From positions 80,605 to 144,604 of the forward strand of contig CAVZAM010000036.1 in assembly GCA_963773285.1 (NCBI GenBank): DNA of 64,000 nt, in the 5' to 3' direction. The notes under the pieces were generated by a model. That model ran no database searches. It saw nothing but the letters and a program-made list of their open reading frames with translations, and had not been told where the DNA came from. Shown here in pieces: positions 1-64,000 of this stretch; position 1 is the stretch's first letter, and every line of letters begins with the position of its first letter. The stretch comes from an uncultured delta proteobacterium (GTDB taxonomy: Bacteria; Desulfobacterota; Desulfobaccia; Desulfobaccales; 0-14-0-80-60-11). The position numbers and the translations under genes are program-made.

Positions 1-89
1 AAGTAGAAAAAAGTATAAGGAGAGGCTCAGAATCCCCCGCTCATGCGCCCCTTCTTCCCCTGAGCCGGATACAGCCCTGCCCACAAATT

Positions 90-1406
90 ATGCCAAATTT
101 TCAGGTGGTCACCTTCGGGTGCAAAGTCAATCAGTACGAGTCGGCGTGGATGTCCGAGGTGTTGGCGGACGCGGGCTTTTCTTCCCGGCCCTCCCAGGCC
201 GCTCCGGACCTTATCCTGGTCAACACCTGCACAGTGACCGCCCGGGCCGACCAGCAGGCCCGCCAGACCATGCGCCGGCTGGCCCGGCAATATCCCCGGG
301 CGGAGTTTTGGGTCACCGGCTGTTACGCCCAGCGTTCCCCGGAGACGCTGGTCTTGCTTCCCGGGGTGGCCAGGGTCTTCGGCAACCGGGAGAAGGCCGG
401 GCTGGCAGAGATGGTGCCTACCCGATGTGAGCCTCCCGGTCCCCAGGTTCGGGTGGCAGGGTTTGAGGCCCTGGAACCCTTTCAGGCCTGCCAGGTCCGC
501 CGCTTTCCGGGCCATACCCGGGCCTGGCTCAAAATCCAGGACGGTTGCAGCCACGCCTGCAGCTATTGCATTGTGCCCGCGGTCCGGGGCCCTGGCCGCA
601 GCCTCCCCTGGGCGGCCGTGCAGTCATCCCTTGAGACCCTGGCGGCCAGCGGTTTTGAGGAAGTGGTCCTCACCGGCATCGATCTCGGCCAATACGGCAG
701 GGATTTCGGTGCCGGGGAAAACCTCGCCCGCCTCCTGGTGCAGCTATCCCGCCACGACTGGCCCTTCCGCTGGCGCCTCAGCTCCCTTGAACCCCAGGAG
801 ATCAGCCATGAACTCCTGCGTACCCTGGCAACCTTGCCCCATCTCTGCCCGCACTTCCATCTGCCCCTGCAAAGCGGGTCCGGGGCGGTTCTGAGGGACA
901 TGGGGCGCCCTTACCAACCCGGGGACTTCCGGGACCTGGTCATGGAACTGCACCGGCTCTTCCCCGAAGCCGCCCTGGGACTGGACGTCCTGGTGGGCTA
1001 TCCCCGGGAGACCGCCGCCGACTTCGAGGCCACCCGGGCCCTGGTGGAGGCCCTGCCGGTGGCCTACCTGCACGTCTTCCCTTTTTCCCCCCGGCCCGGC
1101 ACCCCGGCCTGCGGTTTACCCCCCCTCCCTGGAAAGGAGGTTGTGCTTCGAGCCCAGGTTATGCGAGATCTAGGCCAGGCTAAAAAGGCGGCATTTCACC
1201 AGGCTCAGGTCGGCAGGGTGGGCGAGGTGCTGGTGGAGGGTCAGGTTAAGGGGCGGCCCGGGTGGCTCAACGGTCTGGCCGCCAATTACGCCAGGGTGAT
1301 CCTGCCGGGCCCGGCGGCGTGGCGGAACCGGCGGGTCCAGGTCCGTTTCCAGGAGGTCAAAGAGGAGCACCTGGTGGGTAAAGTAATTACTTCAGAGGCA
1401 AAGTAA
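90..1406 (+). CDS. mtaB: MiaB/MtaB-family radical-SAM tRNA methylthiotransferase
   Basis: 438-aa ORF. N-terminal 'VVTFGCKVNQYES', radical-SAM 'CSHACSYCIVP' (CxxxCxxC), and a C-terminal TRAM-like segment 'GRVGEVLVEG...'. Confidence 0.85.
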   Translation: MPNFQVVTFGCKVNQYESAWMSEVLADAGFSSRPSQAAPDLILVNTCTVTARADQQARQTMRRLARQYPRAEFWVTGCYAQRSPETLVLLPGVARVFGNREKAGLAEMVPTRCEPPGPQVRVAGFEALEPFQACQVRRFPGHTRAWLKIQDGCSHACSYCIVPAVRGPGRSLPWAAVQSSLETLAASGFEEVVLTGIDLGQYGRDFGAGENLARLLVQLSRHDWPFRWRLSSLEPQEISHELLRTLATLPHLCPHFHLPLQSGSGAVLRDMGRPYQPGDFRDLVMELHRLFPEAALGLDVLVGYPRETAADFEATRALVEALPVAYLHVFPFSPRPGTPACGLPPLPGKEVVLRAQVMRDLGQAKKAAFHQAQVGRVGEVLVEGQVKGRPGWLNGLAANYARVILPGPAAWRNRRVQVRFQEVKEEHLVGKVITSEAK

Positions 1407-1412
1407 TTACTT
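1381..1412. repeat. Two copies of the perfect 12-bp palindrome AAGTAATTACTT, 20 bp apart (1381-1392, 1401-1412), overlapping the mtaB stop codon
   Basis: Read directly from the sequence. The palindrome core TAATTA supplies a TAA stop on either strand. Confidence 0.7.
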
Positions 1413-1565
1413 TACGTCCAAGGAGCAGCTTGCTTTCGTGGGATGGTGCAGGTCCTGCAGATTGGTGCGCGGTTTCCTTAGCAAAGGCAAGACATATAAA
1501 AAAACGCCCCCTGAATACTCCCCCGAATAGTACAGGGGGCGTCGCGGAAGAAGGCAAAGTAATTA
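1396..1565. repeat. 14-bp direct repeat AGGCAAAGTAATTA (1396-1409 and 1552-1565) bracketing the mtaB/lpxC convergent spacer
   Basis: Identical 14-mers. Copy 1 contains the mtaB stop (1404-1406). Copy 2 contains the lpxC stop (complement of 1563-1565). Confidence 0.7.
1495..1542 (-). terminator. Rho-independent terminator downstream of lpxC
   Basis: 10-bp stem ACGCCCCCTG/CAGGGGGCGT (1504-1513 / 1533-1542) with a 19-nt loop. On the minus strand it is followed by a T7 run (plus-strand A run 1498-1504). Confidence 0.6.
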
Positions 1566-2480
1566 GGCCGGAGCCCCCTGCCAGAAAGAGGCCGGCTCGA
1601 AGGCGCGCCGCGGGGCCCGGTTGTGGAGAGGCGGCACCCACAGGCGCCAGCAGTTTTCCTGGTCGATAAGGTGCTGCACGAACTGTTGATGGAGTTCGTG
1701 ACTGCCGCGGCTTACCTCCAGGCGTCCCAGAACAGGCATCCCCAGCAGGGCCAGGTCCCCCAGAACGTCCAGGATCTTGTGCCGCACGAATTCTTCAGGG
1801 TACCTCAAGCCTCCCGGGTTCATGACGCCGGTGTCGTCCAGGACCAGGGCATTATCCAGGGAGCCTCCCCTGGCCAGTCCCCGGGATTGCAGGAACTGGA
1901 CTTCTTTTAAAAACCCGAAGGTCCGGGCCGCGGCAATCTCCCGGCGGAAGTGGTCGCTGTCCCAGGTCACGGTGTAACGCTGCCGCCTGATCAGCGGGTG
2001 GGGAAAATCGATGGCGTACATGATGCGAGGCTTACCCGGCACCACCCGGATCCAGCCGTCGCCATTGGACAGTTCCACCTGCTTGTGCACCACCAGGTAG
2101 GCCTTGGGCCAGGGCAGGGAGGTGGAGCCCGCCTCCGTCAGCAGGTCGACGAAAGGCTTGGCGCTGCCGTCCATGATGGGGATTTCCGGGCCGTTCACTT
2201 CAATAACGGCGTTGTCGATGCCCATCCCATAAAAAGCGGCGAGCAGGTGTTCCACCGTGGCCAGGGTGGCCGGGCCCTCCCCCAACGTCGTGGCCCGGGT
2301 CGTGTCCACTACCCGGCTGAAATGAGCCCGCACCTGGGGCCGGTCAGGCAAGTCGGTGCGGATGAACTTGAGGCCCTGATTGGCAGTAGCAGGATACATG
2401 GACATGGTTACCGGTTGCCCGGAGTGTAAACCGATGCCCGTGATCTTAATTGGATGTGCGATGGTCTTTTGCCAGATCAT
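1563..2480 (-). CDS. lpxC: UDP-3-O-acyl-N-acetylglucosamine deacetylase
   Basis: 'MIWQKTIAHPIKITGIGLHSGQPV', 'LKFIRTDL' and 'EFVRHKILDVLGDLALLG' are typical of LpxC. I prefer the internal ATG at 2480 (GGGGGAG SD upstream) to the track start at 2507. Confidence 0.9.
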   Translation of the reverse strand: MIWQKTIAHPIKITGIGLHSGQPVTMSMYPATANQGLKFIRTDLPDRPQVRAHFSRVVDTTRATTLGEGPATLATVEHLLAAFYGMGIDNAVIEVNGPEIPIMDGSAKPFVDLLTEAGSTSLPWPKAYLVVHKQVELSNGDGWIRVVPGKPRIMYAIDFPHPLIRRQRYTVTWDSDHFRREIAAARTFGFLKEVQFLQSRGLARGGSLDNALVLDDTGVMNPGGLRYPEEFVRHKILDVLGDLALLGMPVLGRLEVSRGSHELHQQFVQHLIDQENCWRLWVPPLHNRAPRRAFEPASFWQGAPA

Positions 2481-3461
2481 GTTCTCCCCCGCCCCGGGAT
2501 TCTGCAAGGGTCATACCACCCGTTTCCACAATTTTGCATAGGCAAGTATATGATATTGCTATTATATTTTTTGGCACAAAATGAGGCTGGCGTCTCCCTT
2601 GGCAGAAAAACCACAAACCCTCCCAACCCCGTGGCGTTAATGCCACATTTAAGTGCCCTCACGCCATCTGGAAAAAAGGGGGAGTTGCGCCGAAGATGCC
2701 TGAAAAACCTCTAGGGGAATTAGAGGTGCAGAATTATATCTTGGCGCTGCCCGGGAGTTGAGACCCTCCCCTTCACTCAGAATAATAAAACGGGTTTTAC
2801 CATGGGCCCCCGGCCAAACCCCGGCCAGGAGGCAGGCATGCGGGGACACCCTGCGGAGAAGCCCGGCGGGGGGTCGGCGATTCAAGCTGCCGCCCGGTCC
2901 TGGCTTTAAGAGAAACCCTAGGGATTAAGCCGCCGGAGATTAGTCGACGTTATAAATAGATTAACCGAGCAGACAAAAGCGGGGCATTTATCCCCAGGGA
3001 TGGAACAAAATTACCCATTCGACCTTTTGTTCATAAAGTCTTTTCCGCCCTCCTCAAGCCTGGCCGCCGGCTTTGCGACCCAAGCCTGCTTAACTAATTT
3101 AGCCATATTATCAAGAAATTAGCTCTCAATGACAACAAACCTGACAGTGTCTGTCGAGGTTTTGACACTTTTTCGAACTTGGCCCGACCTAATACTCACA
3201 AGCATTAAGAATAAATTTCACAAAAAAATTTTTCAACGAACTTGGTTCAGCCTGGGATAAGCCCAGCAAAACCAATAACTTAGTTCAACCATATTGTTTT
3301 TCTTATATATATTATTTTCAGCCTCTCCTCGCCCCATGCTTGTGCATTTTATGGTTTATTATCAGAATGTTAAAAATTTGAGAAAAAAGCCACAGGGTCT
3401 TGATTAATGAAGGGGGCATGGTTATTGCATATAATATACAACAGCGTAGGGGGGAGAGATT

Positions 3462-3650
3462 ATGCCATTGTACGAGTATCAATGTGTGGATTGTGGAAGC
3501 CAAGACCAACGTGTGGCTGGCTTGGACGACCATACGGCCATTTGCATAGCCTGCGAAGGCCTTATGCTTCGTCTCAACGAGGACGTGTTTCAGCCTTATT
3601 TCGAGGAGGTGAGCAAACCGGAAATCAAGGATAAGGCTTCAGGTTCGTAA
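3462..3650 (+). CDS. FmdB-family zinc-ribbon protein
   Basis: 'MPLYEYQCVDCG...' plus a second CxxC ('CIAC'). SD GGGGGGAGAG lies upstream and a terminator downstream. Confidence 0.7.
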   Translation: MPLYEYQCVDCGSQDQRVAGLDDHTAICIACEGLMLRLNEDVFQPYFEEVSKPEIKDKASGS

Positions 3651-3697
3651 TTCTTTTCCAGGAAGGCAGGTTTTCACCACCTGACCTGGTAGTGAAG

Positions 3698-3740
3698 GCG
3701 GGCTCGTTTCTCAAGAGGAGATGAGCTCGCTCTTTTTTTT
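3698..3740 (+). terminator. Rho-independent terminator after the FmdB-like gene
   Basis: Stem GCGGGCTC/GAGCTCGC (one G-U pair) followed by TCTTTTTTTT (3731-3740). Confidence 0.6.
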
Positions 3741-3925
3741 GGGGGGGATATTGCCGCCTCTTGCACGAAAGGACTACGCCAGTGCTTTTTTTCCTAATTT
3801 AACTTTATCGGGGCGCCCGTAACGAAAAACGCGACCCGAAGACAGGGCTACCGGGCCGCGAGAGGAGAGACAATTTTTAAAGACGTATCAATGCATGCGA
3901 AACCCTTGCTGGCTTCGACCAGGGG

Positions 3926-4507
3926 TCAGTTGCACGCTTTGGCCGGAACGCCGGCAATGTTTAAGCCCAGAGATTCGCTGATGAACTGGTCCACCAGGGA
4001 ATTTACCGTGTTATAAAGCCCGGACCAGTCGACCCCCCGGCCATCGCTGCGGGCGTCGCCGATGGCCTCCCGGCACCAGGTCATGCGCATGGCATTGGCG
4101 GACGGGGCGCCGGCCAGGGTCATCTTCTGCACATAAAATACTTCCACGCTGAAGACATAGAAGGACGGGTTCACTTGGGCTTGGTCGGCGTGCAGGAGCA
4201 CCCCGAGGCAGGGGTACAGGGGGATCTGCTGCCCGTGGTGCTGCTGCGGGACCGGCAGGCCTGCCTGAGCCAGCTTTTTTTCCACCCGGGCCCAGAGGAA
4301 TTCCCGGTCCAGGCCATCAGCCGCCAGGGCGGGGTCCACCTGGGAGACCCACACGTGAATCCCCGGAAAGCCCACCAGGGATTCGGGGATTATCGGTTTA
4401 GCTTCAGGAGATCCTTGCCGCTTGATTTTCAGCATCCCATCCATAATCTGACCCATTCTGCCTCGTTCTCGGGGCGGTGGTTTTTGGGAGGGCGTACCGT
4501 TCAGCAT
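3926..4507 (-). CDS. Hypothetical protein
   Basis: 193-aa ORF with non-repetitive composition. I recognise no family, and the start is uncertain. Confidence 0.4.
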   Translation of the reverse strand: MLNGTPSQKPPPRERGRMGQIMDGMLKIKRQGSPEAKPIIPESLVGFPGIHVWVSQVDPALAADGLDREFLWARVEKKLAQAGLPVPQQHHGQQIPLYPCLGVLLHADQAQVNPSFYVFSVEVFYVQKMTLAGAPSANAMRMTWCREAIGDARSDGRGVDWSGLYNTVNSLVDQFISESLGLNIAGVPAKACN

Positions 4508-4549
4508 CCGGGAAGCATCACACCCGAAGACTGTCTGAAATTATGGACT

Positions 4550-4591
4550 TTACAAAAAAAAAGAAAATCGGGGTAAACCTGAAATTTACCC
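4550..4591 (-). terminator. Rho-independent terminator downstream of the response-regulator gene
   Basis: On the minus strand: GGGTAAA-TTTCAGG-TTTACCC, then CGATTTTCTTTTTTTTT. Confidence 0.5.
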
Positions 4592-4660
4592 TCGGAAACC
4601 CTTATTGAGGGATGCGGCGGCCGGCAGTGCGGTGGTTAAGTCGGTGAGAAGCGGAGTGGA

Positions 4661-5344
4661 TCAGGGTTCCAGGGAAGTGAGCCCTTCCCGGATGGCGTAC
4701 TTGGTGAGCTCGGCGACACTGCGAATGCCCAGCTTGTGCATGATCTGCTGGCGATGGGTCTCCACCGTCTTGACGCTGATGGCCAGAAGCTCGGCAATCT
4801 GGCTGGTGCTTTTGCCTTCCGCCATGAGCTGCAAAACCTCGCGTTCCCGGGCGGTCAGCAGGGAAAACGCGGTTTGCGCCGGGCCGGGGACCCGGTGCAC
4901 ATAATCTTTCACCACGATCTCCGCCACCCCCGGGCTCAAATAGGTTTTGTTGGCCATGACCAGGCGGATGGCCTGGGCCAGTTCCTCGAAGGCGCAGTCC
5001 TTGAGGAGATAGCCGTGGGCCCCGGCCTTGAGCATGTTGATGACAAAGCGGCGGTCAGCATGCATGGACAAGGCGATGACCTTCATCTCCGGATAATCCG
5101 TGAGTATCTGGCGGGTTGCCTCGATGCCGTTCAAATCAGGCATGTTGACGTCCATAATGACGACGTCGGGGGTGAGTTCCTGGACCAGGATGACGGTCTT
5201 GCGGCCGTCTTCGGCCTCCGCCACGACCTCCATGTCCGGTTCCTTTTCCAGGAGGGTCTTGAGGCCCTGGCGCAGGATCTGGTGGTCATCGGCAATAATA
5301 ATGCGGATGACCTTGTCCTTCTCCTCGTTATTACTATTACTGAT
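4661..5344 (-). CDS. NarL/FixJ-family response regulator (receiver + LuxR HTH)
   Basis: 'VVIMDVNMPDLNG', 'KVIALSMH', and the HTH 'LTAREREVLQLMAEGKSTSQIAELLAISVKTVETHR'. The receiver N-terminus 'KVIRIIIADDHQILRQGLKTLL' lies upstream of the first ATG (5233). The frame is open back to a TAA, and the only plausible starts are ATC 5344 (GGAGG 6 nt upstream) or a CTG. Confidence 0.8.
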   Translation of the reverse strand: MSNSNNEEKDKVIRIIIADDHQILRQGLKTLLEKEPDMEVVAEAEDGRKTVILVQELTPDVVIMDVNMPDLNGIEATRQILTDYPEMKVIALSMHADRRFVINMLKAGAHGYLLKDCAFEELAQAIRLVMANKTYLSPGVAEIVVKDYVHRVPGPAQTAFSLLTAREREVLQLMAEGKSTSQIAELLAISVKTVETHRQQIMHKLGIRSVAELTKYAIREGLTSLEP

Positions 5345-5670
5345 GGCTAACCTCCGGGGTTTCAGGAGACTCAGGCCTCCCCTCTGATTGATTTATCGTT
5401 GCCGCGTCCCATCGTTTTTTTAGTCCTGCCGTTGCCCCTGAAAGTCAGGAAAGACAAATTAGGGCCAGAAGTCAACAAATTATACCTTCTTTTCTTCATA
5501 TTGAAAAGCTAATTCATGGACTCGGGCCTGGCAAATTTTAGCCATACGGCTCACGATAATCCTGAGTATTCACTAAGGATTATAGAAGATCAATCTCATG
5601 AAAGCAAAGAAATTATTGCAGGCACGGCCGAGGTTGGCGCCCATAAAAAAATGTGCTAACGTGGGGCGCC

Positions 5671-7077
5671 ATGGAATTGGTCGCCGATTTTCACGTCCAC
5701 TCCCGGTACTCCATCGCCACCGGCCAGAACGCCAACCTGCAGCACCTGGACCTGTGGGGCCGCTATAAGGGGCTCAGCGTGGTGGGCACGGGTGATTGCA
5801 CCCACCCGGGGTGGCTGGGCGAACTCAAATCCCAGCTGACGCCGGTGGGGGAAGGGGTTTACGGTTTAAGGGAGGATCTGGCCCTGCCCCTGCAGGTCTC
5901 CGGGCCCCGCTGGGACGAGGCCCGGCCGGTGCGCTTCGTGGTTACCGGGGAAGTGAGCGCCATTTACAGCAAAGGCGGCCGGGTCCGCAAGGTGCACCTG
6001 CTCCTGATTCTCTCCGGGCTGGAGGGGGCCGAGCGCCTGTCGGCGCGCCTGGGACAGCTGGGGAACGTGGTGGCGGATGGGCGCCCCATCCTCGGCCTGG
6101 ACGCCAAGTACATTCTGGAACTGACCCTGGAGGCCGACCCCGAGGCCCTGGTGATCCCGGCCCACGTCTGGACCCCCTGGTTTTCGGTGTTGGGGGCCAA
6201 AAGCGGCTTTGACACCCTGGAGGAATGTTTCGAGGATTACACCGGGCAGATTTACGCCCTGGAGACGGGGCTGTCTTCCGATCCCCCCATGAACTGGCGG
6301 GTGAGCGGCCTTGACCGGTATCTGCTGGTGTCCAACTCCGACGCCCACTCGCCCCAGAAGCTGGCCCGGGAGGCGAATCTGTTCACGGTGCCCCCCACCT
6401 ATCCCGACCTGGCCCGGGCTATTCGCAGCCAGGAGGGTTTTGCCGGGACCATCGAATTTTTCCCCGAGGAAGGCAAGTACCACCTGGACGGCCACCGCAA
6501 GTGCGGGCAGAGGCTCACCCCGGACGAGTCCCGCAAGGCAGGCGGGCACTGCCCCCAGTGTCACAAGCCCCTGACCCTGGGGGTGATGCACCGGGTCATG
6601 GAGTTGGCTGACCGTCCTATGGGCAGCACCACCCCCGGGGGAAAGCCCTTCGAGTCCCTGATTGCGCTCCCATCTATACTGGGAGAGGTGGTGGAATGCG
6701 GGGCCGCCAGCAAAAAGGTGGAGCGCCTTTATTTCCGCCTGCTGGAAAAGTTGGGGCCGGAGTTGGAGATTCTGCGGCGGCTACCCCTTCCTGACGTGGC
6801 CCGGGAGGGCGGGGAACTCCTGGCTTATGCCCTGGGCAAGATGCGCCGGGGGGAGGTGCATATCAACCCGGGCTATGACGGCCTCTTCGGGGAAATCGCT
6901 CTCCTGACCCCCGAGGAGCGCCGGCGCTTCTACGGGCCAGAGCGCCTTCTGGAGCACCCCGGCCCCGTCCCCCAAGGCGGCCAAGGCCCTCCCCGAGGCT
7001 CCTGCCGGGGACGGCAAAACCACCGCGGCCCAGTCCAAGCTGGCGCCTGCGTCCAGCCTCGCGGCCGAAGAGCATGA
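5671..7077 (+). CDS. Endonuclease-Q-like PHP-domain nuclease (TIGR00375-type); the 3' end is probably out of frame
   Basis: 'ADFHVHSRYSIATG', 'NSDAHSP', and the Zn-ribbon 'CGQRL...HCPQCHKPLTLGV'. The translation after about 6969 turns Arg/Gly-rich and looks like junk. Confidence 0.7.
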   Translation: MELVADFHVHSRYSIATGQNANLQHLDLWGRYKGLSVVGTGDCTHPGWLGELKSQLTPVGEGVYGLREDLALPLQVSGPRWDEARPVRFVVTGEVSAIYSKGGRVRKVHLLLILSGLEGAERLSARLGQLGNVVADGRPILGLDAKYILELTLEADPEALVIPAHVWTPWFSVLGAKSGFDTLEECFEDYTGQIYALETGLSSDPPMNWRVSGLDRYLLVSNSDAHSPQKLAREANLFTVPPTYPDLARAIRSQEGFAGTIEFFPEEGKYHLDGHRKCGQRLTPDESRKAGGHCPQCHKPLTLGVMHRVMELADRPMGSTTPGGKPFESLIALPSILGEVVECGAASKKVERLYFRLLEKLGPELEILRRLPLPDVAREGGELLAYALGKMRRGEVHINPGYDGLFGEIALLTPEERRRFYGPERLLEHPGPVPQGGQGPPRGSCRGRQNHRGPVQAGACVQPRGRRA

Positions 7078-7114
7078 CGACCCGCTCCTGTCCAGCCTTA
7101 ACGAGGCGCAGCGG

Positions 7115-8656
7115 TTGGCCGTGACGCACCGGGGCGCGCCCGTGATGGTCCAGGCCGGGCCCGGCACCGGCAAGACCCGGGCCCTGACCCACCGCCTGGC
7201 TTATCTATTGCAAAGCCGGCAGGCGCCCCCGGAAAGCATCCTGGCCCTCACTTTCACCCGCCAGGCCGCCCGGGAAATGGCCAGCCGGGTACAGGCCCTG
7301 CTGCCCGGCTTCCCCGGCCTCGACCGCTGCACCCTGGGCACCTTTCACTCCCTGGGCCTCAAAATTTTAGCTGAACACGGCTCGCACCGGGCCGTGGCGG
7401 ACGAGGAGAAGCGGCGGGCCCTGCTCAAGGAGGTGGCCCGGGATTTCAGCCTGCCGGTCGCCCGGCTGGACCGCCAGATCAGCGCCGCCAAGCAAGGCCT
7501 TTACAGCCCGGGGGATCTCCTGCCGGGTGAAGACCTGCCCCCCGCCCAGGCCTTTCTGGCCTACGAGGCCCTCCTGGAGGGGGAACAGTTGTGGGACTAT
7601 GAGGACCTGCTGGCCCGGCCCCTGCGGCTCTTAAGGGACAACCCTGATGTGCGCCGGGCTTACCAGGGGCGCTGCCGCCACCTCCTGGTGGACGAGTACC
7701 AGGACCTGAACGAAGCCCAGTATCGCTTGATTAGAGCCCTGGCGGGGCCGGAGGCCGAGATCATGGTCATCGGCGACCCCCACCAGGCCATTTACGGCTT
7801 CAGGGGGGCTCGTCCGGAGTATTTCTCCCGCTTTAAGGAGGACTGGCCCGGGGCCTTGACCATCAGCTTCACTGAGACCTACCGCCTGCCCCCGCCCCTC
7901 CTGGCAGCCTCCCAACGTCTGCTCGCCAACCCCGGTGATGGCCCCCAGGTGAGCCGCCGGGAGGGGGATTTGCCCCTGGTGCTCCTGGAGGCGGCTTCCC
8001 CCCGGGAGGAGGCCCGCCTCATTGCCCGTCAGATCGAGGCCCTGGTGGGGGGCCTGGACCACCGGTCCCTGGAGGATGACGGCCTGCGCTACCAGGACCA
8101 GGCATCTCACGTGGGCTTTAAGGACGTGGCCGTGCTGTACCGCATCCATGCTCTGGGCCCCGAGCTTTATGAAGCCCTCACTGCGGCCGGGCTCCCCTGC
8201 GAACTGGCCCGGGAGGGGGTGGGCCCCGAAGTCACCAATATCGACCTGGCCGCACAACGGGTCAAGCTCCTCACCCTGCACGCCGCCAAGGGCCTGGAAT
8301 TTCCCTATGTTTTCATAGCCGGCTGCGAAGCCGGTCTTGTGCCCCTGGAGGCGGCGGGCCTCGAACCGGGGGACCCGGAGGAGGAGCGCCGGCTGTTTTA
8401 CGTGGGGCTGACCAGGGCCCAACGCCAGGTCTTCCTCACCCGGGCGAAGAGCCGCACCCTGTGGGGCAGAAAAACCCGGACCGCGCTCTCACCCCTGGCT
8501 GAGGCAGTGCAGCCGGTCCGCTGCCAGCCGACAAGTAAAACCACGGCCTCCGGACAACGGGCCCTGTTTCCGGAGTTGCGGCCAACCAAGACCCAGCGCG
8601 GCCGGCGGCGGTCTCAGGGGTCAATTTTCCCCACTGTCCCCGACGAATCTACCTAG
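7115..8656 (+). CDS. Compact UvrD/PcrA-like superfamily-1 helicase
   Basis: 'AGPGTGKT', 'LLVDEYQDLN', 'VIGDPHQAIYGFRGA', 'TLHAAKGLEFPYVFI', 'LFYVGLTRAQ'. The conserved 'LNEAQRLAV' lies upstream of the first usable start (TTG 7115). That frame is open from 6908 and contains no ATG or GTG. Confidence 0.8.
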   Translation: MAVTHRGAPVMVQAGPGTGKTRALTHRLAYLLQSRQAPPESILALTFTRQAAREMASRVQALLPGFPGLDRCTLGTFHSLGLKILAEHGSHRAVADEEKRRALLKEVARDFSLPVARLDRQISAAKQGLYSPGDLLPGEDLPPAQAFLAYEALLEGEQLWDYEDLLARPLRLLRDNPDVRRAYQGRCRHLLVDEYQDLNEAQYRLIRALAGPEAEIMVIGDPHQAIYGFRGARPEYFSRFKEDWPGALTISFTETYRLPPPLLAASQRLLANPGDGPQVSRREGDLPLVLLEAASPREEARLIARQIEALVGGLDHRSLEDDGLRYQDQASHVGFKDVAVLYRIHALGPELYEALTAAGLPCELAREGVGPEVTNIDLAAQRVKLLTLHAAKGLEFPYVFIAGCEAGLVPLEAAGLEPGDPEEERRLFYVGLTRAQRQVFLTRAKSRTLWGRKTRTALSPLAEAVQPVRCQPTSKTTASGQRALFPELRPTKTQRGRRRSQGSIFPTVPDEST

Positions 8657-8707
8657 CCTTGCCCCTCCCGGCCCTGCCTAAAGCCGGTCCATCCGACTCC
8701 CGGCATC

Positions 8708-8736
8708 TTGACGGCAACCCCAGCCATTACTATCTT
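8708..8736 (+). promoter_or_regulatory. Candidate sigma-70 promoter (TTGACG-N17-TATCTT)
   Basis: Hexamers at 8708-8713 and 8731-8736, about 55 nt upstream of ATG 8792. Confidence 0.35.
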
Positions 8737-8791
8737 CTTATCACAACTTAATATTTTCCTGACTACATCGGCCTGCGCCCGGGGGAGCTGC

Positions 8792-9472
8792 ATGCGCTAT
8801 AGATGTATCTGGCAGGGTTGTGACAGGACCTGGGGTGAACCGGAAAAAGGCGTCAATGGCTACAGCCATGGGCTATGTGCGGTCCACGGCAGGCTGGCCT
8901 TCGAGCAGATTTTCAGGAAGTTACAGATCAAGGAAGGCAATCCCGATTGTTATCTCAGGTCATTCGGCGATTGTCCCCGTCATTGGTGTACCTTTCATCC
9001 TCTCTGCGCCGTCAGTGAACCCGGCCCCGAAGAAATCGCTGAACTGAGGGTGAGGCTCGAGGCCAGAAGAAATTCCATCGAAAAACGGTCGAAAAACAAG
9101 ATGACCGGCCCGGTGATTAAACCGCCCCTGGCTATGGAACCCCTTATGCGCATCCGGGATCTGCAATGGCAAGGCATACCAGCCTGGCCGCCGGAATGGG
9201 GGGTTGCAGACGAAGGCGCCGGCGAAGAAGGGATCCTGAAGAACGTCCAGATCCGCTACGACCAGAGCCCTATCTACATATCCGTGGTAGCCTCGCATCA
9301 CGGGGATTCCAGAAACGGCATCATTGTCCTGGAAGACTCGGCAAGCCTCGAGATTCTCTGCAAAAAATTAACAGATAACATTGGCCGACCCATTGGCGAG
9401 ATAGGCGACCTGATCATAGATTTTTTCCCCGGCATCCCCCAAAAAGCGTTTGCAAGCAAACCGGAAGCGTGA
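8792..9472 (+). CDS. Hypothetical Cys/His-rich protein
   Basis: Starts at 'MRYRCIWQGC' with SD GGGGGAG. The N-terminal roughly 75 aa carry 7 Cys plus several His ('SHGLCAVHG', 'CYLRSFGDCPRHWCTFHPLC'). I recognise no family. Confidence 0.5.
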   Translation: MRYRCIWQGCDRTWGEPEKGVNGYSHGLCAVHGRLAFEQIFRKLQIKEGNPDCYLRSFGDCPRHWCTFHPLCAVSEPGPEEIAELRVRLEARRNSIEKRSKNKMTGPVIKPPLAMEPLMRIRDLQWQGIPAWPPEWGVADEGAGEEGILKNVQIRYDQSPIYISVVASHHGDSRNGIIVLEDSASLEILCKKLTDNIGRPIGEIGDLIIDFFPGIPQKAFASKPEA

Positions 9473-9590
9473 CCCTGCAACTTTCCTGGCTGTGACGGTG
9501 CATCAGGCATGCGGCCTCGCCAGTCCGGGTGGTGCCGGGATGGCGGCGGGGCCTCGATATTTCCGGTGGTCCACTCCGAGGCGGATATGC

Positions 9591-10599
9591 CTAGAGGGTA
9601 ATTTTCTCTACCACTGCCGTTAGCTTCGGGAAGGCCTTCGGCCGGGCGGCCAGGCGGCGGCGCAGGCCGGCCAGGGCTTGGGGGATGTACCGGGCGAACT
9701 GGGTTTTCCCCTTCACCCGGGTGAGAAAGCCAAAGGCCCCCAGGATCTGCAGGTTGCGGCACAGGGCGAGATGGTCGTACTGCTCCCGGAAGGCCTGGCG
9801 GTCAAAAGACCCGCGGCCGTCGAGGAGGTCCTGGTAATGGCCCAGCAAGTCCTCCTGCAGGGCCGGACTCAGGTCGACGTAGGGGTCGATGAGCAGGGCC
9901 GCCACATCGTAGCCCAGGGGTCCCAGCCGCGCCCCCTGAAAATCCAGGACCCGCACCTTCTCCCCCTTAATGAACAGGTTTTTGGACTGGAAGTCCCGGT
10001 GGAGGAGGCAGGGGAACGCCTGGGGGTCGACCCCGGCCAGCAACCGCTCGAAATCGGCGGTCAATTCAGCTTCGGCCACCTCAAGGCCCAGATAGCCTTC
10101 CAGGAAGGCCCAGACAAAATAACGGCACTCCCGCTCCAGAAGAAACGGCCGGGTCACCGCCGGGGTATCGAAGCACCAGGCCGGGTCGAAGCCCTTGAAT
10201 GCCTTCCAGCTGCTGGTGCACCAGGACTTCCAGGGCCCGCCGGTACCAGGCCACGGTTTCCTCGGCGCCCCGGGCCCCGGCCACGCACTCCGCCAGGCTC
10301 AGGTCCCCCACGTCCTCCATGAGCATCCAGCCCTCTTCCCGGCAGTAGGCGTAAATCTCCGGGACCGGCACCCCACGTTCCCTCAGGTGGCGGCCGATGC
10401 GGAAGTAGGAGTCGTTTTCCGTGACCGCCCCGCCCGGGGACCCGGGGTGGTGCAGGAGCACCAGGCTGGGCTGCCCCGGCACCCGGAAAAAGCGCCGGTC
10501 CGAGCCGTCCCCGGCCAGGGGCAGGGCCTCTGCCAGGCGTGCCCCCAGGGCCCGGGCCTCCACCTCCAGTTGTTTGCTCCAGGGGATGGCCGGGTTCAC
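9591..10599 (-). pseudogene. AmgK-like (COG3178) phosphotransferase-family kinase, frameshifted as assembled
   Basis: N-terminal part 'GDGSDRRFFRV'. C-terminal part 'HRDFQSKNLF' and 'VLDFQGARLGPLGYDVAALL'. The frames join if one G is removed from the GGG at complement 10192-10194 (LEGIQG|FDPAWCFDTPAVTRPF). Confidence 0.75.
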
Positions 10600-13196
10600 G
10601 ACTCATCCTCGGACGGCGGCGGTGACAGCAGCCCTGCAGGTCCCGGCCACTTGACGTGCAGCTCCTGCTGGGGGAAGGGAATCTGGATGCCCCGCTCCTG
10701 AAAGGCCTCGAAAATGGCGATGTTCAGCTCGTGGGTGGCGGGGATGCGGTCCGTGGGGTTCCTCAGGTGGACCCAGATGGTGAAGTTCAGCGAGCTGTCG
10801 CCGTAGGCCTCGAAAAAGATCTGGGGCGGCGGCTCGGCCACCACCCTGGAGATTGGCCCGGCAGACCCGGTCCAGCACCCGGGTCACCTGGTGCACGTCC
10901 GAGTCGTAGGACACCCCCACCTTCAGGGTGAGGCGGTTGATGCCGGGGCCGTAGTGGGTCCAGTTGAGGATCTTGTTGGAGATCAGGTCGGAGTTGGGAA
11001 TGATGAGCACCGAGTGGTCGGAGTTCTCGAAGATCGTGCTGCGCACCCTGATTTCCCTGACGCGGCCCCACTTACCGTCAATGACCAGGGTGTCCCCCAC
11101 CTTGATGGGTCTTTCAAACAAGATGATCAGGCCGCTGATAAAGTTGTTCACAATGTTTTGCAGGCCAAAACCGATGCCCACCCCCAGGCCGCCGGCCACG
11201 ATGGCCAGGTCCCCGAAGGAGATCCCCAGGAAGCCCAGGGCCATCACCAGGGCCACGGCCAGGATGGCATAGTGCAGGGAATTGGCGATGGTGTAGCGCA
11301 GGCTGTCGTCCCAATCGCCGCGCTGGGAGAACCTCACTTCCAGGAAGACTTGCAGGAACCGGGAGAACCACCGGCCCAGGTACAGGGCCAGGGCCGCCAG
11401 CATGAGGTTCAGGAGGGTGAGATGCAGGGGCCCTAACCGGGTGCCCCAACTCAGTCCCTGGGAGAGCCACACCAGAAAGGTCTGGTCAACCCCCCAAAGA
11501 TTGACCACGGACAGGAACACCCCGGCCACCAGGAAAAAGACCACCACTTTGACGATGGCCAGGTAATTTTTGCGCAGGAGTTCTTCCTGGCGCCGCAGGT
11601 GAGGCAGGGTCAGGCTCTGCTGCGGTGGCACGGCGTGCTCCAGGGCCGCCTTGACCACCTGCCAGATCACCCAGAACAGGACCAGGAACAGGCCGGTAGG
11701 GAAGCCGCCTGGGCGATATAGGCCGACAGGTTCTGGAAACCCAGGAGGCTGGTGATGATGATGGCCGTGAGAACGCTTAAGAGCAGCAGCCTCAGGGTCA
11801 GGAACAGGCCCTTCTTTCTGACCCATGCCGGCCCGGGGAGGGCGGCCCTGAGACTGTCGAAGTGCCGGCTGCGAAGCAGGGCCAGGACCCAGATCAACAG
11901 CACTACCTCGAAGGCCTGCTCCAGAATCTGGTAGCTGTCGTCCTCAAGGCCGAGACGCTGGAGGAGGTTCAGCCCGAAGACCCCCACGACCAGGATGTAG
12001 CTCAGCAGCAGCTTGAAGCGGCGGCGGTAGAAGCGGGCGGTGTTGTCGTCCAGGGGGAGGATGCCTCCCGCCTCCCGGCCGGCGAACAGCGCCTGGATGA
12101 GCTTCAAGCCCAGGCGCAGCCCCGCCCAGACCAGGATTCCCAGGAGGAGGATCCTGGCCACCTGCAGCTGCCACCACCCCAGGACCCACTCGGTGAGGGC
12201 CAGCCAGGCCGCGAAACCGAGAGTAAACAGGCTCTTGACGACAATCTCGGCGGCCGTAAGGATCACCCTGGCGCCCAGATCAGGCTCTCCGGCCTGCCAG
12301 TGGGCCAGTCTGGGGAGGGCGAGCCGCCGCACCTGGAGGACCGACCAGGCCAGGATTACGAACAGCACCAGCAGGCCCAGCAACGGCGCCCACCTGGCCC
12401 GCAGGCTGGCCGCGACGTTATGCGACAGGAGGGGGTCGGCCAGGGTCTTGGCCAGCCTTCCCGGCATCTCCATGAGAGACTTGAAGGTCAGCTTCACCGT
12501 GCCCCACAGCGTGCCGGCGCTCTGGCGCTTCAGCAACTCCTCCTTGCGGCTCACCTCCACGAAGCTTTTCAGCTCCCCCGCCACGCCGCTTAGAGCCTGG
12601 TCTTCCTCGCCCAGGACCTTGAGCACCGCGTCGTAACGGTCCAGGGTCTGGGTGGCGGCGGCCCGGTACTGTTTCGCCAGCTGCTGGTAGCGCTCCCAGG
12701 CCTTCTGGATCTCAGGGGATTTCCACAGGGAATTTTTGACGGCCTTGAGGCGTTCCGCTTCCTGCTTGAGGCCCTCGAACGCGGCGACCCGGGCGCTTGC
12801 CTGTTTGGACAACTGCTCCCGCTTGTCCTGGAGGTCTTTGATCTGTGCCGCGACCTGGCCTTCCCGCTGGGAAAAACCGTCCAGGGCCTCCTGGGCCTGC
12901 TTGACCTGCAGTTCCCCCGCGGCCTGGGAGGCCTTCAGGGTGGCGATCTGGTTCCCCAGGTCCTGCAGGTCTTTTTCCGCCTGCTTCACCAGCTGCTGCA
13001 GCGCCTCGGTGTCGGCCTTGCCGGTGGGGATGTCCTTTTCCAGACTGTCAGCCCCGTCTTTCAAGACCTTGGGGAGGGACTTGACGTCAAATTCTTTTTT
13101 TTCCTGGCCCGGGGCCGGGGCGGCAACCAGCAGGCACCAGGCCATCAATACAACCAGAACCGTTAAGCCTGACCAGCGTCGGTGGTGTCTGTTCAT
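10596..13196 (-). pseudogene. MscK/KefA-like mechanosensitive channel (signal peptide, coiled coil, multi-TM, MscS domain), two frameshifts as assembled
   Basis: Three collinear ORF pieces. MscS core 'GLGVGIGFGLQNIVNNFISGLIILFERPIKVGD' and C-terminal 'PPPQIFFEAYGDSSLNFTIW'. The shifts are near 11700-11712 and 10838-10848. Confidence 0.8.
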
Positions 13197-13522
13197 CTGG
13201 GTACTGTATCCTTTTGCCGGCTCCCCGACTCGCGGGGTCCCCGGGCAAACCAAACTTTAATAAAACCTTACCCATCCCCGGCCAACCTGTCAAATAAGGT
13301 TTCCTGCCGCGGGGTTTATCGGCGCGCCATTGCCTCCCAAAACTTTTTTTGGTAGGTTTGCAACATACTAGCCTGTCTTTTTCAGCAATCCGAGCACAGC
13401 ATCTTCTTTTAGTTATACCGAGCCCCAGTCGAACCCCGCGGCCCCGGTGTCTTTGACCGCCAGGGCGGTGAGCGACAATCCCCGCAGGCATGGAGACGTG
13501 TCCGCCAACCAGGGGTAGAGCC

Positions 13523-14815
13523 ATGGAACGTGCACAACTACATGTAATGCGGGAATTCTTCTTCAGCCAGATCCAGGGGGAGCCCATTAAGGACGTTGAC
13601 GGCAAGCGCGTCGGCAAGCTCATCGATCTGGCCATACGGTGGGAAGGAGAAGGCCCGCCCCGGGTAACCGGTATCAAGTTTGCCCGGGGCGTCCACAGCC
13701 ATATCCCCATCGACCAGGTGGCGGAGATGAACCAGGACCGCATCCGCCTGGCGGGGAGACTCAAGGAAGAGGAACTCATTGCCCTCCACCCCGACGATAT
13801 TTACGTGGGCAAGTGGCTCATGGACAAGCAGATCATCGACCTCAGGGGCTCCAAGGTCGTCCGGGTGAACGACATCAAGCTGTTCTGGATTCAGCGGGGC
13901 GACCGCCGCTACCTCATACCCATGGCGGTGGATATCGGCATGCGGGGCCTGGCCCGGCGCCTGGGGGTGGAGCCTTTCTTCAAGCGGCTGGAAAACCACT
14001 TCGTCTGGTGGCAATACATCTCCCATCTCGAAGAAAAAACCGCGGCCCTGCAGCTTAGCACTGAACGGGCCAAGCTCGATGAACTCCACCCCGCCGACCT
14101 GGCCGATCTCATCGAGGACCTGGATTACAAGAAGCGGACCGACGTTATCGATGATCTGGATGTGGAGGTGGCGGCCGAGGCCTTTGCCGAAATGGAGCGG
14201 GACACCCAGATTGAAATCCTGGAGCACATGAATAACGACCAGGCCTCGGACCTGCTGGAGGAGATGGCCCCCGATGAAGCCGCCGACATTTTGGGGGAAC
14301 TGCCCGAGGAGAAGGCCGACGAACTCCTGAACCTCATGGAGCCGGAAGAGGCCCACGATGTCCGCCAGCTGATGGATTACGAAGAGGGCACCGCCGGGTC
14401 GCTCATGACCACCGAGTACATCGCCCTCTCCCCGGAAATCACCGTCACCGAGGCCTTTGCGCAACTGCGCCGGCTGGCCGCCGAGGCTGAAACCATCTAT
14501 TACCTGTTCCTGGTGGAAAAGGACGGCATCCTTTCGGGGGTGGTGTCCCTCCGGGAACTGCTCATGGCCGAACCGGACGCCATCCTCCGGGATATGATGC
14601 AGTCCCGGGTCATTTCGGTGCACCCCCAGGAGTCGGACCGGGAGGTGGCCGAAGAGGTGAACAAGTACAACCTCCTGGCCATCCCCGTGGTGGACGAGGC
14701 CAATCGCATGCTGGGCATCATCACCGTGGACGACATCCTGGAAGTGCTCATTCCGGACCGGAGCAGCCTCGAGACCTTCGCCAGCCTCTTTGTCAGCAAG
14801 CGCACCATGAAGTGA
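13523..14815 (+). CDS. Soluble MgtE-like sensor protein (PRC-barrel-like repeats + MgtE-N + tandem CBS, no TM domain)
   Basis: The acidic helical segment 'LHPADLADLIEDLD...EAFAEMERDTQIEILEHM...ASDLLEEMAPDEAADILGELPEE' is MgtE_N-like. It is followed by two CBS-like units. The ORF ends without the MgtE membrane domain. Confidence 0.75.
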   Translation: MERAQLHVMREFFFSQIQGEPIKDVDGKRVGKLIDLAIRWEGEGPPRVTGIKFARGVHSHIPIDQVAEMNQDRIRLAGRLKEEELIALHPDDIYVGKWLMDKQIIDLRGSKVVRVNDIKLFWIQRGDRRYLIPMAVDIGMRGLARRLGVEPFFKRLENHFVWWQYISHLEEKTAALQLSTERAKLDELHPADLADLIEDLDYKKRTDVIDDLDVEVAAEAFAEMERDTQIEILEHMNNDQASDLLEEMAPDEAADILGELPEEKADELLNLMEPEEAHDVRQLMDYEEGTAGSLMTTEYIALSPEITVTEAFAQLRRLAAEAETIYYLFLVEKDGILSGVVSLRELLMAEPDAILRDMMQSRVISVHPQESDREVAEEVNKYNLLAIPVVDEANRMLGIITVDDILEVLIPDRSSLETFASLFVSKRTMK

Positions 14816-14822
14816 GGAAGCC

Positions 14823-16055
14823 TTGAAAAGTCCATTTTTCCGTCGGTTATTTATCTTCCTGGCGATCATGGGGCCGGGCATCATCACCTCCAACGTGGAC
14901 AACGATGCCGGCGGCATTACCACCTATTCCGTGGCCGGGGCCGCCCTGGGGTACAAAATCCTGTGGGTCTTCATCCCCATGATCCTGGCCCTGGTGGTCA
15001 TCCAGGAGATGTGCACCCGCATGGGCGCGGTCACCGGCAAGGGCCTGGCCGACCTGACCCGGGAGCGCTTCGGCGTCAAGATCACCTTTTACGCCATGCT
15101 GGGGCTGCTCCTGGGCAACATGGGCAACATCATGAGCGAATTTGCCGGGGTCGCCGCCAGCATGGAGATGTTCGGGGTGAGCAAATACATCTCCCTGCCC
15201 CTGGCGGCCCTGTTCACCTGGTGGCTGGTGCTGCGCTGGTCCTACAAGGTGGTGGAGCGGGTGTTCCTGGCCGCCTGCCTGATCTATTTCGCCTACATTT
15301 TTTCCGGCTACATGGCCCACCCGGAGTGGGGCACCGTGGCCAAGGATCTGTTCCTGCCGAGCTTCTCCTTTGACAATTCCTATCTCGTCATTCTCGTCGG
15401 CGTCATCGGCACCACCATCGCCCCCTGGATGCAGTTTTACATCCAGTCCGCGGTGGTGGAAAAGGGCATCACCGTCAAGGACTACACCTATACCAAGTAT
15501 GACGTCATCGTCGGGAGCATCATGGTCAACCTGGTGGCGGTGTTCATCGTCATCAGCTGCGCCGCCACCCTCCACGTCCACGGCATCAAGGTGGACTCCG
15601 CCAAGGAAGCCGCCCTGGCCCTGGGGCCCCTGGCCGGCCACTGGGCCTCGGTGCTCTTTGCCATTGGCCTCTTGAACGCCTCGCTGTTTTCCGCCTCCAT
15701 CCTGCCCCTGTCCACGGCCTACTTCCTGTGCGAGGCCTTCGGCATCGAGGCCGGCATCGACAAGTCCTGGCGGGAGGCCCCGGCCTTCTACTGGCTCTAC
15801 ACCATCCTGATCGTCGTGGGCGCCGGGCTGATGCTCATCCCCAACATCAACCTCATCGAGGTGATGTTCTGGTCCCAGGTCATCAACGGCGTCATGCTGC
15901 CCTTCGTGCTCATCTTCATGCTCATCCTCATCAATAACAAAGACCTCATGGGTGATTACGTCAACAACGGTTTTTATAACGTCATCACCTGGATTATCGT
16001 GGGTATCATGATTATCCTTACGTTATTGATGGTGGTCACGTCCTTCTGGCAGTAA
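14823..16055 (+). CDS. NRAMP-family transporter with an NRMT-type (Mg2+-type) binding-site signature
   Basis: Polytopic 410-aa ORF starting 8 nt after the previous stop. TM1 reads 'NVDNDAGG' in place of the canonical DPGN. TM6 reads 'GTTIAPW' in place of A-x-x-M-P-H. Confidence 0.75.
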   Translation: MKSPFFRRLFIFLAIMGPGIITSNVDNDAGGITTYSVAGAALGYKILWVFIPMILALVVIQEMCTRMGAVTGKGLADLTRERFGVKITFYAMLGLLLGNMGNIMSEFAGVAASMEMFGVSKYISLPLAALFTWWLVLRWSYKVVERVFLAACLIYFAYIFSGYMAHPEWGTVAKDLFLPSFSFDNSYLVILVGVIGTTIAPWMQFYIQSAVVEKGITVKDYTYTKYDVIVGSIMVNLVAVFIVISCAATLHVHGIKVDSAKEAALALGPLAGHWASVLFAIGLLNASLFSASILPLSTAYFLCEAFGIEAGIDKSWREAPAFYWLYTILIVVGAGLMLIPNINLIEVMFWSQVINGVMLPFVLIFMLILINNKDLMGDYVNNGFYNVITWIIVGIMIILTLLMVVTSFWQ

Positions 16056-16201
16056 GGTTCCCGGCCCAATCCCGCCCGGGGCCTCCTGGCTGGAAGGGTC
16101 CCACCGCCCATCCCATCTTTCCTGGCGCGTCATTTACGGGTCCAGCTTCACCCGTTTTGGCACTACCAAACCGCGCCTGGCTTTATCCCGAGGAGCAGTC
16201 C

Positions 16202-17110
16202 ATGAAGGTCTTTCTCACCGGCGGCACCGGTTTTGTGGGCACTTATCTCTCCCGGCAACTGGCCGCGGCGGGTCACGCAGTCACCATCCTCACCCGCCGG
16301 GAAAACCCTCCGGCAGCCGCGCCGGGCAACATCCGCTTCATCACCGGCGACCCCAAACAGGCCGGCCCCTGGATGGCGGAGGTGGCGCAGCACGACTGGG
16401 TCATCAATCTGGCCGGGTCCTCCATTTTCAGCAAGTGGACCGGGGATGCCAAAAAGATGCTGTATGACAGCCGGGTGCTCACCACCCGGAACCTGGTCGC
16501 GGCCCTGGCCGAAGGCGACCGGCGCCAGCTGTTCTGCAGCACCTCGGCCCTGGGCTACTACGGCCCCCGGGGCGACGAAGAACTCACCGAGGCCTCGCCC
16601 CCCGGCCAGGATTTTCTGGCCGGCCTGGCCCGGGACTGGGAGATGGAGGCCATGAAGGCCCAGGAGTTGGGCATCCGCACGGTGATCACCCGCTTCGGCA
16701 TTGTCCTCGGGAAAGGCGGGGGTATGCTGCAGGAGTTGGTGCCCCTGTTTAAAAAATTCGTCGGGGGGCCGGTGGGAAGCGGCGAGCAGTGGCTTTCCTG
16801 GATTCACCAGGAGGACCTGGTGCGGGCTTACCTGTTTCTCCCGGAGCACCCGGACCTCACCGGGCCGGTGAATTTCACCAGCCCAGGCCCGGTGCGCAAC
16901 CGCGACTTTGCCCAGGCCCTGGGCAAGGCCTTAGGAAGGCCGTCCTTCATGCCCGCCCCCGCCTTCATGATACGCCTGGTGTTGGGGGAGTTGGCGGAAG
17001 TGGTCCTCACCGGCCAGAAAATCCTGCCCCAAAGGCTCCTGGACGCGGGCTTCCAGTTCCTTTACCCCACCATCGACCAGGCCCTGAAGAACCTGCTGGC
17101 GGAGGATTGA
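16202..17110 (+). CDS. TIGR01777/YfcH-type NAD-dependent epimerase-family protein
   Basis: 'MKVFLTGGTGFVG' Rossmann motif. The C-terminal 'RLLDAGFQFLYPTIDQAL' is DUF1731-like. Confidence 0.8.
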   Translation: MKVFLTGGTGFVGTYLSRQLAAAGHAVTILTRRENPPAAAPGNIRFITGDPKQAGPWMAEVAQHDWVINLAGSSIFSKWTGDAKKMLYDSRVLTTRNLVAALAEGDRRQLFCSTSALGYYGPRGDEELTEASPPGQDFLAGLARDWEMEAMKAQELGIRTVITRFGIVLGKGGGMLQELVPLFKKFVGGPVGSGEQWLSWIHQEDLVRAYLFLPEHPDLTGPVNFTSPGPVRNRDFAQALGKALGRPSFMPAPAFMIRLVLGELAEVVLTGQKILPQRLLDAGFQFLYPTIDQALKNLLAED

Positions 17111-17287
17111 CGCCGCATCCCGCCCCAAAAATAGCTCGTTCCTGCCAAGTTCACGTCCTTTGGCCCGGTTCCCGGCCGGTGCATCGGCCTGCCTGCCGTC
17201 TTTAAAATTTCCCGTAGATTTCTGGTATATTATCAGGTAAAATTCTGTATAAAATCCTCCGGCATAATTCTTTGCAACGGGAAAGCC

Positions 17288-19600
17288 ATGCCACGCTCCA
17301 GCCTGCGCCACCGCGCCCTCCTGCCAGTGATGCTCGCCGTCCTGCCGCTGTTGGGGTTAATTCTTTATTCCTACTTTAATCAGCGTCAACAGGCCATCCG
17401 TGAGGTGCAGCGGGACGAACTGGTGGCGGTGCGGAACCTGGCCGCCGCCAAGGAGACCCTGATCAACAGTACCGGCAACCTGCTGGTCACCCTGGCCCGC
17501 ACCCCAGAGGTGCAGCGCCTCGACCCAAAGGCCTGCAGTGCCCTGTTTGCCAAATTGCTGAAGCAGACGCCCTGCTGCACCACCATCGTCGCCGTCGACT
17601 CTGAGGGGCGCATGGTGGCCAGCGCCCCTGCCGTCCCGGACCCTTTGACGTATGCGGATCGGCCCTGGTTTCAAAAAGTCAAGCAGACCCGGGGCCTGGT
17701 GCTGGGTGAGACGGTTTTAGGCCGCGCCAGCGGCAAGTACGGCAACAATTTGGCGTACCCCATTCTGGACAGTGAAGGCCGGTTCCTGGGGGCGTTGACC
17801 ACCCAGTTCGGCCTGGACTGGCTGCCGGGCCTGCTGGCCAAAAATGATTTCCCGCCAACCACCGCCATAGTTATGACCGACACCTCCCGCAAGGTTCTCT
17901 GGCGTTACCCCGAACCCGAGAAGTACCTGGGTAAAATGGTGCCGGCGGCCTTTTTTAAGCCCATGGACGTCAGCGATGAGGGGGTCGCGGCAGGGGAAGG
18001 CCTGCCCGGCGACCCGCGCCTTTTCGCCTTCGCCCGGTTGGCGCCCCCCTGGCATAATTTATACATGACCATTGGCCTCCCAATGGATTGGGCCGTGGCC
18101 CCGGTTAACCGCATCCTGTGGCGCAACCTGATGTTCCTGGGGCTGGTGGCGCTGTTTTCCATGGCCGCGGCCCTGTCCGGCATCGAAGTGCTGGTGATCC
18201 GCCCGGTAAGAAGACTGCAAGGCGTCACCGAGCGCCTGGCCGCCGGGGACATGACGGTGCGGTCCGGTCTGCAGGTGCAAAAGGGTGAACTGGGATTCCT
18301 GGCCCACTCGTTCGATCAGATGGCCGCGGCCCTCCAGGAGCGCGACGCCGCCCTGCGGGAGGGCGAGCGCCGCTTCCGCCAGCTCATCGACTCCATCCCC
18401 CAGCTCGTTTGGACCTGTCAATCCGACGGCCGCTGCGATTTCCTCGGGAAACAGTGGGTGGCCTACACCGGCGTCCCCGAGGCCGAGCAACTGGGGCTGG
18501 GCTGGCTGGACCAGGTTCACCCCGATGACCGCGGCGCTTTTACCCAGGCCTGGGAAGCCGCCGTCGCCGCTGGGGCTTTTTTCCACATGGAGTTTCGCAT
18601 CAAGCGGGCTGACGGGGTTTACCGCTGGTTCGTCACCCGGGCCGTGCCCTGGGCGGACACCCAGGGCCGTATCGCCAAATGGTTCGGCACCAACACCGAC
18701 ATAACCGAACGCAAGCAGGCCGAGGAGGAGAGACAGCAGCTTATCGAGCAGTTGCAAACCACGGAAGAAGAACTTCGGGTGGCCAACGAGGAACTCACGG
18801 TCCAGACCGAGGAGCTGGCAGTCCAGGGGGAAGAGCTGCGCCAGGCCAATGAAGTGCTGGAGCAGCGGGTTTCTGAGCGCACTGCCGAGGTGACGGCCGC
18901 CAACGAAAGGATGAAGTATCTAACCTCGCAGATACTCACGGCCCAGGAGCAGGAGCGCAAACGCATCTCCATGGATCTCCATGACGATCTGGGGCAGTCG
19001 CTGTTGGTCCTGAGAATGCAGCTCAACGCCATGCTCAGGAAATCTCCCGCCGAGCTGCCCATCCGCCCGGGCTTGGAGGAGTCGGCCAAATATCTGGTGG
19101 AGATCATCGACAAGGTCAGGAGCCTCTCCCACGCCCTGAGTCCCTCGACACTGGGAAACCTGAGCCTGACGGAAGCGGTCAAGAGTCTCCTCGAGGAATT
19201 CCAAAAATATCACGACATCGGCACGGCGGCCGACCTGGACGAGGTGGGCCCGCTCCTGTCCAAAGAAGCCCGGGTGGGAATTTACCGGATCCTGCAGGAA
19301 TTTCTCGCCAACGTGCATAAGCACGCCCAGGCCACCAGGGTGAAAGTGGCCATCAAGGCCCTGGGGGACCAGGTGATGGTCGCCATGGAGGACAACGGCA
19401 TCGGGTTTGATCTGGGGGAGGTCCGGGGCGCCGTTCATAAACCCGGAGGCCTGGGGCTCCTGTCCATGGAAGGGCGGGTGCAGATGCTGGGCGGTCAGCT
19501 GTCCCTGGAAAGTCAGCTAAACCGGGGCACGCGCCTGCACTTTGAGCTGCCCCGCGGGCAGGAAACGGAGGACCTCGATCTTCCTGAGGTTCCGGTTTAG
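17288..19600 (+). CDS. Sensor histidine kinase (periplasmic Cache-like, HAMP, PAS, coiled coil, HisKA_3, HATPase)
   Basis: Two TM segments flank a roughly 250-aa extracytoplasmic region. PAS 'FRQLIDSIPQLVW...DITERK'. H-box 'ISMDLHDDLGQSL'. ATPase 'EDNGIGF...GGLGLLSMEGR'. Confidence 0.85.
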   Translation: MPRSSLRHRALLPVMLAVLPLLGLILYSYFNQRQQAIREVQRDELVAVRNLAAAKETLINSTGNLLVTLARTPEVQRLDPKACSALFAKLLKQTPCCTTIVAVDSEGRMVASAPAVPDPLTYADRPWFQKVKQTRGLVLGETVLGRASGKYGNNLAYPILDSEGRFLGALTTQFGLDWLPGLLAKNDFPPTTAIVMTDTSRKVLWRYPEPEKYLGKMVPAAFFKPMDVSDEGVAAGEGLPGDPRLFAFARLAPPWHNLYMTIGLPMDWAVAPVNRILWRNLMFLGLVALFSMAAALSGIEVLVIRPVRRLQGVTERLAAGDMTVRSGLQVQKGELGFLAHSFDQMAAALQERDAALREGERRFRQLIDSIPQLVWTCQSDGRCDFLGKQWVAYTGVPEAEQLGLGWLDQVHPDDRGAFTQAWEAAVAAGAFFHMEFRIKRADGVYRWFVTRAVPWADTQGRIAKWFGTNTDITERKQAEEERQQLIEQLQTTEEELRVANEELTVQTEELAVQGEELRQANEVLEQRVSERTAEVTAANERMKYLTSQILTAQEQERKRISMDLHDDLGQSLLVLRMQLNAMLRKSPAELPIRPGLEESAKYLVEIIDKVRSLSHALSPSTLGNLSLTEAVKSLLEEFQKYHDIGTAADLDEVGPLLSKEARVGIYRILQEFLANVHKHAQATRVKVAIKALGDQVMVAMEDNGIGFDLGEVRGAVHKPGGLGLLSMEGRVQMLGGQLSLESQLNRGTRLHFELPRGQETEDLDLPEVPV

Positions 19601-19672
19601 GATTTTCCCGGCACCCGGCAAGCAAGCCTGCTCACCTTCAACACCCCTCTTTTGATTTATTTCCCTCACGCC

Positions 19673-21958
19673 TTACTTTGACAACATGGTCGTAACCCCG
19701 TCCCAATCGGGTCCCGGGGGATTTTCGGTGTACTTTTCGGCCAACTGCAGGTAATGGCCGTAGAGGGGGTCCTGCGGGCTCAGGTCGTGGACCTCCTGGA
19801 AGGCCGCCATACTCTCCTTAAAACGCCCGGCCCGGAAGAGGGCCAGGGCCTGCTGGTGGAGTTCGAGGCGGCGGGCCAGGCTGGCCTCGGGCTCGCCCTC
19901 CCCCAGGATCTCGTAGATGGTGATGGGGTGCTTTTTGCCCTTGACCCTGACCAGGTCAACCTCCCGGAAATAAAACCCCTGGCCCAGGTCAGAGACGGTG
20001 GCCCCGGCCACCAGGATCTCGGTGCCGTAAAACTTGTTCAGGCCCTCCAGGCGGGAGGCCAGGTTGACGTTATCGCCGATGGCGGTGTAGTCGAAGAGGC
20101 GGTTGGAGCCCATGTTGCCCACCGACACCTGCCCGGAATTGATGCCGATGCCGATTTTCAAGGACGGCCGGCCGCGCTCCAGCCATTCCCGGTCCAGGGC
20201 CTTCAAGGTCTGCACCATCTCCAGGGCGGTGCGGCAGGCCCGCCGGGAGTGGTCCGCCTGATCCAAAGGCGCGCCGTACAGGGCCATGATGGCGTCGCCG
20301 ATGTACTTGTCCAGGGTGCCGCCGTGCTTCACGACGATTTCGCTCATGGGGTTCAGGTACTCGTGGAGCACCTCCACCACGGCCTCCGGCTCCATGGTCT
20401 CAGACAGGGTGGTGAACCCCCGGATGTCGGAAAACAGGATGGACAATTCCCGGCGCTCGCCCCCCAGCCGCAGCTTTTCCGGGTTCCGGATGATCTGGTT
20501 GACCACTTCCGGGGCCACGAAGGATTGGAAGGCCTTTTTGATGCGGACCCGCTCCCGCTCTTCCGACAGGAAGCGCTGCAGGGTGATGCCGGTGTAGACC
20601 CCGGCTATCTCCAGGAAGGGGTAAAAAACTTCCACCTGGAGGCCCAGGTAGCGAAAAGCCAGGTAGTTCAGGGCCAGGAAGACCTGCACGGTGACCAGGG
20701 TAACGGCGATGGCGCCGATGGGGGACAGACGGGGCAGGAGCATCCCGAATATCAAGGCGATGGCCAGGATAATGCCCATGGTGGTCAACGTCACATAGGC
20801 CGGGGTGCGGATGAAATCCCCCCGCAGAATATTGTCCAGGACGGTGGCCTGAATCTCCAGCCCCGGACAGATGCCGGAAAAGGGCGTCACCCGGAGGTCG
20901 AAGATGCCCACCGCGGTGGCCCCCACCAGCACGATCTTGTCCTTCAGGGTTTCCGGCGGGAGGCTGCCGTCCAGTACCCGGGCGGCCGAATAGGTGGGGA
21001 AGGTCCCGGGCGGACCCAGGAAATTGATCAGGAGCCGGCCGTAGCGGTCCACGGGGATCTTTTCCCGGCCCAGGCGGACCTCCTCCACCCCGAAGCGGGA
21101 CAGGGCGATGCCCAGGGGCTGTTTGCCCCGGTAATGCTGCAGGGTTACCATGGTCAGGGGGGCGAAAATGTCGGGGCCGTAGGACATGGCCAGGGGGAGC
21201 CACCGCACCGTCCCGTCCTGGTCGGGCACCATGTTGAAATAACCCCCGCCTGCCGCGTGATCGACAATCTCCGGAAGATTGACCTCGACGCCTTCGGCCC
21301 CCAGGATGGGGAGCCGTTGCACCTCCCGGTCCAGCCAGCGCACCATGTTATAGGTGCTGGCCCGGATGGCCTTGGGGCCCATGACATGCCCCAGGTTCGG
21401 GGCCAGGGCTTTGCCCCCCACCCCTACAAAGAAAAAACCCAGGACCGTGGGGGTGCCCTGGCCGATAACCTCAGCCAACTGGCGGTCCACGTCGGCCCGT
21501 TGCTCTTCCCGGGCCACCAGGGCCAGGACCTGGGGAGTGGCGGCGTTGGCCAGGGCCAGGCCCCGGCGCAGGTTGTCGAGGGCAGTGGTGGCCGCGGTCT
21601 CCTGGCGCTCGGCAAAAATGATATCCAGGCCCATGACCCGGGCCTTGGCCTCCTTGATGCGGCTGAACAGCTGGGCCACGACCTCCCGGGACCAGGGCCA
21701 GCGGCCCACCTGCTTGACGCTGTCGTCGTCCACGGCCACCAGGGCGATCTCCGGGGCGGGCGGCCGCGCGCCCCGGTACTGAAATTTCAGGTCGTAGATC
21801 TTGAGCTCGATAAACTCGGTGATGGGCAGGCGCAGGAGCAACAGGATCAAGACCACACAGGTCACCCCGGCGACAATGAGAAAAATGCTGTTGGCGAGGA
21901 GGGCCCTCAACCGGGCCAGCCGCGTGGTTTTGCCGGGAATGGAGGGCTGCGGGTCCAT
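19673..21958 (-). CDS. CHASE2-domain class III adenylate/guanylate cyclase with TPR-like tail
   Basis: N-terminal TM plus a CHASE2-like region, then 3 TM segments. Cyclase core 'LSILFSDIRGFTTLSE...KYIGDAIMALYGAP...GINSGQVSVGNMGS..FDYTAIGDNVNLASRLE'. Confidence 0.85.
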   Translation of the reverse strand: MDPQPSIPGKTTRLARLRALLANSIFLIVAGVTCVVLILLLLRLPITEFIELKIYDLKFQYRGARPPAPEIALVAVDDDSVKQVGRWPWSREVVAQLFSRIKEAKARVMGLDIIFAERQETAATTALDNLRRGLALANAATPQVLALVAREEQRADVDRQLAEVIGQGTPTVLGFFFVGVGGKALAPNLGHVMGPKAIRASTYNMVRWLDREVQRLPILGAEGVEVNLPEIVDHAAGGGYFNMVPDQDGTVRWLPLAMSYGPDIFAPLTMVTLQHYRGKQPLGIALSRFGVEEVRLGREKIPVDRYGRLLINFLGPPGTFPTYSAARVLDGSLPPETLKDKIVLVGATAVGIFDLRVTPFSGICPGLEIQATVLDNILRGDFIRTPAYVTLTTMGIILAIALIFGMLLPRLSPIGAIAVTLVTVQVFLALNYLAFRYLGLQVEVFYPFLEIAGVYTGITLQRFLSEERERVRIKKAFQSFVAPEVVNQIIRNPEKLRLGGERRELSILFSDIRGFTTLSETMEPEAVVEVLHEYLNPMSEIVVKHGGTLDKYIGDAIMALYGAPLDQADHSRRACRTALEMVQTLKALDREWLERGRPSLKIGIGINSGQVSVGNMGSNRLFDYTAIGDNVNLASRLEGLNKFYGTEILVAGATVSDLGQGFYFREVDLVRVKGKKHPITIYEILGEGEPEASLARRLELHQQALALFRAGRFKESMAAFQEVHDLSPQDPLYGHYLQLAEKYTENPPGPDWDGVTTMLSK

Positions 21959-22069
21959 GCCCCTCTTCTTAGCACACTTGCCGGAAAAACTCTAAGCCTT
22001 CCGGGCACCTTCAAAAATTACCCGGCGGCTGGGAGGTGGCAGCCCCGCGGCTGGTGAGAAGTGGGTTTT

Positions 22070-22360
22070 CTATCCCTTATGGGCCTCCAGGGCAAAGCGG
22101 GGGCGCTTGATGGACTCGTGGCGGCAGACCGGGCAGCGGGAGGGGGTGGTGAGGCGCTGCCGCTTGGTGAAGGTGAAGCCGCACTTGCGGCAGCTGGCCG
22201 GGACGAGGCGAAAACGGCGGCCGGGGCCGGGGGCCCGGGCCAGATGCTCCAGATGCTCGTACACCTCTTTTTCAGGAATGGACAGGCGCTGGGAAAGCTC
22301 CAGGGCGGAGAGGGCCTCTTCCTGCAGCAGCTCTTTTAAGGCTTGTCGGATAGTGATCAT
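22070..22360 (-). CDS. HTH domain fused to a Zn-ribbon (COG3357-type regulator)
   Basis: 'MITIRQALKELLQEEALSALELSQRLSIPEKEVYEHLEHL' followed by 'CRKCGF...CPVCRHESIKRPRF'. Confidence 0.75.
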   Translation of the reverse strand: MITIRQALKELLQEEALSALELSQRLSIPEKEVYEHLEHLARAPGPGRRFRLVPASCRKCGFTFTKRQRLTTPSRCPVCRHESIKRPRFALEAHKG

Positions 22361-22655
22361 GACGGCCTGGCACAAAACTCAATGGGGGTTGTAACCGAGG
22401 ATGTTAGGCCACGGTTAGAAAAAATTCTAGCCCTCGGCTTCGCAGGAGTCAAGGTTCGATTTACCCGCCAAATTTTTGTATTAAGGCACGGAGAATGGGC
22501 AAATAAATTTATCAAACAATATCAGCATATTACACAATAAGGAACTTTGCCCGCCGGGAATGCTTGTTAAAATATTTGAACTAATAGTGCCGGCAGGGTT
22601 CGAGGGCTGTCTATATGTACTTGAAATTATGTCATTTATTAGATACGAATGGCCA

Positions 22656-22671
22656 TGGCACAGGAAATGCA
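22656..22671 (+). promoter_or_regulatory. Candidate sigma-54 (-24/-12) promoter
   Basis: TGGCAC-AGGAA-ATGCA, against the consensus TGGCAC-N5-TTGCW. The GG (22657-58) and GC (22669-70) have the canonical spacing. Confidence 0.4.
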
Positions 22672-22681
22672 TCTATAATAA

Positions 22682-22797
22682 AGCGTATATGAACCTTGCT
22701 AAGGTACCTACATCCCCCCCTTAAGTACGTTCATATACCATTTTCTCCTTTCACCTGACTGGCCGGGTACCTCCCCCACTCGGCCAGTTACCTTTTT
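22682..22797 (+). ncRNA. Candidate small RNA (sigma-54 promoter, 5' hairpin, CU-rich linker, intrinsic terminator)
   Basis: 10-bp inverted repeat GTATATGAAC/GTTCATATAC (22685-22694 / 22729-22738) with a C7 loop. Linker CATTTTCTCCTTTCACC. Terminator stem CTGGCCG/CGGCCAG (22759-22765 / 22781-22787), then TTACCTTTTTA. No credible ORF. Confidence 0.3.
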
Positions 22798-23020
22798 AGG
22801 GCCTCTCCATATCACCCGGCTTATCCCCTCTCCTGATTTGACGCCCTGAGTACTGCCTTAAAGTCTTGATAGACCCGCCGCCGCTCTTTCACCCCGAATA
22901 TTTCCTGTCTCAAGAAAAACTTACCTGTTCCTAACCTAATTTTAACACGGCAGGGGCACACTCAACTATTGCAAACAACCAAGTAATGTCTATTCATTCC
23001 CTATTATTAGGAGAGACGCG

Positions 23021-24070
23021 ATGAGGAAAAACTGGCTTTTTTCATTGGCCCTGTTGGCCGCCCTGTTGATGGCCGTACCGGCCGTGGCCCAGATGTCCAT
23101 CAACGGCGCCGGGGCTACCTTCCCGCAGCCCGTTTACGGTAAATGGGCCTACACGTACAACGAGGCCAAAGGGGTCAAGGTAAATTACCAGGGTATCGGC
23201 TCCGGCGGCGGCATCGCCCAGATTAAAGCCAAGACCGTGGACTTCGGCGGCACCGATGATCCCCTGAAGCCCAATGAACTGCAGGACGCAGGACTGTATC
23301 AGTTCCCCACCCTGATGGGCGGCGTGGTGCCTGTGTTCAACGTCAAGGGCATGGCTGCCGGCCAGCTTGTCCTGGACGGCCCCACCCTGGCCAAGATTTT
23401 CATGGGCGAGATCACCAAGTGGAACGACCCGGCCATCAAAAAGCTCAACGCCAAGGCCAACCTGCCTGACAAAGACATCACCACGGTGCACCGCTCCGAC
23501 GGCTCCGGCACCAACTTCATCTTCACCTCTTACCTGGCTGAGGTCTCCCCGGACTTCAAATCCAAGGTGGGAGCCGGCAAGTCGGTGGAATGGCCGGGGA
23601 AAAACAGTGTCGGCGCCAAGGGCAACCCCGGGGTGGCCGGCCAGGTGCAGAACATTGACGGCTCCATCGGCTATGTCGAATTTGCCTACGCCGCCCAGAA
23701 CAAGATCCCCTATGCTGACATGATCAACAAGGCTGGCAAGACCGTGAAGCCCGATCTCAGCAGCTTCGGGGCCGCGGCCGCCAGCGCTGACTGGAAAAAC
23801 GCCCCCCAGGGTTACGGCCTCATGCTGGTCAACGAGTCGGGTGACCACAGCTGGCCCATCGTCGGCGCCACCTATATCATGATTCACAAGGACCAGCCGG
23901 ATGCCGCCAAGGCCAAGGCCGTCCTCGATTTCTTCTCCTGGGCCTTCAAAAACGGCGGCGGCATTGCCAAGGAACTGGACTACGTCGCCCTGCCTGAAAA
24001 CGTGGTCAAGATGGTGGAAGCAGACTGGGCCAAGGAAATTACCTCCGGCGGCAAACCAGTATCTAAATAA
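23021..24070 (+). CDS. pstS: Phosphate ABC transporter substrate-binding protein
   Basis: Signal peptide, 'INGAGATFPQPVY', 'YQGIGSGGGI', 'VHRSDGSGTNFIFT'. Confidence 0.9.
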   Translation: MRKNWLFSLALLAALLMAVPAVAQMSINGAGATFPQPVYGKWAYTYNEAKGVKVNYQGIGSGGGIAQIKAKTVDFGGTDDPLKPNELQDAGLYQFPTLMGGVVPVFNVKGMAAGQLVLDGPTLAKIFMGEITKWNDPAIKKLNAKANLPDKDITTVHRSDGSGTNFIFTSYLAEVSPDFKSKVGAGKSVEWPGKNSVGAKGNPGVAGQVQNIDGSIGYVEFAYAAQNKIPYADMINKAGKTVKPDLSSFGAAAASADWKNAPQGYGLMLVNESGDHSWPIVGATYIMIHKDQPDAAKAKAVLDFFSWAFKNGGGIAKELDYVALPENVVKMVEADWAKEITSGGKPVSK

Positions 24071-24121
24071 GATTCCTATTCAGGGAAAGCCCCTGCGATC
24101 TCGGGGACTTTCCCTGCCCCT

Positions 24122-25143
24122 GTGAAAGCCATGGATCAACCTCTTGCGGAGCGGGTGTACAAAGACGCCTTCACTCCGGCCCCCGAGCCCATTCCCGCCA
24201 CGGCCAGGACCAAGCCCACCGGCGGCGACGCTTACTTCCTGTGGCTGACCGGGGCCTGCGCCCTGGTGCTCCCCCTGATCATGATCGCCATCGGCCTGGC
24301 CTTGGCGTATTATTCCATTCCCGCCCTCCGGCAGTTCGGCCTGCATTTTTTCGTCTCGGAGGTGTGGAACCCGGTCACCCAGCAGTTCGGGGCGCTGAGC
24401 AGCATCTACGGCACCCTGATGTCCACGCTCCTGGCCATGCTCCTGGCGGTGCCCCTGAGTCTGGCCATCGCCCTCTTCCTGGTGGAACTGGCCCCGCCCC
24501 GGGTGAGCCGGGTAGTGGGCACCATGATCGAGCTTTTGGCCGGCATTCCCAGCATCATTTACGGCATGTGGGGCATGTTCGTGTTCGCCCCCCTCATGGC
24601 CAGATACGTGCAGCCCTGGCTGAAGACACCTATCTGGGCTGGATACCGGGCTTCGGCCTGCTCTTTCAGGGGCCCCCCATGGGCCTGGGCATGCTGACGG
24701 CCGGCATCATTCTGGGTTTCATGGTGCTGCCCTTCACCTGCGCCATCACCCGGGACGTTTTTCAGATGGTGCCTCCGGTGGTGAAGGAGTCTGCCTTTGG
24801 CCTGGGGGCCACCACCTGGGAGGTGACCGCCAAAGTCACGATACCCTATGGCCTGGTGGGGATCATCGGGGCTTTTTTCCTGGGGCTGGGCCGGGCCTTG
24901 GGGGAAACCATGGCCGTCACCTTTGTTATCGGCAATTCGCATCAAGTCAACTTCGGCCTGTTTTACCCGGGGAACAGCATTGCCTCCTGCATGGCCAACG
25001 AGTTCGCCGAGGCCACCGAGCTCCTGTACGTCAGCTCCCTTATCTGCCTGGGCCTGGTCTTGTTCGTCATTACCTATGGGGTCCAGATCGTCTCGCAAAT
25101 GATGCTCAGCCGGATGTACAAGGCCTGGAGCGTGGGGCTATGA
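24122..25143 (+). pseudogene. pstC: Phosphate ABC transporter permease PstC, frameshifted as assembled
   Basis: Two overlapping ORFs. They join at '...YVQPWL|..TYLGWIPGFGLLFQGPPMGLGML'. The shift is near 24618-24628. Confidence 0.85.
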
Positions 25144-26012
25144 GCAAAAAAATGAAGCCCCGGCCTCCCGGAGGCCGCAAGGCCCTCAATATGATGGTCA
25201 ACGTCTGGGCCGTGGCCTCAGCGATTATTGGCATTATCGCCCTGTTCTGGGTCATCATCACCGTGATCATCAGGGGTTGGGCCGCCCTTAATTTGGACTT
25301 CTTCACCCGGATGCCCACTCCCCCCGGTGTCGAGGGAGGCGGCTTGGTGAGCGCCATGGTGGGGACCCTGGTCCTCACCCTCCTGGCCACGCTGGCGGCC
25401 GTGCCCCTGGGGCTTTTGGGCGGCATTTTTCTGGCGGAGTTCGGCCAGGACTCCCGGGTGGCGAACAACAGCCGTTTTGCCGCCAACGTGCTCATGGGCA
25501 TGCCTTCTATCATTGTGGGCGTCTTTGCCTATGCGGTCCTGGTGCGGACCCTGGGAAATTTTTCCGGGTATGCCGGCGCCTTCGCCCTGTTCATCCTGAT
25601 GCTGCCCATCATCATCCGCACCACCGAGGACATGCTGCGCCTGGTGCCCAACACCCTGCGGGAAGCGGCCCTGGCCCTGGGCATTCCCCGCTGGCGGGTC
25701 ACGTTGTCCATTATCTTCCGGGCGGCCAAATCCGGCCTCCTCACCGGGATTCTCCTGGCCGTGGCCCGGGTGAGCGGCGAGACCGCGCCCCTGCTGTTCA
25801 CCGCCCTGAACAACCCTTTCCAGCATTTTTTTAAATGGAACCTGGGCTTGAACGAACCCTACCCCAACCTCACCGTCACGATTTTCGACTACGCCATGTC
25901 CCCCTACCCCGATTGGCAGACCAAGGCCTGGGGGGCCTCCCTGGTGATCACCGTGAGTATTCTCCTCTTGACCATTTTTTCCCGCTGGTTGATTCGGGAA
26001 CGGCAAGGTTAA
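25140..26012 (+). CDS. pstA: Phosphate ABC transporter permease PstA
   Basis: 'REAALALGIPRWRV' EAA loop. The start overlaps the pstC stop by 4 nt. Confidence 0.9.
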   Translation: MSKKMKPRPPGGRKALNMMVNVWAVASAIIGIIALFWVIITVIIRGWAALNLDFFTRMPTPPGVEGGGLVSAMVGTLVLTLLATLAAVPLGLLGGIFLAEFGQDSRVANNSRFAANVLMGMPSIIVGVFAYAVLVRTLGNFSGYAGAFALFILMLPIIIRTTEDMLRLVPNTLREAALALGIPRWRVTLSIIFRAAKSGLLTGILLAVARVSGETAPLLFTALNNPFQHFFKWNLGLNEPYPNLTVTIFDYAMSPYPDWQTKAWGASLVITVSILLLTIFSRWLIRERQG

Positions 26013-26021
26013 CCAGAAAGG

Positions 26022-26879
26022 ATGATCAACATGGATCCCGTGGGTCAAACTCCAGAAATGGCCCCTTACTATGAAATGCGCCAACCGGTAGCCAAGATCA
26101 CGGTGCGCAAATTAAACTTTTTTTATGGCACCCAACAGGCTCTCTTTGATAATAATTTAGAGATTGCCCAGAATCGCGTCACCGCCATCATCGGCCCCTC
26201 CGGATGCGGCAAATCCACGCATATCCGGGCTTACAACCGTATTTTTGAGCTGTACCCGGCGCAGCAGGCCGAGGGGGAGATCCTTTTGGACGGGGAGAAT
26301 ATTCTGGACCCTGCTTATGACCTGATGGATCTCAGAAGGCGCTGCGGCATGGTCTTCCAGCGCCCGGTGCCCTTCCCCTTGAGCATTTACGACAATATCG
26401 CCTTTGGGTTGAAGCAGCATTACCGCCTGGGGAAAGTGGAAGAGGCGGCCAGGGTGGAGGAAGCCCTCCGGGCCGCAGCCCTCTGGGAGGAAGTGAAAGA
26501 CCATTTACACCGGCCCGGCACCTCCCTCTCCGGCGGCCAACAGCAGCGCCTGTGCATCGCCAGGACCGTCGTGGTCAAGCCCGAGGTCATCCTGCTGGAT
26601 GAGCCCTGTTCCGCCATTGACCCGGTAAGCACCAATAAGGTTGAGGAAACGATCCATGCATTGAAAAACCGGTACACCATTGTCATCGTCACCCACAACA
26701 TGCAGCAAGCAAAACGCATTTCGGACTTCACGGCCTATTTCTACCGGGGCTATATCCTTGACTTCGGCACCACGGAAGATATTTTTCATAAATACGGCTT
26801 GATGGAGGACGTGCCCAGCCAGGACCACCTGGACGCCGCTCTCCAGAAAAGGCTGGAAATCCCGCTCACCATATCCTGA
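26022..26879 (+). CDS. pstB: Phosphate ABC transporter ATPase, copy 1 (divergent C-terminus)
   Basis: Walker A 'GPSGCGKST', signature 'LSGGQQQRL', Walker B 'ILLDEP'. It lacks the usual '...[10 protein letters not shown]' ending. Confidence 0.85.
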
Positions 26880-26903
26880 CAAGTGATTTCTTGGTAAGGG
26901 ATT

Positions 26904-27758
26904 ATGGAAGCAAGCATGCAGATGGCTCAAAAAGAAACCCAAAATCAGGAAGACACCAACAGCGCGGTGAGCGAGTCCCGGAAGGTCCTGGAAGGTTTCG
27001 GGCTGAACAGCAAGGTCTCCGCCCGCCACCTGAATTTTTATTACGGGGACCTCCAGGCCCTCTTTGACAACAACCTGGACATCGCCGCCAACCGGGTGAC
27101 CGCCATCATCGGCCCCTCCGGGTGCGGCAAATCCACCCACCTCCGGGTTTACAACCGGATATACTCGATGTACCGGGATCAACGGGCTGAAGGGGAGGTC
27201 TTGCTGGACGGCGAGGACATCCTAAATCCCAATTACGACAGTATGGAGCTGCGCCGCAGGGTGGGCATGATCTTTCAGAAGCCCACCCCCTTCCCCATGA
27301 GCGTCTTTGACAACGTGATCTATGGCTTAAAGCTCCACTATAACCTGCCCAAAAGCGAGATGGCGGACAAGGTGGAGGAGGCCCTGCGCCGGGCGGCGCT
27401 GTGGGATGAAATCAAGGACCACCTGAATCGCCCGGGCACCGCCCTCTCCGGCGGCCAGCAGCAGCGCCTCTGCATCGCCCGCACCATCGTGGTGGAGCCG
27501 GAAGTCATCCTCATGGACGAGCCCTGCTCGGCCATCGACCCCATCGGCACCGCCAAGATCGAGGAACTGATCCAGGAACTGAAGGACACCTACACCATCG
27601 TCATCGTCACCCACAACATGCAGCAGGCCGCCCGGGTGTCCGATTTCACGGCCTTTTTTTTCCAGGGGCACATCATCGAGTTCGGCCCCACCCAGCAGAT
27701 CTTCACCATGCCCAAACACCGGCAGACCGAGGATTACATCACCGGCCGCTTCGGGTGA
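26904..27758 (+). CDS. pstB: Phosphate ABC transporter ATPase, copy 2 (canonical)
   Basis: Same motifs as copy 1, plus the canonical C-terminal '[12 protein letters not shown]'. Confidence 0.9.
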
Positions 27759-27848
27759 GCCGGGCCGCCCTTTCCTCCCCCGCCGCCGCCGCCCCCCTTC
27801 CCTGTCATAATTCCTTGTAATCCCTTGAGGTTCTGCCGAGAAATTCCC

Positions 27849-27877
27849 TTGACGGCCTCGGGCCGATTCACTATCAT
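27849..27877 (+). promoter_or_regulatory. Candidate sigma-70 promoter for corA (TTGACG-N17-TATCAT)
   Basis: Hexamers at 27849-27854 and 27872-27877, about 50 nt upstream of ATG 27928. Confidence 0.4.
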
Positions 27878-27927
27878 CCCTACTAAGTTTCATTGGGGAT
27901 ATCCTGTTGCTCACGGGAGTTGCAGAA

Positions 27928-29024
27928 ATGGCCACGGGTAGACGCAGATCACGCCAAAAAACATTCCCAGAAGGTGGGGCTGCCGCCCGGCACCCTGGTT
28001 TATACCGGCGACAAACCCGGCATGACGCTAAAAGTCACCACCGTCACCTACAACGAACACGACTACCACGAAGCCACCAGCACGGCCATCACGAGCTGCC
28101 CGGTAATCCCTGCCGGGGACACCGGTTACCTGGATCAACGTCAACGGCCTCGGCAACACCGAGGACCTGGAGGCGCTGGGGTCCTGCCTGCACCTGCACC
28201 CCCTGGTGCTGGAAGACATCCTCAACACCGATCAGCGGCCCAAACTGGACGACTACGGCGACTACCTGTTCATCGTCCTCAAAATGCTCCAGGTCCCCCA
28301 GGGGCAGACAGACATCACCGTGGAGCAGATCAGCCTCATCGTCGGCCCCAACTACGTCATTTCCCTCCAGGAAAACGACCACGACGACTTCGACATCATC
28401 CGGGAGCGGCTGAAGGCCGGCAAGGGCCGCATCTGCAAAAGCGGCGCCGATTACCTGGTCTATGCCCTCATAGATCTGATCGTCGACCATTACTTCGTCC
28501 TTTTGGAGGACCAGGGGGAAGTCATCGAGGACCTGGAGTCGAAATTGATAGCCAATCCCACCCCGGACACCCTGGGCCAGATCCACCGCCTGAAAAGGGA
28601 GATGATCATGCTGCGCAAGTCGGTATGGCCCCTAAGGGAGGTCATCAGCCGTCTGGAGCGCAGCGAGTCGCCCCTCATCAAGGAAACCACCGTCCTCTAT
28701 TTCAAGGACGTCTATGACCACATCATCCAGATCATCGACAATATCGAGACCTTCCGGGACATCCTCTCCGGCATGCTGGACATCTATCTTTCCAGCGTCA
28801 GCAACCGCTTGAATGAAGTCATGAAGGTGCTCACCATCATCGCCACCATTTTTATCCCCCTGACCTTCATCGCCGGGGTGTACGGCATGAACTTCAAGAA
28901 TATGCCGGAATTGGAGTGGCCCCGGGGGTATTACATGGCTCTCGGGATCATGGGGGCAGTGGCATTGTATATGGTCGGCTTTTTCTGGAGAAAGGGCTGG
29001 ATCGGCCGCCGCCAGGATTTTTAG
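27928..29024 (+). pseudogene. corA: CorA Mg2+/Co2+ channel, two frameshifts as assembled
   Basis: Collinear with Thermotoga-type CorA: 'KVGLPPGTLVYTG', 'WINVNGL', 'HPLVLEDILN..QRPK', 'YGMNF'. Shortening the A6 run (27956-27961) to A5 gives MATGRRRSRQKHSQKVGLPPGTLVY. The second shift is near 28121-28131. Confidence 0.85.
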
Positions 29025-29136
29025 TCCGGGGACAATATCCACGCCTGCTTGACGCAGGGGTGGCGGGTTCTTACCCTAAGATAAGTTTTGAGCAGGCCGA
29101 CAAATTCAGAACATGCACAACCGCGAGGAGGGAATC

Positions 29137-29742
29137 ATGGCCGTCCAGATCGGCAAACCTGCCCCTGATTTTGAGACCGCCGCCTATTACCAGGGCGAAA
29201 TCACCAAAATAAAGCTGTCCGATTACCGCGGCAAGTGGGTGATGCTGTATTTCTACCCCGGCGACTTTACTTTTGTGTGTCCCACCGAACTTACCGCCGT
29301 GGCCAACAAGTACCAGAACATGAAGGAATTGGGCGCCGAGATCCTGGCCATCAGCGTGGACAGCCCTTACACCCACAAGGCCTGGCAGGAAGTGGAGCTT
29401 TCCAAGATGGTGGCGGGCGGCCTCCCCTACCCCATGCTGTCCGATGTGGGCGGGGACATCGGCCGGTTATACGGCGTCTTTGATGACGACTACAAGGTCG
29501 ACGTCCGGGGCAGCTTTCTCATCGACCCCGACGGCAACCTTCAGGCCATGGAGGTGCTGGCCCCGGCCATCGGCCGGAACGCCACCGAAATGCTGCGCCA
29601 GCTCAAGGCCTGCGCCTACGTGCGCCAGAGCGGGGGCAAAGAAGTCACGCCGGCGGGCTGGGAGCCGGGGAAACAGACCCTCACGCCGGAACCGGGCCTG
29701 GCCGGCAAGGTCTGTGAAATCTGGGCCCCCGACACGACCTGA
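29137..29742 (+). CDS. Typical 2-Cys peroxiredoxin (AhpC/Prx1 family)
   Basis: 'GKWVMLYFYPGDFTFVCPTEL' plus a C-terminal resolving-Cys region. SD GAGGAGGG upstream. Confidence 0.85.
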   Translation: MAVQIGKPAPDFETAAYYQGEITKIKLSDYRGKWVMLYFYPGDFTFVCPTELTAVANKYQNMKELGAEILAISVDSPYTHKAWQEVELSKMVAGGLPYPMLSDVGGDIGRLYGVFDDDYKVDVRGSFLIDPDGNLQAMEVLAPAIGRNATEMLRQLKACAYVRQSGGKEVTPAGWEPGKQTLTPEPGLAGKVCEIWAPDTT

Positions 29743-29766
29743 ACCTAATTGAGAGGCAGGTGCGTG

Positions 29767-29810
29767 CCCAACCCCTTAGGGAGAGGGCCAGGGACAGCAG
29801 CTACCCCACT
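29767..29810. repeat. Partial copy of the G/C-tract intergenic repeat family (core GGGAGAGGGCCAGGGA)
   Basis: Shares CCCAACCCC and GAGGGCCAGGGAC with the copies at 37101 and 40663. Confidence 0.5.
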
Positions 29811-29857
29811 TGCCAGCTGGCCCTCCCCCCGAACATCCTATTTGCAGGGATGGGGCC

Positions 29858-30736
29858 ATGACCAAGGAGTACTCCTACAAGGATGTCTCCCGCCTCCTGG
29901 GCATTTCCGAAGGGCGCCTGCGGCGCTGGGCCCGCCTGGGTCTGGTGGCCGGGCGGAGACGCTCGCCCCGGGGCCTGGCCTTTGATTTCCAGGGCCTGGT
30001 GGCCCTCCGCACCGTCAAACGCCTGCGCAGCCACGGCGTCTCCCTGGGGCGCATCAAAAAATGCGTGGACACCCTGAAGCGCCTGGACCCCGGACTTTAC
30101 GAGCCCCTGGCCCAGGCCCGCTTCCCGAACGACGCCTCCCTGGTCATGGCCCAGAAGAACCGGCATTTCACCCCCGAAGGACAGCTCGTCCTGGACTTTC
30201 ATCCTGAACCCACCGAGCACCTCAGCCTGCCGGGGGAGCAGGTGGGCCGCCTCTTCCTCCTGGCCCTGGAAAAGGAGCAGCTCGGGGAATGGGAGGGGGC
30301 CCAAAAGCTCTACACCCTGATCCTGGCCTTGAAACCCGACCACCCCGACGCCCTGGTGAACCTGGGGAACATCCTTTACCGGCTGGGTTTTCCGGAAGGC
30401 GCCGCGGCCCATTATGCCAAGGCCATGGACGGCAACCCCAACCACCCCGAGGCCAACTACAATTTGGCCAACATCCTGGAAGAACAGGGAGACCTGGAGG
30501 AGGCCGCCAACCTTTACCGCCGGGCCTTGAAGAAGGAACCGTACTTCCCGGAGGCCTGCTTCAATCTCGCCCGCCTGCTGGAGAAACTGGGCAATCAGGA
30601 AGGGGCCCGGGAACTCTGGCGCCGCTACCTGGACATGGACCCCAAGGGTGATTGGGCCTGCTACATCAATAGCCGCCTGCAAGACCCTCAGGAAGAACCG
30701 CCCAAGAACGGACCCTCCGGTTCGCCCCTCCGGTAA
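29858..30736 (+). CDS. MerR-type HTH protein fused to TPR repeats
   Basis: 'YSYKDVSRLLGISEGRLRRWARLGLV' followed by at least 3 TPR-like units ('YTLILALKPDHPDALVNLGNILY...'). Confidence 0.7.
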   Translation: MTKEYSYKDVSRLLGISEGRLRRWARLGLVAGRRRSPRGLAFDFQGLVALRTVKRLRSHGVSLGRIKKCVDTLKRLDPGLYEPLAQARFPNDASLVMAQKNRHFTPEGQLVLDFHPEPTEHLSLPGEQVGRLFLLALEKEQLGEWEGAQKLYTLILALKPDHPDALVNLGNILYRLGFPEGAAAHYAKAMDGNPNHPEANYNLANILEEQGDLEEAANLYRRALKKEPYFPEACFNLARLLEKLGNQEGARELWRRYLDMDPKGDWACYINSRLQDPQEEPPKNGPSGSPLR

Positions 30737-30768
30737 GCAAGAGCCCCTGCAACTGCGGAGATTACTTC

Positions 30769-31032
30769 GTGTCCCACACTGACAAATCGGCGACCACCAG
30801 TCTCACCGAGGCCCAGGCCAGGGCCCTGGCGGCCTGGTGGGGCGGCCGGTATGAGAAAAAAGTTACCCCGGGTGGATCAGGGTCGGCCGGTCATGGAGTG
30901 ACCCTCGCCGCCGCCCGGAAAGACCGGTTCATGCGACCGGGGGAAATTACCATATTTTCCCTGGAGGAGGCCCGGGTTTTGGAAAAATCACGGGAAGCCG
31001 TGAACCCCCACTCCCCGGACTGGGTGGGGTGA
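30769..31032 (+). CDS. Hypothetical protein (GTG start)
   Basis: 87-aa ORF only. I recognise no family. Confidence 0.25.
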   Translation: MSHTDKSATTSLTEAQARALAAWWGGRYEKKVTPGGSGSAGHGVTLAAARKDRFMRPGEITIFSLEEARVLEKSREAVNPHSPDWVG

Positions 31033-31106
31033 TAGCCCGCGCGCCGGCCCGGGGGGCCGATTCTGCTGCCACACTGCCCCGATAGAGCGCCCGCCAAATT
31101 CTTCTC

Positions 31107-31136
31107 TTGACAAGCCTTGGTGCAGGCGGATATATT
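31107..31136 (+). promoter_or_regulatory. Candidate sigma-70 promoter for rplM-rpsI (TTGACA-N18-TATATT)
   Basis: Hexamers at 31107-31112 and 31131-31136, 30 nt upstream of rplM. Confidence 0.45.
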
Positions 31137-31165
31137 TTCATGGTTAACCGTTTAACGAGGGAATC

Positions 31166-31600
31166 ATGAAAAGCTACATGGCCAAAAAAGACGAGGTGTC
31201 CCGGCGGTGGTTCGTGGTGGATGCCCAGGGCAAGGTCCTGGGGCGTCTCGCGAGCCGCATCGCCATGGTGCTCAGGGGCAAGAACAAGCCGGTATTTACG
31301 CCGTTTCTCGACACGGGCGACTTTGTGGTGGTGTTGAACGCCGGCCAGGTGACGCTCACCGGGAAAAAGCTGGACCAGAAGATGTATTACCGCCACTCCG
31401 GCTACCCGGGCGGCCTCAAGGAAATCTCGGCCAGGCACCTGTTGAAAAAGAAGCCGGAGGAGATCCTGCGCCATGCGGTGCGGGGCATGCTCCCGAAAAA
31501 TAGCCTTGGCAGGCACCAGTTGAAGAAGCTCAAAATTTACCTGGGGACCGATCACCCGCACCAGGCCCAGCAACCGGTGCCCCTCACCTGGGAGGATTAA
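31166..31600 (+). CDS. rplM: 50S ribosomal protein L13
   Basis: '[38 protein letters not shown]'. Confidence 0.95.
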
Positions 31601-31995
31601 TGGCTGCAGCCTATAACATCCACGCCGTGGGCAAGAGAAAAACCGCCATAGCCCGGGTTTACATGCGCCCCGGCACCGGCCGCATCGTGGTGAACCAGCG
31701 GGAATTTCAAGAGTATTTTCCTCTGGAAACCACCCGCAACCTGGTCCGCCAGCCTCTGACCGTGGTCAACGCCGGCCCGGAACTGGACATCCTGGTAAAC
31801 GTCCAGGGAGGCGGCCCCGAGGGGCAGGCCGGGGCCATCAAGCACGGACTGAGCCGGGCCCTCGTGGCCCTGCACCCGGAGCTCCGGCCCATCCTCAAGA
31901 AAGCCGGCCTCCTGACCCGGGACCCCCGCATCAAGGAACGCAAAAAGTACGGCCGCCGCGGCGCCCGCCGGGGCTGTCAGTACTCCAAACGTTAG
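31600..31995 (+). CDS. rpsI: 30S ribosomal protein S9
   Basis: 'GKRKTAIARV', and the C-terminal 'RDPRIKERKKYGRRGARR..QYSKR'. Confidence 0.95.
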   Translation: MAAAYNIHAVGKRKTAIARVYMRPGTGRIVVNQREFQEYFPLETTRNLVRQPLTVVNAGPELDILVNVQGGGPEGQAGAIKHGLSRALVALHPELRPILKKAGLLTRDPRIKERKKYGRRGARRGCQYSKR

Positions 31996-32005
31996 GCCCC
32001 CATCC

Positions 32006-33052
32006 ATGGCCGCCCCCACCAAAGTGGCGGTTTACGGGGCCTCCGGGTACACCGGGCTGGAGCTCATGCGCCTTCTGGCCCGGCACCCGGGCGCGGAGCT
32101 CACCTGCGTCACTTCCCGGGAACACCAGGGCCGCAAGGTCTCCGAGGTCTTCCCGGCTCTGACCCGCGTCGTCGATCTTGCCTTTATCACTCCCGACCCT
32201 TCGGCCGTAGCCGCAGCCGCCCAGGTGGTCTTCCTGGCGGTGCCGCACCAGACCGCCATGGAGGTGGTGCCGGCCCTTTTGGCGGCCGGCGTGCGGGTGG
32301 TGGACCTGAGCGCCGATTTCCGCTTTCGGGACCGGGCGGTTTACGAGGCCTGGTATCAGCCCCACAGTGCGCCGGAGCTCCTCGCCGAGGCGGTTTACGG
32401 CCTGCCGGAGCTGCACCGGGCCAAAATCCGCACCGCCCGCCTGGTGGGCAACCCCGGCTGCTACCCCACCTCCGTCATCCTGGGCCTCGCCCCCCTGGTC
32501 AAGGGGCGCCTGGTGTTCCCGGATTCCCTCATTGCCGACTGCAAATCAGGGGTCAGCGGCGCCGGGCGGGGGGCCAGCCTCGGCACCAGCTACTGCGAAG
32601 TCACCGATAGTCTCAGGGCCTACAAGGTGGCCGAACACCGCCACGCCCCGGAGATGGAGCAGGAGTTGTCACTGCTCTCCGGCAAGGCGGCCAAAATCAC
32701 CTTTACGCCCCACCTGATCCCCATGAGCCGGGGCATTCTGGGTACTCTGTACGCCCAGTTGGTGGCGCCCCTCACCGATGAGGACGTCCAGAAGGTTTAC
32801 CGGGCCTTTTACCGGGGCCAGCCTTTCGTGCGCCTGCAGCCGCCGGGGACCTGGCCCTCCACCCAGCAGGTGCGGGGCTCCAACTACTGCGATATAGGCT
32901 TCAAGGTTGACCGGGAGAGGGGCAGGATCATCGTGGTTTCGGTCATCGACAACCTCACCCGGGGGGCGGCCGGCCAGGCGGTGTGTAACTTCAACCTGAT
33001 GATGGGCTACCCCGAGACCCAGGGCCTGGACCTGGTGCCCCTGGCCCCCTGA
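32006..33052 (+). CDS. argC: N-acetyl-gamma-glutamyl-phosphate reductase
   Basis: 'VAVYGASGYTGLEL', active-site 'GNPGCYPTS', 'DNLTRGAAGQAV'. Confidence 0.9.
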   Translation: MAAPTKVAVYGASGYTGLELMRLLARHPGAELTCVTSREHQGRKVSEVFPALTRVVDLAFITPDPSAVAAAAQVVFLAVPHQTAMEVVPALLAAGVRVVDLSADFRFRDRAVYEAWYQPHSAPELLAEAVYGLPELHRAKIRTARLVGNPGCYPTSVILGLAPLVKGRLVFPDSLIADCKSGVSGAGRGASLGTSYCEVTDSLRAYKVAEHRHAPEMEQELSLLSGKAAKITFTPHLIPMSRGILGTLYAQLVAPLTDEDVQKVYRAFYRGQPFVRLQPPGTWPSTQQVRGSNYCDIGFKVDRERGRIIVVSVIDNLTRGAAGQAVCNFNLMMGYPETQGLDLVPLAP

Positions 33053-33070
33053 GCCGGACCACCCGGCGCC

Positions 33071-33841
33071 ATGGGTCCCCGCCGCAACATCCGCCTCACC
33101 CTGGAATACGACGGCTCCCGCTACCACGGGTGGCAGCGCCAGAAAAACGCCCTGTCCATCCAGGCAGTCATTGAAACGGCCCTGGCCCGCATCACCGGGG
33201 AAGCAGTCTGTCTCACGGGTTCCGGGCGCACCGATGCCGGGGTGCACGCCCTGGGCCAGGTGGCCAATTTCATCACCGGGAGCACCGTACCCCGGCGCGC
33301 CTTCCTGCACGGCCTCAATTCCCTTTTGCCCATGGACATCGCGGTTCTGCAGGCGGAGGAAGTCCCCCTGGATTTTCACGCCCGCTACGCCGCCCTGGCC
33401 AAAACCTACGAGTACCGCATCCTCAACCGGCCGGTGCGCTCGCCCCTGAACCAGACGCGGGCCTGGTGGATATCCCCTGCCCTGGATGCTGCCGCCATGC
33501 AGGAGAGCGCCCAGGTCCTCACCGGGGAGCACGATTTCCTGGCCTTCCGGGCCGCCGGGAGCCGGCCGGGGCCGGCGGTGCGCCGGGTCCAGGAGGCCGC
33601 CTGGCGCTGCCTTCCTGGGGGCTGGCTGTATTTCACCATCACCGCCAACGGCTTTTTGCGGGGCATGGTGCGCAGTCTCGTGGGCACCATGGTGGCAATC
33701 GGCCGGGGCAAATACCCGCCGGGGTATCTGGGGGAAGTCCTGGAAAAGCGGGACCGCCGCCTGGCCGGGCCCACCGCCCCGCCCCAGGGGCTTTTCCTGG
33801 TGGAGGTGGAGTATTGCGCGACACCCCTAGCACAATTTTAA
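33071..33841 (+). CDS. truA: tRNA pseudouridine(38-40) synthase
   Basis: 'LEYDGSRYHGWQRQ', catalytic 'GSGRTDAGVHALGQV'. Confidence 0.9.
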   Translation: MGPRRNIRLTLEYDGSRYHGWQRQKNALSIQAVIETALARITGEAVCLTGSGRTDAGVHALGQVANFITGSTVPRRAFLHGLNSLLPMDIAVLQAEEVPLDFHARYAALAKTYEYRILNRPVRSPLNQTRAWWISPALDAAAMQESAQVLTGEHDFLAFRAAGSRPGPAVRRVQEAAWRCLPGGWLYFTITANGFLRGMVRSLVGTMVAIGRGKYPPGYLGEVLEKRDRRLAGPTAPPQGLFLVEVEYCATPLAQF

Positions 33842-33930
33842 ACTGCATCAAGGCTCACATCTGATACAGTAGAGGAAGCAATTTGGACCTGCGGCTTTAG
33901 CAGGCAACAATAAAAGGGGATGGGAAAGCA

Positions 33931-34089
33931 ATGCTGAAAAAACTCGTGATTCTCTTGGTGGTAGGGACCTTACTGGCTATCTGGGGCTGTTGAGGCGGTC
34001 CCTCCAAGGGGCTGCGGTCCAGCAGCCTGTCACCCCAAAGCAATCTGCAGTCGCCGGGGAACCCTACCGGTAATTCCAGCGCCCAATAA
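33931..34089 (+). CDS. Candidate small lipoprotein-like selenopeptide (only if TGA 33991-33993 is read as Sec)
   Basis: ATG, then 'MLKKLVILLVVGTLLAIWGC' (signal-peptide-like, Cys at position 20), an in-frame TGA, 31 more sense codons and TAA. Hairpin GGCTGC-GGTCCA-GCAGCC at 34010-34027. Not in the ORF track. Confidence 0.25.
34010..34027 (+). promoter_or_regulatory. SECIS-like hairpin downstream of TGA 33991
   Basis: Perfect 6-bp stem with loop GGUCCA. The loop starts at nt 26, counting the U of UGA as 1. Confidence 0.3.
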
Positions 34090-34224
34090 AATTCGCTGGT
34101 TGACAGGAGGGGGGGCTGGTCCACGTAAGTCTTTTAGAGGGCCTGTAAACTCCCCCAATTTACCTTTTTATAGCTAACCTGCACCCGGCCTATCAGCATT
34201 TCCTGAAGTTTGCCCTGCACTCCT

Positions 34225-35806
34225 ATGCGGGTTCTCCTGATCAACAGCAACCTCAAGAACGACATCCTGGCGGCCCCACCCATCGGCCTGTGCTATGTCG
34301 CCAGCGCCGCCCGTGGCCGCCGGCCATCAGGTGCGGGTGGTGGACCTGTGCTTTGCGGCCCGGCCGCACGAACTCCTGAAACACCACATCGTCGAGTTCG
34401 CCCCCGAGGCCATAGGCGTTTCACTGCGCAACATCGACAACTGCAACATGCTGTACCCCGTCTCCTATCTCCCTGGGGCGAAACAGTTAATCCAGTTTAT
34501 CAGGGGTCTCTCGGATGCCCCGGTGATTCTGGGGGGCGCAGGGGTTTCGGTGATGCCCGAGGCGGTCTTTGCCTATCTGCCGGTGGATTACCTGGTGGTC
34601 GCGGACGGCGAAGAAAGTTTTCTTAGCCTCCTCACGGCCCTGCAAAACCACAGCTCCCCCGGCGACATCCCCGGGGTGGCCATGCGGCGTCAAGACGGGT
34701 TTCACCTCACCCCGCCGCGCTTCGGGCCGGCGCCGGCGGGGCGGCCGGACCTGGGGCAATGGGTGGATCTGGCGCCCTACCGCCGCATGGGGAGCAGCTA
34801 CCCCGTCCAGACCAAGCGGGGCTGCAGCCACCGCTGTATCTATTGCACCTACAGTCAGCTGGTGGAGGGGCGGCGCTTCCGTCTGCGGCCGCCTCTGGAG
34901 GTGGTGGATGAACTGGAAGAGGCTCACTTCCGCCACCGGCAGGACTCCTTCGAGTTTGTGGACTCGATCTTTAATGACCCCATGGACCACTGCCTGGAGA
35001 TCCTGGAAGAAATTGTCCGGCGGCCCTGGCGGGCCAGCTTCAGCACCATGGGGGTGAGCCCCCGGCACCTGGACGACGGCCTGCTTAAGCTTATGTGGCG
35101 GGCGGGGTTCCGCTCCTTCATGACCACCCCGGAGTCCGCGGCCCCGGCCATGCTCCGCAATTACCAGAAAAGCTTCACCCGGGACGACGTCATCCACGCG
35201 GCCGAAGCCATCAACCGCAGCCAATTCAAGGTGTTCTGGTATTTTCTCATCGGCGGGCCGGGGGAGGACAACCACACCCTGCAGGAGACCCTGGACTTCG
35301 TGACCAGATATTTGCACCGGGACAGGCACCCCCCGTATCACCTGGCCCATTTTTACCTGGGGGTCAGGACCTATCCCGGCACCCGCCTCTGGGAGATCGC
35401 CCGGGAGGAGGGTTACCTCCCCCGGGACCACAGCCCCCTGCAACAGATCTGGTACCTGTCGGAGACCCTCGACCTGGACCTGGCCGTGCGGCAGCTCAAT
35501 ACCGCGGCCTGCCGGTACCCAGAGGTCATCCTGGGGTCCTCTGAAAAATTCTTTTCCCTCTCAAAGATCCTGGCCTTGCTGGGAAACGTCCTCAAATGGC
35601 CCCCGCCCTATTTTCACCAGGTCTGGTGGCTGAATAAAGGCCTGGTGAGCCTGGGGCTCAGGTCCCGCTTCCAGTTTTGGGACGCGGCGGACCGGCTGCG
35701 CGCCGCCCTGCGGGAACAGGGGTACCGGGGGGCTCTCCTTTTGCCAGTCGGCCAAGGCGAAAAAAATCAACCCGCCGGTGCAGCCCCCATGGACATGAGG
35801 CGTTAA
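34225..35806 (+). pseudogene. B12-binding-domain (class B) radical-SAM protein, frameshifted as assembled
   Basis: 'MRVLLINSN...APPIGLCYVASAA|VAAGHQVRVVDL' joins if the CCC at 34310-34312 is CC. Radical-SAM 'CSHRCIYCTY'. Confidence 0.8.
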
Positions 35807-35857
35807 CTTAAGGCAGGGAAGAAATTCACCGATGCACTCCAAGCTAAAGGACCGGTT

Positions 35858-37093
35858 ATGCGCATAGTCATTCTGACCAACGAATATCCCCCCCACATCT
35901 ACGGCGGGGCGGGCGTCCACGTGGACTATCTCACCCGGGAGCTGGCCAAATTGTCCGACGGCAGTAAATGCTCCTTGAGGATCCTTTGTTTCGGAGACCA
36001 GGACCAGGAGAGCCATCACGTCAAGGTAAGGGGAATTGCCGCGCCGGCGCAACTGGCGGTGGACTGCCGCCATCACCAGAAGCTGGTGGACACCCTGCAG
36101 CGCAACGTCATCATGACGGGGGCCTTAACAAAGGCGGACATTATCCACTGCCACACCTGGTACACCCACCTGGCCGGCTGCCTGTTAAAGGAACTCCTGG
36201 GCGCGCCCCTGGTCCTCACCACCCATTCCCTGGAGCCCCAGCGCCCCTGGAAGGAAGAGCAGCTGGGGCGGGGCTACCGGGTCAGCACCTGGGTGGAGCG
36301 CACCGCCTACGAGAACGCCGACGGGGTTATCGCCGTGTCCAGGGCCATGCGCCAGGACGTCCACACCATTTATGGCGTGCCCCTGGACAAAGTGAGGGTG
36401 ATCCACAACGGCATCGACATCGACGCCTACCGGGGCACGTGCGACCCGGCGGTGCCGGCCTATTACAAAATTGACCCGGCGCGTCCGTTCCTGCTCTTCG
36501 TGGGGCGCATCACTCACCAGAAGGGCATTTTCCACCTGCTCCGGGCCGTAAGCCACCTGGACCCGGACCTCCAGGTGGTGCTATGCGCCTCGGACCCCGA
36601 CACCCCGCAGATCGCCAAGGAGATGGCGGCCCGGGTGGAGGCCCTCCAGAGCCCAGGCGGCCGGCGGGTCATCTGGGTCAAACAGTTCGTGCCCCGGGAG
36701 GATTTGATCCGGCTTTACAGCCACGCGGCCCTGTTCGTCTGCCCCTCAATTTACGAACCCTTCGGCATCATCAACCTCGAGGCCATGGCCTGCGGCACCC
36801 CGGTGGTGGCTGCGGCAGTGGGGGGGATCAAGGAAGTGGTGGACCACGGAGAAACTGGACTGCTGGTGCCCTTCGAGCCCGTCAGCCCCGGCAACCCGGA
36901 ACCCCGGGACCCCGAAGGTTATGCCCGGGACCTGGCCGCGGCGGTGAACCGGCTCATGGCCGCGCCCGATCTCAGGGACAAGATGGGACGCCGGGCCCGG
37001 GAGGTGGTGGAGGAGAAGTTCAGCTGGGCCAGCATCGCCCGGCAAACCCTGGAGTTTTATGAGGCAGTGATCAGGAAGGCACAGGTTAAGTAA
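35858..37093 (+). CDS. GT4 glycosyltransferase resembling actinobacterial GlgM / Corynebacterium-type glycogen synthase
   Basis: 'MRIVILTNEYPPHIYGGAGVHVDYLTRELAKL' and 'PSIYEPFGIINLEAMACGTPVVA'. It sits in the GlgE-pathway locus. Confidence 0.75.
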   Translation: MRIVILTNEYPPHIYGGAGVHVDYLTRELAKLSDGSKCSLRILCFGDQDQESHHVKVRGIAAPAQLAVDCRHHQKLVDTLQRNVIMTGALTKADIIHCHTWYTHLAGCLLKELLGAPLVLTTHSLEPQRPWKEEQLGRGYRVSTWVERTAYENADGVIAVSRAMRQDVHTIYGVPLDKVRVIHNGIDIDAYRGTCDPAVPAYYKIDPARPFLLFVGRITHQKGIFHLLRAVSHLDPDLQVVLCASDPDTPQIAKEMAARVEALQSPGGRRVIWVKQFVPREDLIRLYSHAALFVCPSIYEPFGIINLEAMACGTPVVAAAVGGIKEVVDHGETGLLVPFEPVSPGNPEPRDPEGYARDLAAAVNRLMAAPDLRDKMGRRAREVVEEKFSWASIARQTLEFYEAVIRKAQVK

Positions 37094-37100
37094 TTTATGT

Positions 37101-37237
37101 GGGGGAGGGCCAGGGAGCGGCGGCTCCCTGTCCCCCCACCCCCCTCCCAACCCTTTGAGTTTGTGGCCCGAGCCTGGCCAGCACCATAAACTGGGATTGG
37201 GGAAGGGGGTGTAAGGGCCACCCTTAGCCCCCTCCCC
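37101..37237. repeat. G/C-tract intergenic repeat, copy downstream of treS-pep2 (module A 37101-37153, module B 37193-37237)
   Basis: Module A contains the hairpin CAGGGAGC-GGCG-GCTCCCTG (37111-37130). Module B overlaps the last codons of treS-pep2 (...SGGGG*). Confidence 0.6.
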
Positions 37238-40200
37238 CACTAACTTCCTTGGTCGACGCCTCCGGCCCCAGGAGCTGCAGGATGCCCCGCAGGGGCAGCT
37301 TTACCCAATCCGGCCGGTTGTTCAGTTCGTACCCCACTTCGTAGACCGCTTTTTCCAGGGTCAGGGCGCCGAGCAAAACCTGGAGTTCCTCCTCCTGCTG
37401 AGGCAGGAAGCGCCCCTCTCCGGCCACCTTGAGATATTCCTTGAGGTAGGTGGCCGACACCCACACCTGCCAGAAATCGGCCCATTGCTCCAGGAGCGTC
37501 AGATCCTCCGGGCGCACGTTCTTGGCCATGATGGCGTGGTTGGCGGCGTAGTGGAAGGACCGCAGCATGCCGGCCACGTCATTTAAGGCCGAGCGCTTCA
37601 GGCGCCGCTCCGACAGGGCCCGGGCCGGCTCCCCCTCGAAATCGATGATGATAAAGTCCTTGCCGGTATACAGCACCTGCCCCAGGTGGAAATCACCGTG
37701 GATCCTGATGCGCATGCCGGTGATCTTGCTTTCCACCACCGAGTGGAGGCGCTTGAAGACCTCCTCCTCCCGGTCCAGGACCTCCGAGGCCACCGGGCGC
37801 GCCTCTTCCGGCAAATACCTGAAGTGGGCCCGCAGGAGATGAAAAATCCGGGAGGTCAGGTTGCGCATGGACTGGTAAATGGAGCGCTGGTAGAGGCCGG
37901 TAAAGGGCACCGGCCCAAAGCTGGGTTCCTCGAAATGGGAGGCCAGGGCCAGGTGCATCTGGGCGGTGCGCTCCCCCAGCAGGCGGGCGCTCTCGAGATA
38001 GGCCCCGATCATCTCGCCGGCCAGGGCCGGCGGCTCCTCCCTGGCCAGGGCGGTCCAGGGCTGCCCCAGCCGCGCCTCCGGCTTAACCCCGGCCTGGCTG
38101 GTGAGCGCGGTTTCATAATAATGATGCATCACGTCCAGGGTGTATCTCCAGGCATCCCCCTGGTTGGGGACAAAACCGTGCAGGATCCCCATGGTGACCG
38201 GCTCCTGGCGTTCCCGGCGGTATTCCATGGCCCCGGCCACCGGCGCGATGTGGGTGAACGCGGTCTTTTCGGTGAGGAACCGCCCCAGTTCCAGGTCCAG
38301 GTTGACCCCCTCCTCGGCCTTGCGCAGGAGTTTTAAGACGAACAAGTCACCGTAATTAATGGACGTGTTGCTCTGTTCGGCCTGGATGATGGCCGACGGC
38401 ATGGGGGTTGGGCCCAGTTTTTGTAAACGGCGGAAGACGCTGGTGGGGGTCATCCACAGTTCGCCCTCCTGCCCCCAGAAATGGCGGCGGTGGGCGATGC
38501 TGGTGAGCAAAGCCTGGCGGAAGCCGGCCTCAAAGACGGCCTCGTAGAGGAGACACTCGCCCTCCGGGGTCAGGAGGCGGGCCACCACGGCATTCTTGAA
38601 CTCGCTTTGCACCCGGGCCAGATCATCCCCGCGGGCCACGGTCAGGGGGAGCACGTAGGTCTCCGGCTCCCCTTCCAGGTACCCAATCTGCACCATGGTG
38701 ATAAAAGCCTGGGCCTTGCCGAAGGGGAAGGGCAAGGTTTCCAGGACCGCAGCTTCCTTGATCTGGCGCAACTTGCCGCCGAACCAGCGGCAGTGCAGGA
38801 GGTATGGCGGCAAGAGATCCCCCAGGATGGCCCGGTCCCGCCCTTTAAACAGCTCCTCCACCGGCCCGGGGAGGGTGACCGTGGGGATCAGCACCTCCGA
38901 CGGCGCCGCCATCTGCGCGGTCAGGGGTACCTCGAGTGAAAAAATGTACACCGCGTGGGGCCCCAGGGTGATGAAGTAAGGATGATCGCCGATCCCGGGG
39001 AAGCGGTTGCGGGAAACCAGCTCTCTGGGGATCATCCCCTGGTATGCCGTCAGGTCCAGCTCCACATACTGCACGAACCGGGAGAGGTTGATGATGGCCA
39101 GGAGGCGCTCCTCCTGGTACTGACGCACAAAGACCAGGACCTTGTTGTTCTCGGGGAACAAAAACTCGATGCTCCCCCGGCTTAAGGCCTTGTAATGCTT
39201 TCTCAAGGCGATGAGCCGCTTCATGCCCCACAGGAGCGAGGTGGGGTTGTTCTGCTGGGCCTCGACGTTGGTGGCTTCGTAGTGGTACTCCGGGTCGGTG
39301 ATGACCGGCAGGTAGAGTCTCTGGGTGTTGGCCCGGGAAAACCCGGCGTTGCGGTCCGAGCTCCATTGCATGGGCGTCCGCACCCCGTCCCGGTCCCCCA
39401 GGTAGATGTTGTCACCCATGCCGATTTCGTCGCCGTAATAGAGCACCGGGGTTCCCGGCAGGGTGAAGAGCAGGAAGTTCATGAGCTCGATGCGCCGCCG
39501 GTTGTTCGCCAGGAGAGGGGCCAGGCGGCGGCGGATGCCCAGGTTCAGGCGGGCCTGGGGGTCCTTGGAGTAGACCCGGTACATGTAGTCCCGCTCCTCG
39601 TCGGTGACCATCTCCAGGGTGAGTTCGTCGTGGTTGCGCAGAAACAGGGCCCACTGGCAGTTGTCGGGGATCTGGGGGGTCTGCTGCAGGATGTCGACGA
39701 TGGGGAAGCGGTCTTCCATGCGCAGGGCCATGAACATGCGGGGCATCAGGGGAAAGTGGAAGGCCATGTGGGCTTCATCCCCCCGGCCGAAGTAGGCCGC
39801 GGCGTCCTCGGGCCACTGGTTGGCCTCGGCCAGGAGCATGCGATTGCTGTATTTGCTGTCCAGATGCTGCCGGAGCTCTTTAAGAAAGACGTGGGTCTCG
39901 GGGAGATTCTCGCAGTTGGTGCCGTCCCGCTCGAAAAGATACGGCACCGCGTCCAGTCTTAAGCCGTCCACCCCCATGCTCAACCAGAAGTCCATGGCCC
40001 GGAAGATGGCCCGGCGCACATCCGGGCTGGCGAAGTTCAGGTCGGGCTGATGGGAGTAGAAGCGGTGCCAGTAGTAGGCCCGGGCCACCGGGTCCCAGGC
40101 CCAGTTGGAGGACTCGAAGTCCTGAAAGATGATGCGGGCCTCGGGGTATTTGTCCGGGGTGTCGCTCCACACGTAGTAATTGCGGTAGCGGCTGCCCGGC

Positions 40201-40616
40201 GCGGCCCGGCGGGCCCGCTTGAACCAGAGATGCTGGTCGGAGGTGTGATTGACCACCAGTTCGGTGATGACGCGTAAGCCCCGGTACTTGGCCTCCCGGA
40301 GGAAGGTCTTGAAGTCCCGGAGAGTGCCGTAATACGGGTGGATGTCGGTGTAGTCGGCGATGTCGTAGCCGTCGTCCTTGAGGGGCGAGGGGTAAAAAGG
40401 CAGGAGCCAGATGGCCGTAATCCCCAGGTCCTGCAAATAATCCAGCTTGGCGGTGATCCCCCGGAAATCGCCGATGCCGTCCCCGTCGCTGTCAAAAAAG
40501 GCGCGGACGTGCATCTCGTAAATAATGGCGTCCTTGTACCACAGAGGGTCGTCACCCAAAAGGACAGTAAGGCTTTTTCTGGCCACCGGCACTTCCTCAG
40601 AGCCTGGAATTACCAA
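37224..40616 (-). CDS. treS: Trehalose synthase fused to maltokinase (TreS-Pep2/Mak)
   Basis: 1130 aa. The N-terminal GH13 half has '[19 protein letters not shown]', '[13 protein letters not shown]', '[13 protein letters not shown]'. The C-terminal kinase half has '[27 protein letters not shown]'. Confidence 0.9.
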   Translation of the reverse strand: [1130 protein letters not shown]

Positions 40617-40662
40617 TTGCGATTAGGCCATTGCTCCGCAAAAGACATAAAGAGCTTATGCT

Positions 40663-40836
40663 GGGAGGAGGGCCAGGGACTTGAAGTCCCTGCCCTCCCC
40701 CAACCCCTCTCCCAACCCGCAGAAGGTCCGGGAAAGGCAGAGGCTATGGCCTCGGCTTTCCCGGAAAAATTCTCCTCTAGGGATTGGGGGAGGGGTGTGG
40801 GGAGGGGAAGGGCCCACCGGCCCTTAGCCCCCTCCC
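40663..40836. repeat. G/C-tract intergenic repeat, copy upstream of treS-pep2 (module A 40663-40718, module B 40779-40836)
   Basis: Same order and orientation as the copy at 37101. The hairpin CAGGGACT-TGA-AGTCCCTG (40674-40692) keeps its lower stem, and the upper stem shows compensatory changes. Confidence 0.6.
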
Positions 40837-40882
40837 AGCTTAGCTTTGATTATGTCCTTTGCAGAGCAAAATGCATAATCGA

Positions 40883-42902
40883 TTACAAATAATAATCAAA
40901 ATCCCGTTCCGTCCGCACCAGGCGCCTGATGCGAAAGACGTGGGCCGGGACCACCAGGGGGTTGAGCTCCACGTAATTTTTGGGCCCGTGCCAGAGAAAG
41001 CGGGCTTCCCCCAAAAGGTCGTGGACCTGGTAGGGCTGGCGCGGGTTCAAGCCCAGCTCCTCCAGGGGCAGCTCCAGCCACCCCCCCTGGGTGAGGTGGG
41101 GATTGAGGTTCACCACCACCAGGATGATGTTGCTAAGATCCCCGGTATATTTGGCGTAGCAGATCAACTGCTCGTTGTCTATGGGGAAAAACCGCAGGTG
41201 CAGGTCCTGCTGCAGGGCCGGGTTCTCCCGCCGGAGACGGTTCACCCTGGCGATGAACTCCTTGAGGCTGCCGGGCTGGTCCAGGTCCCAATATTTTATT
41301 TCGTATTTCTCGGCGTCGAGCATACTCCTCGCCCCCCGGCTCCCTGGCCTCGTGCAGGCACTGCTCGAAGGGCGGGCCGTAAATGCCGTAGTTGGCCCCC
41401 AGGGTGGCGGCCAGCACCAGCCGGGCCCGAAAGGCCGGGGCGCCCCCGAACTGCAGGTATTCCGTCAGGATGTCCGGGGTGTTGGGCCACAGGTTGGGCC
41501 GGAAATACTCCTTCACCCCGGACTGGGTCAGCTCCGTAAAATACTGCGTCAGCTCCCACTTGGTGTTGCGCCAGGCAAAAAAGGTGTAGGACTGGCTGAA
41601 ACCCAGCTTGGCCAGGCGGTACATGACCTTGGGGCGGGTAAAGGCCTCGGCCAGGAAAATGGTCTCGGGGTGGCTGGCCTTGATCCCGGCAATGAGCCAC
41701 TCCCAGAAAGGAAAAGGCTTGGTGTGGGGGTTGTCCACCCGGAAGATCCGCACCCCCTGGTCGATCCAGAACAGCAAGACCTCCTTGAGCTCCTGCCACA
41801 GGGCCTCCCAGTCCTCGGTCTCAAAATTAAAGGGGTAGATGTCTTCGTATTTTTTGGGGGGATTTTCGGCGTATTGCACCGTGTGGTCCGGCCGCCAGCT
41901 AAACCAGCCGGGGTGCTCCCTGACGTAGGGGTGGTCCGGGGAGGCCTGAAACGCCATGTCCAGGGCAATGTCAATGCCGTAGTCCTGGGCCCGGGACACC
42001 AGGCGCCGGAAATCTTCCAGGGTCCCCAGCTGCGGGTGCACCGCCCGGTGGCCGCCCGCCGCCGCCCCTATGGCCCAGGGGCTGCCCACGTCCTCCGGGG
42101 TCACCTGGGTGGCGTTGTTGCGGCCTTTCCGGTGGGTGGTGCCGATGGGGTGGATGGGGGGGAAATACAGCACGTCGAAACCCAGGTGGGCCACATAGGC
42201 GAGCCGCGCCTCGCAGTCTGCCAAGGTGCCGTGCCGCCCCGGCTCCGTGGCCGCGGAGCGGGGAAACATCTCGTACCAGGTGCTGTAGCGGGCCTTGACC
42301 GGGTCCACCACCACGGTGAGGGTCTTGTCGTAGGCGGTGATGAACCGCCGGTCGGGGTAGCGGCCCATGACCAGGGTCAGCTCCGGATCAAGGGCCTGCT
42401 TTAGCTTCACCGCCTGGTCCCCCCCGGCGCTCAAGGCCCGGGCCCAATCGCCTAGGCCCTGGGCGTCCCGGGGGGCGGCCTGCTTTTGGGCCGCGGCGAT
42501 CAAATCGGCCCCCATGAGAAACTCCACCGCCAGGTCCTGCCCGGCCTCCGCCTTGACCTGCACGTCCCGCTGCCAGGTGCGGAACCGGTCGATCCAGGCC
42601 TCGATGGTGTAGAGGTAGCAGCCGAGCTCAGCAAGGGGAAACTCAGCCTGCCAGCGGTCGTTCACCAGCGGCTGCATGGCCACACTTTGCCAATCGGGTT
42701 CAGCCGCCCGGCGGTACAGCACCTGCGCCGCCAGAACATCGTGGCCGTCCACGAAGATATCCGCCTCCACCCGCAGCCGGTCCCCCACGATTCTTTTGGC
42801 GGGGAACACCCCCCCGTCTACTTCCGGGGCCACCGCCTCGATGGTTACCCGTTGCCGGGCCGCAGCCGCATCAAGGCGCTTATCTCTGTCACAGGTCACC
42901 AT
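40883..42902 (-). pseudogene. glgE: Alpha-1,4-glucan:maltose-1-phosphate maltosyltransferase GlgE, frameshifted as assembled
   Basis: 'YSTWYEMFPRS', 'GFDVLYFPPIHPIG', 'GVRIFRVDNPHTKP'. The pieces join at '...EAREPGGEEY|LDAEKYEIKYWDLD', with the shift near 41319-41337. Confidence 0.85.
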
Positions 42903-43078
42903 GGTATTCTCCCGGCACGAGATTCAACCTGAATATTTTCTGGGGGAAAGGGATAAAAGGCAGGGCCGATGAGGCCGAACCTGGCAAGCCAGCCCGGCGG
43001 CCTCCCGGCGGTGGCGTGTCATGGGCATGGCGATTATAGGGCAAACCCTCTGCTTCGAACCACGGGACCCGGCCGTCT

Positions 43079-46030
43079 TTACGGCAGCTTCTGCCCTTTT
43101 TCCCCGGTCCTGTCGGCTTTTTCCTCAGTCTGCCCCCAGAGCAGGGCCACCGGCAAGTCCTGGAAGAGGGGCGCGAGGGGCAGGGCTTTTTTGCGCCGGT
43201 CCTGGCGGCATGCCAGGGTCGCACCGTTAAAGACATTGACGTATTGTCCCGGGGCATCGGCCGGCAGGGTCAGGGAGGTTTTTTCCCAGGCCCCTTTTTT
43301 GAAGGAGCCGTCCCCGCCGGCAACCAGGCCGGTAAAAAACCTGGCCGCCGCCACCACGACCCAGGTCCCCTCAAAGTGGCGGGCAAAAGCCACCACGTGC
43401 TTGTCACGGGGACCCCTCGCCTTGACCGGGAGATAATCCCCCGCCATGAACAGGTCCTGATGGGCTTTGCGGAAGTTCAGGGCCTGGTAGATGACGTACA
43501 TCTTGAGCGCCCCGCTTTTCCAGGTCTCCTTGAGCCTGCCCGCCAGGGAGCCGGCATCTGGCGCGGCGGTCTTCTTGATGTCCCTCAAAAGCCGGAGCCG
43601 TTCCTGAAAATCCACCGGCCGGCGGTTATCCGGGTCCACCAGGCTGAGTTCCCAGAGTTCGGCCCCCTGGTACAAGTCCGGGACCCCCGGCGAGGCGATC
43701 TTCAAGAGAACCTGGGTAAGGGAGTTCAGGGCGCCGCAGTAGGCCAGATCAGCCTGCACGGCCTTGAAATCCTCCAGAAACTCCTGATTGTTGTGCTCAT
43801 CCAGGACCGCCTCCACAAACGCGGTCAAGGCGTTTTCATGCTCCAGGTTCGGCTTGATCCACCCGGTATTGATTTTGCCCTCCCGGGCCGCCTTGACGAC
43901 ATAAACCTTGATCCGCTCCTTGAAGTCCGCCATCTGCTTTTCGAAAAGCGGCCAGGCGCCGATCAGGGTCTGGTAGAGGAAATACTCCTGGTTCCGGTCC
44001 GGTACTGCGATGCCGCCCACCAACAGCTTCTTGGAGCGATGGAAGGCGCTCCACCGTTTCAGGCAGGCCTCCCAGGCCTCGGGCATTTCAGACAGGACCG
44101 CTATGCGGGTGCGCACGTCCTCGCCCCGCTTGGTGTCGTGGGTGGACGTGGCATTTAAGCCGTGCGGGATAAGCCGCTGCCTTTGCTGATTAAAGCGGTG
44201 CAGATCCTCCGGGGAGACGGCGTTCAGGCTGCCTCCCACCTCGTTTAAGGAGACCAGGGGGTTGTAGACGTACAGCGCGGTGTCCTCGAACCCCTTGGCC
44301 ATGATGGGGCCGGTGAACTGCTGCCAGCGCATCACGAGGTGCAGCCAGGCCTTTTTCTGGTCCTCCGGCAGGTTGGGGGGAAATTCCAAAAAAAGCACCC
44401 GCCGGACGAAGTCCAGGGCCACGGGATTGAGGTTGGGGTTTTTGCGCCGGACCTCGGCCAGGGCCTCCTCCAGGAAGGCCTGGTCAGGGGGGGGCACTGC
44501 AAAGCTCCGGATATAGGTGCGATAGCAGTCCAGGCCGGCAATAAACTCCTTCAGGACCGCCTGGAGGTCGTTTTTGGACACGTCCCGGGCCTGCCGGTCC
44601 TGTTCCGCCAGGACCGCGAGGCGATGCCCCAGGGCCTCCACCTCGCCCCCGAACTGGGTTTCCAGGAGCAGCTTCTTTTTGTCATAGACCACGTCGGCCA
44701 AGTCCCCTTCGCAGTGGGTGAAGCGGGCATAAATCCTTTTGATCTGCCTGTATCCCTGCGGCTCCACGAACAGGCCGTTCACCCGGTCCAGGTGATCATA
44801 GCCCGTGGTGCCGGCCACCGGCCACGACGCCGGTATGGTCTCGTCCTCGGCCAGGATCTTTTCCACCACCAGGTAAAATTTCTGCTCGCCGGCGTCAGGG
44901 GCCTTGGCCACTGCGGCGACCCGGTCCTGGAGGCGCCTCAAATACCCCTCCGGGTCAAACAGGCCGTCGATGTGGTCCACCCTCAAGCCGGTGATCCTGC
45001 CGTCCTTCACCAGGCTGAACATGAGGGCGTGAGACGCCTCGAAGACCTTGGGGTCTTCCACCCTGAGACCGATGAGATCGTTGACGCTGAAAAAACGCCG
45101 GTAATTGATAAGGTCCAGGGCCACCCGGAACGAGGCCAGGCGGTAGGGCTGCAGCCGGAGCAGCCGGTCCAGCAGGTTAAAGCTGTTGGGGTCCCCCTTC
45201 TTACCGTTGAAGATGGCTAAATTATCATCAAGGAATTTTTTGATGGCGGGGTTTCCCTGGTAATGGAGCCAGAGGTTCTTTTTAAGGACATCCTTCTGAC
45301 GCTGGCGTTCCTGAAGTTTGCTGTTGCTGCTGACGGTGCGGGGGGGCAGGTAGTCGATCAGGGTAATAAGACCCCGCAGGCTCAGGATGGCCGGGTCCCC
45401 CTCCCCCAGTTCCCGGGTCAGGTCGTCGAGCCGGTGGGACAGAATAAGGTTGTAAGTCTTGGGGTCCAGAGGGAATTTCTGGTCGTAGTAGCGGACGCTG
45501 AAACCCTGCTCCTCGAGGGCCAGCTTCATCTCCTGCGCTTCAAGGGTCTGGCCGTAGGACTCGCCCAATATGGGCTGCAGGACCTTGCCATCCAGGATAC
45601 CGTGGGGGGGGTGCCAGTTGATGTCAAAAAAGATGGCATAGGGGGAGGCCGGGCCGTCTTCCAGGACATCGTGCCACCAGGGGTTGTCCTGGCTCAGGGC
45701 CATGTGGTTGGGCACAATGTCCAAAAGCAGGCCCATGCGCCGCGCCTTCAAGGTGCGGGCCAGGGCGTTGAACGCCGCCCGGGTGCCCAGCTCCGGGTTG
45801 ATTGCCAGGGGGTTGGTGACGGAGTAGCCGTGGATGCTGCGCCGCCTGGCCTTGAAAAAGGGGGAGGAGTACAGGTCGGTGATGCCCAGGTCATGGAGAT
45901 AAGGCACCAGGGCCTTGGCTGCGTCAAAGCGGAAGCCGTGGTGAAACTGGAAGCGGTAGGTGGCGGCGGGCACTCGGAAGCCGGTCATTTTTCCCCCGGG
46001 CGGCGCCGGGTCAGTTATCTCCCCTGACAT
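43079..46030 (-). CDS. treY: Malto-oligosyltrehalose synthase
   Basis: 'PAATYRFQFHHGFRF..A..LVPYLHDLGITDLYSSPFFKA...HGY', 'LLLDIVPNHMA'. The start may instead be the ATG at 45988. Confidence 0.9.
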   Translation of the reverse strand: MSGEITDPAPPGGKMTGFRVPAATYRFQFHHGFRFDAAKALVPYLHDLGITDLYSSPFFKARRRSIHGYSVTNPLAINPELGTRAAFNALARTLKARRMGLLLDIVPNHMALSQDNPWWHDVLEDGPASPYAIFFDINWHPPHGILDGKVLQPILGESYGQTLEAQEMKLALEEQGFSVRYYDQKFPLDPKTYNLILSHRLDDLTRELGEGDPAILSLRGLITLIDYLPPRTVSSNSKLQERQRQKDVLKKNLWLHYQGNPAIKKFLDDNLAIFNGKKGDPNSFNLLDRLLRLQPYRLASFRVALDLINYRRFFSVNDLIGLRVEDPKVFEASHALMFSLVKDGRITGLRVDHIDGLFDPEGYLRRLQDRVAAVAKAPDAGEQKFYLVVEKILAEDETIPASWPVAGTTGYDHLDRVNGLFVEPQGYRQIKRIYARFTHCEGDLADVVYDKKKLLLETQFGGEVEALGHRLAVLAEQDRQARDVSKNDLQAVLKEFIAGLDCYRTYIRSFAVPPPDQAFLEEALAEVRRKNPNLNPVALDFVRRVLFLEFPPNLPEDQKKAWLHLVMRWQQFTGPIMAKGFEDTALYVYNPLVSLNEVGGSLNAVSPEDLHRFNQQRQRLIPHGLNATSTHDTKRGEDVRTRIAVLSEMPEAWEACLKRWSAFHRSKKLLVGGIAVPDRNQEYFLYQTLIGAWPLFEKQMADFKERIKVYVVKAAREGKINTGWIKPNLEHENALTAFVEAVLDEHNNQEFLEDFKAVQADLAYCGALNSLTQVLLKIASPGVPDLYQGAELWELSLVDPDNRRPVDFQERLRLLRDIKKTAAPDAGSLAGRLKETWKSGALKMYVIYQALNFRKAHQDLFMAGDYLPVKARGPRDKHVVAFARHFEGTWVVVAAARFFTGLVAGGDGSFKKGAWEKTSLTLPADAPGQYVNVFNGATLACRQDRRKKALPLAPLFQDLPVALLWGQTEEKADRTGEKGQKLP

Positions 46031-46149
46031 AAAATTTATTCTCCCATATTCAGGTACTTAATGACCTGTCCCGGTCGATCCTCCCGCCTGAGATTTTCCG
46101 GGGGTGGATGATAGACCGGTCGGCGGGTGCAGATACTTTTCCCCCGACT

Positions 46150-47992
46150 TTATTCCTTCTGGAGGTAAACCACGGCGGACAAGGGTTGTAGCGTGAGGGA
46201 TCTATCCCCCTCCCCTTGCACTCCCGCCAGGGCCGGCGCCCCAGGGCCCCCCCAGCGGGCGTCGGCGGAGTCGAGCCTTTTTTCCCAGTCGCCCCCCGGC
46301 CAGGGGAACGACAGGGTCTGGGCCTCCTTGCTGAAAGAAAACAAGGCCAGGGCCTGGGTGGACTCCCACATCATCCGCACCCACAACACCTTCTCTTTCT
46401 CATAATCCCGCACTTCCCGCTCCCGCCTCCCCAGGTCCACGGCAAGGTTAAGCTCCTTCCTGAGCCCGATCAGCTCCCGGTAAAATTCCCAGAGGGTCTG
46501 GTGATGGCCGTCCCGGCGGAGATGGTGATTGAGCTTGGCCCTGAGAAAGGTGTCTTCCTCACAGGGATCCAGGGCCTCCCCGGTGTAATTGGCGGCCTCG
46601 AACTGCCGCTGGCGCCCGTGACAAACGGCTTCACGCAGGGCTTCATCCGTGTGGCTGACAAAATAGACAAAATGGGCCGTCTCGCCGTATTCCTCCCCCA
46701 TGAACAGCAAGGGGATAAAGGGTGACAGGAGCACCACGGCGGCGGACAGCTTCAAGGCCTCGAAGGAAACCAGGTGGCTCGTGCGCTCCCCCCCGGGGCG
46801 GTTCCCCACCTGGTCGTGGTTCTGGGAGAACACCAGCAGGCGCTCCGGCGCAATGTCCCGGGAGGAGGAGCCCCGGCGGTGGTTCCGGTAGGCGGAGTAC
46901 TCCCCGGTGTAAATGAAGCCTTCCCGGTACGACTTGGCCAACTGGCTCAGCCGGCCGTAATCCACATAGTAGCTCGCCTGCTCCCCGGTGAGCAGCGTGT
47001 GCAGGGCGTGGTGAAAATCGTCGCACCAGTGGACGTCCAGGCCATATCCGCCGATTTCCGGCTCCCGGAAAAAGCGCACGTCGTTTAAATCGCTTTCCGC
47101 CATGAGATAGAACTTCCGGTTCCGGATCTCCTGGAGCTCGTGGATGGTCTCGGACAACTCCGCAATGAAGGGTTTGGGAGACAGGTCGATGATGGTGTCG
47201 AGGGCGTCCAGGCGCAGGGCGTCCACATGAATTTCAAAGAACCAGTATATGGCGTTTTCGATGAAAAACCGCCGCACCTCGTCACTGCCCGGACCGTCGG
47301 AGTTGAGGGCCGAACCCCAGGGGGTCTGGTAGCGCTGGCTGAAATAGGGACCGTATTTGCCCAGGTAGTCGCCCTCCGGGCCCAGGTGGTTGAAGACCAC
47401 GTCCAGGACCACGGCCAGGTCCCGCCGGTGGCAGGCGTCCACGAGCTTTTTCAGGCCGTCCGGCCCGCCGTAGGTGTTCTGCACCGCAAAGGGGAAGACC
47501 CCGTCGTAGCCCCAGTTGCGCCCCCCGGGGAATTGGGCCACGGGCATAACCTCGATGGCGGTGATGCCCAGGTCCTTCAGTTCGTCCAGGTAGGGGATGA
47601 CGGCCTCAAAGGTGCCTTCCGGGGAGAAGGTCCCCACGTGCAGTTCATAGATGATGTAGTCCCTCAGGGGCAGGCCGCACCAGTGCCCGTCCCGCCAGGG
47701 GAATTGGGTGCCCACCACCTGGGAGGGCCCGTGCACCCCCTGGGGCTGGAACCGGGAGGCGGGGTCCGGAAAATCGTCGCGGTTGTTGATCCGATAAAAA
47801 TACCGAGAGCCGGGCTCCACCCCTGAAATCACGTCAAAAAAATAGCCCCGGGTCGCCTTTCTGCAGAGGGAAAAGATCCTCCCGGGGGGAGACCAGCCGG
47901 ACATGCATCTGCTCAGCGTTTGGGGCCCACACCAAAAACCTGGTGCGCCCCCCTCCCAGGTAAATGGCACCCAAATTGACCGATGGTTTCAT
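46150..47992 (-). pseudogene. treZ: Malto-oligosyltrehalose trehalohydrolase, frameshifted near the 5' end as assembled
   Basis: The true N-terminus 'MKPSVNLGAIYLGGGRTRFLVWAPNAEQMHVRLVSPREDLFPLQKGDPG' (ATG 47992) is in another frame. It joins 'YFFDVISGVEPGSRYFYRI' if one base is removed from the C4/G3 run at 47846-47852. GH13 motifs 'ITAIEVMPVAQFPG..NWGYDG', 'ALRLDA', 'SQNHDQVGNR'. Confidence 0.85.
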
Positions 47993-48205
47993 AGTGCTTC
48001 CCTGGTGCTGCACAGCCGCTCAGCAACACCCCTGTCCTCTTACCTGCAGTCTTTCCGGCCCCTGACAGGCTTCCACACAAGGCGCGGTGGTCCCCGCCCC
48101 CCTTGCCGATGCAGCCGGGCGGCTGTTCCACCGCATGTCATCGTGTCGATTTAAGCCGGGCTCCAGCGGGGCTTGCCGGGCTGTAAGTACCCGGTCAACC
48201 GCCCG

Positions 48206-48379
48206 CTATACCCTCGGCGCCCGTCTGGCCACGCCGAATATCAGCGAAATGATAAAAAGAATGAGGAATATAAAGAATAGGACCTTGGCGATGCTTACCG
48301 CCCCGGCAGCGATCCCGCCAAAGCCGAATAACGCGGCCACAATAGCTATAATGAAGAATACTGCTGCCCAATAGAGCAT
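48206..48379 (-). CDS. DUF1328/YtjA-like small membrane protein (57 aa)
   Basis: Found by hand, below the track cutoff: '[49 protein letters not shown]'. AAGGAG SD. A paralog lies at 51410. Confidence 0.7.
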
Positions 48380-48424
48380 GACTACTCCTTATCAATATTG
48401 CCAAACTTGTTTTGATAATTCAAC

Positions 48425-48862
48425 TTATTTTAGCGCGGCCACCGCATCATCATAGGCTTTTTGAAGTCTTACCAAGGCCTTGTCTGTGTCTATTTTAATA
48501 GTGTTCCAAGTCTCATCCGAAGCCTCTCTGAGTCTTTCCAGATCTATCTTGATAATGGCAGATTCCTGGTTATATTTATCAAATTCCTCATTGGCCTTGG
48601 CTTTGGCTGCTGCTGAAGAAGCCTCGGCTTGCTTCTTTAATTCAGCCATCTTCTGCTTGAATTCATCCAGCTTTTGTGCCATTTCCTGTTCATATTTCTC
48701 TTTTTGCTGGGCCAAATTTTCCTGGCTGATTCCTGCCGGTTGGTTTTTTTGCAGACTTGGCTGAGAACTGGATTGTTTTCCCGGGGCCGGCTCTTCAGTG
48801 CTCCCGCATCCTAACACCATCAGTACTGCTATCAACCCGCATACGCCAAAGATTGTCTTCAT
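48425..48862 (-). CDS. Coiled-coil lipoprotein, function unknown
   Basis: 'MKTIFGVCGLIAVLMVLGCGS' (lipobox LGC), then Gln/Glu/Lys/Ala-rich helices. GAGGAG SD. Confidence 0.6.
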   Translation of the reverse strand: MKTIFGVCGLIAVLMVLGCGSTEEPAPGKQSSSQPSLQKNQPAGISQENLAQQKEKYEQEMAQKLDEFKQKMAELKKQAEASSAAAKAKANEEFDKYNQESAIIKIDLERLREASDETWNTIKIDTDKALVRLQKAYDDAVAALK

Positions 48863-48948
48863 ATCGTGCTCCTCAGGAGTTATCCTGGCTTCATACAAAA
48901 TCCCTTCCCAATCCAGGCCACCGGATTGGGAAGGGCCAGGAAAAACGG

Positions 48949-49137
48949 CTACTTCCAGCTATTCAGTTCCTTTTCCGCCTCTTCCTTGGCGATGCCGTAT
49001 TTTTCCTGCATCTTGCCGATGAGTTGGTCACGCTTGCCATTGATGACAACCAGGTCGTCATCGGTCAGTTTGCCCCATTTTTCCTTGACTTTGCCACTGA
49101 ACTGCTTCCAGTTGCCGCTGACTTGATCCCAATTCAT
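48949..49137 (-). CDS. CsbD/YjbJ-family stress protein
   Basis: 'MNWDQVSGNWKQFSGKVKEKWGKLTDDDL..I.GKRDQLIGK.QEKYG'. Confidence 0.85.
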   Translation of the reverse strand: MNWDQVSGNWKQFSGKVKEKWGKLTDDDLVVINGKRDQLIGKMQEKYGIAKEEAEKELNSWK

Positions 49138-49213
49138 GTGCTGCCTCCTGTTATTTAGGTTATCGCTAGGTTGCCTCGTGTGTAAGGCCAGTGCGCCTGC
49201 CGAGCGGGACAGG

Positions 49214-49447
49214 TTATTTTTGCTTCCACTTGCCCGATTCTTCATCCTTCGCATATTTTTCTTTTACCGCGGCCCAGGCCACCTTGTGGGCGGTCTCCTC
49301 CAAAGAAGCGTGGCCCCGGCGCTTCTTGGGGTCCTTGTACTGCTCCAGGGCGTTATTGTGGGCCTCCTGGTAGATTTCCTGGGCATGCTTCGGCAACACA
49401 TGCCTGACGCTCTCAGGAAGATCCTCGGTGCTCTGGTCTTTGGGCAT
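49214..49447 (-). CDS. chaB: ChaB-family protein
   Basis: 'DLPESVRHVLPKHAQEIYQEAHNNA..QYKD......ASLEETAHKVAWAAVK..YAK' closely parallels E. coli ChaB. GGGAGGGAAGAGG SD. Confidence 0.85.
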   Translation of the reverse strand: MPKDQSTEDLPESVRHVLPKHAQEIYQEAHNNALEQYKDPKKRRGHASLEETAHKVAWAAVKEKYAKDEESGKWKQK

Positions 49448-49479
49448 ACCTCTTCCCTCCCTCGGCCGAGCGCTCCGGA

Positions 49480-49635
49480 TCAGAAGCGGCCCAACAGGAC
49501 CAGGATAAGGATGATGATGAGAACCAGGCCGAGCCCGCCACTGGGGTAATAGCCCCACCCGGTGCTGTAAGGCCAGGTCGGCAACGCGCCGATGAGCAGG
49601 AGAATCAAAATGATGAGCAATACAGTCCCTAACAT
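49480..49635 (-). CDS. DUF3309-like small membrane protein (51 aa)
   Basis: Found by hand: 'MLGTVLLIILILLLIGALPTWPYSTGWGYYPSGGLGLVLIIILILVLLGRF'. AAGGAGGGAA SD. Confidence 0.7.
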   Translation of the reverse strand: MLGTVLLIILILLLIGALPTWPYSTGWGYYPSGGLGLVLIIILILVLLGRF

Positions 49636-49739
49636 TGAGGTTCCCTCCTTTATGTGTCAGGTATTTGTGTTCTTGAATAAATCAAGATTATCTCCCGGGA
49701 TGATGCTGCCGCTTAACCGCACGGAAAATTTCCGTTAAC

Positions 49740-49874
49740 TTAGCCGAATTTCATTAATCCCAGGATGCCGACAATAATAAGATAAATGGCCACAATATAG
49801 TTGAGCAGCCGCGGGATTATCAGTATCAGGATCCCGGCAATTAGGGCTACCACCGGCTGGAATTGAATGACCAT
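49740..49874 (-). CDS. DUF3096-like small membrane protein (44 aa)
   Basis: Found by hand: 'MVIQFQPVVALIAGILILIIPRLLNYIVAIYLIIVGILGLMKFG'. AAAGGAGA SD. Confidence 0.65.
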   Translation of the reverse strand: MVIQFQPVVALIAGILILIIPRLLNYIVAIYLIIVGILGLMKFG

Positions 49875-50364
49875 TATCTCTGTCTCCTTTCTGGTCCTTT
49901 ACCAATTGGTTTTATGCGGTTATGTGAATTAATTAAAGAAGACTGGTTGGAAAGATATACAAGAAAATGTTGAGGTTTCACCCGGGCGTAACCCGGCGCC
50001 GTCCTTCTTAGAAATAATTTCTCATAACTCTAGTAATGAACCGCGGATGGGGCCATTGTGAGAAATGACTATTTTAAAATGGTCAGATGTGACCACCGGA
50101 ACTAGGGGTTTTTATCCCGGCGGCCTTGCCGGGACCTGCTGCATCAGTCCGAATTTCCTAAAATTACGATGGCAAATTATCAGCTTTGCCCGGCCTAAAG
50201 CCTCGCCGCCCCCGGTTCTTGTGCCGGTTCGCCCCTGATCTTCCCGCGGCGGGGGTATGGACAAATAACCTGCCGATGATTACTTCATTTAATAAGACGG
50301 GTTGCGCCGCTGGACTTTACCAACCGGCTGATCAAGATAATTCAATCAACCACGGAGGACGTGG

Positions 50365-51330
50365 GTGGCGCCAGTTCTCTATGACACCATCATTATCGGG
50401 GCGGGGCCGGCCGGGGCTGCGGCCGCGGTATACGCCGCCCGCAAAAGGTTGAAGACCCTCCTGGTGACCCAAAGCTTCGGCGGGCAGTCGATGGTGTCCT
50501 CCCAAATAGAAAATTGGCTCGGCGAGCCGGCCATTACCGGGAAAGACCTGGCGGCCAGGCTCGAGAAGCATGTCCGGGCACAAAAGGGCATCAAGATTAA
50601 CGTTCGGGAAAAGGTCATCGCCATTGACGAGAGACCGGACTGCACCTTCGAGGTCAAGACGGACAAGGATGCCGCCTACGCCGGCAAGACCCTGATTGTC
50701 ACGTCAGGCGGCAGGCAGAGACATCTTGAAGTGCCCGGTGAAAAAAAATTCGACGGCAAAGGTGTGGCGTATTGTACGACCTGTGACGCCCCCTTCTTCG
50801 AGGGCATGGACGTGGCGGTGGTGGGCAGCGGCAATTCGGCCCTGGGCGGGGTCATCGATCTCGCTTCGTATGCCAGCAAGATCTACCTGCTTATTCGGGG
50901 CACCAAATTAAAGGGGGATCCGGTCAATGAAAAAAAGGCCACGTCCTTCGCCCAATTGCAGGTGATCAAAAATGCCATGGTGGAAGAAATCCTCGGGGAC
51001 AAAACTGTCACCGGGCTGCGCTATCGGGATGAAAAAAGTGGCCAAGAGAAGGAATTAAGTGTCAAGGGCGTTTTCGTGGCCATCGGCAACTACCCCAACT
51101 CGGAGTTTATGGAGCATCTCGTCGACATGAACCAGGCGGGGGAGATCCTGGTTAATTTCAAAACCGCCGAGACCTCCCGGAAGGGCATATTTGCCGCGGG
51201 CAACGTCACCGACGACCTCTATAAACAAAACAACATAGCCGCTGGCGACGGGGTCCGGGCGGCGATTTCGGCCTACTCTTACGTGTTGAACATCAAAAAA
51301 TACAGCCCCTGCTCCTTGGAGAAGGATTGA
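50365..51330 (+). CDS. Thioredoxin-reductase-like FAD/NAD(P)-dependent disulfide oxidoreductase
   Basis: '[21 protein letters not shown]', redox 'CTTCDAPFF', second dinucleotide motif '[10 protein letters not shown]', 'IFAAGNVTD'. GTG start. Confidence 0.8.
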
Positions 51331-51409
51331 TCTGAGGCACGGCCGGGCCCTGGGTAATCTCCGGGGGAAGGCCATCTCACTGCAAAATACTGCATTAAAG
51401 GAGGGAGTC

Positions 51410-51598
51410 ATGATCAGTTTAGCCATTACTTTTTTGATCGTGGCGGTGATCGCCGCGCTGCTGGGATTCACCGGCGCCGCCATCATCTCGGTGGAAGTTG
51501 CCAAAATCTTGTTTTTCATTTTCATCATTCTGTTCATCATTTCTCTCTTTTTCGGCTACCGGGGCCGGAGAGCGGGCTCCCCCGATCTGATCCGGTAG
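51410..51598 (+). CDS. DUF1328/YtjA-like small membrane protein
   Basis: '[49 protein letters not shown]'. Paralog of 48206..48379. Confidence 0.7.
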
Positions 51599-52264
51599 AG
51601 AATGCCCAGCCTGAACCCGCCACCTGACCGGGGCCGCTAAGGGATCTGCCTCAGCCCTTTGGCCCCCGGTCAGGCAGTGGGATACCGCCCCGGGAAATAA
51701 GCCCGGGCCGACACCGCGGGTGAGGAGCGGCGGGACCCAACCCTCGCGCCGCGGCCTTATCCCCTGGACCGCTCACCTCCAACTTGCCGGATTGTCTGGG
51801 AAGGAGGGGAGTCCGGCCGCGCCGAGAAAAAGGTTGAAGGTCCCGGTTTGCCCTTTTATAATGAGAGAAATTCACCGTAGGAGGAGGTTAACGGGTGTAC
51901 CAGCCGGCTGTATCCTTGCTGCGAAGAATCTGAGACCCGGGCGTAGGTGAGGCCTTGGCAAGGCCCTCACTACCCTTCCAGGCTGGAAGGGGCAGCAGCG
52001 GCACACCCGGGATCGGCCCAGCTTAAATACCGTTTTATAGCCTGGCCACACCTTCTCCCGGGTTTCCCATCTTCCCGCCTGTCGTTTTTCCAGCCTTAAA
52101 AATCAGGGTTCCATTCTTCAGTCTGAAGGCTCAAATACGCGGTCTCATCAGTCCCGCCACGCCGGCAGGGTCCCCCCCGGTGGCGCGCCGGGGCATCTTC
52201 CTGGAACCACCGCGGTTCCCGGGGGCTTAAATGCTCACTCCATGCAGGTTAGAAGAGGTAGGCG

Positions 52265-53540
52265 ATGCCGACACCGTATGACGACATGTGGGAAAAATTG
52301 CACCTGGATTTGCCGGCCCACGAAGGGCTGCTCCAGGTATTGGGCAAATTTTACGGGGATATCTACCTGAGCCAGGAAGGCCGCCTCAAGGGCATGGAAT
52401 ACCTGGACTTCGTGCTCTCCGAGGTGCATGGCCTGCGCATCAGGGAATTGCAGGAGGCCAAGGCCCAGGGGCGGAAAATCATCGGCACCTTCTGCGTCTT
52501 TGTGCCGGAGGAACTGATCCTGGCCGCGGATGCGGTGTGCGTGGGGCTATGCGCCGGGGCGGAGATCGGCACCGGCGCGGCCGAGAAGATCCTCCCCCGG
52601 AACACCTGCGCCCTGATCAAGTCCTTCGTGGGCTTCAAACTGGCCCGGCTGTGCCCCTACATCGAGTCCTGCGACCTGGTGGTGGGGGAGACTACCTGCG
52701 ACGGCAAGAAAAAGGCCTACGAAATTTTCGCCGACTACGCGCCGGTGTACGTCATGGAAATCCCCCAGATGAAGCAGGCCTGCGACCGGGACCTGTGGAA
52801 GGCGGAAGTGCGGCGCTTCATGGCCAGGATCGAAGGAGTCACCGGCAACATCATCACCGCCGACAAACTCAGGGAGGCCATCCGGCTGGTAAACGCCAGG
52901 CGGCAGGTCCTGCAGAGGCTCAACCGCCTCAGGGCCGCGGTCCCCACCCCCATCTCGGGCCGTGACGTGCTGCTCATCAACCAGATCAGCTTCTACGACG
53001 ACCCGGTGCGCTTCACCGCCAAGATCGGCGAGCTCTGCGGCGAGCTGGAGGGAAAAATCAAGGCGGGCCAGGGGGTCGCCCCGGCCACGACGCCCCGGCT
53101 GATGCTCTCCGGCTGCCCCATGGCCGTGCCCAACTGGAAGCTCCCCTTCCTCATCGAATCCTCCGGCGCGGTCATCGTGGGAGAAGAATCCTGCATCGGC
53201 ACCCGCAACACCCGGGACCTGGTGGAGGAAAGCGGCGAAACCCTGGACGAGCTGCTTGGACGCCCTGGTGGACCGCTATCTCAAGATCGACTGCGCCTGC
53301 TTCACCCCCAACGTCGAGCGCCTGGATCACATCGTGGAAATGGCCCGGGACCTGAAGGTGAACGGCGTGGTGCACTACGGCCTGTCCTTCTGCCAGCCCT
53401 ACGCCATGGAGGCCCTGAAGGTGGGCAAGGCTCTGGAGGCCGCCGACATTCCCATGCTCGCCATCGAAACCGACTACAGCATGGAGGACGTGGAGCAGCT
53501 CAAGACCAGGGTGGAGGCCTTCCTGGAGATGCTGCAGTGA
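52265..53540 (+). pseudogene. Single-subunit 2-hydroxyacyl-CoA-dehydratase-family (HGD-D) protein, double-cubane-cluster-protein-like, frameshifted as assembled
   Basis: Cys-rich HgdB/BcrC-like sequence ('GTFCVFVPEE', 'GETTCDGKKK', 'MLSGCPM'). The pieces join at '...ETLDELL|[18 protein letters not shown]' if the TT at 53256-53257 is a single T. Confidence 0.7.
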
Positions 53541-53544
53541 GGGG

Positions 53545-54588
53545 TTGGGCATGACGGACGACAAGGCCCCGGTCATTTACTTGCACCTGCACCCGGAATT
53601 TCAGGATCAACACCGGGGGCATGATTTGAAAAACGCCCTCTTGTCGGCGACCCTGGCCTATGCCCAGATCGCTTTGGACACGGCCGCCTTTCCCGGCGCC
53701 TCCGGCCAGGCAACGATGATCCTGGAACGGGCCTGCATCCTTTTAAAGGAGGCCCGGGACCGGCTGTCTGCAGAATTTGTTGTGACGGGCCCGGGATCGT
53801 CAATGGGAACCCGGAACCTGGCAGCCGGCCTGGACATCGGCTCCCGCTCCATTGAGCTGGCGCTTTTGGAAGGGGACCGGCTGGTGGATTGGGCCAAAGT
53901 GCCCACCACCTTCGACCCCCTGGCCCAATGCCGCCGGCTCTTGAAAGACGTGCGGGCGGAAACGCTGGTAGCCACGGGCTACGGCCGCAAACTGGCCCTG
54001 GAGCATTGGCGGGACCGGCAGATCACGGCCATCACCGAGATCCAGGCCTATGCCCGGGGGGCCCGGTTTCTAGCCCCTGAGACCAGGACCGTGCTGGACA
54101 TCGGCGGCCAGGACACCAAGGTCATTGCCCTCACCGCGGCCGGCAGGGTGGCCCGCTTTGAGATGAACGACCGCTGCGCCGCCGGGACCGGCAAATTCCT
54201 GGAATTCATGGCCCTGGCCCTGCACCTGCCCCTGGAAGAGTTCGGGAGCTTTGCCCTGGGCGCGGACAAGCGCATCCAGATCAGCAGCATGTGCACCGTG
54301 TTCGCCGAAAGCGAGGCCACCAGCCTCATGGCCCGGGGCGAGACCCCCGCCAACATCGCCCTGGGGCTGCACCTGGCCATCGTCCAGCGCACCCTGGCCA
54401 TGCTCCGGCGGGTGGGGGAAGAGCCGCCCCTGCTGTTCGCCGGCGGGGTAGCCCACAATGTCTGCGTCCGGGCCCTCCTGGAGGAGGCTTGGGGTCAGGA
54501 GATCATCGTCCCAGCCGACCCGGATCTGGTGGGGGCTTTAGGCGCGGCGCTTTACGGGCAGAGCCAAAACCGTCCCAAAAGTTTATAA
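53545..54588 (+). CDS. BcrAD/BadFG-type (HgdC-like) activator ATPase with an N-terminal extension of about 85 aa
   Basis: 'AAGLDIGSRSIELAL', 'VLDIGGQDTKVI', 'NDRCAAGTGKFLE', 'AGGVAHN'. Alternative starts are ATG 53551 and ATG 53803. Confidence 0.8.
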   Translation: MGMTDDKAPVIYLHLHPEFQDQHRGHDLKNALLSATLAYAQIALDTAAFPGASGQATMILERACILLKEARDRLSAEFVVTGPGSSMGTRNLAAGLDIGSRSIELALLEGDRLVDWAKVPTTFDPLAQCRRLLKDVRAETLVATGYGRKLALEHWRDRQITAITEIQAYARGARFLAPETRTVLDIGGQDTKVIALTAAGRVARFEMNDRCAAGTGKFLEFMALALHLPLEEFGSFALGADKRIQISSMCTVFAESEATSLMARGETPANIALGLHLAIVQRTLAMLRRVGEEPPLLFAGGVAHNVCVRALLEEAWGQEIIVPADPDLVGALGAALYGQSQNRPKSL

Positions 54589-54658
54589 TCTATCTCAGGC
54601 GGACAAATTCGCTTTTCCGGTAAAAAAACCTTTAAGCCGCCTCAACAAGGAGGACAGC

Positions 54659-54949
54659 ATGGAAGACACCTGGCGCAAAGCCAAGCATTTCGGCCTGGGG
54701 GTGCTGGATTTCACCCGGGAGAAGGTGGAAACCCTGGTAAACGACATGGTCAAACGGGGGGAGTTGTCCGAGCAGGATACCACCGAGGCCGTGGCCACTA
54801 TCATGGAAAGGGCCAAATCAGAGCAGGAAGCCTTCCTGCAGATGCTCCGGGGGGCGGTTGAAAAAATCGTCGCCGAACTTGGCCTGGCCCGGAGCTCTGA
54901 GCTGGAGGCCTTGAAAAAGAGAGTGGCGGAGCTGGAGGAAAAGCACTAA
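54659..54949 (+). CDS. Phasin-family / PHA-granule-regulator-like protein (COG3937-type)
   Basis: 'FGLGVLDFTREKVETLVNDMVKRGELS' plus the C-terminal 'LARSSELEALKKRVAELE'. Confidence 0.6.
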   Translation: MEDTWRKAKHFGLGVLDFTREKVETLVNDMVKRGELSEQDTTEAVATIMERAKSEQEAFLQMLRGAVEKIVAELGLARSSELEALKKRVAELEEKH

Positions 54950-54981
54950 CCTCGGCTGTATGGCAGTTTTGTGGCAGCCGT

Positions 54982-55242
54982 CTAGTCAGTGATTACCGCG
55001 CTTTTCATCACTTGCTCAAGCTCACCCGGCGCCACGGCCCGCACTCGCAGCGACTGGGAGCTGTGACCGAAGCGCCTGGCCAGGGTCAGCGCCCGCTCTT
55101 CTTCTTCCTGGGGGGAACACCCTGCGGCCCCGGAAAAAATCACGACCTTATGCAGGTGAACGATGCGGCCGGTCTGGCCATCGTAAACCGCGTAGGCGCG
55201 TTCGCCCTCGATTGCCATAGTTTGACGTGTCTGGTGCAGCAT
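54982..55242 (-). CDS. Hypothetical protein
   Basis: ORF only. I chose the start at 'MLHQT' to avoid overlapping the upstream gene. Confidence 0.3.
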   Translation of the reverse strand: MLHQTRQTMAIEGERAYAVYDGQTGRIVHLHKVVIFSGAAGCSPQEEEERALTLARRFGHSSQSLRVRAVAPGELEQVMKSAVITD

Positions 55243-55253
55243 GCGGATCCCCC

Positions 55254-55604
55254 CTATTCCCAGACCTGCATATACCACCAGCCCTTCATTTGACCACGGT
55301 GGACGTGGACGGCGATGGTGATGAAAGAGACCCGGTCCTCATAGACGGCGGTTTCCCAGTCAGCCTCATCTGCAAAGGTTCTGATTTGCCCCTGGCCTTC
55401 GGCATCGGTGTACCTGTACTCGGCAATGCCGATGGTGGCGCCACCAGGCCCGTCAATGGTGCCGGCAAACCTGGCCAGGCCGACGTGGACGCTCACCGAA
55501 GCAGGGATGATATGAAGGTCCGTGCTGAGGGTGATTCCCGCGGTGTAGCCTGGTTCGGTATGAAAGGCCGTGAGATAAGCTCCCCTTTCCCTTACTATGG
55601 GCAT
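55254..55604 (-). CDS. Hypothetical protein
   Basis: 116-aa ORF with a strong AGGAGG SD 7 nt upstream. I recognise no family. Confidence 0.45.
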   Translation of the reverse strand: MPIVRERGAYLTAFHTEPGYTAGITLSTDLHIIPASVSVHVGLARFAGTIDGPGGATIGIAEYRYTDAEGQGQIRTFADEADWETAVYEDRVSFITIAVHVHRGQMKGWWYMQVWE

Positions 55605-55984
55605 GGGTCATCCTCCTGTCCTGCGGCTCATAGCGGTTCAGCCCCGGTTTGGTATCTTCCCTCAAAGTAAGGCTGGTTTTGCTCCAGTCAATAGCCGTGG
55701 CGCCAAGCCCATGAGGGCTGCCGGTGCGGTGAAACCTGACCGGATCGCCGCGAGCCGGGTGAAGGGGATTGTTCACTGGACACCTTCCCCAAAAAGGTGC
55801 GTGTCTCCGGGAGGGAAGCCGAAGGGCGGCAGCTCGGTATGAGGCCGATTCCCTTGGATATTTAGTCGTGACGGGGATTATTTTTCCCCGGGATAATTTT
55901 CTGTTTTAATTCACCCCACTATTCTTTATAAATAACGTGATTTAAAGGCTCAGGGAGCCTTGATTTGCAGCCGGGAGGTTTTGC

Positions 55985-57127
55985 TTGATTAGCCGCGTAC
56001 TTATGATCCTTTTCGCCCTTGTCTTTGCCGCCGGCCTGGCCCTGGCGGCCGCCACCAACGATCCACCCGTCCAGACCGGACCGGCCGCCTCTGAGCCGGG
56101 CCAACCCGCCCAGGCGGCCCCTGCGGCCCCGGCAGCACCAGCGCCTGCTGCCGCCCCGGCCCCTGCTGCCCCCAAAAGAGCCCACGGGGCCAAAGCCCGC
56201 AAGACCGCGGCCGCGCCCAACGGCAAGAAAAGGCCGCCGTCCCCGGAGATGGCAGCCTCCAAGGGCAAATACGACACCGGCGAAGACCCGGAGTTCGCCA
56301 AACGCTGCGGCTGGCCGGTGAACGGCCCCGCCGCTTTGCCGGGGGCGATCCTCCCCGGTAAGCGCATCGTCGCCTATTACGGCAACCCCCTGTCCAAGCG
56401 CATGGGCGCGCTGGGGGAATACCCCAAGGACGAGATGCTGCGGCGCCTGAAGTTTGAGGTGGACAAGTGGGAGAAGGCGGACCCCTCAATGCCGGTGCAG
56501 CCGGCCCTGCACCTCATCGCGGTGGTGGCCCAGGGGGAGCCTGGCAAGGCCGGGCAATACCGCATGGTCATGCCGGACAAAGTCGTCAACGAGGTCTACG
56601 ATTGGGCCAAGGAAAACAAGGCCATCCTGTTCATCGACATCCAGACCGGCCATGCCGATATCCGCTCCATCCTGCCGCGCTTTGAGTGGCTGCTCAAAAA
56701 CCCCGACGTGCACCTGGGCATGGACCCGGAGTTCAACCTGATCAAGAGCGGCAGAAAGCCCGGGAGCAAAATCGGCACCTATGACGCCGCGGATATCAAT
56801 TATGCCGTGGGGTTCCTGAAGGACCTGGTGAAAAAAAACAATCTGCCGCCCAAGGTCCTCATCGTGCACCGCTTCACCCGGGACATGGTCACCAACTCCA
56901 AGCGGATCCAGCCCTGCCCCGAAGTGCAGGTCGTCATGAACATGGACGGCTGGGGCGCCCCCTGGCTGAAGCGGGACTCCTACCGGGATTACATCATCAG
57001 CGAACCGGTGCAGTACACCGGCTTCAAGCTCTTCTACTACAACGACACCAAGAAGGGCGATGCCTTGATGACCCCCCAGGACCTCCTGCGGCTTAATCCG
57101 AAGCCGGTTTATATCCAGTACCAGTAA
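55985..57127 (+). CDS. Secreted protein with a Pro/Ala-rich linker, function unknown
   Basis: Signal-like 'MISRVLMILFALVFAAGLALA', an (A/P)n tract, then a roughly 270-aa globular domain. TTG start. Confidence 0.55.
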   Translation: MISRVLMILFALVFAAGLALAAATNDPPVQTGPAASEPGQPAQAAPAAPAAPAPAAAPAPAAPKRAHGAKARKTAAAPNGKKRPPSPEMAASKGKYDTGEDPEFAKRCGWPVNGPAALPGAILPGKRIVAYYGNPLSKRMGALGEYPKDEMLRRLKFEVDKWEKADPSMPVQPALHLIAVVAQGEPGKAGQYRMVMPDKVVNEVYDWAKENKAILFIDIQTGHADIRSILPRFEWLLKNPDVHLGMDPEFNLIKSGRKPGSKIGTYDAADINYAVGFLKDLVKKNNLPPKVLIVHRFTRDMVTNSKRIQPCPEVQVVMNMDGWGAPWLKRDSYRDYIISEPVQYTGFKLFYYNDTKKGDALMTPQDLLRLNPKPVYIQYQ

Positions 57128-57214
57128 ACAGCACCAGACGTTGCACAAATGAAAGGGGAGCGGCAGCCAGGCCATGGCAGCCCTCCCCTCTTTTTTGCCG
57201 GACTCCCGCCCCGG

Positions 57215-58096
57215 TCAGCCCTTGGGGTTCAGGTGCTCCAGGACCCGGGCGATGGCGCTGACATCTTCGTCGCCCCAGCCCCGGGCCACCCCCTCCTGGT
57301 AGAGCTGCAGGAGGGTGCTGGCGGCGGGCACCGGCGCGCCCAGCTCATAGGCGGTATCGATGATGAACTTGGCGTCCTTGGTCATGTGCTTTAAGGGGAA
57401 GGCGGCGGGATAGGTGTGGTTTTGCAGGTTGGGGGCCTTCACCTGGAACATGCCGCAGTTCAGGGGCCCGGAGAAGATCGTGTCCAGCATGGCCTCCTCG
57501 GTCAGTCCGCCCAGCCGGCCGAAATTCAGGACCTCGGCAAAGGCCTCCATCATCAGGCCCAGGAGCAGGTTGATGAACATCTTCATCATGGAGCCCTGGC
57601 CGGCCTCGCCGCAATAGATCACCTTTTTGCCCATGGCCAGCAGCACCGGCTCCACGGCCTGCACCTGGTCCCGGGGGCCGCCCGCCAGGATGAGGAGGGT
57701 GCCCTCCTCCGCCGGCTTTTTGGTCCCCGACACCGGCGCGTCGATGAACGCGGCCCCGGTGGGTTTGAGCCGGGCCGTCAGCTCCCGGGTGTAGCTCGGC
57801 GCCACGGAACTCATGTTGACGAAATATTTGCCGGCACTCAAGCCCCCGGCGGCCCCTCCCGGTCCAAAAAGCAGCTCTTCCAGGGCCTCGGGCCCGGTGA
57901 CCATGACAATGATGACCTCGCTGGCCGCGGCCAGGGCCTGGGGATTGTCCGCCCGGCCGGCCCCCTGCTGCACCAGGGGTTCGGCTCTTTCCGGCGAGCG
58001 GTTGTAAACCGTGACCGGGTAGCCCGCCTTGAGGAGATTGGCAGCCATGGCGTTCCCCATGATGCCCAGACCGATAAACCCGATTTTTTGCTTCAT
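57215..58096 (-). CDS. NAD(P)-dependent beta-hydroxyacid dehydrogenase (3-hydroxyisobutyrate dehydrogenase/GarR family)
   Basis: 'KIGFIGLGIMGNAMAANL', 'DAPVSG', and the C-terminal 'LKHMTKD' region. Confidence 0.85.
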   Translation of the reverse strand: MKQKIGFIGLGIMGNAMAANLLKAGYPVTVYNRSPERAEPLVQQGAGRADNPQALAAASEVIIVMVTGPEALEELLFGPGGAAGGLSAGKYFVNMSSVAPSYTRELTARLKPTGAAFIDAPVSGTKKPAEEGTLLILAGGPRDQVQAVEPVLLAMGKKVIYCGEAGQGSMMKMFINLLLGLMMEAFAEVLNFGRLGGLTEEAMLDTIFSGPLNCGMFQVKAPNLQNHTYPAAFPLKHMTKDAKFIIDTAYELGAPVPAASTLLQLYQEGVARGWGDEDVSAIARVLEHLNPKG

Positions 58097-58433
58097 GGCA
58101 TATCCTCCCTGTCTCTCCAACCGGTTAATGGTGTTTTGTTAGCTTGCTGGCGAGTCTCAGGGCAGGAAGATGACAACGATTAGTTTAAGATTATTCACTT
58201 TCCATAGATTGTCAATGTAAGGCACATCAAGTGTATGGCCGGAAAGGTCAGAGCGAACGGGAATTCCGTTGAGATTCAAGGACTTCCTGATAAATAAGGG
58301 CGGGCTCCCCGGTTATCTTGATCCGTTCACGAGTCAGCTAGGTCGTTTTAATTAGCCCGTCGAGCACCATTCTGCCTCTCTGGCGTCGACCGGCCTTCAT
58401 GGGTCACGATCCACAAGAAAACTGGGATGGACG

Positions 58434-59602
58434 CTAAGGGAGCCGCGCCATGATCCAGAAGGCGGGAAGGTAGTCTATCCTGGCCAGGAGCAGACCGGTG
58501 ATGATGGGCCCCGCGGCGTGGCCTACGTCAAAAATGGTGCCGAAGGTGCCTATGGCGGTGCCGAAATGACGTTCGTGGCAGATATCCGCCACCAGGGCCG
58601 CAGTGGAGGAGGTCACCAGGGCCTCCCCCAATCCGAAACAGGCAGCGGTGACCAGGAGAAAAGAGAAAGTCCTCAGCAAGGGGATAGCCCCGAAGGCCAG
58701 TGCGCCTAACGCCATGCCCCCGATGATCAAGGGGCGGCGGCCGTGCCGGTCGGAAACCCGGCCCATGACGGGTTTGGCCAGGATGGTCGCCAACACCTGG
58801 ACTCCCCAGAGGAGACCCGCCTGGAACTCGTTCAGTCCCACCAGTTTCACGGCATAGATGGGCAGAAAGGCCTCCAGGGCCCCCACCTTCATGTTCGTGA
58901 GGCTCTCCATGGCAGAGGTAACCACGACCCGCCGGTGCTGAGGACTTCCCTGATTCCCGTAGCAAAGCGGCTGAGAGATTCCTTGAGTCCCTTACTCCGT
59001 TCCACGGTTTCCCGGCCCCGCAAGGCGGTCAGGGCCAGGAGCAGGGAGAGCAAACCGGCTGCCCCGCTCACCAGGTAAACCACCTGGAAATCAAACAGGG
59101 TGAGGCTGCCGGTGGCCAGGCGATAAAGGATAAGGCCGCCCAGCGGTGCCCCCACTAGGTTGCCGATGATGGTTACCGAGGAAAACCAGGAGAGCAGCTC
59201 CCCTTTGCGCCCCCCCGCGGCGTCCATCACCACCGCCATGGCTACCGGCCCATAGATGGCGGTGGCAAAGCCATGGAGGAAACGGATCAGGATGAGGAAC
59301 TGGTAACTATCAACCAGAAGGTAGGTGAAGGGCATGACTGCAAAGACCGCCAGACCAGCCAGCAGGGTCTTCCTGCGGCCGATGAGGTCGGACAGCGCCC
59401 CTGAGGGTAACTTGAAGAAGATGCCGGTGACCGTGGAGATGCCCACGATAAAGCCGATGGCCTCGGGGCCGGCCCCTAGGTAGAGGGCAAACAGGGGGAG
59501 CACCGGGGTCCGGGCCAAGGCGTAGGAGAACCGGGCCAGAAAGCCCACGGCGCACAACGCATTATAGGGATTCAGCAGGGCTATCAGCGTTCCCCAATCC
59601 AC
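58434..59602 (-). pseudogene. MFS transporter, frameshifted as assembled
   Basis: 'PSGALSDLIGRRKT' and 'MGRVSDRHGRRP' loop motifs lie in the two halves. The shift is near 58926-58936. Confidence 0.75.
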
Positions 59603-59686
59603 TCAAGGTTTAGCGGCCGGCAGGGGACGGTAAAAGAAGGCGCGAGTGGAGCGACCTTTAGGGAGATGGAGGTACGGGGGCCTGGT

Positions 59687-60634
59687 TCAGGTGATGCCGG
59701 CAGTCAGCCCGGTAACCTCGTAGAGGCTATATTCACCGCTTTTGCCGGGGAGAGTGACCCTGAGGGCGCGTCCTACCTGAACGTGGTTTTTTACCAAGTC
59801 GTAGGTGTCGGCCGAAATGAGGAACCTGGTCCCCGCCTGCTTGTTGGCGGCCTCGATACGGCTGGCCAAGTTCACCGCGTCGCCTATAACCGTCATTTTC
59901 TTGTTGCCGGGCACTCCCAGATTGCCGGCCACCACCTGACCGAAGTGCAGCCCGAGGCGGATGTGGAACTTTCTTTTAAACAATTGCTCTAAATAAGGCC
60001 CGAAGTTATCCACTGCCGTCAGCAGGGCGAGACCGGCCCTGACGGCCCGGAGGGACCCCTCGGCGGGGTCTTCGGACTCGAAGAGGGCCATGAAGCCGTC
60101 ACCCATGTAGCTGTCGACCTGGCCGCCGTGCTGGTCTATTACTTTGCCCACCAAGTGAAAATAGCGGTTCAAAACATGGATCACATCATAAGGGAGCAGA
60201 GCCTCGGCGAAGGGGGTGAAGCCGATGATGTCGGCGAAGAGGATGAGCACATGCTTCTCCACCCCCACCCCCCCCGGTTCGACCCCCCTGATGAAGAGGC
60301 TGCTCAGTTCCACATCTTCATCGTCAAGGACCAGTCGTCGAAGAGTAACGTCACCGGTGACCCTGGTCTGGCAGGCCAGGCGGATGCCGGCATCAAACTG
60401 CAACTGCATGGCAATGTTTTCCTCCGGCCCCGAACGCGGCCGGCAATGTTCCAGGCCCTCCTGGATTACGACCCGGCAGGTGGAGCAGCGGCCGTTGCCC
60501 CCGCAGACGTGGGCCAGGGGAATCCCGGCCCGCACCGCGGCCTCAAGGATAGTCTCCCCTTCCCCTATCTCCACATCCCTGTCATCCGGCAGGAAACGAA
60601 TCCTGGGCATATAAAAAGATATCATGTCTCCCAC
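59687..60634 (-). CDS. [2Fe-2S] ferredoxin domain fused to a class III adenylate/guanylate cyclase
   Basis: 'CGGNGRCSTC...RLACQ' (C-x5-C-x2-C...C). Then 'VLILFADIIGFTPFAE', 'SYMGDGFMALF', 'GLHFGQVVAGNLG...MTVIGDAVNLASRIE'. The start could also be an internal ATG (60625 or 60610). Confidence 0.8.
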   Translation of the reverse strand: MGDMISFYMPRIRFLPDDRDVEIGEGETILEAAVRAGIPLAHVCGGNGRCSTCRVVIQEGLEHCRPRSGPEENIAMQLQFDAGIRLACQTRVTGDVTLRRLVLDDEDVELSSLFIRGVEPGGVGVEKHVLILFADIIGFTPFAEALLPYDVIHVLNRYFHLVGKVIDQHGGQVDSYMGDGFMALFESEDPAEGSLRAVRAGLALLTAVDNFGPYLEQLFKRKFHIRLGLHFGQVVAGNLGVPGNKKMTVIGDAVNLASRIEAANKQAGTRFLISADTYDLVKNHVQVGRALRVTLPGKSGEYSLYEVTGLTAGIT

Positions 60635-60777
60635 GGTATTTTAAGATTTTTGGCAAAAGCCCACGACAACCTTCGAGTCTGACGGGCAAAAGGGCGCCCG
60701 GGGCGGTGGCGGCTGTTGCATATCGCCCCGGCATGCCCTAAGATAGCTGGTATCGAGATGGTCCGAGGAGGTTCGGG

Positions 60778-61242
60778 ATGGTGCTATATCTGGTCCAGCA
60801 TGCCGAGGCCAAAAGCGAGCAGGAAGACCCGCGGCGGGATCTCACCGAAAAAGGCCGCATGGATCTGGAAAGCGTGGCCCATCACCTGAAAAGACTGAAG
60901 GTGACCGTAAACCAGATCGTCCACAGCGGCAAGACCAGAGCCCTGACCACGGCCCGCATCATGGCCGAGCACCTGCAGCCGCCCGCAGGCATGGAAGAGG
61001 CCCCGGGGCTGGCCCCCCTGGATGACCCCCAGGTCTTTGCCGACCGCCTCGCCGCCGCGGACCAGGATCTCATGGTGGTGGGGCATCTCCCCCACCTGGG
61101 GAAGCTGGCTGGCTTACTGATGAGCGGTGACCAGGAAAGAGCTGTGGTTAATTTTCAGATGGGGGGCGCGGTGCGCTTAAGGCGCATGGCCGAGGGCCAG
61201 TGGGCCGTGGATTGGGTGATTGTCCCGGAAACGATCCTCTAG
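60778..61242 (+). CDS. sixA: Phosphohistidine phosphatase SixA
   Basis: 'LYLVQHAEA' (RHG-type His), 'SGKTRALTTA', 'MVVGHLPHL'. Confidence 0.8.
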   Translation: MVLYLVQHAEAKSEQEDPRRDLTEKGRMDLESVAHHLKRLKVTVNQIVHSGKTRALTTARIMAEHLQPPAGMEEAPGLAPLDDPQVFADRLAAADQDLMVVGHLPHLGKLAGLLMSGDQERAVVNFQMGGAVRLRRMAEGQWAVDWVIVPETIL

Positions 61243-61272
61243 GCAGGCTTAGGGGGTTGATTTGCCCGCGGA

Positions 61273-61767
61273 TTACCCTGAAACCGCGGCCGGCCGCACC
61301 TGGCATTCCACCCCCCACTCCTTCAGCCTGGCCGTGATCACTCCCAGCAGTTCCTCCAGCTTCTCCTGCATCAACTCGCTCAGCTCCAACCCAAGTTCGA
61401 TGGTCTGGGGCTGGATGCCGATGAGGCAGACTTCCCGGGGGGCGGTGCCCAGGAGCTGGGCCGCGGCCAGGACGTCCATCAGGCCCAGGTGGTGCAGGGA
61501 CCCCTTGGGCCCGAAGAGGGCCGGAATTTCCCGACCCTCTAAGATGCCGATGTAACCGGGTTCCTTGCGGAAATTCACCGCGTCCACGAAGAGCACCCGG
61601 TCGCGGCCCTCAATGTAGGGCAGCAGGTCCAGGCCCGAGGTGCCCCCGTCCACCACCTCCAACCCGGGGGGCAGCACCCCGCGGTCTTCCAGGGCCCGCA
61701 CCGCCGACACCCCCACCCCTTCATCCCGCATGAGGATGTTGCCTAAGCCGATGAGCGTTATTTGCAT
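61273..61767 (-). CDS. hybD: [NiFe] hydrogenase maturation endopeptidase
   Basis: 'ITLIGLGNILMRDEGVGV', 'VVDGGTSGLDLL', 'LFVDAV', 'SLHHLGL'. Confidence 0.85.
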   Translation of the reverse strand: MQITLIGLGNILMRDEGVGVSAVRALEDRGVLPPGLEVVDGGTSGLDLLPYIEGRDRVLFVDAVNFRKEPGYIGILEGREIPALFGPKGSLHHLGLMDVLAAAQLLGTAPREVCLIGIQPQTIELGLELSELMQEKLEELLGVITARLKEWGVECQVRPAAVSG

Positions 61768-61860
61768 TTCTAAGGATTACCCCCTAAACACAACAGGCCT
61801 GACCCGTCGGCCGCTTAAGATGGGCAGACTGCCCCATTACCCGGCGGGACCTGGGGCCGG

Positions 61861-61893
61861 CAATAAAAAGGGGCGAACCATAGGTCCGCCCCT
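61861..61893 (-). terminator. Intrinsic-terminator-like hairpin between hybC and hybD
   Basis: On the minus strand: AGGGGCG-GACCTATGGTT-CGCCCCT, then TTTTTATT. Confidence 0.45.
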
Positions 61894-61906
61894 AAACGTC
61901 GCAGAT

Positions 61907-63607
61907 TTACCTGACTTTCACCTGGATGATGGGCTGGCCCTCGGCGTCGGTCATGTGGATGGCGCAGGCCAGGCAGGGATCGAAGGAGTGGACCGTGCGG
62001 ATGACTTCCAGGGGCTTGTCGGGGTCCGCCACCGGGTTCCCCACCAGGGAGGCCTCGTAGGGCCCCAGGGCGTCGCTCTGGTTCCTGGGCCCGGAGTTCC
62101 AGGTGGACGGCACCACCGCCTGGTAGTTCTTGATCTTGTTGTCCTCGATGACGATCCAGTGGGACAAAATACCCCGGGGCGCCTCGTGGAAGCCGTAGCC
62201 CCGGGACTCCCCGGCCTTCATGACGTATTTGTTGCTGGTTTCGGTGTCACCCTTGCCGATGTTGTCCATCAGGGCCTGCCACTGCTTGCTGGCCTCGTCG
62301 TAAAGCACGGCGCAGCGGATGGCCCGGGCGGCGTGGCGGCCGATGGTGGAGTGCAGGGCCTCCGGCCCCACCTTGGCGCCCGCCAGTTTGCTGACCGTGT
62401 CCAGGGCCTGGGTGGCGTATTTTTTGGTGGGCTCGTGGCCCGCGGCCAGCATGCACAGCACGTTGGCCAGAGGCCCCACCTGGGCCGGCTTGTCGTTGAA
62501 GGTGGGGGACTTGACCCAGGAGTACTTGCCGTCGGCCGCAAAACCGCTGTACTTGGGAATGGTGGTCTCGTCCCAGGGATGCTTGGTCCAGTCGCCGTCA
62601 TACCAGGAGTGCTTGATGGACTCCTTGACGCCGTCCCGGAAGAAGTCGTCGTGGTACGAAGTGATGGGCTTGAAGGTCTTGAGGTCGGCGTTGGTGATAT
62701 AGCCGCCGGGCAGGCTGAAGACCGTGCCCTTGGTGTCCATGGGCATGTCCGGCGCCGACAGGTAGTTGGTGACGCCAGCCCCGTATTTGGTCCAGTCGGC
62801 GTACATGGCCCCCACCACGCAGACGTCCGGCAAGTAGACGTTCTTGACGAAGGCGCCCACCTCGTCGATGAGGGTCTTGATGTAGTAGAGGCGCTCCATG
62901 TTCAGGGCCGAGGGGCTGTCCAGGTTGATGGGGCTCGAGACCCCGCCCACGATGAGGTTCTGGACGTGGGGGGTCTTGCTCCCCAGGATGGAGACCACCA
63001 TGTTGATCTTGCGCTGATACTCCAGGGCCTGGAGGTAGTGGGTCACCGCCAGGAGGTTGACCTCCGGGGGGAGCTTCATGGCCGGGTGCCCCCAGTAGCC
63101 GTTGGCGAAGATGCCCAACTGCCCCGAAGCCACGATGGCCTTGAGCTTGTCCTGGACCGCCTGGAGCTCCTGGTAGCTGTTCCGGGGCCAGGGCGACAGC
63201 CCGTCGGCCAGCTGCGCCGCCTTTTTGGGGTCGGCCTTGAGCGCCGAGGTGATGTCCACCCAGTCCAGGGCCGACAGGATGTAAAAATGCACGATGTGGT
63301 CATGAGTGGCGTGGGCCGCCATCATCATGTTGCGGATGTACTGGGCGTTCAAGGGTACTTCGATATTCAGGGCGTTTTCGATTGACCTCACCGAGGTCAA
63401 GGCGTGTACGGTAGTTCAGACCCCGCATATTCGCTGGGTGAAGGTGGGAGCGTCCCGGGGGTCCCTCCCCAGCAGGATGACCTCGATGCCGCGCCACATC
63501 TGCCCCGACGACCAGGCGTTGGTGACCTTGCCGCCGTCCACCTCGCATTCGATGCGCAGATGCCCTTCGATCCGGGTTATGGGGTCGATAACGATTTTCT
63601 TGGCCAT
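61907..63607 (-). CDS. hybC: Hyb-type (group 1) [NiFe] hydrogenase large subunit with an in-frame TGA (candidate Sec) at the second Cys of the N-terminal motif
   Basis: Collinear with E. coli HybC from '[14 protein letters not shown]' to '[11 protein letters not shown]' plus a tail. ORFs 63416..63607 and 61907..63400 share one frame and are separated only by the TGA at 63416-63418 (QRICGV-TGA-TTVHAL). Confidence 0.85.
63382..63400 (-). promoter_or_regulatory. SECIS-like hairpin 15 nt downstream of the hybC in-frame TGA
   Basis: UUGACCU-CGGUG-AGGUCAA, a perfect 7-bp stem. The loop starts at nt 26 from the U of UGA. Confidence 0.45.
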
Positions 63608-63628
63608 AGTTTACGTCTCCTTAAAGGG

Positions 63629-64000
63629 TTAGGCGTGCTCGACCTGAGGCAGCACCGGGAATCTCTTGACAAAATAGAGGTAGGCCATCAACTCGAAGGC
63701 CACGATACCCAGGGTGATGAGGATCTCCTGGGTGGCCGGGAAATAACGCCATCCCGGGCCCGGGTCGAAGCCGATGAGGAAGGCGTTGAAGCGGTACAGG
63801 GCCGCTGCCAGGATCAGGGAGCTCGACACCACGAAGAGCCAGCGGAGGTCTTTTTGCCAGGCCGGGTTGGCCAGCAGCAGGACGGGCATCAGGAACAGGA
63901 GGTTTTCCGCCATAAAGGCCACGGTTTGGGGACCCGAGGTGAAAACCGGCGCCCCCCTGAAGATGAGATCGCCCAGGCGCACCACCAGGTAGATCACCGC
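63629..64000 (-). CDS. hybB: NrfD/HybB-type integral membrane subunit (3' part; the gene continues past the window end)
   Basis: Hydrophobic C-terminal segments ending '...FVKRFPVLPQVEHA'. It sits immediately upstream of hybC, as in hybOABCD. Confidence 0.6.
   Translation of the reverse strand, partial: AVIYLVVRLGDLIFRGAPVFTSGPQTVAFMAENLLFLMPVLLLANPAWQKDLRWLFVVSSSLILAAALYRFNAFLIGFDPGPGWRYFPATQEILITLGIVAFELMAYLYFVKRFPVLPQVEHA

Follow-up and report, generated by a model that had tools for sequence, protein, structure and literature searches.

A predicted selenocysteine at the Ni-Fe bridging position of a Hyb-type (Group 1c) hydrogenase and of its relatives in uncultured anaerobes

Introduction

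Is the in-frame TGA that divides a hydrogenase large-subunit gene of an uncultured delta proteobacterium a stop, the mark of a decayed or wrongly read gene, or a codon for selenocysteine (Sec) at one of the cysteines that bridge nickel and iron? The question arises near one end of a 64,000-nucleotide stretch of contig CAVZAM010000036.1 (referred to here as the window), for which a first-pass annotation, made from the sequence alone, had proposed the last of these readings. In the canonical [NiFeSe] hydrogenases the selenium is carried by a terminal Ni ligand, a position with which O2 tolerance and a bias toward H2 production have been associated. A Sec residue in the N-terminal motif would put selenium at a different kind of ligand, and we have therefore examined the gene, its relatives and the RNA structure next to the TGA for evidence bearing on each of the possible readings.

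The interrupted hybC gene and its operon

The hybC gene lies on the minus strand at 63607..61907, from an ATG at 63607-63605 to a TAA at 61909-61907, and the ORFs and the sequence agree that its sole interruption is a TGA at 63418-63416, as the first-pass annotation had held. The 63 sense codons upstream (63419..63607; MAKKIV...QRICGV) include Cys61, the first Ni ligand, and Pfam matches the identical 63-aa product from other contigs to HoxH/NiFeSe_Hases. The downstream part (codons 65-566 plus TAA, 61907..63415) has 502 in-frame sense codons ending in ...VKVR. The joined halves amount to 566 residues that are collinear with E. coli HybC, as had also been claimed (1-565 against 1-566, E = 2.2e-240). 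The TGA (63416..63418, minus strand; predicted Sec64) takes the place of the second Cys of RICGVC and aligns with HybC Cys64, the equivalent of Hyd-1 Cys79 and a Ni-Fe bridging ligand. The C-terminal metal-binding motif DPCLACAIH (61981-61955) is all-Cys, with TGC at both of its Cys codons (61975-61973 and 61966-61964); it aligns with HybC DPCMACAVH and precedes a 15-residue extension whose removal by a HybD-type protease is expected by analogy with the rest of the family.

The features that surround hybC are likewise read on the minus strand. A Shine-Dalgarno-like AAGGAG (63617..63622) stands 9 nt 5' of the ATG, a terminator-like hairpin with a T-run (61869..61893, a match to the consensus) follows directly 3' of the stop, and a hybD-type maturation endopeptidase gene is found at 61273..61767 (Pfam HycI, E = 5.6e-28). 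Upstream lies the 3' part of hybB, encoding the NrfD-type membrane subunit and cut by the window end (63629..64000; ORF 63629..63997). This 122-aa fragment gave no Pfam match when searched alone, and is 98.5% identical in nucleotides to locus L215, where it falls within a 381-aa NrfD gene at 3011-4156. The window thus holds the end of hybB, hybC and hybD, and the full operon (small subunit, HybA, HybB, large subunit, HycI) is present in L215 and L216, which are relatives of 94-99% identity, as well as in L001, L007 and the Chloroflexota locus L036. The small-subunit gene of the window's operon falls outside the window, past position 64000; in L216 the small subunit carries the Tat signal SRRDFVKF close to its N-terminus and a hydrophobic anchor at its C-terminus.

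Judged by its sequence, the hybC product is the large subunit of a Hyb-type (Group 1c) hydrogenase. Both metal-binding motifs, RICGV(U) and DPCLACAIH, are present, and the best PDB match of the joined protein is the large chain of E. coli Hyd-2, compared with E values of 1e-138 to 1e-166 for Hyd-1, MBH and the Desulfovibrio enzymes. E. coli hydrogenase-2 (HybOABC; Group 1c; PDB 6EN9, 6EHQ) shares with the present enzyme a large subunit collinear over 565 residues, the Tat signal on the small subunit, the C-terminal DPCxxCxxH motif with its extension and the operon order of small subunit, HybA ferredoxin, NrfD-type HybB, large subunit and HybD protease. The two differ at residue 64, where the present gene has UGA and a SECIS-like hairpin and that of E. 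coli has TGC, and in their hosts, the present one being an uncultured member of the Desulfobacterota that is probably related to Desulfobacca rather than an enterobacterium. The large subunit is 86% identical to that of a metagenome-assembled genome labelled Desulfobacca.

Conservation of the TGA and selection on the gene

One conceivable origin of such a codon is a fault of sequencing or assembly, and the window and its relatives in ENA do contain indel-type disruptions of the kind that is typical of long-read assemblies. The first-pass annotation had described every other gene disruption in the window as a 1-nt indel; a spot check showed the MFS gene at 58434-59602 to be split with a change of frame (58889-58925 is shared by its two ORFs, which are read in different frames), and the word "every" reaches only as far as that spot check. 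Substitution errors, on the other hand, are not a typical fault of long-read assemblies. The same TGA recurs in independent assemblies: the identical 63-aa product ending at the TGA was found on 15 contigs from at least five samples, L215 (98.5-99.5% identical to the window) has both the same TGA and the same hairpin, and JGI metagenome contigs of related organisms carry the TGA as well. We therefore consider an error at this codon to be exceedingly improbable.

The comparison with orthologs that the first-pass annotation had called for extends this recurrence far beyond close relatives. A scan with a DNA-pattern motif, using one genome per species, gave at least 119 matches, of which at least 116 are genuine large subunits with TGA at codon 64 and then roughly 500 open codons each; chance matches were estimated from the information content at about 9, and three were seen among the matches listed. 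Conservation of the TGA in at least 116 species, again among the matches listed, embraces Chloroflexota, Desulfobacterota, Nitrospirota and others, and related genes retain it down to 50% protein identity. Of the 183 motif sites in the loci examined (including the species genomes just mentioned), 140 have TGA and 43 have TGC or TGT, so that the UGA is aligned with Cys in 43 orthologous sites, as is usual for selenoproteins. Among the metagenome relatives with the motif in range, the corresponding counts are 12/54 and 42/54. Sec- and Cys-types interchange freely within the window's clade.

These observations also bear on the possibility that hybC is a pseudogene in which a nonsense substitution has turned TGC into TGA. 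One changed nucleotide would suffice, other genes in the window are disrupted (the split MFS gene is an example), and the nearest Cys-type relative, P0001, has Cys at position 64 with 95.6% identity. A decaying gene would nevertheless not be expected to share its TGA with at least 116 species, to keep about 500 codons open 3' of it or to adjoin a hairpin that is conserved and covarying (see below). The dN/dS ratios, 0.04-0.14 for the part before the TGA and 0.13-0.23 for the part after it, are far below 1 and have the same values for TGA-type and Cys-type orthologs; the 502 codons beyond the UGA are thus under purifying selection. The pseudogene reading, which the first-pass annotation had named as a way in which its proposal could fail, is effectively refuted, and we give it very little weight. 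The Cys of P0001 does imply that Sec is dispensable on an almost identical protein backbone.

Genome-wide reassignment of UGA is ruled out by its use as an ordinary stop in 10 of the 28 Pfam-supported genes of the window. When the window was scanned for further pairs of same-frame ORFs with a TGA between them, no other credible selenoprotein site emerged.

The hairpin downstream of the TGA

The hairpin that the first-pass annotation had described is where it was said to be, at 63400-63382 on the minus strand, beginning 15 nt after the TGA. One drawing of it, UUGACCUC-GGU-GAGGUCAA, has an 8-bp stem with a GGU loop; another has a 7-bp stem with a 5-nt loop. The stem begins 15 nt and the loop 23 nt from the UGA, and there is a G at loop positions 1-2. 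The spacing criterion of bSECISearch is 16-37 nt. A conserved G within the first two positions of the apical loop is the rule for bacterial SECIS elements (PMC13582414), and a stem-loop just 3' of the UGA with its GGU loop at 23 nt has the layout of such an element. Searches of Rfam with the whole window at the gathering threshold and with 63330-63450 at E <= 10 returned no SECIS or other relevant family. The fold of the window's own hairpin, within a 66-nt stretch, is thermodynamically unremarkable (z = -0.79), so that its significance has to be sought in comparison across sequences.

Such comparison separates the Sec-type from the Cys-type genes. In all 119 unique Sec-type contexts there is a hairpin whose loop has G at position 1-2 and starts 17-33 nt after the codon, and in 116/119 of them the hairpin has a dG of -6 or lower; a hairpin of that stability with a loop G occurs in 16/42 of the Cys-type orthologs. 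The mean hairpin dG is -8.2 for the Sec-type and -5.0 for the Cys-type (Mann-Whitney p = 3e-7), even though the GC content is lower in the Sec-type. The first-pass annotation had named, as an outcome that would count against it, orthologs that are all Cys-type with no conserved hairpin; many orthologs instead have the TGA together with the hairpin. Covariation among orthologs, for which it had suggested looking, was found in two groups. In the Chloroflexota set, 312/312 stem cells are paired and the changes are compensatory, with one stem pair present as A-U in 30 cases, U-A in 20 and G-C in 2; the observed score was reached by 0/500 shuffles. In the window's clade, 93% of stem cells are paired and the variation (U-A/C-G, U-A/U-G, A-U/G-U) includes both compensatory and wobble changes.

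A further reading is that the gene is expressed as two polypeptides, a 63-aa N-terminal and an approximately 497-aa C-terminal one, which assemble in the manner of the split VhuA/VhuU of Methanococcus voltae. Gene callers do report two ORFs, and a TTG that might serve for a restart is present 15 nt after the TGA in the window. Termination at the UGA would, however, deprive the enzyme of its fourth metal ligand, and a restart at the TTG would also remove TTVHA with its conserved His. The 15-nt spacer shows no evident Shine-Dalgarno sequence, and the possible restart codon varies by clade in both position and type (giving ORFs of 497, 485 and 474 aa). A split subunit therefore seems to us highly improbable.

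A search for second-shell residues linked to Sec established no general protein signature. Ser75 and Ile76 are accounted for by the 3' arm of the hairpin, Met95 marks the window's sub-clade only, and Gln99, which the Cys paralog of locus L040 has too, follows lineage rather than Sec.

Probable selenocysteine insertion and a proposed mechanism

Because the TGA is conserved, purifying selection acts on the gene to either side of it, and the hairpin is present in every Sec-type context compared and covaries, insertion of Sec at UGA-64 is the best explanation of the locus, and one in which we have considerable confidence on these comparative grounds. The central proposal of the first-pass annotation, that the UGA specifies Sec at the N-terminal bridging Cys by means of a SECIS, is thus strongly supported by conservation, selection and the hairpin. 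The hairpin 15 nt after UGA-64 would act as the bacterial SECIS and recruit SelB with Sec-tRNA(Sec), whereupon the ribosome would insert Sec and read 502 more codons. Neither selA, selB, selD nor tRNA-Sec was found in the 64-kb window or in the related loci examined (the tRNA by a tRNA search of the window and by ARAGORN in the related loci), and Pfam searches of about 37 ORFs of the window detected no SelA, SelB or SelD and no second hydrogenase. Since no insertion machinery was seen in these sequences, the dependence on SelB is a step that we infer.

A variant of this scheme would employ the same SECIS and SelB recoding with a Cys-accepting tRNA(ReC), yielding an all-Cys enzyme either always or when selenium is scarce. 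Genes for tRNA(ReC)-like molecules, which decode UGA with a downstream SECIS, occur in about 17% of the genomes that have Sec-type Group 4 hydrogenases (PMC13582414), and the ease with which Sec and Cys replace each other in the window's clade would suit such a tRNA. It is nonetheless a minority feature, present in about 2.3% of genomes with single-Sec types (PMC13582414), and no tRNA gene was seen in any locus examined. Nor would there be any obvious gain over TGC if more than 100 species kept a UGA, and a hairpin under constraint, for the sake of Cys. We regard the tRNA(ReC) scheme as unlikely, though less so than the alternatives considered above.

If Sec is inserted, Ni and Fe in the mature enzyme would be bridged by the Sec64 selenolate together with Cys549, and the terminal Ni ligands would be Cys61 and Cys546, a geometry that we infer for Sec64 from homologous [NiFe] structures, that of HybC among them. 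The enzyme would be periplasmic and membrane-anchored, with Sec in place of Cys as its fourth metal ligand, and electrons from H2 would pass through the Tat-exported small subunit, the HybA ferredoxin and the NrfD-type HybB to the quinone pool.

Relation to known selenocysteine-containing hydrogenases

The first-pass annotation was aware of no described hydrogenase with Sec in this place; that statement is no longer current, and the novelty that it implied was too strong a claim, since N-terminal CXXU variants have precedents in PMC13582414. As cited there, Baltazar et al. 2011 noted the motif in three sequences, two of Group 1 and one of Group 3, the first two of which are compared here at the level of Group 1 only. 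Takano et al. 2026 described 27 Group 4 CXXU sequences, accepted as Sec, with the same apical-loop G rule and with co-occurring selABCD (PMC13582414). The window enzyme, with UGA at the second Cys of its N-terminal CxxC and a SECIS-like hairpin, resembles these variants (known from sequence only) in motif position, in the predicted Ni-Fe bridge, in UGA read-through with a G at apical-loop position 1 or 2, and in the mosaic of Sec and Cys types. The Group 4 enzymes differ in being cytoplasmic energy-converting complexes, whereas the window enzyme belongs to the respiratory Group 1c, and Sec types are rare in Group 4 (about 0.2%; PMC13582414) but common in the window's clade, as the metagenome and species counts given above indicate. 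Our literature search found no report of comparable breadth in Hyb-type (Group 1c) enzymes, and no characterised natural enzyme of the N-terminal bridging-Sec type.

The nearest experimental counterpart is artificial. In E. coli Hyd-1, a membrane-bound Group 1 enzyme, the engineered C79U variant has Sec at the homologous bridging position and is assembled and active, with 13% of native H2 oxidation; it was the best of four Sec variants, and its Km for H2 was lower (Evans et al. 2021; PMC8020662). Its Sec comes from EF-Tu-driven insertion at a UAG codon, the parent enzyme belongs to Group 1d and tolerates O2, and the variant represents neither a natural UGA/SECIS system nor a protein with co-evolved surroundings. 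By analogy with C79U, selenium at residue 64 may raise the affinity for H2 and lower O2 tolerance while activity is kept.

The canonical [NiFeSe] enzymes (Desulfomicrobium baculatum, 1CC1; Desulfovibrio vulgaris Hildenborough Hys, 2WPN/5JSH; the methanogen Fru/Vhu) likewise have UGA-encoded Sec in place of one metal-binding Cys. Theirs is the first Cys of the C-terminal DPUxxC, which in the window gene is an all-Cys DPCLAC with TGC codons, the predicted Sec being in the N-terminal motif instead. These enzymes, of Group 1a or Group 3, are soluble, in contrast to the Hyb-type enzyme of the window, whose similarity to the Hys/Dm. baculatum type is confined to residues 177-565 (E about 1e-83 to 1e-77) and is far weaker than that to HybC.

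Distribution and implications

Taken together, the genes compared here show enzymes with a predicted bridging Sec to be common among uncultured anaerobes of soils, peat, sediments and groundwater. It is quite possible, though we would stop short of calling it probable, that the bridging-Sec Group 1c hydrogenases constitute a large and unsurveyed natural class, with at least 116 species (Anaerolineae/Chloroflexota for the most part, together with Desulfobacterota, Nitrospirota and others), four clade-specific SECIS designs, at least about 13 switches between Sec and Cys, some of them perhaps by recombination of a short N-terminal "Sec cassette", and at least one operon with tandem Sec and Cys large subunits. 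Such a class, if real, would overturn the textbook description of [NiFeSe] hydrogenases as C-terminal UxxC enzymes that only sulfate reducers and methanogens possess. A natural Ni-Se-Fe bridge would let chemists probe selenium at the other kind of ligand, for which the engineered Hyd-1 C79U has so far been the only material. Gene callers report each of these genes as two ORFs, of 63 aa and approximately 497 aa, and surveys of hydrogenases and counts of selenoproteomes consequently miss or mis-score them. Matched Sec/Cys pairs for comparison are offered by the window gene and P0001, and by the Sec and Cys large subunits that stand as tandem paralogs in locus L040.

The large-subunit gene and its operon

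The large-subunit gene (hybC) of the window lies on the minus strand, with an ATG at 63607-63605 and, upstream of it, AAGGAG at 63622-63617, both read from the sequence. Its first 63 codons end with ...TFTQRICGV and a TGA (63418-63416), after which 502 codons continue in the same frame (...DPCLACAIH...QVKVR) up to a TAA at 61909-61907. The joined protein of 566 residues is collinear with HybC of E. coli hydrogenase-2 (1-565 vs 1-566; 802 bits; E = 2.2e-240), and the TGA aligns with Cys64 of HybC, the second Cys in its RICGVC motif; the C-terminal metal motif is all-Cys. Sequence and alignment thus confirm the layout proposed in the first-pass annotation, namely same-frame ORFs split by a TGA at the second Cys of a HybC-like protein. 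[NiFe] structures have the second Cys of both CxxC pairs as Ni-Fe bridging ligands, and this role is also given for the CXXU motif, which has selenocysteine (Sec) at the second Cys of the N-terminal pair (PMC13582414). UGA is the stop of 10 of the 28 Pfam-supported genes in the window; since it is an ordinary stop in this organism, UGA at codon 64 is a case of site-specific recoding, and a variant genetic code is excluded.

On the same strand, hybC is preceded by the end of hybB, an NrfD-type gene, and followed by hybD, which encodes a HycI/HybD-type endopeptidase (61273-61767, Pfam). Immediately past the hybC stop, ahead of hybD, lies a terminator-like GC-rich hairpin with a T-run (61869-61893, minus), a consensus match only, such matches being no more numerous in that region than in shuffles. 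Relatives with 94-99% identity carry the full operon: a small subunit (402 aa, with the Tat motif SRRDFVKF and a C-terminal membrane anchor), a HybA-type 4Fe-4S protein (321 aa), an NrfD-type HybB (381 aa), the large subunit and the protease. The same operon occurs at Chloroflexota loci with TGA at codon 64 (Sec-type), whose large subunits are only ~50% identical to that of the window. This gene content identifies the enzyme as a periplasmic, quinone-linked hydrogenase of Group 1c (Hyb-type). PDB entries for canonical [NiFeSe] enzymes are far more distant from the window protein and give partial matches only (E ~1e-80).

Conservation of the TGA

Searching proteins with the joined sequence gave mainly 566-aa homologs with TGC or TGT at codon 64 (Cys-type), together with a series of hits of 497, 485 or 474 aa (85-98% identity) that are truncated at one common point and whose contigs carry a 63-aa ORF, a TGA at the same codon, the remainder of the gene and the same hairpin. 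Fifteen contigs, from at least 5 samples, encode the very 63-aa product that ends at the TGA in the window, and one of these contigs, L215 (98.5-99.5% DNA identity), is identical to the window in the region of TGA and hairpin. The same TGA on contigs from several samples and in many relatives rules out a sequencing or assembly error.

One genome per bacterial or archaeal species was scanned with a degenerate DNA pattern for R-[IVM]-C-G-[IVM]-TGA-T-x-x-H-A, which detected at least 119 loci. In at least 116 species the pattern lies inside a genuine large subunit, with a conserved N-terminal region upstream and ~500 open codons downstream; 3 of the 119 matches listed are chance matches. The carriers among the matches listed are mainly Anaerolineae and other Chloroflexota, with further examples in Desulfobacterota (Desulfobulbia, Desulfobacterales, Desulfobacca-like), Nitrospirota, a Nitrospinaceae MAG and a Rokubacteria MAG. 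The TGA is also present in 12 of the 54 closest metagenome relatives with the motif inside the fetched DNA, the other 42 having TGC or TGT. Against Sec-type relatives, the window gene has a dN/dS of 0.04-0.14 before the TGA (63 codons) and 0.13-0.23 after it (502 codons), and the values are the same against Cys-type orthologs. These low values show that the whole frame, on both sides of the TGA, is translated, and together with the conservation of the TGA across species they rule out a pseudogene.

A covarying hairpin downstream of the TGA

The hairpin noted in the first-pass annotation 15 nt past the TGA was recovered by RNA folding at 63400-63382 (minus strand), and can be drawn with 8 bp and a GGU loop (UUGACCUC-GGU-GAGGUCAA) or, as originally proposed, with 7 bp and a CGGUG loop. 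Its single-sequence fold is ordinary relative to shuffles (z = -0.79), and therefore the window hairpin taken alone proves nothing.

Comparison of 119 unique Sec-type and 42 unique Cys-type contexts, scanned for stems of at least 5 bp with loops of 3-8 nt starting 16-37 nt after the codon, was more informative. A hairpin with G at loop position 1 or 2 is present in 119/119 Sec-type vs 27/42 Cys-type contexts, and one that also has dG <= -6 kcal/mol in 116/119 vs 16/42. Mean hairpin dG is -8.2 vs -5.0 kcal/mol (Mann-Whitney p = 3e-7), despite the lower GC of the Sec-type (mean of the 75-nt context, 0.555 vs 0.639). Different clades have differing hairpin solutions in nearly the same place: YUGRCCUC-GGY-GAGGUCRR in the window's clade and Nitrospirota and C[A/U/G]GCUC-CGUGC-GAGC[U/A/C]G in Chloroflexota (loops starting 23 nt after the UGA in both), CUCGGUC-CGGGC-GAUCGAG in Desulfobacterales (27 nt) and ACGCACUG-GYUU-CAGUGCGU in Desulfobulbia (18 nt).

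Among 52 distinct Chloroflexota sequences, 312/312 pair cells are paired, and one pair, which links the first base of a Ser/Cys/Gly codon with the wobble base of an Ala codon, varies as A-U (30), U-A (20) and G-C (2). None of 500 shuffles reaches the covariation score, and all slid registers collapse. In the window's clade and Nitrospirota (22 sequences) 93% of cells are paired, with variation of the types U-A/C-G, U-A/U-G/C-G and A-U/G-U. The compensatory pairs in both groups of orthologs support a real hairpin structure. Ser75 has its UCA codon in the 3' arm and occurs in 14/14 Sec-type vs 1/51 Cys-type proteins of the window's clade (>=78% identity), a footprint that the hairpin leaves in the protein. 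By these comparisons, which establish the recoding signal and its conservation at the sequence level, the hairpin is a conserved and covarying element linked with the TGA, and its properties match bacterial SECIS criteria, including the apical-loop G rule described for Group 4 Sec-type hydrogenases (PMC13582414).

Decoding of UGA-64

The conserved TGA, the purifying selection and the covarying hairpin support the original proposal of a selenocysteine codon with a SECIS, and we regard this reading of UGA-64 as very probable. We infer Sec insertion, the metal geometry and the catalytic effect as follows. SelB with Sec-tRNA(Sec) would bind the hairpin and decode UGA-64; the Sec64 selenolate and the Cys549 thiolate would bridge Ni and Fe, with Cys61 and Cys546 as terminal Ni ligands. 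Insertion of Cys at UGA-64 by a SECIS-dependent tRNA(ReC) is a real alternative, with which the sequence alone is compatible. Sec machinery was not found in the 64-kb window or the related loci examined. The presence of selABCD in ~90% of genomes with Group 4 Sec-type hydrogenases, partly from the same phyla (Chloroflexota, Desulfobacterota; PMC13582414), makes such machinery plausible in the window organism.

For a Sec-containing enzyme, the only experimental analogue is the engineered E. coli Hyd-1 C79U, with Sec at the homologous position, which assembles and retains 13% of native H2-oxidation activity, more than any of the other three single Sec variants, with a lowered Km for H2 and a loss of activity in O2 (PMC8020662). 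The lower Km raises the speculation that a natural bridging-Sec enzyme may have a higher H2 affinity where the H2 partial pressure is low.

Relation to known Sec-containing hydrogenases

The position of the Sec, initially thought to be undescribed, has precedents: Takano et al. 2026 report 47 Group 4 hydrogenases whose Sec is confined to the N-terminal motif, the CXXU form accounting for 27 of these, and cite Baltazar et al. 2011 for N-terminal CXXU in two Group 1 sequences (PMC13582414), and Evans et al. 2021 refer to 'purported examples' in which a bridging Cys is substituted (PMC8020662). A 2026 review of prokaryotic selenoproteomes gives only UxxC for hydrogenase large subunits, as exclusive to sulfate reducers and methanogens (PMC13188914). 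These sources place the window gene in a known but barely described class, represented by sequences only. The openly readable literature that was searched yielded no mention of Sec in hydrogenases of the HybC type or of Chloroflexota. The distribution is far wider than this literature suggests, and its scale (at least 116 species, about one-fifth of close metagenome relatives, several SECIS designs and, on a rough neighbour-joining tree of a biased sample, at least 13 Sec/Cys state changes) may itself be unreported. The predicted enzymes would be naturally occurring hydrogenases of a well-studied type with Sec as a bridging ligand, and have matched Cys counterparts.

Sec/Cys pairs, assemblies and neighbouring genes

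A Hyb-type operon of a Chloroflexi MAG (SRR2107183_bin.79; L040:493-7343) has two large-subunit genes in tandem, 77% identical to each other: a Sec-type gene (3815-5533, TGA 4001-4003) and, directly after it, a Cys-type gene (5643-7343). They could be a selenium-dependent pair of isoenzymes with one common small subunit. The closest relative of the window large subunit, P0001, is Cys-type and 95.6% identical; 12 of its 25 amino-acid differences fall in residues 65-101 (63304-63415), right after the Sec/Cys codon (binomial P = 1.4e-8). This cluster, and the occurrence of Met95 in 14/14 Sec-type vs 2/51 Cys-type proteins (>=78% identity clade), suggests that Sec codon, hairpin and flank may be exchanged together through recombination.

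Indels within the hydrogenase gene occur in some MAG and metagenome contigs from the window's clade. L084:716-830 (MAG MFD00991.bin.2.24) has an extra base in the hairpin (CTCGGTCGAGG) and its frame shifts 9 codons past the TGA, and the large subunit of contig L214 is in fragments; both look like assembly indels rather than biology, and gene calls in these assemblies need care.

Downstream of the operon, a block (57215-61242) common to the window, L213, L215, L216 and the P0060 contig contains a histidine phosphatase-like gene, a 2Fe-2S ferredoxin domain fused to an adenylate/guanylate cyclase, and an NAD-binding dehydrogenase gene. The cyclase might be a redox sensor linked to the hydrogenase, or the block might reflect the mere common gene order of close relatives. 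At 58122-59679 the window has an MFS transporter gene over two reading frames (ORFs 58434-58925 and 58889-59602, each with an MFS_1 match); this segment is missing from L213-L216 (94-99% identical), where the guanylate-cyclase gene abuts the dehydrogenase gene, and may be a strain-specific insertion with a disrupted gene or an assembly indel. Unrelated to the hydrogenase, a minus-strand cluster of four large alpha-amylase-family genes (37224-47970), with a trehalose synthase/maltokinase-like fusion (1130 aa) and a GlgE-like maltosyltransferase (589 aa), is predicted to encode an alpha-glucan (GlgE-type) pathway.
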